Origin: a bacterium
Lineage (GTDB): Bacteria > Patescibacteriota > Minisyncoccia > UBA6257 > HR35
DNA length: 56,965 nt
Reading direction: 5' to 3'
Assembly: GCA_037444025.1 (NCBI GenBank)
Contig: JBBINE010000005.1
Coordinates: 22,590 to 79,554, forward strand
Under the pieces are notes generated by a model, which worked only from the letters and a program-made list of their open reading frames with translations, was not told the origin of the DNA and made no database searches. Positions 1 to 56,965 of the stretch are shown one piece after another. Position numbers and translations under genes: made by a program. How positions within the stretch are numbered: the first letter of the stretch is position 1; the number at the start of each line of letters is the position of its first letter.

Positions 1-25
1 GATTTAAATATATGGATTAATTTTT

Positions 26-364
26 TGGTGGAGGTGAGGGGAGTCGAACCCCTATGGAAAGAAAAATAGGGTTGATGTTTCTCCTGGCGCAGTCAAGTTT
101 TTTATTTTCTTCCTTTAAAAGAAAACTTGACAAACTTTTAAAGGAATAGACTCTTGGTTTTTTAGGATTAAAGACGAGCCTTCTTTAATCCCTAGCGAGA
201 CAACCATATGATCCTTGAAAGATAGTCTCGCCCTACTTTCAAGGATCCTACGCTACGAAAGAGCGTAGACTGGAGATGTGTTGGCACTTTTTTAGCTGTT
301 GAAGGTTGCTAACCTGCCAGCTGCATCAACCATTTTTCTTTCTCAACTTCCTCTTTTCACCCCC
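26..364 (-). ncRNA. ssrA: tmRNA (SsrA)
   Basis: The minus strand reads 5'-GGGGGTGAAAAG ... GGGGTTCGACTCCCCTCACCTCCACCA-3'. It has a tRNA-Ala-like acceptor stem with a G3:U70 wobble, a T-arm GGTTCGACTCC and an encoded CCA. An internal frame GCC AAC ACA TCT CCA GVC-type tag (285..253) reads ANTSPVYALS-stop. The gene lies immediately downstream of smpB on the same strand. Confidence 0.85.
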
Positions 365-413
365 CAATATATTTTTATTATACCATAATTTTATGATATT
401 TTCAAGCTATAGT

Positions 414-863
414 TCATTTGGCTACTCTTTCTCTTTTAAGATATCTTTCTCTTGTTCGGACGAACTCTCTTTTTTTTATTTTTTCTCTTTTTTCGTATTT
501 TTTTAATCCTTTAACCAGAGCTATTTCTACTTTGAGCAAATTATTTTTATTAAAAATTTTTAAAGGAATTAATGTTTGCCCCGGTTTTTTTATTTCTGTA
601 AGTAGGTAATCAATTTCATTTTTTTTTAATAAAAGCTTTCTTTCTCTTAAAGGATCATAATTTTTAGAGTCTTTTTCTTGATAGGGAGGAAGATAAAAAT
701 TGAGCAAAAATAATTCTCGACCACGGTTAGAAACATAAGCATTTTCTAGACTTCCATGACCTTCAAATATTGACTTTACTTCAAAACCTTTAAGTTTTAT
801 ACCAGCAGTAAATTTTTTTATAATTTCGTAATTAAATAATTTTTTATTTGTTATTAAAACCAT
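414..863 (-). CDS. smpB: SsrA-binding protein SmpB
   Basis: SmpB-like sequence: GIKLKGFEVKSI, NAYV, ELFLLNFYLPPY, YDPLRERKLLLKKNEI, KVEIALVKGLKKYEKRE. The likely start is MVLITNKK at 863; the track ORF extends to 923. Confidence 0.9.
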   Translation of the reverse strand: MVLITNKKLFNYEIIKKFTAGIKLKGFEVKSIFEGHGSLENAYVSNRGRELFLLNFYLPPYQEKDSKNYDPLRERKLLLKKNEIDYLLTEIKKPGQTLIPLKIFNKNNLLKVEIALVKGLKKYEKREKIKKREFVRTRERYLKRERVAK

Positions 864-885
864 AATTTTATTATAATTAAAGGTA

Positions 886-3000
886 ATGGTTAAAAAAAAT
901 AAAGGTTCTAAAAAGAAAAACAATAATTATCTTAAATTATTTGTTCTTGTTTTCCAAAGGTTTATTTTAGAGCATTTTAAAGAGTTGATCGGTTGGTTTT
1001 TTATTGCTTTGACTGCTTTTATAGGGGTTAGTTTTTTAAGTGATGGGGGAATTATTACTTCTAAAATAAAAAATTTCTTTTACTATTTTTTCGGTTGGGG
1101 TTCTTTCTTTATGTTTGTTCTTTTATTTTATTATGGGATCTTTTTACTAAAAAAATCGGATAGTCTTAGACTTTTAAAAGTTTCTTTCGCTTTGATTTTT
1201 GTTCTTTTGGTTATTGTTTTTTATCTTCATTTTGTTTTTAGAGAAGGAGGAGTTTTAGGAGATTTTATTTTAGGTTTTTCTCGTTTTGTAGGTAACTTAG
1301 GCCTTTTCTCTTTTTCTTTTTTCCTCTTAGGTTTTTCTTTTTGGCTTATTTATGAAGATAAATTTTTTGATTTTTTAGGATTGATTTTTAAAAAATCAGA
1401 GAAAATTGTAGAGGATAAAATTCTTGGTCCCAAGGTTGTTAAACCTGAAGCAATTAAAACAGTTAAAAAAGAAACAAAGAGTTTAAATATCGATATTGCT
1501 CAACCTATAAAAAACAATAATTTAAAAAAAAGAAAAATTGTTCCTCGGGGACCATGGAAATTACCTCCATTAGACTTGTTGATTCAAGCTAAGGAAGAAG
1601 TTGTTGCTCCTGATATTAAGGTTACATCAGAAATAATTAAAAAGACATTAGAAAATTTTGGTATTGCTTCAGAAATTGTTGAAGTGGAAATAGGTCCAGC
1701 AGTAACTAGGTTTGCTCTTAAACCCGGAGAAGGAGTTAAGCTATCAAAAATTTTAAGTTTACAAAATGATATTGCTTTATCTCTCGGAACTTCTAGTCTT
1801 TATATTGAAACCCCTATTCCTGGTAAGGCTGTTATTGGTATCGAGGTTCCTAATCAAAAATCGGCTGTAGTACGTTTAGGTAATTTATTAAGAGAAAAAG
1901 AATTTATCGAATCCCAATCTCTATTTCTTTTTCCTTTAGGTAGAAAAATTACAGGCGAAGTAGCTTTTGCTGACTTAGCTAAAATGCCCCATCTTTTAAT
2001 AGCTGGTACTACGGGATCGGGAAAATCAATTTTTATCCATAATCTCCTAATTTCTTTATTAATGAAAAATACACCAGAAACATTGAATTTAACTTTGGTA
2101 GATCCTAAAAGGGTTGAACTTATAAATTATAGTAAATTACCACATCTAATCATCGACCCAATCGTAGAAGTTAAAAAATCGCTTTCTTTATTTAATTGGT
2201 TGATCCAAGAAATGGAAGAGAGATATAAACTTCTTGAAGAATCTCAGTCTAGAGATATTGATTCCTATAATAAAAAACAATTACAGAAAAAGGGTAAATT
2301 AATTCCTCGTATTATTTTAGTAATTGATGAATTAGCTGACCTTATGATTTCTTATGGTTCTAGTTTAGAGGCAATGATAATCAGGCTTTCTCAAATGGCT
2401 AGAGCTACCGGAATTCATTTGGTTTTAGCTACCCAAAGACCATCAGTTGACATTATCACTGGTTTAATAAAAGCTAATATTCCTAATAGAATTTGCTTTA
2501 AGGTAGCCTCTAATGTAGATTCAAGAACTGTTTTAGATATGGGGGGAGCCGAAAAATTAATCGGTTCAGGAGATGGTTTGTTTATTTCTACTTTTTCTCA
2601 CCGACCTTTAAGAATAAAATCTTCTTTAGTTACAGAAAAAGAAATTCAAAATGTTGTTGCATTTTGGAAAAAGCAAACAGAAGCAATACCCGATTTTGAA
2701 AAAGGACAAATAGATTTAGAAGAAATAGAAAGAAAGATAATAGCTAGCGAAGATTCAGAAGATGAAGATTTGTTAAATCAAGCTATAGAGATAGTTATTC
2801 AGTCAGGGAAAGCTTCGACTTCGTTACTTCAAAGAAGGTTAAAAATTGGTTATGCTCGCGCAGCTAGGATTTTAGATTTAATGGAAGAAAAAGGTATTAT
2901 TGGGCCACAGGAAGGGTCTAAACCTAGAAAAATTTTAATAGATAAGGATTATTTTAAATACTCAAATAATAACGGTGAAGCTAAGCAAATAGAAGAATAG
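886..3000 (+). CDS. ftsK: DNA translocase FtsK/SpoIIIE
   Basis: N-terminal TM helices, Walker A GTTGSGKS, VIDELADLM, ATQRPSVDIITG, and a C-terminal winged-helix gamma domain (STSLLQRRLKIGYARAARILD). Confidence 0.92.
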   Translation: MVKKNKGSKKKNNNYLKLFVLVFQRFILEHFKELIGWFFIALTAFIGVSFLSDGGIITSKIKNFFYYFFGWGSFFMFVLLFYYGIFLLKKSDSLRLLKVSFALIFVLLVIVFYLHFVFREGGVLGDFILGFSRFVGNLGLFSFSFFLLGFSFWLIYEDKFFDFLGLIFKKSEKIVEDKILGPKVVKPEAIKTVKKETKSLNIDIAQPIKNNNLKKRKIVPRGPWKLPPLDLLIQAKEEVVAPDIKVTSEIIKKTLENFGIASEIVEVEIGPAVTRFALKPGEGVKLSKILSLQNDIALSLGTSSLYIETPIPGKAVIGIEVPNQKSAVVRLGNLLREKEFIESQSLFLFPLGRKITGEVAFADLAKMPHLLIAGTTGSGKSIFIHNLLISLLMKNTPETLNLTLVDPKRVELINYSKLPHLIIDPIVEVKKSLSLFNWLIQEMEERYKLLEESQSRDIDSYNKKQLQKKGKLIPRIILVIDELADLMISYGSSLEAMIIRLSQMARATGIHLVLATQRPSVDIITGLIKANIPNRICFKVASNVDSRTVLDMGGAEKLIGSGDGLFISTFSHRPLRIKSSLVTEKEIQNVVAFWKKQTEAIPDFEKGQIDLEEIERKIIASEDSEDEDLLNQAIEIVIQSGKASTSLLQRRLKIGYARAARILDLMEEKGIIGPQEGSKPRKILIDKDYFKYSNNNGEAKQIEE

Positions 3001-3800
3001 GTTCCTATAATAATTCCTATTTGAATAGCTATTAAAAATCCTTGTAGTTCAGGTATCAAGAAAGTTAAAGGAAGTATAGCTAGAATTGCTGTGGAAGAAA
3101 CAAAAATTGATCTTCTTAGGGTTTGAGTAATACTTTGATTGAAAATTTCTTTTATCTTAGAAATATCTTTTTTATTGCTTTTCATGTTTAATAAATTTTC
3201 TCGCAGTCTATCAAAAACAACAATGGTATCATGTACGGAAAAACCTGTTATAATTAACATAGCAGTAATAAACTTTAAATCAAGATCGAAATTAAAATAT
3301 TTCGACAAAAAAACATAAAAACCCACTGAACCCATGATGTCATGAAAAAGAGTGACTATAACAATAAAGGAAATGATTACCAAAGAGAAATAAGTTTTGA
3401 GTTTTCTAAAAGCAAACGCAATATAACTACCGATGGCTAAAAGAACGAAGATAATCATTAACAAAGCTTTTCGTCTTAATTCATAACTTAAATTACTGCT
3501 TAAAGAGTCCTGGCGAATTCTTTCACTTTGAGGATCTCTTTTTTTTATTTCTGACCATAAATTCTTAAGATTTTCACCTTTAATAATATAAGAATCTTTT
3601 GTCTGGAAAACGTTCCCCCTGATTCCTAGATCTTTTAATAAATTTTTTACTTCAAGATTAGTTTTTACTTCTAATATTTCTCCTCCAATTAAATCTATTC
3701 CTAACTTAGGATGAAAAATATAAAGACTCAATGCTCCAAATAACACCAATAGCAAACTAATAAAATAAAAAAAATATCTAATTTTTATAAAATCAATCAT
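2949..3800 (-). CDS. secF: protein translocase subunit SecF
   Basis: 283 aa polytopic protein with the SecF-type pattern GFSVHDTIVVFDRLREN. It overlaps secD by 8 nt and its 3' end overlaps ftsK convergently by 52 nt. Confidence 0.85.
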   Translation of the reverse strand: MIDFIKIRYFFYFISLLLVLFGALSLYIFHPKLGIDLIGGEILEVKTNLEVKNLLKDLGIRGNVFQTKDSYIIKGENLKNLWSEIKKRDPQSERIRQDSLSSNLSYELRRKALLMIIFVLLAIGSYIAFAFRKLKTYFSLVIISFIVIVTLFHDIMGSVGFYVFLSKYFNFDLDLKFITAMLIITGFSVHDTIVVFDRLRENLLNMKSNKKDISKIKEIFNQSITQTLRRSIFVSSTAILAILPLTFLIPELQGFLIAIQIGIIIGTYSSICLASPLLFEYLK

Positions 3801-5052
3801 TGTTTTTTTTGTTTTTTAAGGAATAAAATTCTTCTAAAAGATAATGGGTAAAAAAAGTTGCAGTTAAAAAACTTATTAAAACGCCTAAAAATAATGTTAG
3901 AGCAAATCCTTTAACAAAGGAAGTAGCCAAAAAATAAATGACTAAAGATGAAATAATGGTTGTTACATTAGAATCTCTAATTGAAGAAAAGGCTCTGATA
4001 AAACCTTCTTTGATAGCCTCTTTCTGTTTAAGACCTCTTTTGATTTCTTCTTTTACTCTTTCAAAAATTAGAATATTAGCATCTACAGCCATTCCTACTG
4101 ACAAAACGAATCCAACCAAAGAAGCTAAAGAAATTGTTATACCTAATAACTTGTAAAGAGCTAAATTAAATACAATAAATACCAAAAGAGCTAAATCAGC
4201 TACTAAACCGTGAAATCTATAAAAAGCTAACATAAAGAATATCACCAGTAATATCCCAATTATCGATCCTTTTATAGCCAAATCCAAAAACTTTTGTCCC
4301 ATTGAGGGAGCAACTATTGAAACAGCTACTAATTTCAAAGGTACAGGTAAAGCTCCCTGATTTAATCTTTGAGCTAAAATTCTCGCTTCTTCTAAATTAA
4401 AATTTCCAGAAATTTGTGCTTGACCAGTTTCAATTTTACTTCTGACTATAGGAGCACTAATAATCTGATTATCTAGATAAATAGCAATTGGTTGTCCTAA
4501 ATACTTTTCCGTTAACTCTTTAAATTTTTTTGTTCCTTCTTTATCAAAATAGACAATAACATTTGGTTCCATAGTTCTAGGATCTATTTGAATTTCAGCT
4601 TTTTCAATATTTTTACCAGTAATGTCTGATTTAACAAAAAGTTTATTGATATCTTCCTTGCTTAAGGAAGAAGTATTGATTTTTAAGTTTTCTGTTTTGG
4701 TTATATCAATTGGATAAGCAAATTCTAACAGAGGTGTTTCTCCTATAATTTTTATTGCTTCTTCTGGGTTTTTAATATGAGGTATTTCTACTAAAAATTT
4801 ACCATCACCTGAAAAGCTAATAAAAAATTCTGCTAAACCAAGAAAGTTAATTCTTCTTTCAATTAAATCTTTTGTTTGTTCTAATGCTTCTTTCTGTTTT
4901 TCGCGTGATAAATTTTTAATCTCAGCTTGATAAGTTAAAATAGTCCCTCCTGAAACATCCATTCCCAAAGAAAAAGGTTTATGAGATAAAAAAATAAAAA
5001 TTAATGATATCAAAAAAAAGAAAAAAAACGAAAAAATGAAATACCTATGCAT
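3793..5052 (-). CDS. secD: protein translocase subunit SecD
   Basis: 419 aa with LGMDVSGG, a periplasmic domain, and a C-terminal 6-TM region containing GMAVDANILIFERVKEE. Confidence 0.88.
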   Translation of the reverse strand: MHRYFIFSFFFFFLISLIFIFLSHKPFSLGMDVSGGTILTYQAEIKNLSREKQKEALEQTKDLIERRINFLGLAEFFISFSGDGKFLVEIPHIKNPEEAIKIIGETPLLEFAYPIDITKTENLKINTSSLSKEDINKLFVKSDITGKNIEKAEIQIDPRTMEPNVIVYFDKEGTKKFKELTEKYLGQPIAIYLDNQIISAPIVRSKIETGQAQISGNFNLEEARILAQRLNQGALPVPLKLVAVSIVAPSMGQKFLDLAIKGSIIGILLVIFFMLAFYRFHGLVADLALLVFIVFNLALYKLLGITISLASLVGFVLSVGMAVDANILIFERVKEEIKRGLKQKEAIKEGFIRAFSSIRDSNVTTIISSLVIYFLATSFVKGFALTLFLGVLISFLTATFFTHYLLEEFYSLKNKKNND

Positions 5053-5079
5053 TTTAATTAAGTTTTTAAGGAATTGTTT

Positions 5080-5340
5080 TTAATTTTTAGCCTTTTGGAA
5101 TAGTTTAGAAAAATCAATTTCTAAACTATTTTTAAGTTTATCATAAATTTTATTAAAATCGATAGGAAGAATATCTTTTAAAAAATTAACTAAACGGTTG
5201 AATCCTAATTTTAAATAATTAACTAAATTTTCCCAGCTAAGAAATTTTTTCAAGCTATCTAACACTTTTTCAGGCAAAAAAGCAAAAATTAATAAGATAA
5301 CAACGATATAAAAAGCTATTTTGATTAAACCCTCGATCAT
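5080..5340 (-). CDS. small membrane protein, function unknown
   Basis: 86-aa ORF with one N-terminal TM helix, tightly packed between gltX and secD on the same strand. No recognisable motif. Confidence 0.45.
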   Translation of the reverse strand: MIEGLIKIAFYIVVILLIFAFLPEKVLDSLKKFLSWENLVNYLKLGFNRLVNFLKDILPIDFNKIYDKLKNSLEIDFSKLFQKAKN

Positions 5341-5343
5341 TTT

Positions 5344-6783
5344 TTAAATTTTGTTAATTGCTTTTTCAATCAACTCAATTGTTTTTACTTTGCCTAAAAT
5401 TTCTGCTAGTTCTTGGGGTGGAGGAGAATTTTCTTTTCCAGATAAAGCAACTCTTAGTGGCCAATAATATTCACCTTTATCATCAAAATAAAGATGGTCA
5501 ATAACTTCTTTTATTTTAAGAGAAAAAAAATTGTTTTCAGGAATTTTTTCTAGTTCTTTTTTTATTCTTTCTAAGTTAAGTTTTATCTTGTCTAAATCAA
5601 TATTTTTCCACATAAGAAGATCTTTATCATAGTCAAATTTTTTAAAGAAAAAATCGACTGTGGTTAAGAGATCGTTTAAAGTAGTAGCTCTTTCTTTTCC
5701 CAAGTCAATTATTTTTAAGATTTTTTCTTGAGAGTAAAGAACTTCATTGTTTGCTCTAAAATAATCTTTTTCCCACTGTCCCCAAGGAGAAAAATCTAAC
5801 ATTTGAATTAAATCTTGACTATTTTTTCTTCTCAGGTAATAACGGTTGAAAAAATATAATTTACTATTGTTAAAAATAGCTGGCGACTTATTAATTCGTT
5901 CTAAGCTGAAACTAGCTATCATTTCCTCAAGAGAGATAATTTCTTTATCTGTTTTGGGATGCCATCCTAGCAGAGCAACAAAATTTAAAATAGCTTCAGG
6001 CAAAAATCCTTCTTTTCGATAATCATCTATACTTTTAGCTCCTTGCCTTTTAGATAGTTTTGATCTTTCTGGTCCTAAAACTAGAGGCAAATGAACAAAA
6101 ATAGGTTCTGTCCATTCTAAATACTTATAGATTAAAATTTGTTTAGGGGTGGTGGAAACAAACTCTTCTCCTCTTAAAACATGGGTAATTCCTTGATAGT
6201 GATCGTCTACTGTGTTAGCTAATACGTAAAGAGGCTCTTTTTCGTTTTTAGCAATTATAAAATCTCCCACTTTTTTAAAATCGTATTTAATTTCTCCTCT
6301 CAAATAATCTTTAAAAGTTATAATTTTATCAGGAACTTTTAATCTAACAACATAAGGTGTCCGTTTATTTAATTTTTCTTCAATTTCTTTAGGTTCTAAA
6401 TTTTTACATGTACCTGGATAGACAGGAAGTTGTCCTCTAGTTAATGATTCTTGACGACGGAGATCTATTTCTTCTTTAGAACAAAAACAGAGATAAGCTA
6501 AATTTTTGTTTATTAGTTCTTTTATTACTTTTTGATAAAGGTCTATTCTTTCGCTTTGCCTTACAGGACCTTCATCCCATGAAATTCCTAACCAATTTAA
6601 AGATTCAATAATATCATCTTCAAATTCTTTCTTTGATCTTTCTTTATCAGTATCTTCGATTCTTAAAATAAAGACTCCTCGTTGTGATTTAGCCAAAAGA
6701 TAATTAAAAAGAGCAGTTCTGGCACCTCCTAAATGAAGTTTGCCAGTTGGAGAGGGAGCAAATCTAACTCTCACAGAGCTCAT
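5344..6783 (-). CDS. gltX: glutamate--tRNA ligase
   Basis: RFAPSPTGKLHLGGARTALFNY (HIGH region) and KLSKRQG (KMSKS-like), 479 aa. Confidence 0.93.
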   Translation of the reverse strand: MSSVRVRFAPSPTGKLHLGGARTALFNYLLAKSQRGVFILRIEDTDKERSKKEFEDDIIESLNWLGISWDEGPVRQSERIDLYQKVIKELINKNLAYLCFCSKEEIDLRRQESLTRGQLPVYPGTCKNLEPKEIEEKLNKRTPYVVRLKVPDKIITFKDYLRGEIKYDFKKVGDFIIAKNEKEPLYVLANTVDDHYQGITHVLRGEEFVSTTPKQILIYKYLEWTEPIFVHLPLVLGPERSKLSKRQGAKSIDDYRKEGFLPEAILNFVALLGWHPKTDKEIISLEEMIASFSLERINKSPAIFNNSKLYFFNRYYLRRKNSQDLIQMLDFSPWGQWEKDYFRANNEVLYSQEKILKIIDLGKERATTLNDLLTTVDFFFKKFDYDKDLLMWKNIDLDKIKLNLERIKKELEKIPENNFFSLKIKEVIDHLYFDDKGEYYWPLRVALSGKENSPPPQELAEILGKVKTIELIEKAINKI

Positions 6784-6800
6784 TTTATTAAATTATAACA

Positions 6801-8096
6801 TCAAATTTTGTTTTCAGATACGTTTAATGAAGGTATTAAAGTAGGGTCAGTAGGTAAGATAACTTTTACTTCTGTGCCTTTATCTTCTTCTGAAGATATT
6901 TCTATTTTTCCTCCGTGATTTTCGATAATTTTCTTAGCGTTAACTAAGCCTATACCAAAACCAGCAGCTTCTATATTTTTTGCTTTTGTACCACGATAAT
7001 ATTTTTTAAATAAGTTAGATATTTCTTCTTTACTCATTCCTATACCTGTATCTTTTATTTTGATAATCATATAAGGTCTATTTGGCATTTTATCAATGTC
7101 TATAATGACATTTCCGTTTTCTTTGTTATAAATAATGCTATTTTCTATTAAAGAAAACAAAGCTACGGTAATAAGATTAGGATCAGCAGGTATATTGGTT
7201 TTGGGTGGTACTTTAACTTCTACTTTTATTTTTTTTGATTCAATCTTAATTTTAAGTAAATTAAGAATAAAAAGTATTCTTTCTTCAATATCAACTTCTT
7301 TTATTTTTAAGTGAATAACAGCATCTTCTTTTTGTATAGGAGAAATAAGAGAAAGGGTGAGAATATTTAAGTTATCTATTATCTTTAAAGCATCTTCTAA
7401 TAAAGTTTTGTTTTCTTCATTTAGTGCTTTTTTATCAATAGCTTCTAATTGCCATCTAAGTTCGTTTAGTGGAGTTAAAAGATTATGGCTTGCTAATTGA
7501 ATAAATTCTAATTTTTTTTCGTTTTCCAAGATATCTTCTGTTTTATCAATAGCTATTCTTAGATTATATTTTTTATCCAATTCGATAGGAAGATAGGTAA
7601 TTAAAAGATATTTGGTACTAGGAGAAGAAAATTTAACGCTAATTGTTTCTGGTTGTTGACTAATTATTTTTAGTTCTTCTCCCTCAAGAAAAGGAAAAAA
7701 AATATTAGCTAATATTTCATACTCTTTATTCTTTATTTGCCATTCTTTAACTGTTAAACCTACCAATGATTCTTTTTTTATTTTGACCAAAGAAGCAAAC
7801 GATTGATTTACAAAAACTATCTTTTTTTCGTCATCGTAGATAACAATCGCTTCTTTAAGTACGTCTAAAAGATTTTGAACTAAATAAAAGAAAGATGTTT
7901 TTTCTTCTTTAGGTTTTATTTTTATTATTTTGTAAACAAAATAAATTCCTAAAGCAGTAAATATTAAAGAAATAAAAATTAAAACTTTAATTAAATTAAA
8001 ATCCCTTAAAAGTAAAGCTAAAAACAAAACAATTACTACTATAAAGAAAAGAGCAAAGATTATTTTATCTATTTTTTTTTCTAAGGAAAAATTCAT
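6801..8096 (-). CDS. sensor histidine kinase (membrane anchored, PAS-like, HisKA, HATPase_c)
   Basis: Two N-terminal TM helices, H-box ASHNLLTPLNEL, N-box IENSIIYNKENG, and G-boxes DTGIGM and GFGIGL. No response regulator is adjacent. Confidence 0.85.
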   Translation of the reverse strand: MNFSLEKKIDKIIFALFFIVVIVLFLALLLRDFNLIKVLIFISLIFTALGIYFVYKIIKIKPKEEKTSFFYLVQNLLDVLKEAIVIYDDEKKIVFVNQSFASLVKIKKESLVGLTVKEWQIKNKEYEILANIFFPFLEGEELKIISQQPETISVKFSSPSTKYLLITYLPIELDKKYNLRIAIDKTEDILENEKKLEFIQLASHNLLTPLNELRWQLEAIDKKALNEENKTLLEDALKIIDNLNILTLSLISPIQKEDAVIHLKIKEVDIEERILFILNLLKIKIESKKIKVEVKVPPKTNIPADPNLITVALFSLIENSIIYNKENGNVIIDIDKMPNRPYMIIKIKDTGIGMSKEEISNLFKKYYRGTKAKNIEAAGFGIGLVNAKKIIENHGGKIEISSEEDKGTEVKVILPTDPTLIPSLNVSENKI

Positions 8097-10681
8097 TTTT
8101 CTAAGTCTCTAAGATTTTTGCCTTCTTTAATAGTGACTTCCAGTGGAACTTTCAAGGGATAAATTTTTTCCATTACTTCTTTTATTATAACTTTAAATTT
8201 TTCGCTAATTTCTTGGTTCACCTCAAAAATTAACTCATCGTGAATCGGTAAAAGCATAAAAGCTTTTCCGTAAAAATTAGTATATATTTGATCGTCAATC
8301 GCGATCATAGCTTTTTTAAACAAATCTGAAGCTAATGATTGAATAGGAAAATTTACCGCTAATCTTTCAGCTGTTGCTTTTTCTCGATAAGATTGATAGT
8401 TTATTTCGGGGAGAAATCTTTTGCGACCAAAAAGATTTTCGCTTAAGCCATAAATTTTTGCTTTGTTTATAGCTTCTTCTTGATACTTTCTAATCGAAGG
8501 ATAAAAGTAAAAGAATTTATTTATTAAATTTTGAGCTTCAGAAACAGAAATTCCTAATTTTTCAGCTATACTTCTAGCTGAACTTCCATAAACAATGCTA
8601 AAATTGATAATTTTAGCTTTTTTTCTGTTTTCTGGAGAATCAGATCCAAAAATCAATTTAGCTGTTTGAGAATGAATATCTATTTTTTGCCAAAAAGAAC
8701 TTATTAAATTCTCATCATTACTAAGATGAGCCAAGATTCTTAGTTCTATTTGGGAATAATCAGCACTAATAAAAATAAATTTATTTTCAGGAATAAAAAC
8801 ACTTCTTAGATGATCGGCTAAATGTGAGAGTAAGGGAATATTTTGAAGGTTAGGTTTCTCCGAAGAAATTCTTCCTGTTACTGTTCCTGTTTGTTCAAAA
8901 ATAGTATGAATTTTTTGGGTTTCTGGTAAATAATTTTTCAGAAAATTTTCTGCATAAGTATTTAAAAATTTGTTAATTTTTCTAAAATTTAAAATTAAGG
9001 GAATAAGCGGATGAGTTTCTTTAATTTTAATTAAATCTTCTTCTCGAGTAGAAATTTCTCCCTTAGAAGTTTTGCTCAGATGTTTTGTGTTTATTTTTAA
9101 TCGTTGAAACAAAACTTCACGTAGTTGTTTTGTTGATAAGGGATTAAAAGAAAAACCAACTGTATTATTTATTTCTTTAAGTATTTTACCTTTTTGAACT
9201 TTGAGAATTTCTTTAAAGCTATTTAATTCCTGGATGTTGACTTTTATGCCTCTTAGTTCCATGCGAGCAAGAACAGGTATTAAGGGTAAATCAATTTCTA
9301 AATAAAGAGATAAAAGATCTTCTTTTTGTAGTTTTTCTAATAAACGAAAACATGTTTCTAAAACAAGATAATTTAAATAAAATTTATTTATCTGTGGATT
9401 CTCCCAAAGGATAATTGATTCTAAGGAAGGATTACCTTTTTGTGGATTTAATAGCCAAAAGATGATTTTAACGTCATAGATACTTTGTGGAATTGAAGAA
9501 GTTATTGCTGATTGTTGTTTATTTTTTAAAATGTTCTTTTCTTTATCAAAATAAAAACTTTTTTTGGCTAATTCTTTAAATGCGCTTTTTAGATTATAAG
9601 TAAAAATAGGTTCAGGAATTTTTAGTATTTCTTCTAAATAAATTAGATCAATTGTTTTATTTTTTTTCTCTTGATCAATTATTTTTATCTTAGTGTTATC
9701 AAGCAAGAAAAAGAAAGGAGGCTTAATTTCTTTGAGAGAATTAATTTCTATTTCTTGAGTAGTAAAGAGATCGTTTTGTTTAGATAGAAAATTGATATTT
9801 TTATTTCCGAAAGATGATAATTTTTCATCTTCATTTTTGAGGCGATTAATTAAACTTTTAAAGTTAAATTCTTGGAAAACCTTTAATAAATGTTCCTTTT
9901 GATATCCTCTATAGGGGCTAAGGATTTGTTCCTCAATTTCAATATCTGTTTTAAGCGTTATTAAATTTTTATTAAAAACCAATTTTTCTTCGTTTTCTAG
10001 TATAGCCTGAGATATTTTTGCTTCAACTTTTCCTGCTTTACAGGCTTTGATTAGTGTTTCTATGTCATGAAAAGTATTTAACAGAGAACTAGCTGTTTTA
10101 GGTCCAATACCTTTAATGCCGATAATATTATCACTTTGGTCTCCAATTAATGATTTGTAGTCAGGTATTTGCTTAGGTAAGATATTAAATTTTTCTTTAA
10201 CTAGCTGACTATCATAAAGAATAGTCTCACTGATACCTTTTTTCATTGTTAAAACTTTTGTTTTTTGATCAACCAGCTGTAGGGTATCTAAATCACCAGT
10301 AAGAATAATTTTTTCTTCTTTTTCCATTTTTTTAACCAAGGTAGCTATAATATCATCAGCCTCAAATCCTGGTTTTTCAATGGTGGGGATATTAAAAGCG
10401 AAAAATATTTTTTTAGAAAGAGAAATTTGAATTTTTAGATCTTCGGATGTGGGTGGACGTGTAGCTTTGTATTCCTTAAAAATTTGATGTCTTAAGGTAG
10501 GGAGAGGTAAATCGTAGGCAGCAAAAATATAATCTGGTTTTTCTGAAGGGATTAACTTTAATAAAATATTTGATAAACCATAAAGAACTTGAACTGGTCT
10601 TTTTTGCTTATCTTCAAGATGGGGTAAAGCATGATAGAGTCTATGAATTAAAGCGTTAGCGTCAATAAGAAGAACTTTCAT
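8093..10681 (-). CDS. polA: DNA polymerase I
   Basis: 5'-nuclease domain (KVLLIDANALIHR, GDLDTLQLV, GIKGIGPKTA) and polymerase motifs (DYSQIELRILAHLS, RKKAKIINFSIVYG, LPIHDELIFEV). Confidence 0.93.
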   Translation of the reverse strand: MKVLLIDANALIHRLYHALPHLEDKQKRPVQVLYGLSNILLKLIPSEKPDYIFAAYDLPLPTLRHQIFKEYKATRPPTSEDLKIQISLSKKIFFAFNIPTIEKPGFEADDIIATLVKKMEKEEKIILTGDLDTLQLVDQKTKVLTMKKGISETILYDSQLVKEKFNILPKQIPDYKSLIGDQSDNIIGIKGIGPKTASSLLNTFHDIETLIKACKAGKVEAKISQAILENEEKLVFNKNLITLKTDIEIEEQILSPYRGYQKEHLLKVFQEFNFKSLINRLKNEDEKLSSFGNKNINFLSKQNDLFTTQEIEINSLKEIKPPFFFLLDNTKIKIIDQEKKNKTIDLIYLEEILKIPEPIFTYNLKSAFKELAKKSFYFDKEKNILKNKQQSAITSSIPQSIYDVKIIFWLLNPQKGNPSLESIILWENPQINKFYLNYLVLETCFRLLEKLQKEDLLSLYLEIDLPLIPVLARMELRGIKVNIQELNSFKEILKVQKGKILKEINNTVGFSFNPLSTKQLREVLFQRLKINTKHLSKTSKGEISTREEDLIKIKETHPLIPLILNFRKINKFLNTYAENFLKNYLPETQKIHTIFEQTGTVTGRISSEKPNLQNIPLLSHLADHLRSVFIPENKFIFISADYSQIELRILAHLSNDENLISSFWQKIDIHSQTAKLIFGSDSPENRKKAKIINFSIVYGSSARSIAEKLGISVSEAQNLINKFFYFYPSIRKYQEEAINKAKIYGLSENLFGRKRFLPEINYQSYREKATAERLAVNFPIQSLASDLFKKAMIAIDDQIYTNFYGKAFMLLPIHDELIFEVNQEISEKFKVIIKEVMEKIYPLKVPLEVTIKEGKNLRDLEK

Positions 10682-10693
10682 AGATTATCAAAT

Positions 10694-11089
10694 TTAGTTA
10701 AGTTTTAACAAATATTTTCGACGATTTTTGTTTTTAGTAAAAATTATCTCGATAAATCTTTTATTTTTAGAAATTAAAAAATCTTTAATTTTTTCTCCCC
10801 ATTCAATAAAAAAATAATTATTTTTTCTTTTTAATTCTTTCTCTAGCCCAACTTTTAAAATATCTTCAATGTTAATACGGTAAAGATCTATATGGTTTAA
10901 ATAATATTTTTTTTGGTTGAAAATAAAATCATATTTTTGCCAAATAACAAAAGTAGGACTTGATATTTCTTCTTTGATTTTTAGTTTTTTAGCAATCTTT
11001 TTAACCATAGTAGTTTTGCCTACACCAAGTCTACCTTCTAGAAGGAAAATTTTATATTCCTTCATAAGTTTAAAAACTTTTTCTACCAT
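10694..11089 (-). CDS. tsaE: tRNA t6A biosynthesis ATPase TsaE
   Basis: 131 aa, P-loop LEGRLGVGKTTMVK, SPTFVIWQKY, HIDLYR. Confidence 0.8.
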   Translation of the reverse strand: MVEKVFKLMKEYKIFLLEGRLGVGKTTMVKKIAKKLKIKEEISSPTFVIWQKYDFIFNQKKYYLNHIDLYRINIEDILKVGLEKELKRKNNYFFIEWGEKIKDFLISKNKRFIEIIFTKNKNRRKYLLKLN

Positions 11090-11111
11090 ACTTAATTTAA
11101 ATTATAAATTT

Positions 11112-11144
11112 AAAACCCCCTTGTAAATGATACAAGGGGGTTTT
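11112..11144 (-). terminator. intrinsic terminator hairpin (A-tract/T-tract on both sides)
   Basis: aaaa CCCCCTTGTA aatga TACAAGGGGG tttt, directly downstream of the acidic mini-ORF. Confidence 0.7.
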
Positions 11145-11170
11145 AGGATGGGCTAATTTAATATACCTTT

Positions 11171-11353
11171 TTACTCCTCTTCTGTCCAATCAGAGTCATC
11201 TTCCTCTTCTATCCAATCAGATTCATCTCCTTCTTCTTCCTCTTCTGTCCAATCAGAGTCTTCTTCTGACCAATTAGAATTTTCTTCTCCTTCCTCTAAG
11301 CCAAGTTCTTCTAATTCTTCTTCTTGTTCAGAAACAATTTTTAAGCTACTCAT
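11171..11353 (-). CDS. hyper-acidic Trp-repeat miniprotein (60 aa), unknown function
   Basis: MSSLKIVSEQEEELEELGLEEGEENSNWSEEDSDWTEEEEEGDESDWIEEEDDSDWTEEE. Four (S/D)(N/D)W(S/T/I)EE repeats are mirrored by nucleotide repeats (tcttctgtccaatcagagtc occurs twice). The ORF is followed by a strong terminator. Confidence 0.55.
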   Translation of the reverse strand: MSSLKIVSEQEEELEELGLEEGEENSNWSEEDSDWTEEEEEGDESDWIEEEDDSDWTEEE

Positions 11354-11386
11354 TTATTTTTTTTGTCTAAATCGCGACCTTTGGTT

Positions 11387-12094
11387 TTATTTTCTTATTC
11401 TATTATTTTCTATTATTATATTAGTAAAAACATCATCAACATCGTCAAGATCTAAAAGATCCTCTAACAAATTATTAGCTTTTTCATTTTTAGCTTTTAC
11501 CGTATTAATAGGCCTAAAATCTATATAAAATTCTTTTAAATTTACCTTATTTGTTTCTAAATTCTTTTTTAACTCATTTAAATTATTTACATTTGTAATT
11601 AACAAAATATCCCCATTTTTCTCTTCTAGATTCTCTATTAAATTTAAAAAGTTTAAAGCATTTTCTTGATCCTTTTTGTCTATCACTACCACACCTTTTT
11701 CTTCGAAATTCCATCTAACTGATCCCGGTGCTGCTAGCTTAGCTTCATATCTGTTGATAATATGCTTTATTTCTCCCAAAACTCTATTTTTGTTATCGGT
11801 TATAACCTTGATAAGAATCTGTATTTCTCCTAAGTAAGCTTCATAAAAAACTTCTTCTAAATTATCTTCTTTTTTGCTTCCTTTCTGGATAGCTTTTTCA
11901 ATATTTTCTTGAGGGACTTTTAACTCCTTTGCTCGTTCGATGGCCGATCTTAGTTTAGGATTATTTTCCGGATTATTATTTTCTCGAGCAGCAATAATAA
12001 TAGCATTGATCAATTTACCGATCATTTGACTTTTTTTGGCATCAAGCTGTGCTTTCTTGTGTTTGATTTGTGACCAATGGGAATGTTTTGACAT
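11387..12094 (-). CDS. YebC/PmpR family DNA-binding regulator
   Basis: MSKHSHWSQIKHKKAQLDAKKSQ, then SAIERAKELKVPQENIEKAI. This is a typical YebC N-terminus, 235 aa. Confidence 0.9.
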   Translation of the reverse strand: MSKHSHWSQIKHKKAQLDAKKSQMIGKLINAIIIAARENNNPENNPKLRSAIERAKELKVPQENIEKAIQKGSKKEDNLEEVFYEAYLGEIQILIKVITDNKNRVLGEIKHIINRYEAKLAAPGSVRWNFEEKGVVVIDKKDQENALNFLNLIENLEEKNGDILLITNVNNLNELKKNLETNKVNLKEFYIDFRPINTVKAKNEKANNLLEDLLDLDDVDDVFTNIIIENNRIRK

Positions 12095-12127
12095 TTTGGT
12101 ATCTTAAATAAGTTTTATAATTTTGTC

Positions 12128-12532
12128 TTCTAGGAAAGATATAAGCCGGATTCTGTATTATCGCTTGAACAATAAAATCAAGCGATATGCCGATCATCTA
12201 TCTTACGCCTAAACTTGCGTTTAGGCTCTAGCGGTACGTCCTAATTACATAGGACACGACCTTGCACCTCGTTGTTAGAGACTAGAAAGACCAAAAGATT
12301 ACTCTTTTGGCCAGAGAGATAACAGAGGAAAGATTTCCTCTATTTTCTTTCTCTTTTCACCTTTCTCTTATCCAATTAAGTCAATTGGATAAGATAGTAT
12401 TGTCTCTGTTTCTAGTCTCAGGAGATTTACTCTCCTCCTTCCTTTCGAAGGTTAACTTAGGCAAAATAAATGCCACAGAGGTGTCCGGACTTTCCTCTTC
12501 AAAAATTGAAGCGATCGGTTATCTTTCCTAGA
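12128..12532 (-). ncRNA. rnpB: RNase P RNA (bacterial type)
   Basis: The minus strand contains GAGGAAAGTCCGGAC (CR-I) and ACAGAATCCGGCTTAT (CR-V). P1 is formed by 5' TCTAGGAAAGATA and 3' TATCTTTCCTAGA. The region is about 405 nt and otherwise non-coding. Confidence 0.85.
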
Positions 12533-12574
12533 AAAGACTTTAGAAAACTCATATTTATAATAAAGTATACCATT

Positions 12575-13387
12575 TTAGTCATAAATAATCAAGTCACCCT
12601 TTTGGTCTGTTTTCCAGAAATTTATTTTTTCTCTATAAAGAAAATCTATTACTTCTTGATGAGGATGATTATAAAAATTTTTACCTACTTGGATTATAGC
12701 TAATCCAGGCCTAACCCAGTAATAAAAAGCTTTATTTAAAGAAAAACGTGATCCATGATGAGGAACGAGCAAAAAATCGCTTTTAAGATTTTGGAAATAT
12801 TTTAGCTTATTTTTTAAATGAAAAGAAATCAAGCTTTCGATGGCTTCCTTTTCTATATCACCTGTAAGTAAATATGTTTTTCTTCCTATAACTTTTAAAA
12901 CTAAAGAATTGTTGTTATCTTTAGAATATTTCTTTTCTGGATGGAGAACAAAAAATCTAAACTTATTGGTTGAAATTTTATCACCTCGTTTTAAAACTAA
13001 TAAAGGAATTTTTTTCTTTTTGATTGTTTCTATCGTCTGGTTAAAGTTTTCATCTTTGAAATCAAGGCTACTTAGAATAATCATTCTGACTTTATACCTT
13101 TTAATAATTTCTGGTAGTGAGCCATAGTGATCCTTATCGGCATGAGAAAGAAAAAGAAGATCAATCTTTTTTTGATAAAATGGTATTGTTTTATCTAAAT
13201 TCTTTAAAAGCAGAAAATTGTTTTTACCAGTATCATAGAGAAAAGCATTCTTTTTGTCTTTAATTAAAACAGCATTTCCTTGACCAATATTTAAAAAATG
13301 AACTAGCTCTCTGGAGGTTAAAAAAGTAAAAATTATTTGATAAATTAAAATATTAACTAAAACTAAGATGAAAATCAGGTAATTCAT
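12575..13387 (-). CDS. comEC: ComEC C-terminal metallo-beta-lactamase domain protein (separate ORF)
   Basis: FLNIGQGNAVLI, LFLSHADKDHYGS, LTGDIEKE, VPHHGS: the MBL-fold motifs of ComEC/Rec2. Confidence 0.8.
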   Translation of the reverse strand: MNYLIFILVLVNILIYQIIFTFLTSRELVHFLNIGQGNAVLIKDKKNAFLYDTGKNNFLLLKNLDKTIPFYQKKIDLLFLSHADKDHYGSLPEIIKRYKVRMIILSSLDFKDENFNQTIETIKKKKIPLLVLKRGDKISTNKFRFFVLHPEKKYSKDNNNSLVLKVIGRKTYLLTGDIEKEAIESLISFHLKNKLKYFQNLKSDFLLVPHHGSRFSLNKAFYYWVRPGLAIIQVGKNFYNHPHQEVIDFLYREKINFWKTDQKGDLIIYD

Positions 13388-14537
13388 TTTTATACTTAAG
13401 ATACAGTTGATAAAAGATAAAAAAATATATAGTCAAGATTATTGATAAAGGAATTTTAAAATAAATTATTCCCCAGCGGGAAAATATATCTGCTGTCCAA
13501 ATTATAAACTTTAATAGAGGAAAAGATAACCAACTAAACCATTTTCCTAAAGGAAAAAAGAGAAACAAATACCCCAGAGGTAGTAAAATTAACAAGACGG
13601 GGAAAATTAATAAATTAGCTAAGAAAGATAAAATATTGAAATTGCCAAAATAATATACTACTAAAGGTAATACCAAGATTTGTGCTCCAATTATCTCACT
13701 TAAGGCCTTGATCAAGAACCTTTTAAATTCGAACACAAAGTTTGTCTCTTGACTGTATTTTTCAAATTTCAGGCTCCTTTCAACAATAGGCGAAAGATAT
13801 AAAATTCCCGTCATAGCTAAAAAAGAAAGTTGAACGCCTATATCTTTTAATAATTTGGGTGATATCACAACGAAGATTAATAAAGTTAATATAAGAATAT
13901 TTCTTTTAATAACTATTCTTCCCCATCGGTTTTTAGCTAAAATGAGAAAAAAAGCCATAATTCCTGCTCTTAAAACACTACCTTGAAAATCCATTACTAA
14001 CAAAAATATAAAAATAAATAAATTGATAGTTATAAAGAGTAATAAAGGATTAAAAAAACCAACAATTTTTAAAGTTTCAAAAACTAAAGAAAGTATTATG
14101 GTTAGATTGTGGCCCGATATAGCTGTGATATGAGAAAGTCCACTTAGTGTTAGTTTATTTTTTAATTCTTGGTCTTCGAACTTACCTCCCAAAATTATTC
14201 CCTTAAGTAAATTACCTTCTTGAAAAGTTAGATGTTCTTTTATTTTTGATTCAACAAAGAGTCGATACTTTAGGAAAAGATTTTTATCTAAAGAGACGAA
14301 AGAAAAATCAGTTTTTGTTCTTAAGGAAGAGTACCAAAAACCACTCCAGGACAAAAAAAATATTAGAATACATATTTTTATGATCTTTTTTAGAGGAGAA
14401 AAGTTTTTAAACCAAAAAAATAAAGCAATGGGAAAGAAGAATGATAACAAAATAAATAAAATTAACGAATTTTCTTCTAACCATGAACCTAAAACAAAAG
14501 AAAGAGCTAAAATAAAAAATAAATCAGGTATCTTCAT
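13353..14537 (-). CDS. comEC: ComEC/Rec2 competence channel domain protein (separate ORF)
   Basis: 394-aa polytopic protein with GLSHITAISGHNLTI and RAGIMAF motifs. It overlaps the MBL ORF by 35 nt in a different frame. Confidence 0.8.
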   Translation of the reverse strand: MKIPDLFFILALSFVLGSWLEENSLILFILLSFFFPIALFFWFKNFSPLKKIIKICILIFFLSWSGFWYSSLRTKTDFSFVSLDKNLFLKYRLFVESKIKEHLTFQEGNLLKGIILGGKFEDQELKNKLTLSGLSHITAISGHNLTIILSLVFETLKIVGFFNPLLLFITINLFIFIFLLVMDFQGSVLRAGIMAFFLILAKNRWGRIVIKRNILILTLLIFVVISPKLLKDIGVQLSFLAMTGILYLSPIVERSLKFEKYSQETNFVFEFKRFLIKALSEIIGAQILVLPLVVYYFGNFNILSFLANLLIFPVLLILLPLGYLFLFFPLGKWFSWLSFPLLKFIIWTADIFSRWGIIYFKIPLSIILTIYFFIFYQLYLKYKNELPDFHLSFS

Positions 14538-14553
14538 TGAGTTTTGCTAATTT

Positions 14554-14638
14554 TGCGCGGGGGGAGACTCGAACTCCCACGGGCTTTAGGCCCACAGCCC
14601 CCTCAAGGCTGCGTGTCTACCAATTCCACCACCCGCGC
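14554..14638 (-). tRNA. tRNA-Leu (anticodon GAG)
   Basis: The reverse complement GCGCGGGTGGTGGAATTGGTAGACACGCAGCCTTGAGGGGGCTG...GGGAGTTCGAGTCTCCCCCCGCGC folds as a cloverleaf. It has anticodon loop TTGAGGG and a long variable arm. No CCA is encoded. Confidence 0.9.
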
Positions 14639-14737
14639 TTAAAATAAAAAGAAGCATAAAAACACTTGTTTTTAGAATACAATACCTTGTTCGATGTTAT
14701 GTTTTTATTATATGATAAAATGATAAAATAATAATCA

Positions 14738-16831
14738 ATGTTAAACCGAAAACAAATTCAGCAAAAGAGTAGATACAATCCTTTAGAATTTGAGCATAAG
14801 ATTTTTAAATTTTGGGAATCATATTTTAGCCGAAAACGTGGACAAAAGAATTTTACTATTTTGATTGCTCCTCCTAATATTACGGGTACTTTACACTTGG
14901 GGCATGCTTTACAAAATATTGTTTTAGATACAATTTCTCGCTATCAAAGGATGAAAGGCTACAGAGTAACTTGGTTTCCTGGAATTGATCACGCTGGCAT
15001 CGCTACTCAGAATGTAGTTGAAAAACAACTTAAGAAAGAAGGATTAACCCGTTTTGACCTAGGAAGAGAAAAATTTATTAAAAGAGTTTGGCAGTGGAAA
15101 GAGCAATATGGAAATGTAATCTTAGAACAGTTCAAAAAATTGGGACTTAGCTTAGATTGGTCAAAGGTTAAATTTACTATGGATAAAAAATATGTTGATG
15201 CAGTCGAGAAAGCTTTTATTCGTTATTATCAAGCAGGTTATATCTATAGAGATCTAAGACCGGTAAATTTTTGTCCTCGTTGTCAGACTTCTATTTCAGA
15301 TTTGGAGGTGGACTACCAAGAAAAAGAAGCCGATCTTTATTTTATTAAATATCCGCTTAAAGAAAATGGTTATGTTGAAATAGCTACCACTAGGCCAGAA
15401 ACTATGTTAGGCGATGTTGCTTTGGCGCTTAATCCTAAAGATGAAAATAATTTTAATTTTGTTGGCAAAATAGCTATTTTACCTTTAGTTGGTAGAGAAT
15501 TACCTATTATTTTAGATCAAAGAGTTGATCCCAAATTTGGTACAGGGATTTTAAAAATTACTCCAGCACATTCCTTGATTGATTACGAAGTAGGAGTTAG
15601 ACATCAATTACCGTTGTTTTCGGTTATCAATGAAAAAGCTGAGATAGTAAACGGAGGTAAATTTTCAGGGGTTCATTATTTAGAAGCAAGAAAAATGATT
15701 GTTGAAGAGCTTAGAAAAAACGGCTTATTGACTAAAGTACAAAAAATTAACCATTATTTGCCTCTTTGCGATCGATGTGGTACTGAATTGCAGGTTGTTC
15801 CTTCAAAAGAATGGTTTTTAAAAATGGACCATCTTGCCAAAATAACAATAGCTTCTCTGCGAAAGAAAGAAGTAGAATTTTACCCCTTGAGATTCAAAAA
15901 AATTTGTTTTGATTGGTTAAAGAATATAAGAGATTGGTGTATTTCTCGAAAAATTTGGTGGGGACAACAGTTGCCCGTGTGGTATTGCTCAAATTGTGGG
16001 GATGATGTTTTTATCGTTTCTCAAACTAAACCAAAAGTTAAATGTAAGTCTTGTCATAAAAATAATTGGCAAAGAACCATAGAGGTTTTTGATACCTGGT
16101 TTTCTTCTGCTCTTTGGCCTTTTGCTATTCTTTATACCAAAGAAGAAAATAAATTTTATCCCGCCGATTTGGTGGCTACGGGAAGGGAAATTTTAAACCT
16201 CTGGATTAGTAGAATGATTTTCAGTGGAAAATATTTTAAAAAAGAAGTGCCATTTAGAAAAGTTTTTGTTCATCCTACGGTATTGACTAAAGAAGGAAAG
16301 AGAATGTCTAAAAGCTTAGGAACAGGTATTGATCCTTTGGATTTGATCAAAAAATACGGTACTGATAGTCTAAGATTTGGAATTTTGTGGCAATTAAGTA
16401 GTCATCAAGATTTACGCTTTGATGAAACACCTTTAATTCAGGGTCAAAAATTTTTAAATAAAATTTGGAATGCTTATCGTTTTTATTTTTTGATTAAAGA
16501 AAGACAAACAAGTAGCAAAAAAAACAAAATTCTTTCTTCGAACGATAAAAAAATTTTAAGTTCTCTTAAAAGGACTAAAGAGACCATAGAAAAAAATATA
16601 GAAAAGTTTGAATTAGGTTTAGCTTTAAAAAAAGTTTATAAATTTTTCTGGAATGATGTTTGTGATAAATATATTGAAAGTTGGAAAAAAGACAAGAATA
16701 GTTTAGTAGTTTTTGATCAGATAATGATTGAATCTTTAAGAATGCTCCATCCTTTTATTCCTTTCTTAACACAACTTATCTATTTTTCTTTTGGTCAGAA
16801 AAAACCTCTGTTTTTTGAGCAGTGGAAATAA
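14738..16831 (+). CDS. valS: valine--tRNA ligase (short form, no C-terminal coiled coil)
   Basis: PPNITGTLHLGHAL, RPETMLGDVALALNP, DWCISRKIWWGQQLPVWYC, KRMSKSLG. 697 aa. Confidence 0.9.
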   Translation: MLNRKQIQQKSRYNPLEFEHKIFKFWESYFSRKRGQKNFTILIAPPNITGTLHLGHALQNIVLDTISRYQRMKGYRVTWFPGIDHAGIATQNVVEKQLKKEGLTRFDLGREKFIKRVWQWKEQYGNVILEQFKKLGLSLDWSKVKFTMDKKYVDAVEKAFIRYYQAGYIYRDLRPVNFCPRCQTSISDLEVDYQEKEADLYFIKYPLKENGYVEIATTRPETMLGDVALALNPKDENNFNFVGKIAILPLVGRELPIILDQRVDPKFGTGILKITPAHSLIDYEVGVRHQLPLFSVINEKAEIVNGGKFSGVHYLEARKMIVEELRKNGLLTKVQKINHYLPLCDRCGTELQVVPSKEWFLKMDHLAKITIASLRKKEVEFYPLRFKKICFDWLKNIRDWCISRKIWWGQQLPVWYCSNCGDDVFIVSQTKPKVKCKSCHKNNWQRTIEVFDTWFSSALWPFAILYTKEENKFYPADLVATGREILNLWISRMIFSGKYFKKEVPFRKVFVHPTVLTKEGKRMSKSLGTGIDPLDLIKKYGTDSLRFGILWQLSSHQDLRFDETPLIQGQKFLNKIWNAYRFYFLIKERQTSSKKNKILSSNDKKILSSLKRTKETIEKNIEKFELGLALKKVYKFFWNDVCDKYIESWKKDKNSLVVFDQIMIESLRMLHPFIPFLTQLIYFSFGQKKPLFFEQWK

Positions 16832-17556
16832 TTTTTCTTCTTTCAATTTTTCTTTCTTTTGTCCTTCCTCTTTTTGTTGGAATTTACTTTTATAAACAAG
16901 ACCCTCATCGTGAGCCATTTATTTACCTTTTAGCTTCATTTTTTTTAGGAATTATAGCTGCCTTTTTAAGTTATCAAGCTGAGTTTTTTTTGGAAAAAAT
17001 AAATTTTTTTAAAGAAAATTACATTTCTTATTCTTTGGCTAGTGCTTTTTTAGAAGAATTTTTTAAATTTTATACAATTTATAGTTTGATTTTTCCTCAA
17101 GCAGTTTTTGATGAGCCAATGGACGCTATAGTCTATATGTCTTTTTCTGCTTTTGGTTTTGCTTCTATAGAAAATGTTGCTTTTATTACAAAAGAACAAG
17201 AAAAGAATACTCTACAAATTGGTCCTGAACTAAAAGAAAACAATTTTTATTTACTTTTTTTGGTGTTTTTTAGATTTTTAAGCGCTAATTTTTTGCATTT
17301 TTTAGCTTCAGCTCTTATTGCTTTAGGTTATGCTTATTTCATGAAAACAAGAAATATTTTTTCTTTTGTGATTTCTTTTCTGGTTGCTTGTATTTTACAT
17401 TTTCTTTATAACTTTTCTTTAATTGTTTTGTATTCCTATCAAAAATTAGATATAATTAATCTGAAATCGCTTTTATTGTTTATTTTTTCCGGTGTTTGGT
17501 TTTTATTTTTCGTCGTTCTTTTAAGAATAAATTATCTTAAAAAAGAAAATGGATGA
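16822..17556 (+). CDS. prsW: PrsW-family intramembrane metalloprotease
   Basis: Polytopic protein with FLEEFFKF (ExxK), FGFASIEN and HFLYNF (HxxxN) motifs. Confidence 0.8.
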   Translation: MEIIFLLSIFLSFVLPLFVGIYFYKQDPHREPFIYLLASFFLGIIAAFLSYQAEFFLEKINFFKENYISYSLASAFLEEFFKFYTIYSLIFPQAVFDEPMDAIVYMSFSAFGFASIENVAFITKEQEKNTLQIGPELKENNFYLLFLVFFRFLSANFLHFLASALIALGYAYFMKTRNIFSFVISFLVACILHFLYNFSLIVLYSYQKLDIINLKSLLLFIFSGVWFLFFVVLLRINYLKKENG

Positions 17557-17920
17557 AAACCTTGAAGAACAAAAAGGCTTACCTCAAGAAGGTCAATTAA
17601 GTATCGATGTTTATTATAAGGATGATGAACTGGTAATTATTTCTCCTATAGCTGGAGCTTCTATGGAGAATATCGAAGTTATTTTGAAAGGAGATATTTT
17701 AATAATTAGAGGAGAAAGAGTTTTACCAGAGAAGGTTGAAGAAAAAGATTACAAGTACAAGGAATGCTTTTGGGGACCATTTTCTAGAACGATAGCTTTA
17801 CCTAAGAATCTTGATACTACTCAAATAAAGGCTTTTTATAATAATGGTATTTTGATGATTAAGATACCCAAGAAAGAAAGTGAATCAACCAGGAGGATTG
17901 AAATTATGGGAGAATTTTAA
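17549..17920 (+). CDS. Hsp20/alpha-crystallin small heat-shock protein
   Basis: 123 aa. The alpha-crystallin core runs from DVYYKDDELVIISPIAG through FSRTIALP to AFYNNGILMIKIPK. Confidence 0.85.
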   Translation: MDENLEEQKGLPQEGQLSIDVYYKDDELVIISPIAGASMENIEVILKGDILIIRGERVLPEKVEEKDYKYKECFWGPFSRTIALPKNLDTTQIKAFYNNGILMIKIPKKESESTRRIEIMGEF

Positions 17921-17936
17921 AGTGGTTCATTTAAAA

Positions 17937-18010
17937 CGGGGCATAGCGCAATTGGCTAGCGCACCAGCATGGGGTGCTGGAGGTTGTGGGTTCGAGTCCC
18001 ACTGCCCCGA
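17937..18010 (+). tRNA. tRNA-Pro (anticodon GGG)
   Basis: CGGGGCA TA GCGC AATTGGCTA GCGC A CCAGC ATGGGGT GCTGG AGGTT GTGGG TTCGAGT CCCAC TGCCCCG A. Confidence 0.9.
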
Positions 18011-18030
18011 TTTATTGTCTTTTTATTCAA

Positions 18031-19275
18031 ATGAAATTTTTTTCTGATTTACATCTTCATTCCAAATACTCCCGAGCTTGTTCTAGGAATTTAGATTTGG
18101 AGAATTTAATTTACTTTGCTAAGCTAAAAGGAATAAATTTGCTTGCTACAGGTGACATTACTCATCCTTTATGGTTTAAAGAGATTTTTTCTAAGCTAGA
18201 AGAAGCTGACGAAGGTATTTATAAATTAAAAAAGTCAAACGAGCAAATTTTTTTTGTTTTAGGGGGTGAAATTAGTTCTATTTTTTCAAGAAATAACAAG
18301 GTTTATCGTATTCATTATATTGTTATTTTGCCAAATTTTAATTTGGTTGAAAAACTAAATAAAAAACTTGCTCTTTATTCTAATTTAGCTAGTGACGGAA
18401 GACCAAATATTGGTTTAGATGTGATTGATTTTATGAAAATTCTTTTTGACATTTATGATAAAGCTATTTTTATTCCTGCTCATATCTGGACTCCTTGGTA
18501 CTCTCTTTACGGTTCCATGTCCGGGTTTAATTCTATTTTTGATGCTTTTGCTAATTTTACTAAATATGTTACTGCAGTAGAAACAGGGCTTTCTAGTGAT
18601 CCCAATATGAACTGGCGTCTTTCTGAATTGGATAATTTTAGCATTGTTTCTTTTTCAGATGCACATTCTCCTTCTCCTCATCGTTTAGGAAGAGAGATAA
18701 CTGTCTTTGAATTAGACCAACTTTCTTATGATAATCTTTATCGAGCAATGAAAAAACCTGATGACCAAAATAAAATAGCCTTAACAGTAGAATTTTTTCC
18801 TGAAGAGGGAAAATATCATTATGATGGTCATCGTTTATGTAATATTCGTTTTTCTCCATCAGAATCTAAACAGAATAATTATCTTTGTCCTGAATGTAAG
18901 AGAAAATTAACTATCGGAGTAATGAGTAGGGTTGAAGAGTTAGCAGATAGACCCGATAATTTTTTAGATCCCAAAAGACCTCAGTTTATTAAAACAACTC
19001 CTTTACTTGAAATAATTGCCCAAATCGTTAATGCTAATGTTGGTTCCAAAAAAGTTTTCGATCTTTATTGCAAAGTAATTGAAGAAATAGGGACAGAAAT
19101 CAATATTCTACTTGGTTACCATGATGAAGAAAAAATGAAAAATAAATATCCAGAAATTAACTTAGCCCTTAGCAAAATAAAAAAAGGCGATATCATTCTT
19201 GAAGCGGGATACGACGGTGTTTATGGTAAAGTAATTATTAACACTAATTTGGCGAGTAAAAAGACATTATTTTAA
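18031..19275 (+). CDS. PHP-domain endonuclease, EndoQ-like
   Basis: FSDLHLHSKYSRA, PAHIWTPW, ETGLSSDP, FSDAHSP, EEGKYHYDGHRLC, the zinc ribbon CPECKRKLTIGVMSRVEELAD, and GYDGVYG. The start is set at ATG 18031, because the track ORF start at 17974 lies inside tRNA-Pro. Confidence 0.65.
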   Translation: MKFFSDLHLHSKYSRACSRNLDLENLIYFAKLKGINLLATGDITHPLWFKEIFSKLEEADEGIYKLKKSNEQIFFVLGGEISSIFSRNNKVYRIHYIVILPNFNLVEKLNKKLALYSNLASDGRPNIGLDVIDFMKILFDIYDKAIFIPAHIWTPWYSLYGSMSGFNSIFDAFANFTKYVTAVETGLSSDPNMNWRLSELDNFSIVSFSDAHSPSPHRLGREITVFELDQLSYDNLYRAMKKPDDQNKIALTVEFFPEEGKYHYDGHRLCNIRFSPSESKQNNYLCPECKRKLTIGVMSRVEELADRPDNFLDPKRPQFIKTTPLLEIIAQIVNANVGSKKVFDLYCKVIEEIGTEINILLGYHDEEKMKNKYPEINLALSKIKKGDIILEAGYDGVYGKVIINTNLASKKTLF

Positions 19276-19276
19276 A

Positions 19277-19615
19277 ATGAACCTTTTAAAAATTTTGCTT
19301 TGGAATAATATTAAAGATTTCATTATTTTTTATTTTATACTTTTTCCCCAGGTAATTCTTCGTAATTATTTCGATCTTGTTTATTCTTTTCTTCTAATTT
19401 CTAAATTAAAAATTTACTTAAAAAGCTTAACTGAATTACCATCGCAAAAACACGATATTTTTATTTATTTACTTTCTTTTCCCTATAAAATTTTGTTTCT
19501 TTTTTTATATTTTCTTCTTTTAATATTTCTTTTTTTACCCTATTTTTTTCTTATTTCGATATGGTTTGGTTATAATTTAGTGATGTCGTTATTTTTTTGG
19601 AGGGGTGAACAATGA
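19277..19615 (+). CDS. small polytopic membrane protein, unknown
   Basis: 112 aa, very hydrophobic, ATGA-coupled to the downstream Clp-like gene. Confidence 0.5.
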   Translation: MNLLKILLWNNIKDFIIFYFILFPQVILRNYFDLVYSFLLISKLKIYLKSLTELPSQKHDIFIYLLSFPYKILFLFLYFLLLIFLFLPYFFLISIWFGYNLVMSLFFWRGEQ

Positions 19616-22119
19616 ATTTAGTTTTTGAAAACGATCTTTTAAATTTAAATCCTTACGGAAGAAGATTTTTTTTAATCCTTCAAGAGGTTGTTTATTTTTT
19701 AATTTTAGGATCCTCTTTTGTTTTTACTGGTTCATCGAGTGAAAAATTAAAATATTTAGGTTTTTTAATAATATTTTTCTTTTTAGGTGATTTTTTGAGA
19801 AAAAGATTTTTCTTCTCTGATGATTTAAGAGCCTTTTTAGATGTCGATAAGGAGAAAATCAATATAGAGAAATATCTAAACCCAAAAGTTAGAGATTTTT
19901 TAATCGATACTATTACTGATGGGGAAATTTTAAATTTCTATCATCCACAAGTTTTTCTCTTAAAAAGACTTTTAAGAGAAAAAGCAATTAAAAATCTCTT
20001 AAAAGAATTAAACATTGATTATCAAGTTTTTTCTCAGGAAACTCTCTTTCACCAAAAGAGTAGAATAGAGACTATTAGAGATAAAAATTTTTTTTTAAAT
20101 GCTTATCTTCCTATTTTAAAAGAAGCTTTTAATTTAGGTAAGCTCTTAAGCTATCCCTATATCAACTTTTTATTTCTTTTTTATGGCTTAAGGATAAAAG
20201 CCGAACCTAACCTCGAAGCTTTATTTGAAAAATATGATTTAAAGAAAGAATACATTCTAAGTGCTGTAGTATTAAATATTTTTTCTAAAAAATTGTCACA
20301 TAATTCTAAAGATTTTAACGTGATTTTTACATCAATTAAAAAGCCTAATAAAAAAAGACTTTTACCCGGATTTATTTTTAATAAAGTAGAAAAAACTTTT
20401 GCTCATTATGTTCAAGATTTTACATTTTTAAGTCATAAAAAAAACATAGGTTTTTTGGTAGGTCATCGACAAGAAGTTGAAAATATTTTTTTAAATCTAA
20501 GAAAAAAAAGAAATTTTTTTCTTATAGGAAATGAAAACCTGGAAAGAGATGCTATAATGTGGCATATTTCTTGGTTAATTCAAAATGAGTTAAGTCCTAA
20601 AGAGCTTTTTGATTTTAGATTAATTAAAATTGATCTAAATTTAATTTATACAAAGGAGAGAGACAAATTTTCTCAAGTATTTTCTCGGTTAATCGAGGAT
20701 ATTTTTGATCTTGACAAAATTATTTTATATCTTTCTGCCTCTGATAAAAATGTAGTAAATCAAGGACTATCAATCCTTGCTTCCTTTTTAGAAAAGAAAA
20801 AAAACAACAAAAGTATTATATTGGTTTTTTCTTTAGATTTTCAGGATTACAAGAATATTCTTTCTTCCTTTGACCATTTTTTCGACAAAATTTATGTTAA
20901 AAGTCTTTCTTTTGACGACTTTGTTATTTCTTTAAGCCTTAAATCAATTTTTTGGACCCAGAGTAAAAAAATCAATCTTACTCCCCAAAGTATAGTAGAT
21001 TCAATTTTTTTTTCTCAAGATATTTTAGGTGATATGAGTTTGGCTGAAAAAGTAATAGTTAAGGCAATAGAAACAACTAAAAAAGTTAACGGTCAATACT
21101 TAACCACTGAAATGATTAGAGAGATAGTTAATGAATGTTTAAGTGATAGTATTAGAGAAAAAATAAACAAAGAAAAAGAAAAAATTTTTAACCTTGAAAA
21201 TCTTCTTCGACAAAGGATAGTTAATCAAGAATATGCTCTTAAAAAAATTTCTGACTATTTTGCTAGAATTTTTCAAAATCAAGATTTTCAAAGGGAAAAA
21301 CCATTGGGAATTTTTTTATTTTTAGGACCAAAAGGAGTAGGTAAAACGGAAACGGCTAAAACTCTGACTAAGATTTTTTATGGAAAGGAACAGGAAATGA
21401 TTTCTCTAAATATGGGAAATTTACAAAAAAAGAAAACAACAAACTTACGGTCACTATATTTTAGAAACTTTATTGTAGTGGAAGAAATAATTGAAGCAGT
21501 AAAACAAAAACCCCGTAGTCTTATTCTTTTAAAAGACTTTGAAAAAACAAATCCTATATTTTGGAATTTTTTTTCACAAATTTTTAGCAAAGGGTTTATT
21601 GAAGATTCTCTAGGTCAGAAAATTGATTTTAAAGATAACTTGATTATCTGTACTTCAAGTATTTTTGAAGAATGGATCAAAGAAAAAATGAATCAAAAAA
21701 TAGAATTTGATATAATAGTAGAAGATTTAAAAAAGAAACTTATTGATGTTTTTTCCCAGGATTTACTTAGTCAGTTTGATGAAGTGGTTGTTTATCGTGC
21801 TTTGAAAGAAGAAGAATTGCTGAAAATAACCGAAATGACTATTGATGATTTTAAAAATGATTTTTTGCTAAAATACGGTCTAATTTTAGAGATAGAAGAG
21901 CAAGTGATAAAATCAATTTTCTTAAAAAATTATGATCTGAGCCCAGACAGCGTTTGGTTAAAAGAAAAATTAAATTCAACCATAAAGAGTAAGATTAAAA
22001 ATTTAATTTCTTCAGGTTTAGTTAAAAGAGGTCAAAAAATAAAAATTTATTGTGAAAACAATTATGATCAAATCGAGGTAAAAATTGAAGAATCTAATTT
22101 TAAAAGCTATGAAAATTAG
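19612..22119 (+). CDS. ClpA/ClpB-like double-AAA+ protein with N-terminal TM helices and degenerate nucleotide sites
   Basis: The D2 domain aligns to Clp: IVNQEYALKKISD, LFLGPKGVGKTETAKTL, LILLKDFEKTNPIFWNFFSQIF. The D1 position reads LIGNENLERDAIMW instead of LIGEPGVGKTAIVE. Confidence 0.7.
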   Translation: MNLVFENDLLNLNPYGRRFFLILQEVVYFLILGSSFVFTGSSSEKLKYLGFLIIFFFLGDFLRKRFFFSDDLRAFLDVDKEKINIEKYLNPKVRDFLIDTITDGEILNFYHPQVFLLKRLLREKAIKNLLKELNIDYQVFSQETLFHQKSRIETIRDKNFFLNAYLPILKEAFNLGKLLSYPYINFLFLFYGLRIKAEPNLEALFEKYDLKKEYILSAVVLNIFSKKLSHNSKDFNVIFTSIKKPNKKRLLPGFIFNKVEKTFAHYVQDFTFLSHKKNIGFLVGHRQEVENIFLNLRKKRNFFLIGNENLERDAIMWHISWLIQNELSPKELFDFRLIKIDLNLIYTKERDKFSQVFSRLIEDIFDLDKIILYLSASDKNVVNQGLSILASFLEKKKNNKSIILVFSLDFQDYKNILSSFDHFFDKIYVKSLSFDDFVISLSLKSIFWTQSKKINLTPQSIVDSIFFSQDILGDMSLAEKVIVKAIETTKKVNGQYLTTEMIREIVNECLSDSIREKINKEKEKIFNLENLLRQRIVNQEYALKKISDYFARIFQNQDFQREKPLGIFLFLGPKGVGKTETAKTLTKIFYGKEQEMISLNMGNLQKKKTTNLRSLYFRNFIVVEEIIEAVKQKPRSLILLKDFEKTNPIFWNFFSQIFSKGFIEDSLGQKIDFKDNLIICTSSIFEEWIKEKMNQKIEFDIIVEDLKKKLIDVFSQDLLSQFDEVVVYRALKEEELLKITEMTIDDFKNDFLLKYGLILEIEEQVIKSIFLKNYDLSPDSVWLKEKLNSTIKSKIKNLISSGLVKRGQKIKIYCENNYDQIEVKIEESNFKSYEN

Positions 22120-22999
22120 ATTATTTTTTCTATTTTTATTTTTAGCCTTATTTTTAGTAATTGTTCTTTTTACTGTTTATGGCTCTACAGAGATGTTGTT
22201 TTTCTCAAGTATGAAATTGTTAACTTCCGATTTAAATTTATTACTGTTAGGTAAACCAGGCCCTGGTTATATTGCACCAGAAAATACCGACTCTATCATG
22301 GTAGTTCATTATAGTCACTCTAAAAATAAACTTTTTATTATTCCTGTACCTCGAGATTTAATAGTTAGAAACGAAGAAGGAAGCCTGGAAAAAATAAATG
22401 CCTTTTACGAAAAGAAAAAAATTGATTTTTTATTAGAAAAAGTGTCTAACTACACTGGTTTTAAAGTAAAAAATTATTTAGTTTTCGATTTAACCTTGGT
22501 GAAAAATTTGATTGATTTTTTAGGTGGTGTTGACATAGTACTTAAAGAACCAGTTGTTGATCCTGTTAGTTTTTATACTCTTTCCTCAGGTAAGCACCAC
22601 CTGGATAGCTATCTTATGGAATTGGTTTTAAGATCAAGATATAACAGCAGGGGTGATTTTTTTAGATTAGAAAATCAAATAGAAACTATTAAGGACATAA
22701 AAGATAAAATGGTTAATTTAGATAGCGAAGGAAAAATAAAATTGTTTAGATTATTTGAACAAAATTCTTCTCATTGGGAATCAAATCTCAAAAAAGAAAA
22801 TTTGGTTAAAATATTTTTACAAATTAGAAATATTAAAAACTTAGAAATAGTTCCTCTGGTTATAGATCTTAACTCAGGATTACTGCAATCAGGTAATTTT
22901 CAGGTTTATAACACAAATAATGTTTTTGGTATTTATCCGAAATTAGGGGTCGATAATTACGAAGATATAAAAAATTATATTCAATCTAGAGCCAAATGA
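22085..22999 (+). CDS. LytR-CpsA-Psr (LCP) family cell-envelope phosphotransferase
   Basis: TM anchor followed by NTDSIMVVHYSHSKNKLFIIPVPRDLIV and RSRY. An alternative start is MKIRLFF at 22109. Confidence 0.75.
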   Translation: MKNLILKAMKIRLFFLFLFLALFLVIVLFTVYGSTEMLFFSSMKLLTSDLNLLLLGKPGPGYIAPENTDSIMVVHYSHSKNKLFIIPVPRDLIVRNEEGSLEKINAFYEKKKIDFLLEKVSNYTGFKVKNYLVFDLTLVKNLIDFLGGVDIVLKEPVVDPVSFYTLSSGKHHLDSYLMELVLRSRYNSRGDFFRLENQIETIKDIKDKMVNLDSEGKIKLFRLFEQNSSHWESNLKKENLVKIFLQIRNIKNLEIVPLVIDLNSGLLQSGNFQVYNTNNVFGIYPKLGVDNYEDIKNYIQSRAK

Positions 23000-24384
23000 A
23001 AAAGATTTTGTTTGTGATAAAAAAATTTTTGCCACGTTCGGTTATAAATTTTTATCATTATCTGGTATCTTTGTTTTTTGCTTTATGGTATGGAAATCCT
23101 AGTAAGAAAATTGTGGTTATAGGTATTACGGGAACTAAAGGAAAAACTACTTCTGCTTGCTTAGCCCATTTTCTATTTCAAAAGCTTGGCTTTAAAACAG
23201 CTCTTTCTTCTTCTGATTTTTTTTATTATGGAGAAGAAAAAGAAGAAAACAAAACGAGGATAACAATGCCAGGTCGTGGATATCTACAAAAATTTTTAAA
23301 AGAAGCAGTTATTAGAAACTGCGAACTAGCTATTATAGAATGTACTTCCGAGGGTTTATGGCAAAACAGACATGCTTTTATTGATTTTGATATAGCCGTT
23401 TTTTTAGGTATTCATCCAGAGCATATTGAACATCATGGCGGTTATGAAAATTATCGTAATTCTAAGGGTAAACTTTTTAAATCAATTGATAAATCATTTT
23501 TTAAGAAGAGAAAAGGAAGAAATATAAAATATCTTCGAGGCGTGGAGGTTAAAAAAACTATTATAGTTAATACTGACGATTTTGAAGCTGATTATTTTCT
23601 CAATTTTCATGCTGAACAAAAAATAACCTATTCTTTAGAAAGTAATACGGATGATCTCAAAAATCATTTAAAACCAACTTCTTTTAAAGCAACTTCCAAA
23701 GGAGTGGATTTTGTTATAGAGGGAAAAAAATTTTCTGCTTCTCTTTTAGGCAAAGTTAATCTTTATAATATTTTGGCAGTTTTTTCTCTTTTTAAAGCTT
23801 TAGGGATATCATTAAATTCTTTGGCGGAACCACTAAAAGACTTTAAAAGTTTACCGGGAAGAATGGATGTTATACCTGCTAAGGGTTTTAAAGTAATTAT
23901 TGATTATGCTCATACTCCCATATCTATTGAAGAATTATACCAAACAATTATTTCTCTTTTTAAACCTCAGCGTTTACTTTGCCTGATAGGCTCTGCTGGT
24001 GGAGTCAGGGATAAATGGAAAAGACCAGTTATCGGAGAAATAAGCGCCAAATATTGTAACTATATAGTGATTTCTAATGAAGACCCTATGGGCGAAGATC
24101 CTGTGAATATTATAAGAGCTATAGAAATGGGGGCTAAAAAATATTTAGGAGAATTTGGCGTAGAAAAACCAATAGAGATGATTCCCGATAGAAAGGAAGC
24201 TATTTTTCGTTTAGTTGAAATTGCTCAGAAAGGAGATGTAATTGTTTCTATTGGTAAAGGTAGTGAAAATTCAATAGATTTTGGTGAGGAAAAAATATCC
24301 TGGAATGAAAAAGAAACATTTTTAAAAGCATTAAAAGAATATAAAAAAAATTACGGAAGAATTTCAACTAAAACATCTGAATGA
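22996..24384 (+). CDS. murE: Mur ligase, MurE-like
   Basis: VIGITGTKGKTTS, a Mur ligase middle domain, IIDYAHTP, and SNEDPMGEDP at the position of the MurE DNPR region. Confidence 0.75.
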   Translation: MKKILFVIKKFLPRSVINFYHYLVSLFFALWYGNPSKKIVVIGITGTKGKTTSACLAHFLFQKLGFKTALSSSDFFYYGEEKEENKTRITMPGRGYLQKFLKEAVIRNCELAIIECTSEGLWQNRHAFIDFDIAVFLGIHPEHIEHHGGYENYRNSKGKLFKSIDKSFFKKRKGRNIKYLRGVEVKKTIIVNTDDFEADYFLNFHAEQKITYSLESNTDDLKNHLKPTSFKATSKGVDFVIEGKKFSASLLGKVNLYNILAVFSLFKALGISLNSLAEPLKDFKSLPGRMDVIPAKGFKVIIDYAHTPISIEELYQTIISLFKPQRLLCLIGSAGGVRDKWKRPVIGEISAKYCNYIVISNEDPMGEDPVNIIRAIEMGAKKYLGEFGVEKPIEMIPDRKEAIFRLVEIAQKGDVIVSIGKGSENSIDFGEEKISWNEKETFLKALKEYKKNYGRISTKTSE

Positions 24385-24782
24385 ATACCAAATTCTTTAG
24401 CTTCTAATTTAGAAGGAAACCAGATATCTATATTTTCATTAAAGCGAGGATTCATTTTATCTTCAACTACAAAAATTTGATCTCCAAAAAGAGATGGTAT
24501 TTTTATTTTGGTTTCAAAGGGTAAAACATTAGAAGCAGCGATTCCCCATCTAGGAACAGAATTGTAAGCAGTTGTCCAAGGAGTATCATCAGTTTCATCA
24601 GGACTTGAAGAATAGCCGGTTATAGTAAAAACTCTTATTTCTTTTCCTTTTTGGCTATTTAAGAATGAGTTTTTTTCATCAATTACTACAGTTTCCGCTA
24701 TCGTTGGAGAAAAAACATAGTTGAAAATTGTCAATGACAACAAGAAGATAAAGGCTAAAGTTTTTATCGAATCACTTGACAT
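24351..24782 (-). CDS. secreted 3D-domain (DPBB fold) protein
   Basis: Signal/TM segment, then FTITGYSSSPDETDDTPWTTAY, GIAASNVLPFETKIKIP, and VVEDKMNPRF..IDIWF. Confidence 0.65.
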   Translation of the reverse strand: MSSDSIKTLAFIFLLSLTIFNYVFSPTIAETVVIDEKNSFLNSQKGKEIRVFTITGYSSSPDETDDTPWTTAYNSVPRWGIAASNVLPFETKIKIPSLFGDQIFVVEDKMNPRFNENIDIWFPSKLEAKEFGIHSDVLVEILP

Positions 24783-25012
24783 TTTTCTTTTCCGTTTATT
24801 AAATTTTCTACAATTTAAAAAATCCCTTTATTCAAGGGATTTTCGAAATTTTAATTTTTATTTTAGTTTATACTTTAATTATAAATGATTTCTAATAATT
24901 TTGCAACTGAGAAATTAACATCTTAAATTTTGATTTTTTTAAAAAAATATTTTAAAATATTTAATAATAAACCAAGGAGGTCGTTAATTAAAAATAATTA
25001 AATTAAATTTAA

Positions 25013-25723
25013 ATGCCTGGTTATTCCACTTATCCTATACCCTTAGATTCTAATACCGCTGCTAGCGTCTTGGTTAATAATTTTGTTAACTTATATACTC
25101 TTCTCTACAAAGCTTTTATTAATTTCTTAGTAGCTTTGGTTATATTTTTGGTAGGTTGGGTGGTAGCCCTATTTATTAAATTTGTTATTGATAAAATATT
25201 AAGCGGATTTTCTTTAAAATCTAGTTTGGAAAAATTAGGACTTTCAAGATATTTTGAAAATTTTAGCTGGGAAGATGGTTTTCATAAAGTAGTTTCTGAA
25301 GTTGTTTTCTGGCTTATCTTTTCTGTTTTCCTGGTAACAGTTTTTGATGTTTTGGGTCTTAAAGCTGCTAGTCAATTTGTTATGAACGCATTAAGTTATG
25401 TTCCCTTAGCTGTTAGTGGAGCTTTAATTCTTTTGGTCGGTGTTATTTTAGGAGAAATTGCCCGTAAATTACTTTTAGGAGTTTTAAGAGGTTTAGAAAA
25501 AAGAAATGCTCATTTTGTTGCTGCTTTGGTTAAATGGGCGATTGTCGTTTTTGCTCTCTTAGCTGCTTTAAATCAGTGGAATATTGCTCCTGAGTTTGTT
25601 AATATTTTAACCATAGGTTTCTTTATATTTTTAGCTTTAGCTGGTGGTCTTTCTTTTGGACTTGGTGGCCAAGAATTAGCTAGGGATATCTTAGAGAACA
25701 TGAGGAGAGACTTAGGTAAATAA
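25013..25723 (+). CDS. membrane protein with conserved TM-helix repeats (MscS-N-terminal-like)
   Basis: 236 aa. Repeated helix units match the pattern of the conserved-TM-helix family: ALVIFLVGWVVALFI, ALILLVGVILGEIARKLL, VKWAIVVFALLAALNQW, FLALAGGLSFGLGGQELARDIL. Confidence 0.5.
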   Translation: MPGYSTYPIPLDSNTAASVLVNNFVNLYTLLYKAFINFLVALVIFLVGWVVALFIKFVIDKILSGFSLKSSLEKLGLSRYFENFSWEDGFHKVVSEVVFWLIFSVFLVTVFDVLGLKAASQFVMNALSYVPLAVSGALILLVGVILGEIARKLLLGVLRGLEKRNAHFVAALVKWAIVVFALLAALNQWNIAPEFVNILTIGFFIFLALAGGLSFGLGGQELARDILENMRRDLGK

Positions 25724-25744
25724 AACCAGATTTAACTTTTACTA

Positions 25745-25772
25745 TTGACAAAAATTAAAAAGAATGTATAAT
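25745..25772 (+). promoter_or_regulatory. sigma70-type promoter upstream of the 23S-5S operon
   Basis: TTGACA (25745-50), a 16-nt spacer ending in TG, then TATAAT (25767-72). Confidence 0.6.
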
Positions 25773-25983
25773 ATTTATTAAGTTAAGAATGATGCTAAGT
25801 TGAATTTAAAAGAGATAAGTTAAACTATCTTAATCTCGTCTTTATTATATAAAATCTAAAGTTCTAAGTTTAATTTTCATTTTTGAAAATGTTGTTTTGC
25901 TGTATTTAAAGCTTTCTAAAATTTTTTAAATAAAGATAGGAAATGATGAGTGAATTGATCTAATAACTCTGTCAGATGCTTTT

Positions 25984-29110
<3,127 letters not shown>

Positions 29111-29197
29111 AAAGTATCTTGGCAGAGCTATTAGATCAATTGTAGAGATTAATTTTTAAAAAGGCAAAATATTTTAAAAGCTTTAAAAATAATTTAT

Positions 29198-29313
29198 CCC
29201 CCTGTGGTCGCATGTTCTTGCTGGAACCACCTCTTTCCATTCCGAACAGATAGGTGAAACGGCAAGAAGCCGATGGTAGTGCTTTTGAGCGCAAGAGTAG
29301 GTACCGCAGGGGG
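29198..29313 (+). rRNA. rrf: 5S ribosomal RNA
   Basis: Terminal helix CCCCCTGTGG...CCGCAGGGGG, plus CCATTCCGAACAG and GTAGTG. 116 nt, 87 nt after the 23S. Confidence 0.92.
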
Positions 29314-29360
29314 TTTTAAAATCTAAGAATATTTATCTAGAACTGGTATAATTAAACTTA

Positions 29361-30065
29361 ATGACCAGAAGACAAAGAAAAAAAATAATATTTTTCTCTC
29401 TTTTCCTTTTTATTGTGATATTAATCCCATCATCATTTTATTTATTTCATTTATTAAAAAATATTTTTCAGACAGAAGATAACTTACCCGAATTTTTACC
29501 TATTGTTGTTTATCCAGTTGAAGTAGTGAAATACGATTCTTATATAGATCTTTTGGGATTGGTTGAAAATCCAAACCCTGATTTATCTCTTAAGAGAATA
29601 GAATATCAATTTCTATTTTTTGATAAAAAAAACAATCTTCGTTTCAAAAGCCAGGTAAAAAATACTTTTATTCCTAATTTAAGTAAAAGGTATTTAGTTG
29701 AAACAAATTTTTCCAAGCCAGAATTCGATATAGGTAAAGTGGAGTTATATGTTAATTATGATCCTAAAGATTTCTACAAAAAAAGTTTTGATAATATTCC
29801 TTTTAGTTACTACAATATTGATCCTTCTGGTTATAGAAAAAACAATAGTATTACTTTGGATGTTTTTAATAGTTCTTATGCTGAATATAAAGATATTGAA
29901 TTGATCTTAATCCTTTTTAAGGATGATGAAATTATTTCTGTGGGGAGAACTGTTTTTTCTATCCAGGGACAAGAAAGCAAAACTGTTTTTGTATTTTTCC
30001 CTCCAAATTTACCTTCTTTTAATGGTTATCAGATTTATTTTCAGAGAAACGTAGAAGAACTATGA
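29361..30065 (+). CDS. membrane-anchored hypothetical protein
   Basis: 234 aa with an N-terminal basic stretch plus TM helix. It is ATGA-coupled to trpS. No recognisable motif. Confidence 0.5.
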   Translation: MTRRQRKKIIFFSLFLFIVILIPSSFYLFHLLKNIFQTEDNLPEFLPIVVYPVEVVKYDSYIDLLGLVENPNPDLSLKRIEYQFLFFDKKNNLRFKSQVKNTFIPNLSKRYLVETNFSKPEFDIGKVELYVNYDPKDFYKKSFDNIPFSYYNIDPSGYRKNNSITLDVFNSSYAEYKDIELILILFKDDEIISVGRTVFSIQGQESKTVFVFFPPNLPSFNGYQIYFQRNVEEL

Positions 30066-31036
30066 AAAGAATCTTAACAGGTATAAAACCAACAGGTAAA
30101 ATTCATTTAGGTAACTATTTAGGTTTTATAAAAGATCTTCTTATTTTTCAAAAGAGATACGAAGTTTTTTTAATGATTGCTGATTTGCATGCCCAGACAA
30201 TTCCTTATCAGCCCAAAGAATTAAAAAATAATGTTATTGAGTTAACTAAATCTTTGCTTGCTTTAGGAGTTGATCCACGTCAAAGCATTATTTTTAAACA
30301 ATCTGATATTTCTGCTCACTTATATCTTTGTTGGTTTTTGAGTTGTTTATCTTATATAGGAGAATTGGAAAGAATGCATGAATTTAAGGAACAAAAAGAA
30401 AGATTTAAAAAAATAGGCGTAGGGGCTGGTATTTTACTTTACCCGGTTCTTCAAGCGGCTGATATCTTGATTTATAATGCTGATCTAGTTCCTGTAGGCA
30501 AAGATCAGATTCAGCATCTTGAATTAGCTAGAGAATTAGCTCGAAGATTTAATCAAAGATTTGGAAAAACCTTTAAGATACCCGAAGCCTATTTTAATCC
30601 TGAAACAGAAAAAATAATGAGTTTAGATGATCCAAGTAAGAAAATGTCTAAATCTTTACCTGAAGGTTGTCTTGAAATTTTTGCTTCAGCGAAAGAGATA
30701 AAAGATAAAATATTTAGATCTGTCACAGATTCAGAAAAAATTATCAAATATGATCCTCTTAAAAAACCTGGTATAAGTAATCTTATTATTATTTATAAAC
30801 ATTTAACTAATAAGTCTATTGATGAAATAGAAAATGAATTTCGGGGATTGATGTATAATGATCTTAAAGAAAAAATTTATCTTAAGTTTATTCAATATTT
30901 TTCTTCAGCGCAGAGTAGATATCAACAAATAAAAGAGAAGGATGTTATTACCATTTTGGAGCAGGGGAAAAAGAAAGCAGAAAAAGTTGCTCAAGACAAC
31001 CTTGCTAAAATTTTTAAACTAGTTGGCTTAAAATAA
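30062..31036 (+). CDS. trpS: tryptophan--tRNA ligase
   Basis: TGIKPTGKIHLGNYLG, VGKDQIQHLELARELARRFN, KMSKS. 324 aa. Confidence 0.92.
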   Translation: MKRILTGIKPTGKIHLGNYLGFIKDLLIFQKRYEVFLMIADLHAQTIPYQPKELKNNVIELTKSLLALGVDPRQSIIFKQSDISAHLYLCWFLSCLSYIGELERMHEFKEQKERFKKIGVGAGILLYPVLQAADILIYNADLVPVGKDQIQHLELARELARRFNQRFGKTFKIPEAYFNPETEKIMSLDDPSKKMSKSLPEGCLEIFASAKEIKDKIFRSVTDSEKIIKYDPLKKPGISNLIIIYKHLTNKSIDEIENEFRGLMYNDLKEKIYLKFIQYFSSAQSRYQQIKEKDVITILEQGKKKAEKVAQDNLAKIFKLVGLK

Positions 31037-31037
31037 A

Positions 31038-31066
31038 TTGACAAAAATTAAAAAATAAATTATAAT
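31038..31066 (+). promoter_or_regulatory. consensus sigma70-type promoter for rplJ-rplL
   Basis: TTGACA (31038-43), a 17-nt spacer, then TATAAT (31061-66). It is followed by a leader of about 60 nt containing the hairpin GAGG-tcgttaaaaat-CCTC. Confidence 0.65.
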
Positions 31067-31129
31067 TAATTCAAGATTTTTAATTTTTAGCCGAAGAAAA
31101 GAGGTCGTTAAAAATCCTCTCGAGGCAAA

Positions 31130-31633
31130 ATGAAAAACAAAAAGGATAAACAAGAGATAGTAAGACAACTTAGAAATAGATTTGAAAAAGCTAAAGGCTA
31201 TATTTTAATTAATCTATCTAATTTAAAAGGAAATTCTCAATTTTTGCTTAAAGAAATTCTTAAAAGTCAAAATTCTTTATTTCAAGTAGTCAAAAAAACA
31301 CTAATCTACAAAGCTAATCCTAATTTTCCTTTTAAAGATGAAGAAACCAAAATTCCTTTTGGTTTAATTTGGGAGTTTGATGAAAATTTAAATTCTTTTA
31401 GAGCTTTAAAAATACTTAAAGAAAAAGATTTAGAAGTTAATATTGTGAGTGGTTATTTTAAAGGTAGAGTGTTAAAAACTGAAGATGTTGTTCGTTTTTC
31501 AGAATTACCTTCAAAAGATCAATTGATCTCTAATCTTGTTTATTCTTTGAAAGGTTTGAGTCATAGACTTAATTTTACTCTTGCTTTTCCTTTGAAAAAA
31601 TTAGTTTCCACTTTGTCGTTAATTAAAAAATAA
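31130..31633 (+). CDS. rplJ: 50S ribosomal protein L10
   Basis: 167 aa, located immediately upstream of L7/L12. The N-terminus (K..IV..L...F....) is L10-like. Confidence 0.85.
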   Translation: MKNKKDKQEIVRQLRNRFEKAKGYILINLSNLKGNSQFLLKEILKSQNSLFQVVKKTLIYKANPNFPFKDEETKIPFGLIWEFDENLNSFRALKILKEKDLEVNIVSGYFKGRVLKTEDVVRFSELPSKDQLISNLVYSLKGLSHRLNFTLAFPLKKLVSTLSLIKK

Positions 31634-31671
31634 AAAATGATTTCGTTAAAGCGAAATCTAAATTTAGTCAA

Positions 31672-32055
31672 ATGGTAGAAAAAGTTCAAAAGATAATCGA
31701 TGAAATTTCTAGTTTGACTGTAGTCGAACTTAATGAATTGATTAAAGCTTTGGAAGATAAATTTGGGGTTAGTGCTGCTACTGCTTTTATTCCTTCAGTT
31801 TCAGTAAGCGTTGGTTCTGAAACAAAATCAGAAGAAGGTAAAAGTGAATTTGATATTCATCTTGTTAGTTCTGGAGAGAATAAAATCCAGGTAATAAAAA
31901 TTTTAAGAGAAATTGATCCCAACTTATCGTTGAAAGATGCTAAAGATTTAGTTGATAATCCTCCGCAAAAAATTGCTGAAAAAGTAGAAAAAAGTAAAGC
32001 TGAGGAATTCAAGAAAAAATTTGAAGAAGTTGGAGCTAAAGTTGAATTAAAATAA
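31672..32055 (+). CDS. rplL: 50S ribosomal protein L7/L12
   Basis: IIDEISSLTVVELNELIKALEDKFGV, then KIQVIKILREI..LSLKDAKDLVD, then GAKVELK. Confidence 0.95.
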   Translation: MVEKVQKIIDEISSLTVVELNELIKALEDKFGVSAATAFIPSVSVSVGSETKSEEGKSEFDIHLVSSGENKIQVIKILREIDPNLSLKDAKDLVDNPPQKIAEKVEKSKAEEFKKKFEEVGAKVELK

Positions 32056-32072
32056 ATCAGTTTTTAGATTTT

Positions 32073-33095
32073 TTAGAAAAAAACACATCCATTATTCTTG
32101 TACCAAGCTGGTGTTCCATATTCAAAGTGCCAACTTTCTTTGCTAAACCTTCTAAAGCCGGCCTGACACATAATTTCTTCAAGTTGTTTCCAATCTTGTT
32201 TTCTTTTAAGTATTTCTATTCTACCTCTTGGATTCTTAACAGCAAGGTTGACATCTACTGCTAAGCCAAAATTATGATTTGATCTTCCTGGTCTAGCTAC
32301 TGGTTTGATTCTTCTTCCAGCTTGATATTGTTCATATAATATTTTTTGTTCTTCTATACTTCTGTAACTACTATTTATATAAAGAATATAATTTTTATTT
32401 CTATCTTTTGCTTCTTTCCCGGCTTTTTGAAGACGTCGAACCAAGAGATAATGAATTCTCATCTGTTTTTTTGAAAGGACAATACCATTTAGTTCGAGTG
32501 ATTTTTTTGCTAGGGGAGAACTTGCTTTTACGGTAAAAGGTTTGCCTTTTACTTGCTCTAACAGAACTAGGTCAGTGCCTTTGTTAAAATTTCTAGTAAA
32601 TGTAGAAGCATCTAATCCAGAGATATTTAAATCTTCTCCCGTAAAAACAGCTTTGATAGCAATAATTGCATCCCTGAAGAAGACCTTAATTTTTGTTCCT
32701 ATAGATTGTTGACTATCTGGTAAATACTCTTCATCTATTTCTGGTTCCGCTTCCATATCTTCTATCTTTACCTTAACCTTCACCACCGGGATAATCAATT
32801 TATTTTCTTGGAATATCTCAGGATTAACTAATTGTAAAATGGAAGGGAAAATAAAAAGAATAATCAATCCTATCAAAGCACTTTTCATCATCTCTTTTCC
32901 TCTTCTGCCACCAGGAGAAAAATTAATAGGTGAAGTCTCTAATAAATACTTAATAGCTCCCAACAAAAAATAAAGGAAATCCAAAGCTAAAAAAATAACT
33001 AAAATCAAATTATAAAAACTCTGAAGACAAGCAATTAAATTTTCACATCTTGAGATGGAAATTATTTGTGAAGGACTTAATAAATCAAATTTCAT
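32073..33095 (-). CDS. two-TM (VirB2/TrbC-pilin-like) N-module fused to an M15/VanY-type peptidoglycan peptidase
   Basis: The N-terminal 110 aa are identical to those of the upstream paralog. The C-terminus carries SSYRSIEEQ, ARPGRSNHNFGLAVDV and ESWHFEY (Zn ligands H, D, H of the Hedgehog/DD-peptidase fold). Confidence 0.8.
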   Translation of the reverse strand: MKFDLLSPSQIISISRCENLIACLQSFYNLILVIFLALDFLYFLLGAIKYLLETSPINFSPGGRRGKEMMKSALIGLIILFIFPSILQLVNPEIFQENKLIIPVVKVKVKIEDMEAEPEIDEEYLPDSQQSIGTKIKVFFRDAIIAIKAVFTGEDLNISGLDASTFTRNFNKGTDLVLLEQVKGKPFTVKASSPLAKKSLELNGIVLSKKQMRIHYLLVRRLQKAGKEAKDRNKNYILYINSSYRSIEEQKILYEQYQAGRRIKPVARPGRSNHNFGLAVDVNLAVKNPRGRIEILKRKQDWKQLEEIMCQAGFRRFSKESWHFEYGTPAWYKNNGCVFF

Positions 33096-33096
33096 T
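32767..33096. repeat. 330-bp direct repeat, copy 1 (partner at 33939..34268)
   Basis: By-eye comparison shows base-for-base identity from tttaccttaaccttcaccaccggg to aaatcaaatttcatt, at an offset of 1172 bp. Confidence 0.9.
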
Positions 33097-34267
33097 TATT
33101 TTTTAAAAAAGTATTCAATTTGTCCTCGGAGGGAATCGAACCCCCAACCTCGTGGTCCGAAGCCACGCGCTCTTCCAATTGAGCTACGAGGACATTTGTA
33201 AAAATTTCATGTATTAATTTTAAAACAAGATTGGTATTTTCAAGGGATTCTCCTATTTTTGTTTTTATGGCTTTTTTTGGTTTTATTCTGAACCATTTTT
33301 TGCATGTTTCCTTAGGATCTCCTGCGCAACGACAAATTTGTGGTCCTCTACTCCATACTGACCACGCACCAAAACTACCCTTAGAACCCAAAAATTTATC
33401 TAAGGCTAATACTATATTAACATCAGGATTTTGTAAAATTTTTACACACTTTAAATACATATTCTTTGCTTCTCTTTTAACTCGACAATTAAAATTCTTT
33501 CCTGAAAAAAGTATTTCAGGTTCGCAACTTTCTCCGCGCAAGAGTCGGCTTTTTATATAACTTGTATAATGTGTTACCGTCATATTTATTTGAAACAAAC
33601 CAATGGAAAAAGGTTCCCCAGTTTGTTTTACTCCACTAGGACCAACGCATCTATCTGTTGTTGATATAGCCTCTGGTCTTCCACCCGATTCTTTATAACA
33701 TATCAAAGAAAATAGTTTTACTATCGTTTCTATTTGAAGGTCTGAATATCCTCTTGCTTTTAATGGTTTTTCCATTTTTTCTTTAAGATTAGACGGCAAA
33801 CACTCGTCGTTTATAGGCATAACTCCTCTACCTATTCTGTTCCCACAATCTGAAGGCGTGACATTTTGGTATTCTATTGTATCCTCAGGTATATCAGTTC
33901 CTGGTACTTCTCCTTTTGAAAGGTCGTATTTAACTTTTTTTACCTTAACCTTCACCACCGGGATAATCAATTTATTTTCTTGGAATATCTCAGGATTAAC
34001 TAATTGTAAAATGGAAGGGAAAATAAAAAGAATAATCAATCCTATCAAAGCACTTTTCATCATCTCTTTTCCTCTTCTGCCACCAGGAGAAAAATTAATA
34101 GGTGAAGTCTCTAATAAATACTTAATAGCTCCCAACAAAAAATAAAGGAAATCCAAAGCTAAAAAAATAACTAAAATCAAATTATAAAAACTCTGAAGAC
34201 AAGCAATTAAATTTTCACATCTTGAGATGGAAATTATTTGTGAAGGACTTAATAAATCAAATTTCAT
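33092..34267 (-). CDS. two-TM (VirB2/TrbC-pilin-like) N-module fused to a Cys-rich lysozyme-like/SLT-type glycosidase
   Basis: Identical N-module, then CYKESGGRPEAIS...FSIGLFQINM (catalytic Glu-Ser followed by the GLxQ motif of the SLT/lysozyme-like superfamily) and many Cys residues. The true 3' end is uncertain because the last ~35 codons run through tRNA-Arg. Confidence 0.7.
   Translation of the reverse strand: MKFDLLSPSQIISISRCENLIACLQSFYNLILVIFLALDFLYFLLGAIKYLLETSPINFSPGGRRGKEMMKSALIGLIILFIFPSILQLVNPEIFQENKLIIPVVKVKVKKVKYDLSKGEVPGTDIPEDTIEYQNVTPSDCGNRIGRGVMPINDECLPSNLKEKMEKPLKARGYSDLQIETIVKLFSLICYKESGGRPEAISTTDRCVGPSGVKQTGEPFSIGLFQINMTVTHYTSYIKSRLLRGESCEPEILFSGKNFNCRVKREAKNMYLKCVKILQNPDVNIVLALDKFLGSKGSFGAWSVWSRGPQICRCAGDPKETCKKWFRIKPKKAIKTKIGESLENTNLVLKLIHEIFTNVLVAQLEERVASDHEVGGSIPSEDKLNTFLKNK
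33121..33193 (-). tRNA. tRNA-Arg (anticodon TCG)
   Basis: The reverse complement reads GTCCTCG TA GCTC AATTGGAA GAGC G CGTGG CTTCGGA CCACG AGGTT GGGGG TTCGATT CCCTC CGAGGAC A. The gene lies inside the 3' end of ORF 33092..34267. Confidence 0.9.
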
Positions 34268-34268
34268 T
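33939..34268. repeat. 330-bp direct repeat, copy 2 (partner at 32767..33096)
   Basis: Same evidence as copy 1. The flanks diverge immediately outside the repeat (tatt vs cgtt; atcttctatc vs atttaactttt). Confidence 0.9.
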
Positions 34269-34290
34269 CGTTAATATTTTAAATTTTAAT

Positions 34291-35295
34291 CTACAATTTT
34301 TTTCTACTTACTTTTTCATATAAATAAATAAGCCAATAAGAATTTTTAAACCTATAATCTACAGCTGGGCAAAGTTTAACTAAGCTCCCCCCAAAACCTT
34401 TTTTAAATTGGGACAAACCATACCAGGGGTGAGAAGAATTTTCTTTCCTAGCTATTCCCCAAAAATTATAAAAATAACATTTTCTTTTTTGAGCTTCTTT
34501 TATTATTTCCCATTGCAATTTATAATTTATTGGTTCTTTCACCGGGTAAGAGGCAGAATGATGATAAAAAGCATTTCGATGAGAAAAAATAACAATAGCA
34601 GCTGAAACATAATCTACCTCTATCTTGCCTAAAAAAAGTAAAGCTTTATTTCCTTTGTTAAAAATTTCAAATTCTTTAAAAATAAATTCTTTTGAGTAGG
34701 GAATAAATTTTTTTCTTCTTGCTAAATCTTCATAAATTTTCCAAAAAATATCTAATTTGCTTTGATCGTTTGTTTTTTCAATTTCTAAAAATGGTTTTTT
34801 GAGTGAATCAAGAACTAATTTTTTGTGGCTAGAATTCATTTCTTTGATCATATCTTCATCTTTTTGTATTTTTTTTAACCAAAAATTTTCACTAACAGCA
34901 TAAGTCGGAGCTAAAATAAAACCGAGTTTTTTAAAGGTTGATATTTTATCATCGCTTTCTATAGGGTTGATTCTTAAAAATTTATATTTGTGATTATATT
35001 TCTGCTCTTTTAAAAAATTGATCATTAATTTCAGTGCTTCTTCTAGGTATTGTTCTTTAATTACTGGGCCATGGTGGATTACCAACCCATTTCTTTTGCC
35101 CTTGTAGCCGACTAATTGACATATACCAACTAATTCTTTGCTTTCTTTAAGAAAAAAGCCTAATCTCAAAACTTCTCTGCCTAAACTTTTTTCTATTTCT
35201 CCGTATTCAAAATCTTGTAAAAAACTGATATATTGATTATCATCTAAAAATTCGTTCCATTTTTCTTTATTGATTGATTTTTCGATTGTTAACAT
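34291..35295 (-). CDS. FemAB-family peptidoglycan interpeptide-bridge aminoacyltransferase
   Basis: 334 aa with WNEFL...FLQDFEYGEIEK, a GNAT-like duplication pattern, and LQWEIIKEAQKRKCYFYNFWG. Confidence 0.75.
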   Translation of the reverse strand: MLTIEKSINKEKWNEFLDDNQYISFLQDFEYGEIEKSLGREVLRLGFFLKESKELVGICQLVGYKGKRNGLVIHHGPVIKEQYLEEALKLMINFLKEQKYNHKYKFLRINPIESDDKISTFKKLGFILAPTYAVSENFWLKKIQKDEDMIKEMNSSHKKLVLDSLKKPFLEIEKTNDQSKLDIFWKIYEDLARRKKFIPYSKEFIFKEFEIFNKGNKALLFLGKIEVDYVSAAIVIFSHRNAFYHHSASYPVKEPINYKLQWEIIKEAQKRKCYFYNFWGIARKENSSHPWYGLSQFKKGFGGSLVKLCPAVDYRFKNSYWLIYLYEKVSRKKL

Positions 35296-35392
35296 TTTTT
35301 ATTAGCTATTTTTTATATTATAAAAAAATATACTAAAATGAAATTAGAACCGACACCATCTGGCATCTTCTTTATGGCTATAGAGGAAATAT

Positions 35393-36667
35393 CTATAGCC
35401 ATTTTTTTATTTTTGCTAAAATAAAATTTATATCTTCTGTTTTTAAGGATGGATATGTTGGTAGATTTATAATTTTTTGGCTTAAATTTTCTGCTCGAGG
35501 ACATGTTCCTGTCTGATAATCAAATTTTTTTAAATCACAGCACGGCATTAAAATACAAAAATACCAATCGCCTAAATAAATATTTAACTTCTTAAATTTT
35601 TGGTAAATTTCGTCTCTACTTTCTATTAAGATAGGATATCTCAAAAATATAGGCTTACTTTCTTGAGGATAATTTAAGGGAAATTTCTCATTAATAATTC
35701 TAGCTATTTCTTGTCGGTGTTGATTAAATTTCTCTAATTTTTTTAACTGATTTAAAAGCAAGGGGAAAAGTAATTCCGGATATTTCAAGAAATTATTAAT
35801 GCTTTTTGCCTCTTTTTCAGGTTTCGAGATCATCTCTAAAGTTAGTTTCAATTTTCTAGTTAATCCTAAAATTTTTTTATAAAAAAAATTATAATTTTCT
35901 CTTAGTTGATAAAGTAAAAGACCTGTCCTAACTACTTTTTTGATCTCTGTGTATTCTTTTAACTTTTCATATTCTTTTTTTATTGTTTCAGAAAAATTTT
36001 TATTATTAACAATTAAAGCTCCACCGATGATACTAGAAATAACTTTATTTCTATTAAAAGAAAGCAAAGCGAAATCTCCAAAATTGCCTAAATATTTTTC
36101 TTCATATTTAGCTCCTAAAGAATGAACCAAATTTTCAATGACCAAAATATTGTTTTCTTGAGCAAAGCTTAAAAGTTCCTTAACTTTTGCCGGAAGACCG
36201 AAGGTATTTTGAATAATTAGTACAAATTGAGATGTAGGTTCAATGGATTTATTCCTTGCTTGGTGTATCTGGATATGGTTTGGGCTATTCTTGAATGATC
36301 TTTTCAAAGCCGAGAATTTATTTTTTAAATCTTTAAAATCTAGATTATAACTTTCATCTATATCAATATAAATAGGTTTCCAGCCGGCAGACTTTATCGC
36401 GTGAGGCACAACAAGACAGGTAAAAGCTTGATTAAAAACAAAACCAGGAGTTTCCTTTTTTAAAATCTTAAGAAGAAAACCTAAAGCATTTCTTGCCGAA
36501 TCAAAAAAATAAATTTCACTTTCAGGAAAATAAGAACTGATTATTTGCAAGACTTCTTCCTTACTTTTTTTGATAGCTGACTCTGGATAAAAATTTAATT
36601 TTTTTATAATTTCAACATCATCCTCTTCAAAATTAGGTACCAGATCAAGATTGATTATTTTGTTCAT
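35393..36667 (-). CDS. DegT/DnrJ/EryC1/StrS-family PLP aminotransferase-like protein
   Basis: SARNALGFLL, NTFGLPAKVKELLSFAQENNILVIENLVHSLGAKY, GDFALLSFNRNKVISS (Lys at the Schiff-base position). Confidence 0.6.
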   Translation of the reverse strand: MNKIINLDLVPNFEEDDVEIIKKLNFYPESAIKKSKEEVLQIISSYFPESEIYFFDSARNALGFLLKILKKETPGFVFNQAFTCLVVPHAIKSAGWKPIYIDIDESYNLDFKDLKNKFSALKRSFKNSPNHIQIHQARNKSIEPTSQFVLIIQNTFGLPAKVKELLSFAQENNILVIENLVHSLGAKYEEKYLGNFGDFALLSFNRNKVISSIIGGALIVNNKNFSETIKKEYEKLKEYTEIKKVVRTGLLLYQLRENYNFFYKKILGLTRKLKLTLEMISKPEKEAKSINNFLKYPELLFPLLLNQLKKLEKFNQHRQEIARIINEKFPLNYPQESKPIFLRYPILIESRDEIYQKFKKLNIYLGDWYFCILMPCCDLKKFDYQTGTCPRAENLSQKIINLPTYPSLKTEDINFILAKIKKWL

Positions 36668-38241
36668 AGATTAATTTTAACTTTTTCTGGAAATCTGTTA
36701 ATTATCCAAATTCCTATTTTTTCAAAATTTAAACTGTCAAGAAAAATTTCAAATTCTTTTGGAGAGGTAATTAATAAAAATTTATCATTTTTAACTCCGG
36801 TTATTTCTATAAAATCGTTTGAGGTTAGAATTATTTTATCAAAGTGAAGAAACTCTTCTTTTAATTTTTGATAAACCTCTTTTGTCTCTTGTCCAAGTTC
36901 AAAAAGACCATTAAAAATAATAATTTTATAATTCAAGTCTAAGTTTTTAAAGTAAGCTAAAGCTGAAAAAACTCCTCGAGGATTAGCATTATAAGAATCA
37001 TCAAAAATATAAAAATTATTTTTAATTTTAAGTTGTAGAAATCCTTCAGGAAGTTGGATATTCCTTATTTTTTTTTCGTATTTTTTAATATCATCAATAA
37101 TCGAAATAAAACTTAAAACCCCAACAAGATTTTCGATTTGCATAGGGAAAATTAAATTAGTTTTTAAGGTATATTCTTCTTTAGGAGTTCGGAGTTTAAG
37201 TTGGCTTTGGTTTAAATTAGTATTCAAAATTTCAAAACTAAAATGAGTATGTTTTTTATCGAATGCAGGATCAAATTTTCCATAGGTAAATAATTTAATA
37301 TTTTTATTTTTTATATTAGTGATAATTTTTTTATTTAAATCTTCAAAATATTCATGGTTACTATTTACTAAAAGAATACCCTTTTCCATCCAGGTTAAAA
37401 TTTCAATCCCTTCACCTACAATAATATTTTTAATATTTCCAAAAAGATAAAGATGTTGTTTGGTAATTCCCGTGATAAAAGCAATATCTGGAGTTATATA
37501 TTTAGTTGCTAGTTTTATGTTCCCTAAATAATAGGAACCAAATTCAATGATTAAATAATCATAGTTGTTTAAATCAACTGTCGAAAGATATTTCAAAATA
37601 GCATATTCGTGATTAATTCTTGGAGGTAAGGATAAAACTTGATAATTCTCTTTTAGAATCTGTGTTAATATTTCCTTTGTTCCTGATTTGCCATAACTTC
37701 CACAAATACCTATTATTTTGAGTCCTCTTTTTTTTTGGAAATTAATTTTTCTTGCTACTCTTTTCCCCAAAAGGCAGAGATAAATTTTTTCTCCTCTTTT
37801 TAATAACTTAATGACAAAGGTATGGATAGTAAATTGATTAAGCCAGGGCATTAAAGTTGTTACTATCAAGAGATTGTTATTTGATAAACGAAGAAGAACG
37901 AAATCTAAAATAAAAACCGAAATTAATATTATTAAAGTTTTAAAAGTAGGTTTAATTTTTTTTATCAATTCAAATCTCAATCCCAAAAGAATCACCACCA
38001 TTAAAAACAAAAATTGAATTTTTAAAAAATCTAGATTAATCTCTCGAAAATAAATTAAAGATATTAAATAAAAGAGATAGAAAAATATTTCTTTTTTGTT
38101 AAAGAGAATGCTACGAAGATAAGTGGGGAAATAAAAATGAGCTAAAGCTTTTCTGTATAAATAATCTTTGATTTGATAAAACCTTAAAACCGAAAGGCCA
38201 TTAATTAACAAAACAATCAAAGATAAAAGAAAACTAATCAT
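36664..38241 (-). CDS. murF: MurF-like Mur ligase with ~170-aa polytopic membrane N-terminus
   Basis: Residues 1-165 form about 4-5 hydrophobic helices. These are followed by IIGICGSYGKSGTKEIL (P-loop), ITGITKQHL and FDDSYNANP (MurF signature). Confidence 0.75.
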   Translation of the reverse strand: MISFLLSLIVLLINGLSVLRFYQIKDYLYRKALAHFYFPTYLRSILFNKKEIFFYLFYLISLIYFREINLDFLKIQFLFLMVVILLGLRFELIKKIKPTFKTLIILISVFILDFVLLRLSNNNLLIVTTLMPWLNQFTIHTFVIKLLKRGEKIYLCLLGKRVARKINFQKKRGLKIIGICGSYGKSGTKEILTQILKENYQVLSLPPRINHEYAILKYLSTVDLNNYDYLIIEFGSYYLGNIKLATKYITPDIAFITGITKQHLYLFGNIKNIIVGEGIEILTWMEKGILLVNSNHEYFEDLNKKIITNIKNKNIKLFTYGKFDPAFDKKHTHFSFEILNTNLNQSQLKLRTPKEEYTLKTNLIFPMQIENLVGVLSFISIIDDIKKYEKKIRNIQLPEGFLQLKIKNNFYIFDDSYNANPRGVFSALAYFKNLDLNYKIIIFNGLFELGQETKEVYQKLKEEFLHFDKIILTSNDFIEITGVKNDKFLLITSPKEFEIFLDSLNFEKIGIWIINRFPEKVKINL

Positions 38242-38246
38242 TTTAA

Positions 38247-38927
38247 TTATTCTATCAAATTTTCTAAAATTCTGACGAATTCTTCAGGATTTTCTTTATG
38301 AAAACTATGTCCTCCTTCGAAAGTTATCAACTTTGCTTGAGGAATAACTTCCTTCAAGATTTTACCTTGAGTTAGAGGGGTGATATTGTCTTGTTCTCCC
38401 CAGAGAAGATATGTTTTAACTTTTAATTTCTTTGCTTTATCTTTCAGATCAATTCTTATGTTTTCAAATGTTTTCTTCAACTTTTCCTCAGCTAAAAAAT
38501 AATCATAACTTTTGACTATAAATTTATAATAAAACTTTCTTAGGAGATAAGAAATTTTTTGAGGCAAGATTTTTTCAAGGATCTTAAAAATTCTAGCCAA
38601 CAAGGAAGAGATTTTTGTTTTTAAATTTTTTCTTCTTATAATTGCTGGATTATAGAGAATGAGTGTTTTTATTTTTGAGGGATCTTTTAGAGCATATAAC
38701 ATAGCTAAAGCTCCACCGAAAGAATGTCCTAAAAGAAAAAAATTTTCTAATTTTATTTCTTTTTCTAGATAATTTAAATAATCCTCAAGAGTAAAAGGTT
38801 TTTCTAAAGGAATTTCAAATCCCGGAAGATCCAAAAGATAAACATTAAATTTGTTAAAATGAGCTAAAGTTTCATTCCAACTTTCTTTTTTACCCCAGCC
38901 ATGAATAATTACTAAATTTTCTTTCAT
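38247..38927 (-). CDS. alpha/beta-fold hydrolase
   Basis: VIIHGWG, nucleophile elbow GHSFGG, and a C-terminal GGHSFH. Confidence 0.8.
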   Translation of the reverse strand: MKENLVIIHGWGKKESWNETLAHFNKFNVYLLDLPGFEIPLEKPFTLEDYLNYLEKEIKLENFFLLGHSFGGALAMLYALKDPSKIKTLILYNPAIIRRKNLKTKISSLLARIFKILEKILPQKISYLLRKFYYKFIVKSYDYFLAEEKLKKTFENIRIDLKDKAKKLKVKTYLLWGEQDNITPLTQGKILKEVIPQAKLITFEGGHSFHKENPEEFVRILENLIE

Positions 38928-38943
38928 TAATTATAATTTTCTT

Positions 38944-41019
38944 ATGAAACTTCAAGATTTAGAAATTCCTTTAAAAGAATTTAAAGGTATAGGAGAAAAA
39001 ACAGTCTTGAAATTAGAAAAGAATAAAATAAAAACAATTAGAGATCTTCTTTTTTATTTTCCTTATAAATATTTAGACTTAACGGAAATAAAAAAAATTA
39101 AAGATATTAAAATTAACGAAACCACTGTTATTTGCGGTAAGTTAAAAAATTTAAAATTTTTCCCTTCGCCGAGAAAAAAACTTTTCTTACTCCAAGGAAG
39201 AATTGAAGATGATACAGGAAGTGTCAAGATTGTTTGGTATAATCAACCTTTTTTAGTTAAACAACTAAAAGAAAATGTTTCTCTTTTAGCTCTTGGCAAA
39301 TTATCTAAAAGTAAATACGGAACTTCTTTTCAGCCATTAAAATTTGAATTATTGACTCCCGGAAATAATTTTAGCCCACAGATAATACCAGTTTATCGAA
39401 GCATAGCTAATTTAACCTCAAATTTTTTCGAAAAAATAATAAAAAATATTATGGAACAATACTCTCTTGATCTTTTGGTTGATCCCCTGCCAGAAGAAAT
39501 AAGATCAGAATTAAACTATCCTTCTTTGTCTGAATCTTTGAGATACATTCATCAACCTCAAGATTTAAAAAAACTGAGTCTAGTTAAAGAAAGATTTGGT
39601 TTTGAAGAAATTTTTTATTTAGAAGTTTTGCTTTTATCAGAAAGATATTTTTTACAGAAAAATAAATCTCCTCTTATTAAAGAAGATAAAAAACTAACTC
39701 AATATTTTTTAACTAACTTAAAACTTTCTTTAACCCAAGGACAAAAAAAGGTGCTTCAAGATATTTTTGCTGATTTACAAAAAGGAATTCCTATGAATCG
39801 TCTTCTTCAAGGAGAAACTGGTTCTGGGAAAACTTTGATTGCTGAAATTATTTCTCTTAATACAGTAGCTCAAGGGTTTCAAGTAATTTTTATGGCTCCC
39901 ACAGAAATTTTAGCACAACAACACTTCCAAAGATTTCTTAAAGACTTTTCTTCTTTTAATTATGGTTTAGCTTTACTTACTTCTGGAGGCTGTTTTTTAG
40001 GGATAAAAGGATTTAGAGCAGAGAAAAAAATCGGAGAAATAAATTATCTCCTTTCTCAAGGAATAATAAAGGTCATTATTGGCACTCATGCTCTTATTGA
40101 AAACAACTTAAAGTTTAATAAAGTAGGTTTAGTGATTATTGATGAACAGCAAAGATTTGGAGTGGAGCAAAGAAAGAAAATTTTAGAAAACAGCCAGCAA
40201 CATTTTTTTCCTCATTTTATTTCCATGACCGCTACTCCAATTCCTCGAAGTTTAGCTTTAGCTTTTTATGGTGATTTAGATTTTTCTTATTTAGAAGAAA
40301 AACCCTTTGGCCAAAAACAGATTAAAACTTATCTGGTTTCTTCTGGTAAGGAAATAGTTATGTGGAATTTTGTTAGCAAAGAAATCAAAGAAGGACATCA
40401 GATTTTTATCATTTGTCCTCGAGTGGAACAAAAAGAAGATGAAATTAGATCGGTTAAAGAAGAATATGAAAGAGTAAAAAAAATACTTCCTTGGGCTAAA
40501 ATTGCTATGCTACATGGAAAAATAAAATCTCAAGAAAAAGAAAAAATCTTAAAAAAAATGCAAAAAAATGAAATTAATGTATTAGTTAGTTCGTCAGTAG
40601 TAGAGGTTGGTATTGATCTTCCTTTAGCTACTGTAGTTATTATTCAGTCTCCAGAAAGATTTGGCCTCTCCCAACTCTATCAGCTTAAAGGAAGGGTAGG
40701 TAGAAGCGTACATGAGGGTTATTGTTTTTTGGTACCTCATAAACTTTCACTTAAATCAAGACTAAGATTAAAATATTTTCTCCAAGCTAAAAATTCCTTA
40801 GAACTTTCAGAGTATGATCTTAAATTAAGAGGTGGAGGAGAACTTTTAGGCGAACGTCAATCAGGTATTCCCGATTTAGCCATGAAAATGTTGCCTAATG
40901 TAAAAATAATAGAAAAAGCTAAGGCTTTAGCAGAAAAAATTTTTCCTGATTTTCAAAACAAAAAATACCCTTATCTCATTGAAGAAGTAAACAGAAGAAA
41001 AAGCTTTTTTATTAATTAA
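38944..41019 (+). CDS. recG: ATP-dependent DNA helicase RecG
   Basis: OB wedge domain, LLQGETGSGKT, IIDEQQRFGV, MTATPIPRSL, QLYQLKGRVGR. Confidence 0.93.
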   Translation: MKLQDLEIPLKEFKGIGEKTVLKLEKNKIKTIRDLLFYFPYKYLDLTEIKKIKDIKINETTVICGKLKNLKFFPSPRKKLFLLQGRIEDDTGSVKIVWYNQPFLVKQLKENVSLLALGKLSKSKYGTSFQPLKFELLTPGNNFSPQIIPVYRSIANLTSNFFEKIIKNIMEQYSLDLLVDPLPEEIRSELNYPSLSESLRYIHQPQDLKKLSLVKERFGFEEIFYLEVLLLSERYFLQKNKSPLIKEDKKLTQYFLTNLKLSLTQGQKKVLQDIFADLQKGIPMNRLLQGETGSGKTLIAEIISLNTVAQGFQVIFMAPTEILAQQHFQRFLKDFSSFNYGLALLTSGGCFLGIKGFRAEKKIGEINYLLSQGIIKVIIGTHALIENNLKFNKVGLVIIDEQQRFGVEQRKKILENSQQHFFPHFISMTATPIPRSLALAFYGDLDFSYLEEKPFGQKQIKTYLVSSGKEIVMWNFVSKEIKEGHQIFIICPRVEQKEDEIRSVKEEYERVKKILPWAKIAMLHGKIKSQEKEKILKKMQKNEINVLVSSSVVEVGIDLPLATVVIIQSPERFGLSQLYQLKGRVGRSVHEGYCFLVPHKLSLKSRLRLKYFLQAKNSLELSEYDLKLRGGGELLGERQSGIPDLAMKMLPNVKIIEKAKALAEKIFPDFQNKKYPYLIEEVNRRKSFFIN

Positions 41020-41114
41020 CATTTTATTAACAACTAAAAACTTGACAATATAGTTTAAGATAAGTTAAAATTATTAAATAATTATTTTAAATAGTCAAAA
41101 ATTACTTTTAAAAT

Positions 41115-41143
41115 TTGACATTTTAAAAAATGTTGTTTATAAT
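41115..41143 (+). promoter_or_regulatory. perfect consensus sigma70 promoter for the surface-protein gene
   Basis: TTGACA (41115-20), a 17-nt spacer, then TATAAT (41138-43). Confidence 0.65.
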
Positions 41144-41156
41144 AAAAAAACTAATT

Positions 41157-41184
41157 AAAGGTCATAATTAAAAGGTCATAATTA
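41157..41184 (+). repeat. tandem 14-nt repeat (AAAGGTCATAATTA x2) in the promoter-proximal leader
   Basis: Two exact adjacent copies, 14 nt downstream of the -10 box and 40 nt upstream of the ATG. Confidence 0.8.
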
Positions 41185-41223
41185 ATTTAATTATTACCTT
41201 TAGGCGAAAGCCTGAAATTAAAA

Positions 41224-43122
41224 ATGGAAAGAAGAAATAAATTGTTTATTGCTATTTTGTCATTAGCTTTACTTTTAAATGGCGTCGTACCCTTTACCTT
41301 TTCCCAAGCACAATCAGGTTGTAATCCAGATGCTTTAAAACCAGTATCCCAAGGTCAAAGAGGTAATGAGGTAAGAAATGTTCAAGAATGCTTGATGGAG
41401 GCAGGATATGATATTCCAGCTGGTGCTACTGGTTATTACGGAAAGCAAACAGTAGAAGCTGTTAAAGCTTTTTATGCTGATTGGTATGGTTCTTGGCACG
41501 GAAAGAATATTGGTCCTAAAGGAATAGCTACACTTAAGTCATTGATAGCTTCTCTATGGGGAGAGGAGGAAGTAGTTGAAGAAGATCAAACTGGACAACA
41601 ACAACCAGGAAATCAACCATCGCAACAAACTGATATTGCTGCTATCGTTGCTGCTGTTTTAGCCGCTCTTCAACAATCAGGAGTTATTCCTTCTGTATCT
41701 ACAACAACTACAGGAACAGCACAGCAAGAAGGATTTTTAGTTGTTGAACAAGATCCTTCTGCTACAGGAGTTACTGTAAGAGAGGGAGAATCAGCTAATG
41801 TATTTGGTTTAAGATTCAGAGCTGATAATGGCTCTGTAACAGTAAAATCAATATTCTTAAGATGGACAGGAAGTTCAGCTCCTTATAGAGTTCTTTCTAA
41901 TTTAGCATTGGTTGATTCTCAAGGAAATGTTCTTTATCAAACAGCTGTTACTCCTTCAACATTCCTTCAAGACTCAAACTTAAACTACTATCTTCCTGTA
42001 ACAGGTCTTAATGTAAATGTTCCAGTTGGTCAATATACTTCTGTATTCGTAAAAGTAACAGTTGTAAATACATTACCTTCAGGAGTAACTTCTGCAGGAT
42101 TTGCAGTTAATCAAAATGATGTAAGAGCAGTTGATGGAGTAGGAGTAGATAGATTTGGTCCTGTATCAAATATTTCAGGAACATTTACTCTACAAGCTTC
42201 TTTAGCTCAATCAGCAGATTGGGTTGTAGCAAGAAATCCTAATACTCCTAAGGAAGGTTATATATTTGGTGATGTATCTAGTGGTAAAGTAGATAGAGCT
42301 AAACTATTAAGCTTTGATCTTACTTCTAAAAATGATAATTTGAGATTAACTTCTGTTGTTGTAACTACAGGTGGATCAAGCAATATGAATATGTCTGCCC
42401 TATATCTTAAATATGGTGATCAAACCTTAGATGTAAGATCACCGTCAACTACTGTAACATTCAATGCTGTCCCTGCAAACTTTGTAGTTAATAAAGATCA
42501 AACAGTAACATTAGATGTTGTAGCTGATCTTCAAGGTGGTTCAACAACAACTGAAGCTACTACTTCTGTAACAGTTGCTTCAGTAACTGGTCTCAACTCC
42601 TTAGGAGGAACAGTTTCTAAATCTGTATCTGTAGCTGGTGATACTCTTCACTATAGAACATTGGGTCCTGAAGTTTCTGGATTTACTGCCAATCCAAGCT
42701 ATACACCACCATCTCAAACAGCTTCTTCATCCTATAGTGTTGTTATAAGATTCAATGTTACTCCAAGAGGAGGAACAGTCTATATGGGAACAACAACTGC
42801 TCCTACATCCTCCTTTGCAGCTGTAGAACTTGAAAAATCAGGTGGTGCTACATCAACCCCAAATGCTGGTGTAACAGTAAAAGTCTATCAAGGCTCAACT
42901 GATGTTACTAATAGCTTAACTGTTGGAGGAAGTGGACTTTTCGCTTTATCTGAGAATCAAACCTATACATTTGAAATAACTGCTGCTCAAAATGGCGCTC
43001 CAAGTGGTACTGGTTTATATAGATGGGTTGTAAGTAATCTTAAATGGCACGATGGCGCTAGTACCCAAACTGTGACCTGGACATCAAGAGATATGTACAC
43101 CAGCTACACAAACGTTCAGTAA
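41224..43122 (+). CDS. secreted cell-surface protein with N-terminal peptidoglycan-binding domain; candidate S-layer/major envelope protein
   Basis: Signal peptide, then a PG_binding_1-like segment (GQRGNEVRNVQECLMEAGYDI..TGYYGKQTVEAVKAFY). This is followed by a Q/P linker and about 480 aa rich in T/S/V/G and poor in charged residues. Confidence 0.7.
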   Translation: MERRNKLFIAILSLALLLNGVVPFTFSQAQSGCNPDALKPVSQGQRGNEVRNVQECLMEAGYDIPAGATGYYGKQTVEAVKAFYADWYGSWHGKNIGPKGIATLKSLIASLWGEEEVVEEDQTGQQQPGNQPSQQTDIAAIVAAVLAALQQSGVIPSVSTTTTGTAQQEGFLVVEQDPSATGVTVREGESANVFGLRFRADNGSVTVKSIFLRWTGSSAPYRVLSNLALVDSQGNVLYQTAVTPSTFLQDSNLNYYLPVTGLNVNVPVGQYTSVFVKVTVVNTLPSGVTSAGFAVNQNDVRAVDGVGVDRFGPVSNISGTFTLQASLAQSADWVVARNPNTPKEGYIFGDVSSGKVDRAKLLSFDLTSKNDNLRLTSVVVTTGGSSNMNMSALYLKYGDQTLDVRSPSTTVTFNAVPANFVVNKDQTVTLDVVADLQGGSTTTEATTSVTVASVTGLNSLGGTVSKSVSVAGDTLHYRTLGPEVSGFTANPSYTPPSQTASSSYSVVIRFNVTPRGGTVYMGTTTAPTSSFAAVELEKSGGATSTPNAGVTVKVYQGSTDVTNSLTVGGSGLFALSENQTYTFEITAAQNGAPSGTGLYRWVVSNLKWHDGASTQTVTWTSRDMYTSYTNVQ

Positions 43123-43143
43123 TTGTTGCTAACCTTAGCACCC

Positions 43144-43176
43144 AGCCCCGCCAGCCAACCTGGCGGGGCTTTTTTA
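43144..43176 (+). terminator. strong intrinsic terminator
   Basis: AGCCCCGCCA gccaacc TGGCGGGGCT followed by TTTTTT, 22 nt after the stop codon. Confidence 0.85.
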
Positions 43177-43209
43177 TTAGTATATTTCTATGTTAAAATA
43201 ATTATTGAA

Positions 43210-43454
43210 ATGAAAAATAAAAAATATTCTTAATATAATAATAGAAGAAAGTTCTGATGGTTATTTTATTGCATCTGTTCCTTCATTGCCTGGTTGCCAT
43301 ACTCAAGCTAAATCATTAAAGGAATTAAAAAAAGGATAAAAGAGGCTATTGAACTTTGTTTAGAAATTGCAAAGGAAGATCCTTCTTATAGAGAAAAATT
43401 AAAGAATTATCTTATGAACCAAAGTTTGTGGGATTGGAAATTATAGAAGTTTAA
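43210..43454 (+). pseudogene. hicB: HicB-family antitoxin, disrupted by about three frameshifts
   Basis: Joining three frames gives MKNK(K)ILNIIIEESSDGYFIASVPSLPGCHTQAKSLKELKK / RIKEAIELCLEIAKEDPSYREK / LSYEPKFVGLEIIEV-stop. The shifts fall at A-runs (43219-24, 43327-33, about 43394-403). Confidence 0.75.
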
Positions 43455-43670
43455 ATGGTTAAATTATCTACTATTAAAGCAAAAGATATTATTAAAGTTC
43501 TTAATAAATTAGGTTTTCAAGAAATCAGACAACATTCAGATGGAAGAACAACCGTTGTTCCATATCATCCAGATGAGGATATAAGCAAACCCCTTTTAAG
43601 AGAAATTCTTAAAGATATTAAAATAAGTCCCGAAGAATTTCTTAATGTTTTAAAAAAGAAAATAGTTTAA
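43455..43670 (+). CDS. hicA: HicA-family toxin homolog with apparent internal deletion
   Basis: KDIIKVLNKLGFQEIRQ-HSDGRTTVVPYHPDEDISKPLLREILKDIKIS. The segment expected between RQ and H.DGR, which carries the GSH motif in canonical HicA, is absent. Confidence 0.7.
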   Translation: MVKLSTIKAKDIIKVLNKLGFQEIRQHSDGRTTVVPYHPDEDISKPLLREILKDIKISPEEFLNVLKKKIV

Positions 43671-44002
43671 TGTTAAAGAAAAAATATAGGTTAAAAGGAG
43701 ATGATATTAAAAAAATGTTTGAGGGAAAATTTAAGACATTTAAAGATGAATATTTTAAGGTTTTTTATAGAGATAACAATTTAAATTTTTCTCGTTTTTC
43801 AATTAAACCCCAAAATAAAATTTTCAAAAAAGCAGTAGAAAGAAATAAAGTTAAAAGAAGAATCTACAATATTTTAAGAGAAGAGAAAATTTTTGAAAGA
43901 ATAAAAGGAAAAGATTTTTTAATTTTTCTTCAAAAAAAGGAAGTTTTAGATATGAATTATGAAGAAATGAAAGAAAAAATTTTAAAAATTTTAAAAGAAT
44001 GA
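43670..44002 (+). CDS. rnpA: ribonuclease P protein component
   Basis: LKKKYRLKG, FSRFSIKP, and KKAVERNKVKRRIYNILRE (the RNR motif region). 110 aa. Confidence 0.8.
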   Translation: MLKKKYRLKGDDIKKMFEGKFKTFKDEYFKVFYRDNNLNFSRFSIKPQNKIFKKAVERNKVKRRIYNILREEKIFERIKGKDFLIFLQKKEVLDMNYEEMKEKILKILKE

Positions 44003-44020
44003 ATAGATATTAGATATTTG

Positions 44021-44104
44021 CGGTGGGGGAGGGATTCGAACCCTCAAGGGCGTAAAGCCCACTGGTTCTCGAGACCAGCGCAATCCCAATTCTGCCACCC
44101 CACC
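44021..44104 (-). tRNA. tRNA-Ser (anticodon CGA)
   Basis: The reverse complement reads GGTGGGGTGGCAGAATTGGGATTGCG CTGGT CTCGAGA ACCAG TGGGCTTTACGCCCTT GAGGG TTCGAAT CCCTC CCCCACC G. It has a long variable arm. Confidence 0.9.
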
Positions 44105-44257
44105 AATGTAAATTCACTCCTTCGTTTATTTGCTTTGACAAATTTCAAAATTATTTGAAATAAATTGCTTTTTATTCTTTACGGGATAATAATATTATTT
44201 TATAATAAATTTAAATGAATGAGAAAATAGAGTTTTTGAAAAAAGAAGAGTAAAAAT

Positions 44258-44527
44258 TTGATAAATTTGTTAAATTTATTAAAAGAGAAACAAATGAAAA
44301 ATTTAGTAACAATTAGTAAAAAATTTGTCCAAAGAAAGAGAGAATATTTTGAAAATTATAAAGATTATCTAAAGAAGTTAAAGGAATATGTTAAAGAAAT
44401 TTTAAATAATGAAAAAGCAAAAGTTTTAGTTTTTGGTTCTATTGTAAACCCATTTCAGCTTCATTTAATAACCCCTGAAGAATTTGAAGGTTGGTATAAA
44501 AATTTTATAAAAAATGAATATATCTAA
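44258..44527 (+). CDS. truncated Pol-beta-type nucleotidyltransferase (MNT-like) remnant
   Basis: AKVLVFGSIV (GS motif) runs directly into NPFQLHLITPEEFEGWYKNFI. The DxD catalytic segment expected between them is missing. The ATG start is at 44294; the track ORF starts with TTG. Confidence 0.45.
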   Translation: MINLLNLLKEKQMKNLVTISKKFVQRKREYFENYKDYLKKLKEYVKEILNNEKAKVLVFGSIVNPFQLHLITPEEFEGWYKNFIKNEYI

Positions 44528-45761
44528 ATATAAATATTTGCTTTTAATTTTTTTATTCTTTAACCTAACATTTGCCCAAAGTTTCCCTCTTTTAATTTCA
44601 GAAATAATGTACAATCCAGAAGGAAATGATAGCGATCGAGAATGGATTGAAATAGTAAATATAAGTTCTCAAACTTTTAATATTTCGGGAGGTAGAAAAG
44701 GCTGGAGAATTAATGATGGTAGCAATCATCTTTTTGAAGAAAGTAGTATTACTCTCAATCCGGGTGAAGTTTTGCTTATAGTTCAAGATAAAAATAAATT
44801 TTTACAAGAAAATTCAAACTTTTCAGGAAAATTAATTCAGGCTAATTTTTCTTTGAAAAATGAATTAGGAAGCATTCAAATATATAACGAAAATAAGAAT
44901 TTAATCACCCAAGCAAATTATTCAAGTTCCTATGGGGGAAATGGAAATGGTTATTCAATAATTTTTCAAGATGTTTGGAAAGAGAATAATCTTAAAGGAG
45001 GAACACCGGGAATTTATCCAGAAAGAATAATTTACGAAGAGAAAAAGGAAGAAATAGGGCAAAATCAAAGAGCAACTTCCTCGCAAATCCAAACTCAAAA
45101 TACAACCTCACAGTCATCTTTATTTTTTACCTCCAACTCTACCACCAATATAGGGACGTCGTACGTCCCTATATATCCCACAGGGAATGAGATAATAGAG
45201 CCAAAAACATTAATTATTTCAGAGTTTTTACCCAATGCTGAAAGAAATGATAATGGAAAAGAATTTATTGAAATATACAATTATGGTGATGAAACTGTTA
45301 ATTTAGAAAATTTTATTCTTCAAGTAGGAAACAAGAAAATAAAACTTCAGGGAAATATTGAGCCAAATGAGTATTTTGTAATTACTAACAAAGATAATAA
45401 TTTTTCGATAAGAAATTCGGGAGAAACAGTAAAAATTTTATACAAAGAAGAACCAATCTTTGAAATTTCTTATCAAGGAAAAGCTCCAGAAAACGAGAGT
45501 TTTTCCAAGTTTTCTTCTGGATGGGCTTGGAGTCTTCCTACTCCAGGAAAAGAAAATCAAAAGATACTTAAAGAAACAAAAGGAAATATTGAAACAAAGG
45601 AAGAAAAGAGATACGATCAAATCTTTTTTGAGAATTCTACTTCTTCTTTTTTAGCCCAAACTAATAATAATTTAAATCCAGCGGATAAAACTATTTATTA
45701 CTTATTATTAGGCTTGATTTTTATTTTTCTTATCACGATAATTGTTGTTTGGAAGCTTTAA
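44514..45761 (+). CDS. surface protein with two lamin-tail domains (LTD) and C-terminal TM anchor
   Basis: Signal peptide, then LLISEIMYNPEGNDSDREWIEIVN and LIISEFLPNAERNDNGKEFIEIYNYGDETVNLENF, and finally the C-terminal helix YYLLLGLIFIFLITIIVVW. Confidence 0.75.
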   Translation: MNISKYKYLLLIFLFFNLTFAQSFPLLISEIMYNPEGNDSDREWIEIVNISSQTFNISGGRKGWRINDGSNHLFEESSITLNPGEVLLIVQDKNKFLQENSNFSGKLIQANFSLKNELGSIQIYNENKNLITQANYSSSYGGNGNGYSIIFQDVWKENNLKGGTPGIYPERIIYEEKKEEIGQNQRATSSQIQTQNTTSQSSLFFTSNSTTNIGTSYVPIYPTGNEIIEPKTLIISEFLPNAERNDNGKEFIEIYNYGDETVNLENFILQVGNKKIKLQGNIEPNEYFVITNKDNNFSIRNSGETVKILYKEEPIFEISYQGKAPENESFSKFSSGWAWSLPTPGKENQKILKETKGNIETKEEKRYDQIFFENSTSSFLAQTNNNLNPADKTIYYLLLGLIFIFLITIIVVWKL

Positions 45762-46336
45762 ATTATATCAAAAATGAAGTTTTTATACTTTTTAACTAAA
45801 GAATGATAATTATCTTTTTGTAACTTATTAATTATATTATTAGAAACATCATGTAAAATTTGGGTTTTTAATTTAATTCCCCATATACCTGTTTCTATTC
45901 CTCCTACAGAAACAAACTCACCTAAGATTATCTTTTCGCTAATAAGACAAGGTAATAAGTGATTAATTTTTAACGAAGATATACCTAAGATTAAATATGC
46001 CAAATAAAGCTTAGACAAATTTGACGGTTCTAAAAAAGAAACCATTTCTTTTAAAATACTGGCCGTAGCTTTAATTTCTAATTCTGTTAAATTTTGGGAA
46101 ATAATTACTTGATGATACAGATCGTGGAGATTAAGATAAATCAATTGCCATTTTTTTAATTCGTTTTTATCATAATCAACACTAAAGGGATCGATTTTAC
46201 TAATTATTTTTTCATTATTTTTTATCGCTTCTAAAAATATTTTAGCTTCTTCTTCGGGAATAAAGCGAAGATCTGTTTTTTCTAAAGAATAATCTTTTTC
46301 TAATATTTTTTTGATTTCTTGAAGGGCGTTGTTCAT
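45758..46336 (-). CDS. hypothetical protein
   Basis: 192-aa ORF with no recognisable motif. Its 3' end overlaps the LTD gene convergently by 4 nt. Confidence 0.45.
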   Translation of the reverse strand: MNNALQEIKKILEKDYSLEKTDLRFIPEEEAKIFLEAIKNNEKIISKIDPFSVDYDKNELKKWQLIYLNLHDLYHQVIISQNLTELEIKATASILKEMVSFLEPSNLSKLYLAYLILGISSLKINHLLPCLISEKIILGEFVSVGGIETGIWGIKLKTQILHDVSNNIINKLQKDNYHSLVKKYKNFIFDII

Positions 46337-46352
46337 TTTTAAGTTAAAGTAT

Positions 46353-46386
46353 AAAAAAGGACTTCCCTTAGGGAAGCCCTTTTTTT
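46353..46386. terminator. bidirectional-looking hairpin with A6/T7 flanks
   Basis: aaaaaa GGACTTCCC tta GGGAAGCCC ttttttt. A third arm, GGGCTTCCC, recurs at 46413-21. Confidence 0.5.
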
Positions 46387-46520
46387 CAAAGTATAATTTT
46401 TAGCAATAAAAAGGGCTTCCCCTTGATTTAGGGGCCTTAACAATTGTCAAAATGTTAATTTTATTTATCAGTGTTTTCATGATAATCATATTAATATTAT
46501 AATTTTAAAATTTATAAAAG

Positions 46521-46820
46521 TCAAGTTTTTGTTTTCCAGCTTAATTTTCGTTTTAATTTTTGATACGAGCTTTCGATAGCTTGAAAAATATTTTTACCCA
46601 CACCAGAAACTATAATTAAACCTTTTTTAGGTATAGCCAAAATTATTTTTGATTTGTAAAGACCTTTTTTGTATTTTGCTTCTTTATTTTTTGCTAATTC
46701 TACCTCAATAAGAGTTTCTTCTTTTGGGAAGTATTTGTTTATTTTAAAAAATTTTTGTTTCAAAAATTGCCTTACTGCATCTATTGGTTTAAGGTTTTTA
46801 AAAAAATAAATTATTTTCAT
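46521..46820 (-). CDS. hpf: ribosome hibernation promoting factor / RaiA family
   Basis: 99 aa with the S30AE pattern: ID.VRQFLKQKF.KINKYF, LIEVEL, IFQAIESSYQKLKRKL. Confidence 0.75.
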   Translation of the reverse strand: MKIIYFFKNLKPIDAVRQFLKQKFFKINKYFPKEETLIEVELAKNKEAKYKKGLYKSKIILAIPKKGLIIVSGVGKNIFQAIESSYQKLKRKLSWKTKT

Positions 46821-46861
46821 TTTTTTGATTATATCTTATTATAATTATATAATTAAAAGTA

Positions 46862-47200
46862 ATGAAAAAAAAATTGAAACTTATTTCACTTATTTTTTGT
46901 TTTTTTCTTGGAATAATGGTTTTAGCTCAAAGTAGTGGAGGAGACAACGATAATGTTTTTAAGATTATCAAACAAATAATTTCTTTTATGTTTTCTCTTT
47001 TTTTAATGTTAAGTATACCTATTTTGATTTTTTTAGGGATAAAATATATTTCTGGATGGGGTGAGGCTAGAGAGTTAAACAAATTATTATTTTATGTTGT
47101 TATCGGCGTAGTAATTCTGGTTTTATCTCTTTTTATTCCTAATTTAATCAAAAACTTTTTTGATAATATTATTGGAGGTCCTAACCCTACAACACCTTAA
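46862..47200 (+). CDS. VirB2/TrbC-like two-TM pilin-family small protein
   Basis: Signal peptide, then two TM helices flanking a short charged loop (LIFLGIKYISGWGEARELNKLLFYVVIGVVIL). It resembles the N-modules at 32.8 and 34.0 kb (FLLGAIKYLLETS...GKEMMKSALIGLIILF). Confidence 0.6.
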   Translation: MKKKLKLISLIFCFFLGIMVLAQSSGGDNDNVFKIIKQIISFMFSLFLMLSIPILIFLGIKYISGWGEARELNKLLFYVVIGVVILVLSLFIPNLIKNFFDNIIGGPNPTTP

Positions 47201-47204
47201 GACA

Positions 47205-48188
47205 ATGAGGATAGTTTTATTAGGGGGAGGAACAGGAATATCTAATATTTTAACTGGTCTCAAGCAAGATTATGGTAAGAAAATCAAAAAATTGACTGCT
47301 ATTGTAACTGTTTCTGATTCAGGCGGTAGCTCGGGAACTCTAAAAAAAATTTATGATATCCCAGCGGTGGGGGATATAAGAAACTGTCTTCTTTCTCTTT
47401 CTAAAATTGAAAATTATGTTAATCGAGTTATGCAATACAGATTTCAAAAAGGAGATGGTCTCAAAGGTCATCCTTTAGGTAATTTGTTTTTGGTGGCACT
47501 GCTGGAAACAGAGGGTGATTTCATTAAAGCAATAAAAAAAGCATCAAAAATTTTAGATATTGAAGGAGAAGTTATGCCTGCAAGTCTTGAAAAAATCGAT
47601 CTTATAGCAAAATTTGAAAACGGGAAAATTATTAAAGGTGAAGAAAAAATTGTTACCTATGCTAGCCGGTATAAAAAAAGAATAAAAGGTTTAGAAATTT
47701 CACCTCGTGTTCCTTTCGTTTCTCCTGAAGTTATTAGGAGAATAAAAAAGGCTGATATGATACTTTTTGGTCCCGGTAGTCTTTTTACTAGCATTTTACC
47801 TAATCTACTGATACCTCCAATATTTCAGGCTATTAAGGAAGCTAAAGGTATAAAGGTTCTAATTGTAAACTTACTTACCCAACCAGGGGAAACCGATAGT
47901 TATAAAGCTAGCGATCATGTGGTTAGTTTTTTAAATTTTTCTAGATTAAATAAAATTGATGCTCTTGTAATTAACAAAACTAAACCGGATAAAAAATTTG
48001 AAAAACAAATAATTGAAGAAGGAAAAAGTTTTGTCGAACCTGATGTTGACAAGATAAAAAAAAACCTAAATAATGTTAAAATCTATTTGAAGGATCTAGC
48101 TAATACTAAAGATATTTATTTTAAACACGATCCTATAAAATTAAAAAAGGTCATTTTTGAAATTGCTCAAGATTTTAATATAATTTAA
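47205..48188 (+). CDS. YvcK/CofD-like (UPF0052) gluconeogenesis-factor family protein
   Basis: MRIVLLGGGTGISNILTGLK, VTVSDSGGSSG, GDIRNCL, GHPLGNLFL, GPGSLFTSILPNLL. Confidence 0.85.
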   Translation: MRIVLLGGGTGISNILTGLKQDYGKKIKKLTAIVTVSDSGGSSGTLKKIYDIPAVGDIRNCLLSLSKIENYVNRVMQYRFQKGDGLKGHPLGNLFLVALLETEGDFIKAIKKASKILDIEGEVMPASLEKIDLIAKFENGKIIKGEEKIVTYASRYKKRIKGLEISPRVPFVSPEVIRRIKKADMILFGPGSLFTSILPNLLIPPIFQAIKEAKGIKVLIVNLLTQPGETDSYKASDHVVSFLNFSRLNKIDALVINKTKPDKKFEKQIIEEGKSFVEPDVDKIKKNLNNVKIYLKDLANTKDIYFKHDPIKLKKVIFEIAQDFNII

Positions 48189-48190
48189 TT

Positions 48191-48352
48191 ATGGCTCAGG
48201 AAACGAAAAATCTTATTAGATTAAAATGTAAAGATTGTGGTAGTGTAAATTACTATCAATGGAAGAAGAAGACGGCAGAGTATAAACTTAGTTTGAAGAA
48301 GTTTTGTAAAAAGTGTAAAAAACACACAGAGCATAAAGAAAGCAGAAAATAA
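48191..48352 (+). CDS. rpmG: 50S ribosomal protein L33
   Basis: A 53-aa ORF missing from the track: MAQETKNLIRLKCKDCGSVNYYQWKKKTAEYKLSLKKFCKKCKKHTEHKESRK. It has a CxxC...CxxC zinc ribbon. Confidence 0.85.
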   Translation: MAQETKNLIRLKCKDCGSVNYYQWKKKTAEYKLSLKKFCKKCKKHTEHKESRK

Positions 48353-48360
48353 AATGATGA

Positions 48361-48432
48361 GGGCGGGTAGCTCAGCGGCAGAGCGTCTCGTTTACACCGA
48401 GAAGGTCAGAGGTTCAAATCCTCTCCCGCCCA
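48361..48432 (+). tRNA. tRNA-Val (anticodon TAC)
   Basis: GGGCGGG TA GCTC AGCGGC AGAGC G TCTCG TTTACAC CGAGA AGGTC AGAGG TTCAAAT CCTCT CCCGCCC A. Confidence 0.9.
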
Positions 48433-48434
48433 AA

Positions 48435-49457
48435 TTAGAGTGCTATCAATTTACCTCCTTTGGATACTATCAAACCTTTTATTTCTAAAAAGGAAATAAT
48501 AGTAAGAAGTTCGTTAATTGGTAAATCGGATATTTTTTGTATTTCTTCAAAAGTTGTAGGCTTAGTGGTAATTAACTCATAAATTTTCTTTTCCCTTGGG
48601 GTTAAATTTAGATTTTTTATTTTTTGAGGAGCTTTAAAATCAAAAGCTCTTAAAATATCGTCTACTTCAATAACAAGATGGGCGCCTTGTTGAATTAATC
48701 TCAGGCTACCTAAGTAATTTTTTTCATAGATACTTCCTGGTACAACAAATATTTCTTTTCCATAATTTAAAGCATATTTTCCCGTAATTAAAGCTCCAGA
48801 ATCAATCGGTGCTTCAATAATCAAAATTCCGTCAGAAAGACCAGCTACAATTCTATTTCTTAAAGGAAAATGATAAGCCAAAGGGGGAGAAGAAAGAGAG
48901 TATTCAGAAATAATAAATCCTTCTGCTTCTAATATTTTTTTTACTAAATTTTTTCTTGGATCTTTCAAGATAACATCCAAGCCGCAACCAATGACAGCAC
49001 AATTTGGTTTTTTATTTTCTAGTGCTCCCCGATGAGCATATTCATCAATGCCGTAAGCTAAACCACTAATTATTAAAACTCCTAAATTAGCTAACTCAGA
49101 AGAGAATTTAAAAGATATTTTTTTACCTATTTCGGTTGCTTTTCTAGTGCCGACGATAGCAATTTTTAAAGGTGAATTTAGATTAATTTTTCCCAAAATA
49201 AAAATTCCCAATAGAGGTGGTTTTATTCTTTTTAAAGTTTCAGGAAATTCTTTTTCTTGTCGTAAAATTATTTCTCCCCCTAAGTCTTTAAGTTTTTCAT
49301 ATTCTTTTTCCCAATTCTTTCTAATTTTGAATTCTTTTTCTAATTTTTGAAAAATTTTTTTATAAGATTTATACTTTTTATATAAAGTAAAAATTCTGTT
49401 ATGCGGAGGTTCAAAATTTGAATTAATTGCCTGAAAATAAATTTTTTCTTCTTCCAT
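48435..49457 (-). CDS. dprA: DNA processing protein DprA (Smf)
   Basis: IAIVGTRKAT, ISGLAYGID..AHRGAL, VIGCGLD, YP..N, and a C-terminal winged helix (LLTIISFLEIKGLI). Confidence 0.88.
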   Translation of the reverse strand: MEEEKIYFQAINSNFEPPHNRIFTLYKKYKSYKKIFQKLEKEFKIRKNWEKEYEKLKDLGGEIILRQEKEFPETLKRIKPPLLGIFILGKINLNSPLKIAIVGTRKATEIGKKISFKFSSELANLGVLIISGLAYGIDEYAHRGALENKKPNCAVIGCGLDVILKDPRKNLVKKILEAEGFIISEYSLSSPPLAYHFPLRNRIVAGLSDGILIIEAPIDSGALITGKYALNYGKEIFVVPGSIYEKNYLGSLRLIQQGAHLVIEVDDILRAFDFKAPQKIKNLNLTPREKKIYELITTKPTTFEEIQKISDLPINELLTIISFLEIKGLIVSKGGKLIAL

Positions 49458-49812
49458 GATTCAATTATTTTGGGCCCTTGATTTTATTGGTCTTTTAATT
49501 GCTAGGTTAATATTAGGATTATTCCTTTTTAAAGAATTTCTTTCGAAAAAGAATCTTTCATATTTTGAAAAATTAATTAGTTATATTTATTTAATTTTAT
49601 CAATTTTTCTTATTTTAGGATACTATACTTCTTTTATCTCTATGCTTCTCATTATTGTAGAAATTTTTTTTACGCTAAAAGATTTTTTCTTTGAAAAATT
49701 TGATCCCATTAAAGTGGAAACTCGTTTTTTAAGAATTTCTTTAGCTATAGTTTTTATTTTCATTGGACCGGGGCTTATTAGTTTAGATAGAATCTATAAT
49801 ATAAGATTCTAA
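49456..49812 (+). CDS. small DoxX-like membrane protein
   Basis: 118 aa with 3-4 TM helices and the N-terminal pattern LLIARLILGLFLF. Confidence 0.4.
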   Translation: MIQLFWALDFIGLLIARLILGLFLFKEFLSKKNLSYFEKLISYIYLILSIFLILGYYTSFISMLLIIVEIFFTLKDFFFEKFDPIKVETRFLRISLAIVFIFIGPGLISLDRIYNIRF

Positions 49813-49877
49813 GGGGTTGACAAATATTTAGGTATTTGTTCTACTTTAATATAGAACACTAAAAACGGAGGTAGAGT

Positions 49878-50348
49878 ATGAAACAAAAAAAGATAACCAT
49901 ATTATTAGTCGGGGTTTTAGTACTGTTTTTTGTCCTGCCATCTCCGACTAAACAAAGACCCAGTCTCGAATCTGGCAACACCAGACTCAAGATTAGGTCT
50001 TCTCACCTTTCTCACTCCCAGTTTTCTTTTTCCCTTTCCCGAAAAAAAACCAAGAAAATGGTATATCTTGGTTTATTTACGGTTACGGCCTATAGTCGTA
50101 GCCACAGGGAGGGGACCATACGAGGGATAACCGCTACTGGTTTACCGGTAGATAAAGGCGTGGTAGCAGTAGATCCGAAGGTGATACCCCTCGGATCTTT
50201 GTTATTAGTAGAAGGTTACGGCTACGCTATAGCCGCAGATACTGGTGGCAAAATCAAAGGAAGAAAAATAGATATATTCTTCCATACAAAGGAAGAATGT
50301 TTTGAGTGGGGAGTGAGAAAGAAAAAAGTTTATCTCATTTCTCTGTAA
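49878..50348 (+). CDS. secreted 3D-domain (DPBB fold) protein
   Basis: Signal anchor, then FTVTAYS, GITATGLPVDKGVVAVDPKVIPLGS, and ADTGGKIKGRKIDIFF. Confidence 0.7.
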   Translation: MKQKKITILLVGVLVLFFVLPSPTKQRPSLESGNTRLKIRSSHLSHSQFSFSLSRKKTKKMVYLGLFTVTAYSRSHREGTIRGITATGLPVDKGVVAVDPKVIPLGSLLLVEGYGYAIAADTGGKIKGRKIDIFFHTKEECFEWGVRKKKVYLISL

Positions 50349-50363
50349 CATTGAAGAATTTAA

Positions 50364-50391
50364 GGAGCAATTTTTATATTGCTCCTTTTTT
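50364..50391 (+). terminator. intrinsic terminator
   Basis: GGAGCAAT ttttat ATTGCTCC followed by TTTTTT. Confidence 0.8.
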
Positions 50392-50482
50392 ATTTTTAGA
50401 AAAATTTTATATATGTTGATTTTTATAATTTTAATTATCTTGGTATAATAAAATTAAAATATAATAAAAATTATTTTAATCA

Positions 50483-50555
50483 GCGGCGGTAGTTCAGTTG
50501 GTAGAACGTCTCCCTTCCAAGGAGAAAGTCGCGGGTTCAAATCCCGTCCGCCGCT
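50483..50555 (+). tRNA. tRNA-Gly (anticodon TCC)
   Basis: GCGGCGG TA GTTC AGTTGGTA GAAC G TCTCC CTTCCAA GGAGA AAGTC GCGGG TTCAAAT CCCGT CCGCCGC T. An extended -10 box (TGGTATAAT) lies at 50441-49. Confidence 0.9.
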
Positions 50556-50560
50556 CCCTT

Positions 50561-52618
50561 ATGAGCAACAAATTAATCAACATTCTAATAATAATTTTAT
50601 TTATAATACCTTTTTCTTTGCTTATTGTTGATACCAGTGTTCTTTTTCCTTATATAACCACCAAAGCTTTGTTTTTTAGAATTTTGGTAACAGTAGGAAT
50701 TTTTTTGGTTATTTGGCTTTATTTACTAAACCCGGAAACATTACCTAAAAAAAATTTACTCTTTTTGTCTTCTTTAATATTTTTAGGAGTAAATTTAATA
50801 GCTGTTTTTTTTAGTGTTAATCCATATCGTTCTTTTTGGGGTAACGCTGAAAGAATGGAAGGATGGTGGTCAATGTTTTTTTACTTTAGTTATTTTTTTC
50901 TTCTTTTTACTCTTTTCCAATTTTCGCCTTATAGTAAAAAAATTATTTTATTTTCTTTTTTAATAGTGACTTCAATAATTTCTATAGTAGAAATTACTGA
51001 AGGATTGAGAAATAACATTTTAGCTTCAAGGCCCCATGCTACTTTGGGCAATGCTACTTATATTGGTTTTATGAATCTTTTAACTATCTTCTTACTATTG
51101 TATTTTTATTTTCAAACAAAGTCTTTTTCTGAAAAGGTAAATTATGTAGGGGTGGGTATTTTAAACTTTCTTTCTATGTTAATTTCACAGACCAGAGGTT
51201 CGATTTTAGGCTTACTTTTAGGTATGATAACTTTTATTTTTCTCTATATAATTTTTTTTAAAATAGAACTCAAAAAGAAATTGTTATTTTTTCTTTTATT
51301 CTTTTTGTCTTTGTTCGGTTTCTATTTATTGCTGCGAACTGAGATAGTTTTGTCTATACCAGGGTTAAAAAGAATTGCTGAAACAATTCAAAACCCAGTA
51401 TCTGTTTTCCCCCGTCTTTTTGCTTGGAAAATATTTTTGAATGCTTTTAAAGAAAAACCTTTATTAGGCTGGGGTTTGGAAACATTGCCAGTTGCTTTCT
51501 TTTCTTATTTTGATCCTCAGATTTTTTATTACGAGAAAGCCATTTTTGATCGTCCCCATAATAAATTTATCGAAGTTCTAGTTTCTACTGGTTTAATAGG
51601 ATTTTTTGCTTGGCTTTTCTTTCTTTCTTCTTTTGTTTATTATGTTTTGAAAAATATTAAAGAAAATTTAATTTCTTATTGTTTCTTGTTATCATTTTTG
51701 GTTGCTTATTTAGGACAAAACTTTACCTTGTTTGATATGCAGGCTAGTTATCTTTTATTCTTTTTTGGTATTTCTTTAATTGTTCCTAAGGTGAATTACA
51801 AAGAAAACACGGATAGGTTTATTCGTCCTTATTTAATTTTAATTGGCGGCATTTGTTTAGTATTTTTAGTTATTCACCTACAGCATTATTACATTGTCAA
51901 TCGAATTATAGCTTACCTAAGAGAACAAAATCTTGAAAAATCTGGACAACAATTTTTAAGAATTTCAAATATTGCTGGACCTTTTTTGACCGAAGAGGCT
52001 TTTATTGCTTCTAATCATTTTTTTGCTAACTTAAATAATATAAAAAATGGAAAAACTTTTGACTATTTTTATCGATTATCAGAAAAAGCGTGGGAGAAAG
52101 ATAAAACAGACTATAGATTAACAGGGATTTATTTGGGGTACTTAAGAATTATTTTTGATATTGAATCTCAAATGTCTTTAAGTGGTCAAGACACTAAAGA
52201 AAAAGCTATTAACATATACAATGATTTGATCTCTAGGTACAAACTTTTTCCAGAAGGCTATATAAATTATGCTAACTTTCTTTTTAGTTTAGGAGAAAAG
52301 GAGAAGGCTAAAGAAATTTTAAAGAAAAGCGAAATTATTGCTACAAAATACCCACCATATTATTTTCAATTAGCTAATATTTTTTACAATCAATTAGGAG
52401 ATTACCAGGAGGCTTATTATTATTTAACCAAATTGAATACTTATAGTTTCAAATTTAATGAGAAAGATTATGAATTGGCTTTGAAAATTTATTTATCTAA
52501 TGGTGATAAAAAATCTGCTGATAAGTTAATTTATGAATGGAAAAAAATTAGTTCCACTACTTCTACTCAAAAAAAAATCGAAGATATTTTGAATAGTTTT
52601 GGCTTTAAAGAAAAATAA
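50561..52618 (+). CDS. O-antigen ligase/Wzy-like polytopic membrane protein with C-terminal TPR region
   Basis: About 12 TM helices including a Wzy_C-like loop (SQTRGSILGLLLG) and RPHNKFIEVL. The C-terminal ~200 aa are TPR-like. The start is set at ATG 50561, because the track ORF start lies inside tRNA-Gly. Confidence 0.7.
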   Translation: MSNKLINILIIILFIIPFSLLIVDTSVLFPYITTKALFFRILVTVGIFLVIWLYLLNPETLPKKNLLFLSSLIFLGVNLIAVFFSVNPYRSFWGNAERMEGWWSMFFYFSYFFLLFTLFQFSPYSKKIILFSFLIVTSIISIVEITEGLRNNILASRPHATLGNATYIGFMNLLTIFLLLYFYFQTKSFSEKVNYVGVGILNFLSMLISQTRGSILGLLLGMITFIFLYIIFFKIELKKKLLFFLLFFLSLFGFYLLLRTEIVLSIPGLKRIAETIQNPVSVFPRLFAWKIFLNAFKEKPLLGWGLETLPVAFFSYFDPQIFYYEKAIFDRPHNKFIEVLVSTGLIGFFAWLFFLSSFVYYVLKNIKENLISYCFLLSFLVAYLGQNFTLFDMQASYLLFFFGISLIVPKVNYKENTDRFIRPYLILIGGICLVFLVIHLQHYYIVNRIIAYLREQNLEKSGQQFLRISNIAGPFLTEEAFIASNHFFANLNNIKNGKTFDYFYRLSEKAWEKDKTDYRLTGIYLGYLRIIFDIESQMSLSGQDTKEKAINIYNDLISRYKLFPEGYINYANFLFSLGEKEKAKEILKKSEIIATKYPPYYFQLANIFYNQLGDYQEAYYYLTKLNTYSFKFNEKDYELALKIYLSNGDKKSADKLIYEWKKISSTTSTQKKIEDILNSFGFKEK

Positions 52619-52659
52619 AAAATTTGACAAAGAGAAAAAAATATAAAAAAATTTATAAC

Positions 52660-55338
52660 ATGACTAAAAGGTTAAAAAATAATAAATTAGAATTTGCCCT
52701 TGCTCCTAAGGTACTAGTTAAGCAATTTTTTACCAATAACAAAAATCATCCTTATCAGGAAGTAAAGTGGGTTAGAAGAATGGCAGAAATTCCAGGATCT
52801 GGGTTTAAAATAGAGAATGTGGAGTTTCCTGATTTTTACAGTCAAAATGCTGTTAATATAATTGCTTCGAAATATTTCAAGATAAACAAAGGAAAACAGG
52901 AATCTTCTTTAAGAGAAATAATTGATAGAGTAGTTAAAACTTTTAAAAAATGGGGTTTGGAACAAGGCTATTTTAACGAAGAATTAGCTAAAATTTACGA
53001 AAAGGAACTTACTTATATTATTCTTAATCAATATGCTACCTTTAATTCTCCTGTTTGGTTTAATGTAGGTGTAGAGGGAAGAAAACAACAATGTTCAGCT
53101 TGTTTTATTCTCGAAGTAGATGATACCATGGAGTCTATTTTGGAATGGATCAAAACAGAAGGATTAATTTTTAAAGGAGGTTCAGGTTCAGGAGTAAATC
53201 TTTCTAAACTAAGAGCTAAAGGTGAACCTCTTTCTGCAGGAGGTTATTCTTCAGGAGTAATTTCTTTTATGAAAGCAGCTGATGCTGTGGCTGGGAGTAT
53301 AAAAAGTGGAGGCACAACAAGAAGAGCTGCCAAAATGGTAATTTTAAATGCTGATCACCCCGAGATTCTTGATTTTATAAGAATAAAAGCTGAAGAAGAA
53401 AATAAAATCAGAGCTTTTATGGAGGCAGGATACGATATGACTGATCTTAACAATCCTTTGTGGCAAAATATTTTTTTTCAAAATGCTAATAACTCAGTAA
53501 GAATACCAGATGATCTTATGGAAGCAGCTTTAAGCGATAGAGAGTGGAAAACTTATTATCGAACTAACGGAAAATTAGCTCAAACCTATAAAGCTAAAGA
53601 TATTTTGTGGGAGATCGCTAAAGCTGCTTGGGAATGTGGAGATCCAGGGGTTCAATTTGATGATCTTATTCAAAAATGGCATACCTGTAAAAACTCAGGT
53701 AAGATAGAAGCTACCAATCCTTGTAGTGAATATCTTTTTCTTAATAATACTTCCTGTAATTTAGCTTCCATTAATCTTTTGAAGTTTTTGAAAGAAGATG
53801 GTTCATTTGACGTCCCTGCCTTTTTACATACAGTAGACATTATTTTTCTTTCTCAGGATATTTTAATATCTAAGGCTGATTATCCAGTAGAAAAGATAGG
53901 AGAAGAGACTAAAAAATATAGAACCATAGGATTAGGTTATACTAATCTTGGTTCCTTGATAATGTCTTTAGGTCTTCCCTATGATTCAGATAAAGCTAGG
54001 GATATAGCTGCTTCTATTACAGCTTTAATGACTGGTGAAGCTTATAGACTTTCTTCTTTGATAGCAGAAAAACTTGGTCCTTTTCCTGAATATACTAAAA
54101 ATGAAGAATCAATGCTTGAAGTGATGGAAATGCATAAAAAACATCTTAATAAGATAAGCGATAACGATTTCAATAAAGAAATTTTAGTTGAAGCAAAACA
54201 AATATGGAGCGAAGCAATTGAAAACGGAAAGAATTATGGATTTAGAAATGCTCAAGCTACTGTTTTAGCACCAACTGGCACTATTTCTTTTATGCTTGAT
54301 GCTGATACTACAGGTATTGAGCCAGATTTTGCTTTAGTAAAAATGAAACAACTAGTTGGAGGAGGATGGATGAAGATAGTTAATAACACTGTTCCGATAG
54401 CTTTAAAAAGATTAGGCTATTCAGAAAAAGAAATAGAAGAAATATTACAACACTTAGAAGAATCTCAAAATATTGAAACTGCCCCTTACATAAAACAAGA
54501 ACATTTAGCTGTGTTTGATTGTGCCATAAAACCTCCAGGAGGACATCGCTCTATTCATTATTTGGGTCATGTAAAAATGGTAGCAGCTGTTCAACCTTTT
54601 ATTTCCGGAGGAATTTCAAAAACATTTAATATGCCAAACGAAACGAGTATAGAGGAAATTTACCAAGTTTACTTTACTGCCTGGAAATTGGGAATAAAAT
54701 GTTTTGCTGTTTATCGAGATGGTTCCAAAGCAACCCAAGCATTATATAATGCTAAAAAAGAAAAAGATAAAAAACCAGAAATTATAAGAAAAAGATTACC
54801 AATTGTAAGACAGTCAGAAACACATAAATTTTCTGTTTCTGGACATGAAGGTTATTTAACCTATGGAATGTTTGATGACAACACACTAGGAGAGATATTT
54901 ATCAAAATGTCTAAGCAAGGAAGTACTTTAGCTGGGTTATTAGATGCATTTGCTATTTCGATTTCTCTTGCTTTACAGTATGGTGTGCCACTTAAAGAAT
55001 TAGCTTCTAAGTTTATATATATGAGGTTTGAACCTATGGGTGTGACTAATAATCAAGAAATTCCAATAGCTAGTTCTATAATTGATTATATTTTTAGATA
55101 TTTGTCTTATAGGTTTTTACCTCCGGAAGAATTAAAAGAACTTGGTTTAGAGATTAAGGAAGATATAATTTTAAGAGAACATAAACAACTTTTTGATGTT
55201 ACAGGAGAAGAAAAAGATAATTTGCCAAAAGAAGAATTATCTGGTCCTCCGTGCAAATATTGTGGTGGTATGACCAAAAGAACAGGTAATTGCTATACTT
55301 GTATGGAATGTGGCGAAAGTTCTGGCGGTTGTGGTTAA
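52660..55338 (+). CDS. nrdJ: adenosylcobalamin-dependent (class II) ribonucleotide reductase
   Basis: SACFILEV, GGSGSGVNLSKLR, ATNPCSEY (active-site Cys-Glu), TGIEPDF, and the C-terminal Cys cluster CKYCGG..CYTCMECGESSGGCG. An in-frame TTG at 52624 is an alternative start. Confidence 0.9.
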   Translation: MTKRLKNNKLEFALAPKVLVKQFFTNNKNHPYQEVKWVRRMAEIPGSGFKIENVEFPDFYSQNAVNIIASKYFKINKGKQESSLREIIDRVVKTFKKWGLEQGYFNEELAKIYEKELTYIILNQYATFNSPVWFNVGVEGRKQQCSACFILEVDDTMESILEWIKTEGLIFKGGSGSGVNLSKLRAKGEPLSAGGYSSGVISFMKAADAVAGSIKSGGTTRRAAKMVILNADHPEILDFIRIKAEEENKIRAFMEAGYDMTDLNNPLWQNIFFQNANNSVRIPDDLMEAALSDREWKTYYRTNGKLAQTYKAKDILWEIAKAAWECGDPGVQFDDLIQKWHTCKNSGKIEATNPCSEYLFLNNTSCNLASINLLKFLKEDGSFDVPAFLHTVDIIFLSQDILISKADYPVEKIGEETKKYRTIGLGYTNLGSLIMSLGLPYDSDKARDIAASITALMTGEAYRLSSLIAEKLGPFPEYTKNEESMLEVMEMHKKHLNKISDNDFNKEILVEAKQIWSEAIENGKNYGFRNAQATVLAPTGTISFMLDADTTGIEPDFALVKMKQLVGGGWMKIVNNTVPIALKRLGYSEKEIEEILQHLEESQNIETAPYIKQEHLAVFDCAIKPPGGHRSIHYLGHVKMVAAVQPFISGGISKTFNMPNETSIEEIYQVYFTAWKLGIKCFAVYRDGSKATQALYNAKKEKDKKPEIIRKRLPIVRQSETHKFSVSGHEGYLTYGMFDDNTLGEIFIKMSKQGSTLAGLLDAFAISISLALQYGVPLKELASKFIYMRFEPMGVTNNQEIPIASSIIDYIFRYLSYRFLPPEELKELGLEIKEDIILREHKQLFDVTGEEKDNLPKEELSGPPCKYCGGMTKRTGNCYTCMECGESSGGCG

Positions 55339-55613
55339 TTTAAATTTATTATCAGAGTTTTTTCTTTAAGATCTGCTAAAAAAATATTTTTAGATACCAG
55401 AATTTCTCTAATTTTATCTGCTTGAGAAAATTTTTTTGATTTTCTAAGTATTTCTCTTTTTTTAATTAGATTTAGGTTATTTTTATTTATTTTTTGCCAG
55501 GGAAAAAGAAAAACAAAAACTTTATCTATTTTTTTCAGAAAATTTAAAACTTCTTTTTTAATTTCTTTAGTTAAATATCCTCCCTGTAAAATTTTTTCTA
55601 AATGATTGAGCAT
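55335..55613 (-). CDS. cysS: cysteine--tRNA ligase, C-terminal fragment (frame open upstream to ~55722)
   Basis: KREILRKSKKFSQADKIREILVSKNIFLADLKEKTLI is the CysRS C-terminal domain. The same frame upstream reads KISFNLDKYSEKIISALKNDFNSPLAISYIFVM, the DALR region. Confidence 0.8.
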   Translation of the reverse strand: MLNHLEKILQGGYLTKEIKKEVLNFLKKIDKVFVFLFPWQKINKNNLNLIKKREILRKSKKFSQADKIREILVSKNIFLADLKEKTLIINLN

Positions 55614-55695
55614 AACAAAGATATAGCTTATGGCTAACGGTGAATTAAAATCATTTTTTAGAGCAGAGATAATTTTCTCAGAATATTTATCTAGA

Positions 55696-56730
55696 TTAAA
55701 AGATATTTTTTTTCTTGTTTTTTATATATGATGAAGATTGTAAATATTTAATTTTGGCTATTTTTTCATTAAGACTAAAAAAGCTGTTTTTAGCTTCATC
55801 GATTTTTTCTTTATTGAAATCAATAGAACTTCGATAATGATGATTAAGAACAAAAAACCTTAAAAATCGAGGAGTGTTATTTTTTAAAAAATCTCTTAGC
55901 TCAATATAATTTTCCAATGATTTAGACATTTTTTCTCCATTAATATACAAAAGTCCTGAATGAAGATAGAAATTTACGAATTTTTTATCCCAAGCAGCCT
56001 CTGATTGAGCAATTTCATTTTCATGATGAGGAAATTTAAGATCTAAAGCACCTCCATGAAGATCGAAGGGGATACCTAAATACTTTGCTGACATAGCAGA
56101 GCATTCTATATGCCATCCAGGACGTCCTTTTCCCCAAGGAGAGTCAAAAAGCCACTCATCATTTTCTTTTTTCCAAAGAGCAAAATCTCCTACTTCTTCC
56201 TTTTCATATTTATCTGATTTTATTCTTGTTCCTGTTATTTCTTTTTTGATGTTTATTTTCGAAAGCTTACCATAATTTTTAAATTTGTTTATTCTAAAGT
56301 AGACACCGTCATCAGCAGAATAAGCATAATCTTTTTTGATTAAAATTTTAATTAAATCAATTATTTCTTTTAAATGTTGGCTGACTTTTGGATAACAAAA
56401 TGCTTTTTTTATTTTGATAGATTGTAAATCTTTGTAAAACTCTTTTTCATATTTTTTTGATAAAGTTATAGGAGAAATGTTTAATTCTCTTGATTTTTTT
56501 AGAATGTCATCATGGATGTCAGTGATATTCATAATAAATTTAACCTTATAACCAAAAAATTCTAGAGCTCTTCTGATGAAATCAAACCTAAGATAAGTAG
56601 TAGCATGACCTAAATGACTTGGACCATAGACAGTAGGTCCGCAAACATATATTCTTACTAAATTATTTTTTAATGGTTTAAATATCTCCTTTCTGCCTGA
56701 AAAAGAATTATATATTTTTATTCTTGTCAT
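55696..56730 (-). CDS. cysS: cysteine--tRNA ligase, N-terminal catalytic fragment
   Basis: YVCGPTVYGPSHLGHA, GRPGWHIECSAMS, HGGALDLKFPHHENEIAQSEA, KMSKSLEN. The likely start is MTRIKIYNS at 56730. The fragment ends just after an A8 run. Confidence 0.85.
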   Translation of the reverse strand: MTRIKIYNSFSGRKEIFKPLKNNLVRIYVCGPTVYGPSHLGHATTYLRFDFIRRALEFFGYKVKFIMNITDIHDDILKKSRELNISPITLSKKYEKEFYKDLQSIKIKKAFCYPKVSQHLKEIIDLIKILIKKDYAYSADDGVYFRINKFKNYGKLSKINIKKEITGTRIKSDKYEKEEVGDFALWKKENDEWLFDSPWGKGRPGWHIECSAMSAKYLGIPFDLHGGALDLKFPHHENEIAQSEAAWDKKFVNFYLHSGLLYINGEKMSKSLENYIELRDFLKNNTPRFLRFFVLNHHYRSSIDFNKEKIDEAKNSFFSLNEKIAKIKYLQSSSYIKNKKKNIF

Positions 56731-56817
56731 GATAAAATTATTATAAATATTATAAATCTTAATTTTCGTTTGTTTTAAATTCATTACATAAAACAAAAGT
56801 ATAAAGTTTTGTTAAAA

Positions 56818-56965
56818 ATGAATAAATCTCGCCTTCGCTTCTTCACCTTCATCGAACTTTTAATTGTCCTCTCTATTATTGGTATTTTAGCAGGAGTTTT
56901 AGTTATTATTCTTAAACCACAAGAAATCTTTGCTAAACTGAGAGATACAAAGAGAATTTCAGATA
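56818..56965 (+). CDS. type IV pilin/pseudopilin (partial, runs off the window)
   Basis: MNKSRLRFFTFIELLIVLSIIGILAGV: a prepilin cleavage/N-methylation motif followed by a hydrophobic helix. Confidence 0.8.
   Translation, partial: MNKSRLRFFTFIELLIVLSIIGILAGVLVIILKPQEIFAKLRDTKRISD

Follow-up and report, generated by a model that had tools for sequence, protein, structure and literature searches.

Patescibacteria carry unusual type IV secretion systems (T4SS), which are essential in the one species tested (PMC12102498, PMC10633639, PMC12857230), and the T4SS together with its pilin arrays is essential for epibiotic growth (PMC10633639, PMC12857230). VirB1-type hydrolases seem to be missing from most Patescibacterial T4SS clusters, and the arrays of VirB2-like pilins are puzzling (PMC12102498, PMC10633639, PMC12857230). 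The pilins of a single array share only about 25% identity, with a maximum of 54% (PMC12102498). In Gram-positive bacteria, VirB1-type enzymes bring together glycosidase and peptidase or amidase activities (PMC12102498). In S. epibionticum, an M15B-like gene and a lysozyme/Cys-peptidase gene that follow virB4 are both reported to be essential for epibiotic growth (PMC12102498).

Here we analyze two adjacent genes, A and B, in a 56,965-nt window (the whole stretch of DNA that was analyzed) of a Patescibacterial contig. We think that the two are probably paralogues in a Patescibacterial (Parcubacteria-type) family of extracytoplasmic peptidoglycan enzymes, which are mounted on a VirB2-like hairpin, serve T4SS-linked wall opening and are homogenized by recombination.

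Two adjacent genes that begin with the same 330 nucleotides

A 330-bp direct repeat giving two genes one and the same module had been described in the first-pass annotation, and the base-by-base comparison and the open reading frames bore this out. Positions 32767-33096 and 33939-34268 match over 330 nt without interruption and in the same orientation, at an offset of 1172, and the identity in the flanks is at background level on both sides; in a sequence of 29.8% GC, a repeat of this kind arising by chance is ruled out. Genes A and B both lie on the minus strand, and each copy of the repeat runs from 1 nt before the ATG to the inside of codon 110, so that residues 1-110 of the two proteins (MKFD...VKVKVK) are identical. 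Beyond these two, neither tblastn nor the family HMM found a third copy of the module in the window. The locus is laid out as follows.

33939-34268, minus strand: repeat copy 1, opening gene A (start codon, codons 1-110; exact match to 32767-33096)
32767-33096, minus strand: repeat copy 2, opening gene B with the same module (start codon, codons 1-110; exact match, family HMM)
33092-34267, minus strand: gene A, an ORF of 391 aa with module, linker, Cys-rich lysozyme-like head, C-terminal tail and tRNA read-through (ORF call)
32073-33095, minus strand: gene B, an ORF of 340 aa with module, linker and spacer, and M15/VanY zinc peptidase head (ORF call)
32118-32402, minus strand: VanY/M15 catalytic domain of gene B, aa 232-326 (Pfam, PDB sequence match, invariant residues)
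33121-33193, minus strand: tRNA-Arg(TCG), contained in the 3'-terminal part of gene A and separated from the ATG of gene B by 24 nt (ARAGORN; Rfam RF00005, 70.6 bits)
34291-35295, minus strand: FemAB-family gene upstream of gene A (gap of 23 nt), opening a conserved wall-synthesis block of FemAB, DegT-like and MurF-like genes (Pfam)
46862-47200, plus strand: stand-alone TrbC/VirB2-type pilin, given as context (Pfam TrbC 28.9 bits, cut-off 27.9; PF18895 E 2e-4)

The stop codon TGA of gene A and the ATG of gene B overlap as ATGA, and 17 nt separate the end of gene B from rplL, which is convergent with it. A scan of 31600-35500 for promoters and terminators gave sites no more numerous than in shuffled sequence. 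Over its last 34 codons, gene A reads through the tRNA-Arg(TCG) gene and the 24-nt spacer, an overlap that the first-pass annotation did not mention. Gene A has no stop codon of its own ahead of the tRNA, so its transcript may be cut by tRNA processing, leaving its expression uncertain.

The two heads and the module that carries them

The head of gene B is, as had been proposed, an M15/VanY peptidase. It matches Pfam VanY (PF02557) over aa 232-326 with 46.4 bits against a cut-off of 25 (E 4.4e-12), and its best match among PDB sequences is 2vo9, an L-alanyl-D-glutamate peptidase (E 4e-5). The zinc ligands H-x6-D...H, the catalytic Glu (ExxH) and the substrate Arg are all present, and R245, H274, D281, E320 and H323 are invariant in the nine-member head cluster.

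Gene A had been given a lysozyme/SLT-like head, and this assignment holds through its homologues, gene A itself staying below threshold: against Pfam, it matched SLT alone, with E 0.042 and 13.9 bits where the cut-off is 21.3. The head, at about aa 150-315, clusters with 12 homologues at E 1e-8 to 1e-18, and nine of the 13 members match SLT_3 (PF18896) at E<=0.1, the best of them at 5.9e-6. In the 13-member alignment, S194 is invariant and E193, the expected catalytic Glu, nearly so (the E-S motif); F220, S221, G223, L224, I227 and N228, in and just before the GLFQIN motif, are invariant, and so are eight Cys. AlphaFold modelled the head with pLDDT 73-92. When the full-length model was compared with the PDB by Foldseek, no match was obtained at E<=1, and the sequence of gene A gave nothing significant against PDB sequences, while the profile of its family gave sub-threshold matches to C-type lysozymes (E 1-2). 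The similarity to the homologues points to a lysozyme-like head of the PF18896 type.

The module of the window reaches 19.7-20 bits against PF18895 (E 7-9e-4, aa 24-90), below the gathering score of 26.6 bits; it scores 93 bits with the family HMM and matches, at E 1e-15, homologues that pass PF18895. PF18895 is matched by 95 of the 108 members of the family described below (E<=1e-3), several of them above the 26.6-bit cut-off (P0029 38, P0044 33.8, P0006 33.4, P0047 31 and P0065 30.7 bits), in line with the earlier description of the module as pilin-like. By sequence similarity, we assign the module, a membrane hairpin of two helices, to PF18895, the VirB2-like pilins of Patescibacteria, with the threshold reached only via homologues. 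The AlphaFold model is a helical hairpin, with helices at 20-53 and 62-90 and a mean pLDDT of 85, and the basic loop between the two hydrophobic helices is GGRRGKEMMKS, in which K67 is nearly invariant. With the module alone as query, Foldseek returned no significant or pilin-specific match from the PDB, as expected because such a hairpin is generic. At 340 and 391 aa and with their heads, the two proteins do not look like a small stand-alone prepilin with a cleavable signal peptide; they have the feature of VirB1/PrgK-type proteins, a hydrolase domain with an N-terminal membrane anchor.

The module had also been said to resemble the pilin at 46862. This did not hold: BLASTP gave E 0.97, hhalign a probability of 1.3%, and no HMM match was found, so direct kinship was rejected at the sensitivity reached with these methods. 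The two have in common only weak matches to one Pfam model.

Residues 1-28 of both proteins are polar and, from their sequence, lack a hydrophobic signal peptide. A classic signal peptide stands ahead of the module in at least five of the 108 members, a minority, as it does in prepilins, and this places the segment with the Cys pair outside the membrane. In a VirB2-type hairpin both ends face outward, as in F and T pili. In the topology that we propose, the N-terminal ~28 residues with the conserved Cys pair would be outside, helix 1 would span the membrane, the basic loop would be cytoplasmic and helix 2 would lead back across, and a linker of the "IPxVxVxxP" type would set the head outside, at the wall. 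There, gene B would act as an M15 peptidase cutting or trimming stem peptides, and gene A as a lysozyme-like cleaver of glycan strands.

In an exhaustive HMMER search, 108 protein clusters proved to carry this module N-terminally, joined to about 21 unrelated types of head, so that the module indeed recurs with other C-terminal domains. Most of the head types have no Pfam match, and those with one are all peptidoglycan enzymes, including VanY/M15, SLT, SLT_2, SLT_3, 3D, CHAP, Peptidase_C39_2, Amidase_5, Amidase_6 and YkuD. Narrower searches returned little. Exact-protein look-ups of genes A and B found no other contig; a word-indexed homology search returned the two proteins of the window alone and, with the module profile, just four short proteins; relatives of the FemAB neighbour were not found in the genome contigs; and a degenerate DNA pattern of the module had three sites in L001 and one in L002. 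Both PF18895 and PF18896 already exist as Pfam models. In the literature searched, neither the fusion family nor the homogenization of its module was found described; the papers found there treat pilins and hydrolases separately, and an enzyme family with anchors identical within a genome is apparently undescribed.

Genomic setting and probable recombination of the module

By synteny, gene A corresponds to P0028 and P0003, which likewise lie beside FemAB. In the relatives L006 and L004, the lysozyme-type gene lies beside FemAB, DegT and MurF, and the orthologous tRNA-Arg(TCG) adjoins it, in differing orientation. In L004 the gene is also next to a pilin array, and the homologue in L008 adjoins a Mur ligase. 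Neither virB4 nor other T4SS machinery was found in the 57-kb window. In two genomes, the module genes are linked to the T4SS: the order in L001 is TraC-like, virB4, a 206-aa gene, module-M15, module-CHAP-like, a 381-aa gene and module-lysozyme, with a VirD4-like gene nearby, and in L007 it is TraC-like, virB4, two genes and module-head. In the one relative where the M15 gene could be placed, it is in the virB4 locus. The lysozyme-type gene is probably the old resident of the FemAB-rplL locus, beside which the M15 gene was added. We also tried to derive the order in the window (M15 gene, tRNA-Arg, lysozyme gene) from that in L006 or L004 by a single inversion or crossover, and no single step works.

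The absence of divergence between the two copies had been ascribed to a very recent duplication or to ongoing gene conversion. The other genomes favour the latter, since the sharp-edged identity of the module recurs there, also in copies far apart. In at least two other genomes, the module DNA of paralogues is 96-100% identical beside unrelated heads, beginning at the ATG and ending near codon 107-110. L001 has three copies with an invariant core of ~225 nt and decaying edges, and GCA_026004475.1 (the KatS3mg093 MAG) has two copies 88 kb apart that differ by only 2 nt between the ATG and about codon 107; one of the paralogues that follow virB4 has a module 99% identical to that of the FemAB-locus paralogue in its own genome. 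About ten more pairs among the cluster representatives, taken irrespective of genome, combine modules 87-100% identical with unrelated heads. Between genomes, by contrast, it is the heads that can be matched by type, M15 with M15 at 33% identity (E 1e-24) and lysozyme with lysozyme at 24-33% (E 1e-8 to 1e-18), whereas the modules in this comparison set are 99-100% identical within a genome and 40-54% between genomes. That heads group by type and modules by genome is, at the level of sequence comparison, concerted evolution. The identity of the anchors within a genome is most likely kept by gene conversion, and we prefer to read the 330-bp identity not as a fresh duplication of a whole gene but as the outcome of recurrent homologous recombination, which would be limited to the only stretch that the paralogues have in common.

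It is also conceivable, if unlikely, that a single recent event produced the arrangement seen here, gene B, or head A with the tRNA segment, having been inserted by one homologous recombination through the module; two identical copies would then result by construction. Such an event accords with the 0 differences in 330 nt here against 2-12 in L001 and the KatS3mg093 MAG, with the presence of one module gene only at the corresponding locus of the syntenic L006, and with the 1172-bp unit consisting of the repeat and a unique segment, as a crossover within the module predicts. The lysozyme gene and tRNA-Arg are also arranged differently in each of three genomes, implying that the locus rearranges. 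However, one insertion does not account for the recurrence of this pattern in unrelated genomes and at loci that are dispersed, and an insertion through the module would already be recombination between similar modules that existed before, so that the two views overlap. A false tandem made by the assembler from a strain mixture or a collapsed repeat is very improbable. The source is a metagenome-assembled contig (79.5 kb), the perfect identity is longer than typical short reads, and several members of the family lie on contigs of 1-2 kb, a sign that assemblers struggle at the module; nevertheless, the four module junctions are all distinct, both ORFs are intact, the junction between tRNA and module must be present in the reads, and independent assemblies show the multi-copy architecture with slightly diverged copies. 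Gene conversion between resident modules, as preferred here, makes the family a clean case of concerted evolution limited to a single domain, in genomes of very small size and between tandem copies as well as copies 88 kb apart, and the homogenized modules with their independently evolving heads are a natural experiment on what the module binds.

Proposed role and comparison with known systems

The likeliest job of these enzymes would be local opening or remodelling of the wall tied to the T4SS and pilin apparatus, a role that for the present genome we infer from its relatives. The FemAB and Mur-ligase neighbours and the T4SS-free window fit a role as housekeeping autolysins equally well. The two proteins would then be tethered to the membrane by a hairpin that is merely a convenient N-out/C-out anchor, and would act on the wall of their own cell, remodelling it as the cell grows and divides, with no tie to a T4SS. 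The gene stands beside FemAB, DegT and MurF in the window, L006 and L004 and beside a Mur ligase in L008, and the heads include the YkuD L,D-transpeptidase and the VanY-type carboxypeptidase, typical of wall maturation. We find this reading doubtful, though by no means far-fetched, because the anchor is homologous to T4SS pilins and is not a generic transmembrane helix, paralogues directly follow virB4 in two genomes, the virB4-locus and FemAB-locus modules of one genome are nearly the same, and analogous M15 and lysozyme genes after virB4 have been reported to be essential for the epibiotic growth of S. epibionticum.

The first-pass annotation had considered enzymes displayed on a pilus or the cell surface and used against a host or partner. 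The module would co-polymerize with VirB2-like pilins, the heads would breach the wall of the other cell, and module identity would be selected for co-assembly. The module does belong to a pilin family, both ends of a VirB2-type hairpin point outward (the N-out side being backed by the signal peptides in the family), the identity within a genome is retained even at 88 kb, the lysozyme-type gene of L004 adjoins a pilin array, and epibiotic growth depends on the T4SS and pilin arrays (PMC10633639, PMC12857230). Yet no PF18895 protein is known to form a pilus, the helical packing would be impeded by a head of 230-280 residues on each subunit, the neighbouring genes include none for immunity or self-protection, YkuD-like heads are not weapons, and the identity at synonymous sites points to recombination, not to selection at the protein level. 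We therefore regard such offensive enzymes as improbable, and their display on a pilus at the host cell as speculation. A related idea, distinctly unlikely in our view, is that the module is a true assembly subunit which puts the heads in or on the T4SS filament or channel, giving an enzyme-tipped conduit that opens the cell's own wall, that of the host, or both. If this were the case, selection would favour a homogenized module, since every head has to fit one common polymer or docking site, and some of the "VirB2 pilins near virB4" in surveys would be the "missing" Patescibacterial equivalents of VirB1. For the T4SS-linked wall opening that we favour, the fusions of the pilin hairpin to M15, lysozyme-like, CHAP, C39-like, 3D and YkuD heads are a candidate for the missing function, and HMM surveys that use PF18895 may count such fusions as pilins.

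The layout had also been compared with polymorphic effectors, such as Rhs, CdiA, T6SS/T7SS effectors and the Xanthomonas T4SS effectors X-Tfe. A constant N-terminus with diverse C-terminal heads, several of them peptidoglycan hydrolases, and recombination at the boundary are indeed in common with these. On the other hand, the present family has neither immunity genes at its side nor orphan cassettes of heads (between genes A and B, whose codons overlap, there is no small ORF, and gene B ends at the convergent rplL), every copy has a start codon of its own and forms a complete gene, enzymes that build or trim the wall, for example YkuD transpeptidases, are among the heads, and the constant part is a membrane hairpin and not a secretion or trafficking domain. 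The layout thus stood, but the polymorphic-toxin reading was rejected for the absence of immunity genes and the presence of non-toxic heads.

The VirB1-type hydrolases PrgK of pCF10, TraG of pIP501 and CD419/TcpG resemble the present proteins in having an N-terminal membrane anchor with peptidoglycan-degrading heads outside. They carry several catalytic domains per chain on an ordinary transmembrane helix, whereas here each protein has one activity on a two-helix, pilin-like anchor that is identical or nearly so among the paralogues; the genes of the window lie outside a T4SS operon, while the relatives in L001 and L007 come right after virB4. S. epibionticum has the same enzyme set, placed with respect to virB4 just as in L001, in SEML1_0007 (M15B-like) and SEML1_0006 (two lysozyme-like domains and a Cys peptidase). 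These two have no PF18895 match in the annotation table of PMC12102498, and SEML1_0006 unites lysozyme and Cys-peptidase activities in one protein, unlike the proteins described here; genes A and B would resemble this peptidase/lysozyme/Cys-peptidase set divided among polypeptides with one common anchor.

With the PF18895 pilins of the S. epibionticum and N. lyticus arrays, the module has in common the Cys pair, the G-x-x-x-Y motif of helix 1, the basic loop and helix 2. The pilins described so far are stand-alone proteins of about 100-140 aa with a signal peptide, whereas the present proteins mostly lack the signal peptide and carry a head of 150-280 aa, and the low identity within a pilin array contrasts with the 96-100% among modules of one genome. 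A conserved N-terminal assembly region with variable C-termini, and recombination limited to the shared segment, are also known from Neisseria pilE/pilS and the PilV shufflon of R64. In those systems the variable parts are moved into a single expression site, whereas here it is the constant part that is homogenized, and all copies are (putatively) expressed genes.

The duplicated module and the two genes that carry it

A self-comparison of the window shifted by 1172 nt shows 330 nt that are identical without a break (32767-33096 and 33939-34268), with mismatches at background level on both flanks. The repeat extends from one base ahead of each ATG to the inside of codon 110, and each copy lies at the 5' end of an intact ORF, with a tRNA gene (found by ARAGORN, and by Rfam at 70.6 bits) on the same strand as gene A:

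34267..33092, minus strand: gene A, 391 aa
33095..32073, minus strand: gene B, 340 aa
33121-33193, minus strand: tRNA-Arg(TCG)

The shared N-terminal 110 residues (the module) begin with a polar stretch that contains two Cys. Two hydrophobic helices follow, with the basic loop GGRRGKEMMKS between them, and then come the motif NPEIF and the linker IIPVVKVKVK. In the AlphaFold model the module forms a hairpin of two helices (residues 20-53 and 62-90; mean pLDDT 85). Neither tblastn nor the family HMM detected a third copy in the window, where housekeeping genes occur all along, GC is 29.8% and the RNA genes include 23S and 5S rRNA, RNase P RNA and tmRNA; the protein relatives come from MAGs named 'Candidatus Parcubacteria bacterium' and 'Patescibacteria group bacterium'. 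Four envelope genes of the window lack the module:

22085-22999, plus strand: LytR_cpsA_psr protein
41224-43122, plus strand: PG_binding_1 protein, 632 aa, with a weak adhesive-domain match
44514-45761, plus strand: lamin-tail-domain protein
49878-50348, plus strand: 3D-domain protein, 156 aa, whose domain is also found as a head in the module family

The C-terminal parts (heads) of the two genes are unrelated. The M15/VanY peptidase already recognised in gene B was confirmed by Pfam (46.4 bits against a cut-off of 25); the nearest PDB sequence is 2vo9, a phage L-Ala-D-Glu peptidase, and the zinc ligands and catalytic residues (R245, H274, D281, E320 and H323) are invariant across its nine head homologues. 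The Cys-rich head of gene A, taken alone, gives a sub-threshold SLT match (Pfam, E 0.042), and nine of the 13 members of its cluster match PF18896 'SLT_3, lysozyme like domain'. The alignment keeps an E-S motif, an F-S-x-G-L-x-Q-I-N motif and eight Cys, and the AlphaFold pLDDT is 73-92. Neither Foldseek nor searches of PDB sequences matched gene A significantly, so that only family-level sequence evidence suggests a lysozyme-like fold.

The TGA of gene A overlaps the ATG of gene B, and there is no stop of its own before the tRNA (33092-33193, minus strand); the frame crosses the tRNA and a 24-nt spacer to reach the TGA, so that the tRNA falls within the last 34 codons of gene A, 24 nt 5' of the gene B ATG. 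Homologues of the gene A head mostly stop about 10 residues past a W-x-x-W...C motif; a short extra tail beyond it is common to gene A and two homologues (P0003 and P0063), and only then does the gene A frame enter the tRNA. The annotated C-terminus of gene A is probably not native, since the frame merely continues through the tRNA; the public annotation (P0002) also gives 391 aa. A cotranscript of gene A, the tRNA and gene B would presumably be severed by tRNA processing, and RNase P and 3' processing would then leave a gene A mRNA lacking a stop codon. A tmRNA gene lies at 26-364. Two plus-strand ORFs elsewhere also overlap tRNAs at their mechanical starts, a GTG and a TTG: 17974-19275 (tRNA-Pro, 17937-18010) and 50498-52618 (tRNA-Gly, 50482-50558). 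Their real starts are probably further downstream.

The module family and identity of modules within genomes

An exhaustive HMMER search with the 110-residue module against 1.84 billion representative proteins returned 108 proteins at E<=1e-3 (44 at E<=1e-10), nearly all of them 250-390 aa long and carrying the module N-terminally. The positions C17, C23, Q25, Y28, N29, F40, G46, K67, L87, N91, P92, I94 and F95 are near-invariant. The first-pass annotation had regarded the module as pilin-like and similar to the stand-alone pilin at 46862. The first part stands at the level of the family, in which 95 of the 108 members match PF18895 'T4SS_pilin' (VirB2-like, Patescibacteria), several over the gathering score, although the window's own copy scores only 20 bits; the second does not, as no direct similarity to the protein at 46862 was found, though the latter passes the TrbC threshold. 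At least five members have a classic, prepilin-like signal peptide ahead of the module, which would place the Cys-pair segment outside the membrane and hence, after two passes, the heads outside as well.

The module does recur with other heads, as had been expected, the C-terminal parts forming about 21 unrelated clusters. Heads with a Pfam match include VanY/M15, Peptidase_C39_2, SLT_3, SLT, SLT_2, 3D, CHAP, YkuD, Amidase_5 and Amidase_6, all of them peptidoglycan enzymes; for most heads, among them the largest cluster (34), Pfam gives no match. The analogy with polymorphic effectors failed, since adjacent immunity genes are lacking and some heads are not of a toxic kind, and a polymorphic-toxin reading was rejected on these grounds.

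About 10 further representative pairs combine modules of 87-100% identity with unrelated heads, the single-genome origin of such pairs being checked in two cases only. One is L001, a 219-kb ENA contig, in which three genes with VanY, CHAP-like and lysozyme-like heads share module DNA of 96-98% identity, with a fully invariant core of about 225 nt and differences only at the edges. The other is the Parcubacteria MAG GCA_026004475.1, in which a single contig carries P0028 and P0029 at a distance of 88 kb; their DNA agrees from the ATG to about codon 107 save 2 nt, past which the two are unrelated. In the pairwise matrix, module identity is 99-100% within genomes and 40-54% between genomes, while between genomes M15 heads are 33% identical (E 1e-24) and lysozyme heads 24-33% (E 1e-8 to 1e-18).

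Heads thus match by type and modules by genome, which we read as the signature of concerted evolution, with gene conversion apparently limited to the shared segment. The proposal of gene conversion gains from the sharp-edged identity in both genomes, even across 88 kb. A single recent insertion through the module would account for the perfect identity in the window and overlaps with conversion; taken as the explanation, it seems unlikely. An assembly artefact could produce a perfect tandem, but the same pattern recurs in other genomes, making this very improbable.

Lone family members were found on contigs of 1.2-2.3 kb (L002, L003, L005 and L010) whose ends are close to the gene. This fits assemblies that break where module copies are identical, and metagenomes probably give too low a count of the family and of its paralogues. 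A degenerate pattern of 210 nt containing long stretches of N gave three matches in L001 and one in L002; its zero matches in two large collections do not mean absence.

Genomic neighbourhoods

Two loci place module genes 3' of virB4. In L001 the three genes come after a TraC-like gene, virB4 and a 206-aa gene, with a VirD4-like gene close by, and in L007, the locus of P0029, the module gene comes after a TraC-like gene, virB4 and two genes. This order mirrors that of Southlakia epibionticum, in which an M15B-like protein comes after virB4, together with a protein that combines two lysozyme-like domains and a Cys peptidase; both are reported to be essential for epibiotic growth (PMC12102498). 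Unannotated genes are mixed among the module genes (L001 6863-8008 and 4071-4691; L007 8241-10001); their products, one of 381 aa that has a TM helix at its N-terminus and others of 206 (with a signal-peptide-like N-terminus), 215 and 368 aa, may be additional T4SS-associated components.

The locus in the window is syntenic instead with L006, the second locus in GCA_026004475.1 (the MAG of L007), with the order PG_binding protein, RecG, abhydrolase, MurF-like, DegT-like, FemAB, tRNA-Arg(TCG), P0028 (lysozyme type), tRNA-Val, rplL, rplJ and trpS. L004, likewise syntenic, also contains an array of PF18895 pilins: five small or tandem-duplicated pilin-like genes (7183-9730; 245, 143, 134, 223 and 76 aa) directly adjoin tRNA-Arg, tRNA-Leu and P0003 (lysozyme type), physically linking a fusion gene to a 'VirB2 array'. 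Another homologue adjoins a Mur ligase. We conclude from this synteny that the lysozyme-type gene is the long-standing occupant of the FemAB-rplL locus, to which the M15 gene has been added in the window's genome.

All three genomes have an orthologous tRNA-Arg(TCG) (L006 9684-9758; L004 9787-9861), but where it stands and how it is oriented with respect to the lysozyme gene differs in each: in L006 and L004 it is upstream and divergent, whereas in the window it is downstream and runs in the same direction. The locus has thus been rearranged repeatedly, and no one-step derivation of the window order from L006 or L004 worked. Speculatively, a crossover between the window's direct repeats would delete the tRNA-Arg, and this might stabilise the tandem.

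The rRNA genes of the window have no adjoining 16S:

25988-29108, plus strand: 23S rRNA, 3121 nt against a 2925-position model
29200-29312, plus strand: 5S rRNA

The extra 200 nt or so are possibly an insertion or intron, which is common in CPR. Two listed ORFs (26891-27175 and 28126-28419) fall within the rRNA sequence and are spurious. In L006 the syntenic stretch without genes (13876-17181) probably corresponds to this rRNA.

Proposed role and relation to known systems

On balance we favour a reading in which gene A and gene B would be wall enzymes outside the cytoplasmic membrane, held by a VirB2-like hairpin whose identity is kept up by recombination, and would serve the T4SS and pilin apparatus. 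A service to general wall growth, a fairly unlikely alternative, has in its favour the FemAB-rplL setting and the Mur ligase neighbour, and against it the virB4 loci; display of the two enzymes on a filament against a host, which would also employ the pilin-like hairpin, we consider distinctly improbable.

VirB2-like pilin arrays have been described in Patescibacteria, with members within an array about 25% identical (maximum 54%), and VirB1 homologues are reported to be mostly missing or unlinked to virB4 (PMC12102498, PMC10633639, PMC12857230). Pfam models already exist for both the module and the lysozyme-like head; the searchable literature yielded no account of fusions between a pilin module and a hydrolase, nor of a homogenised module. 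Under the favoured reading, gene A and gene B would correspond in function to the VirB1/PrgK-type hydrolase set of monoderm T4SSs, here divided among separate proteins that share one anchor. We therefore rate them as a known kind, T4SS-associated membrane-anchored wall hydrolases, of which the fusion and the homogenised module are a new variation.
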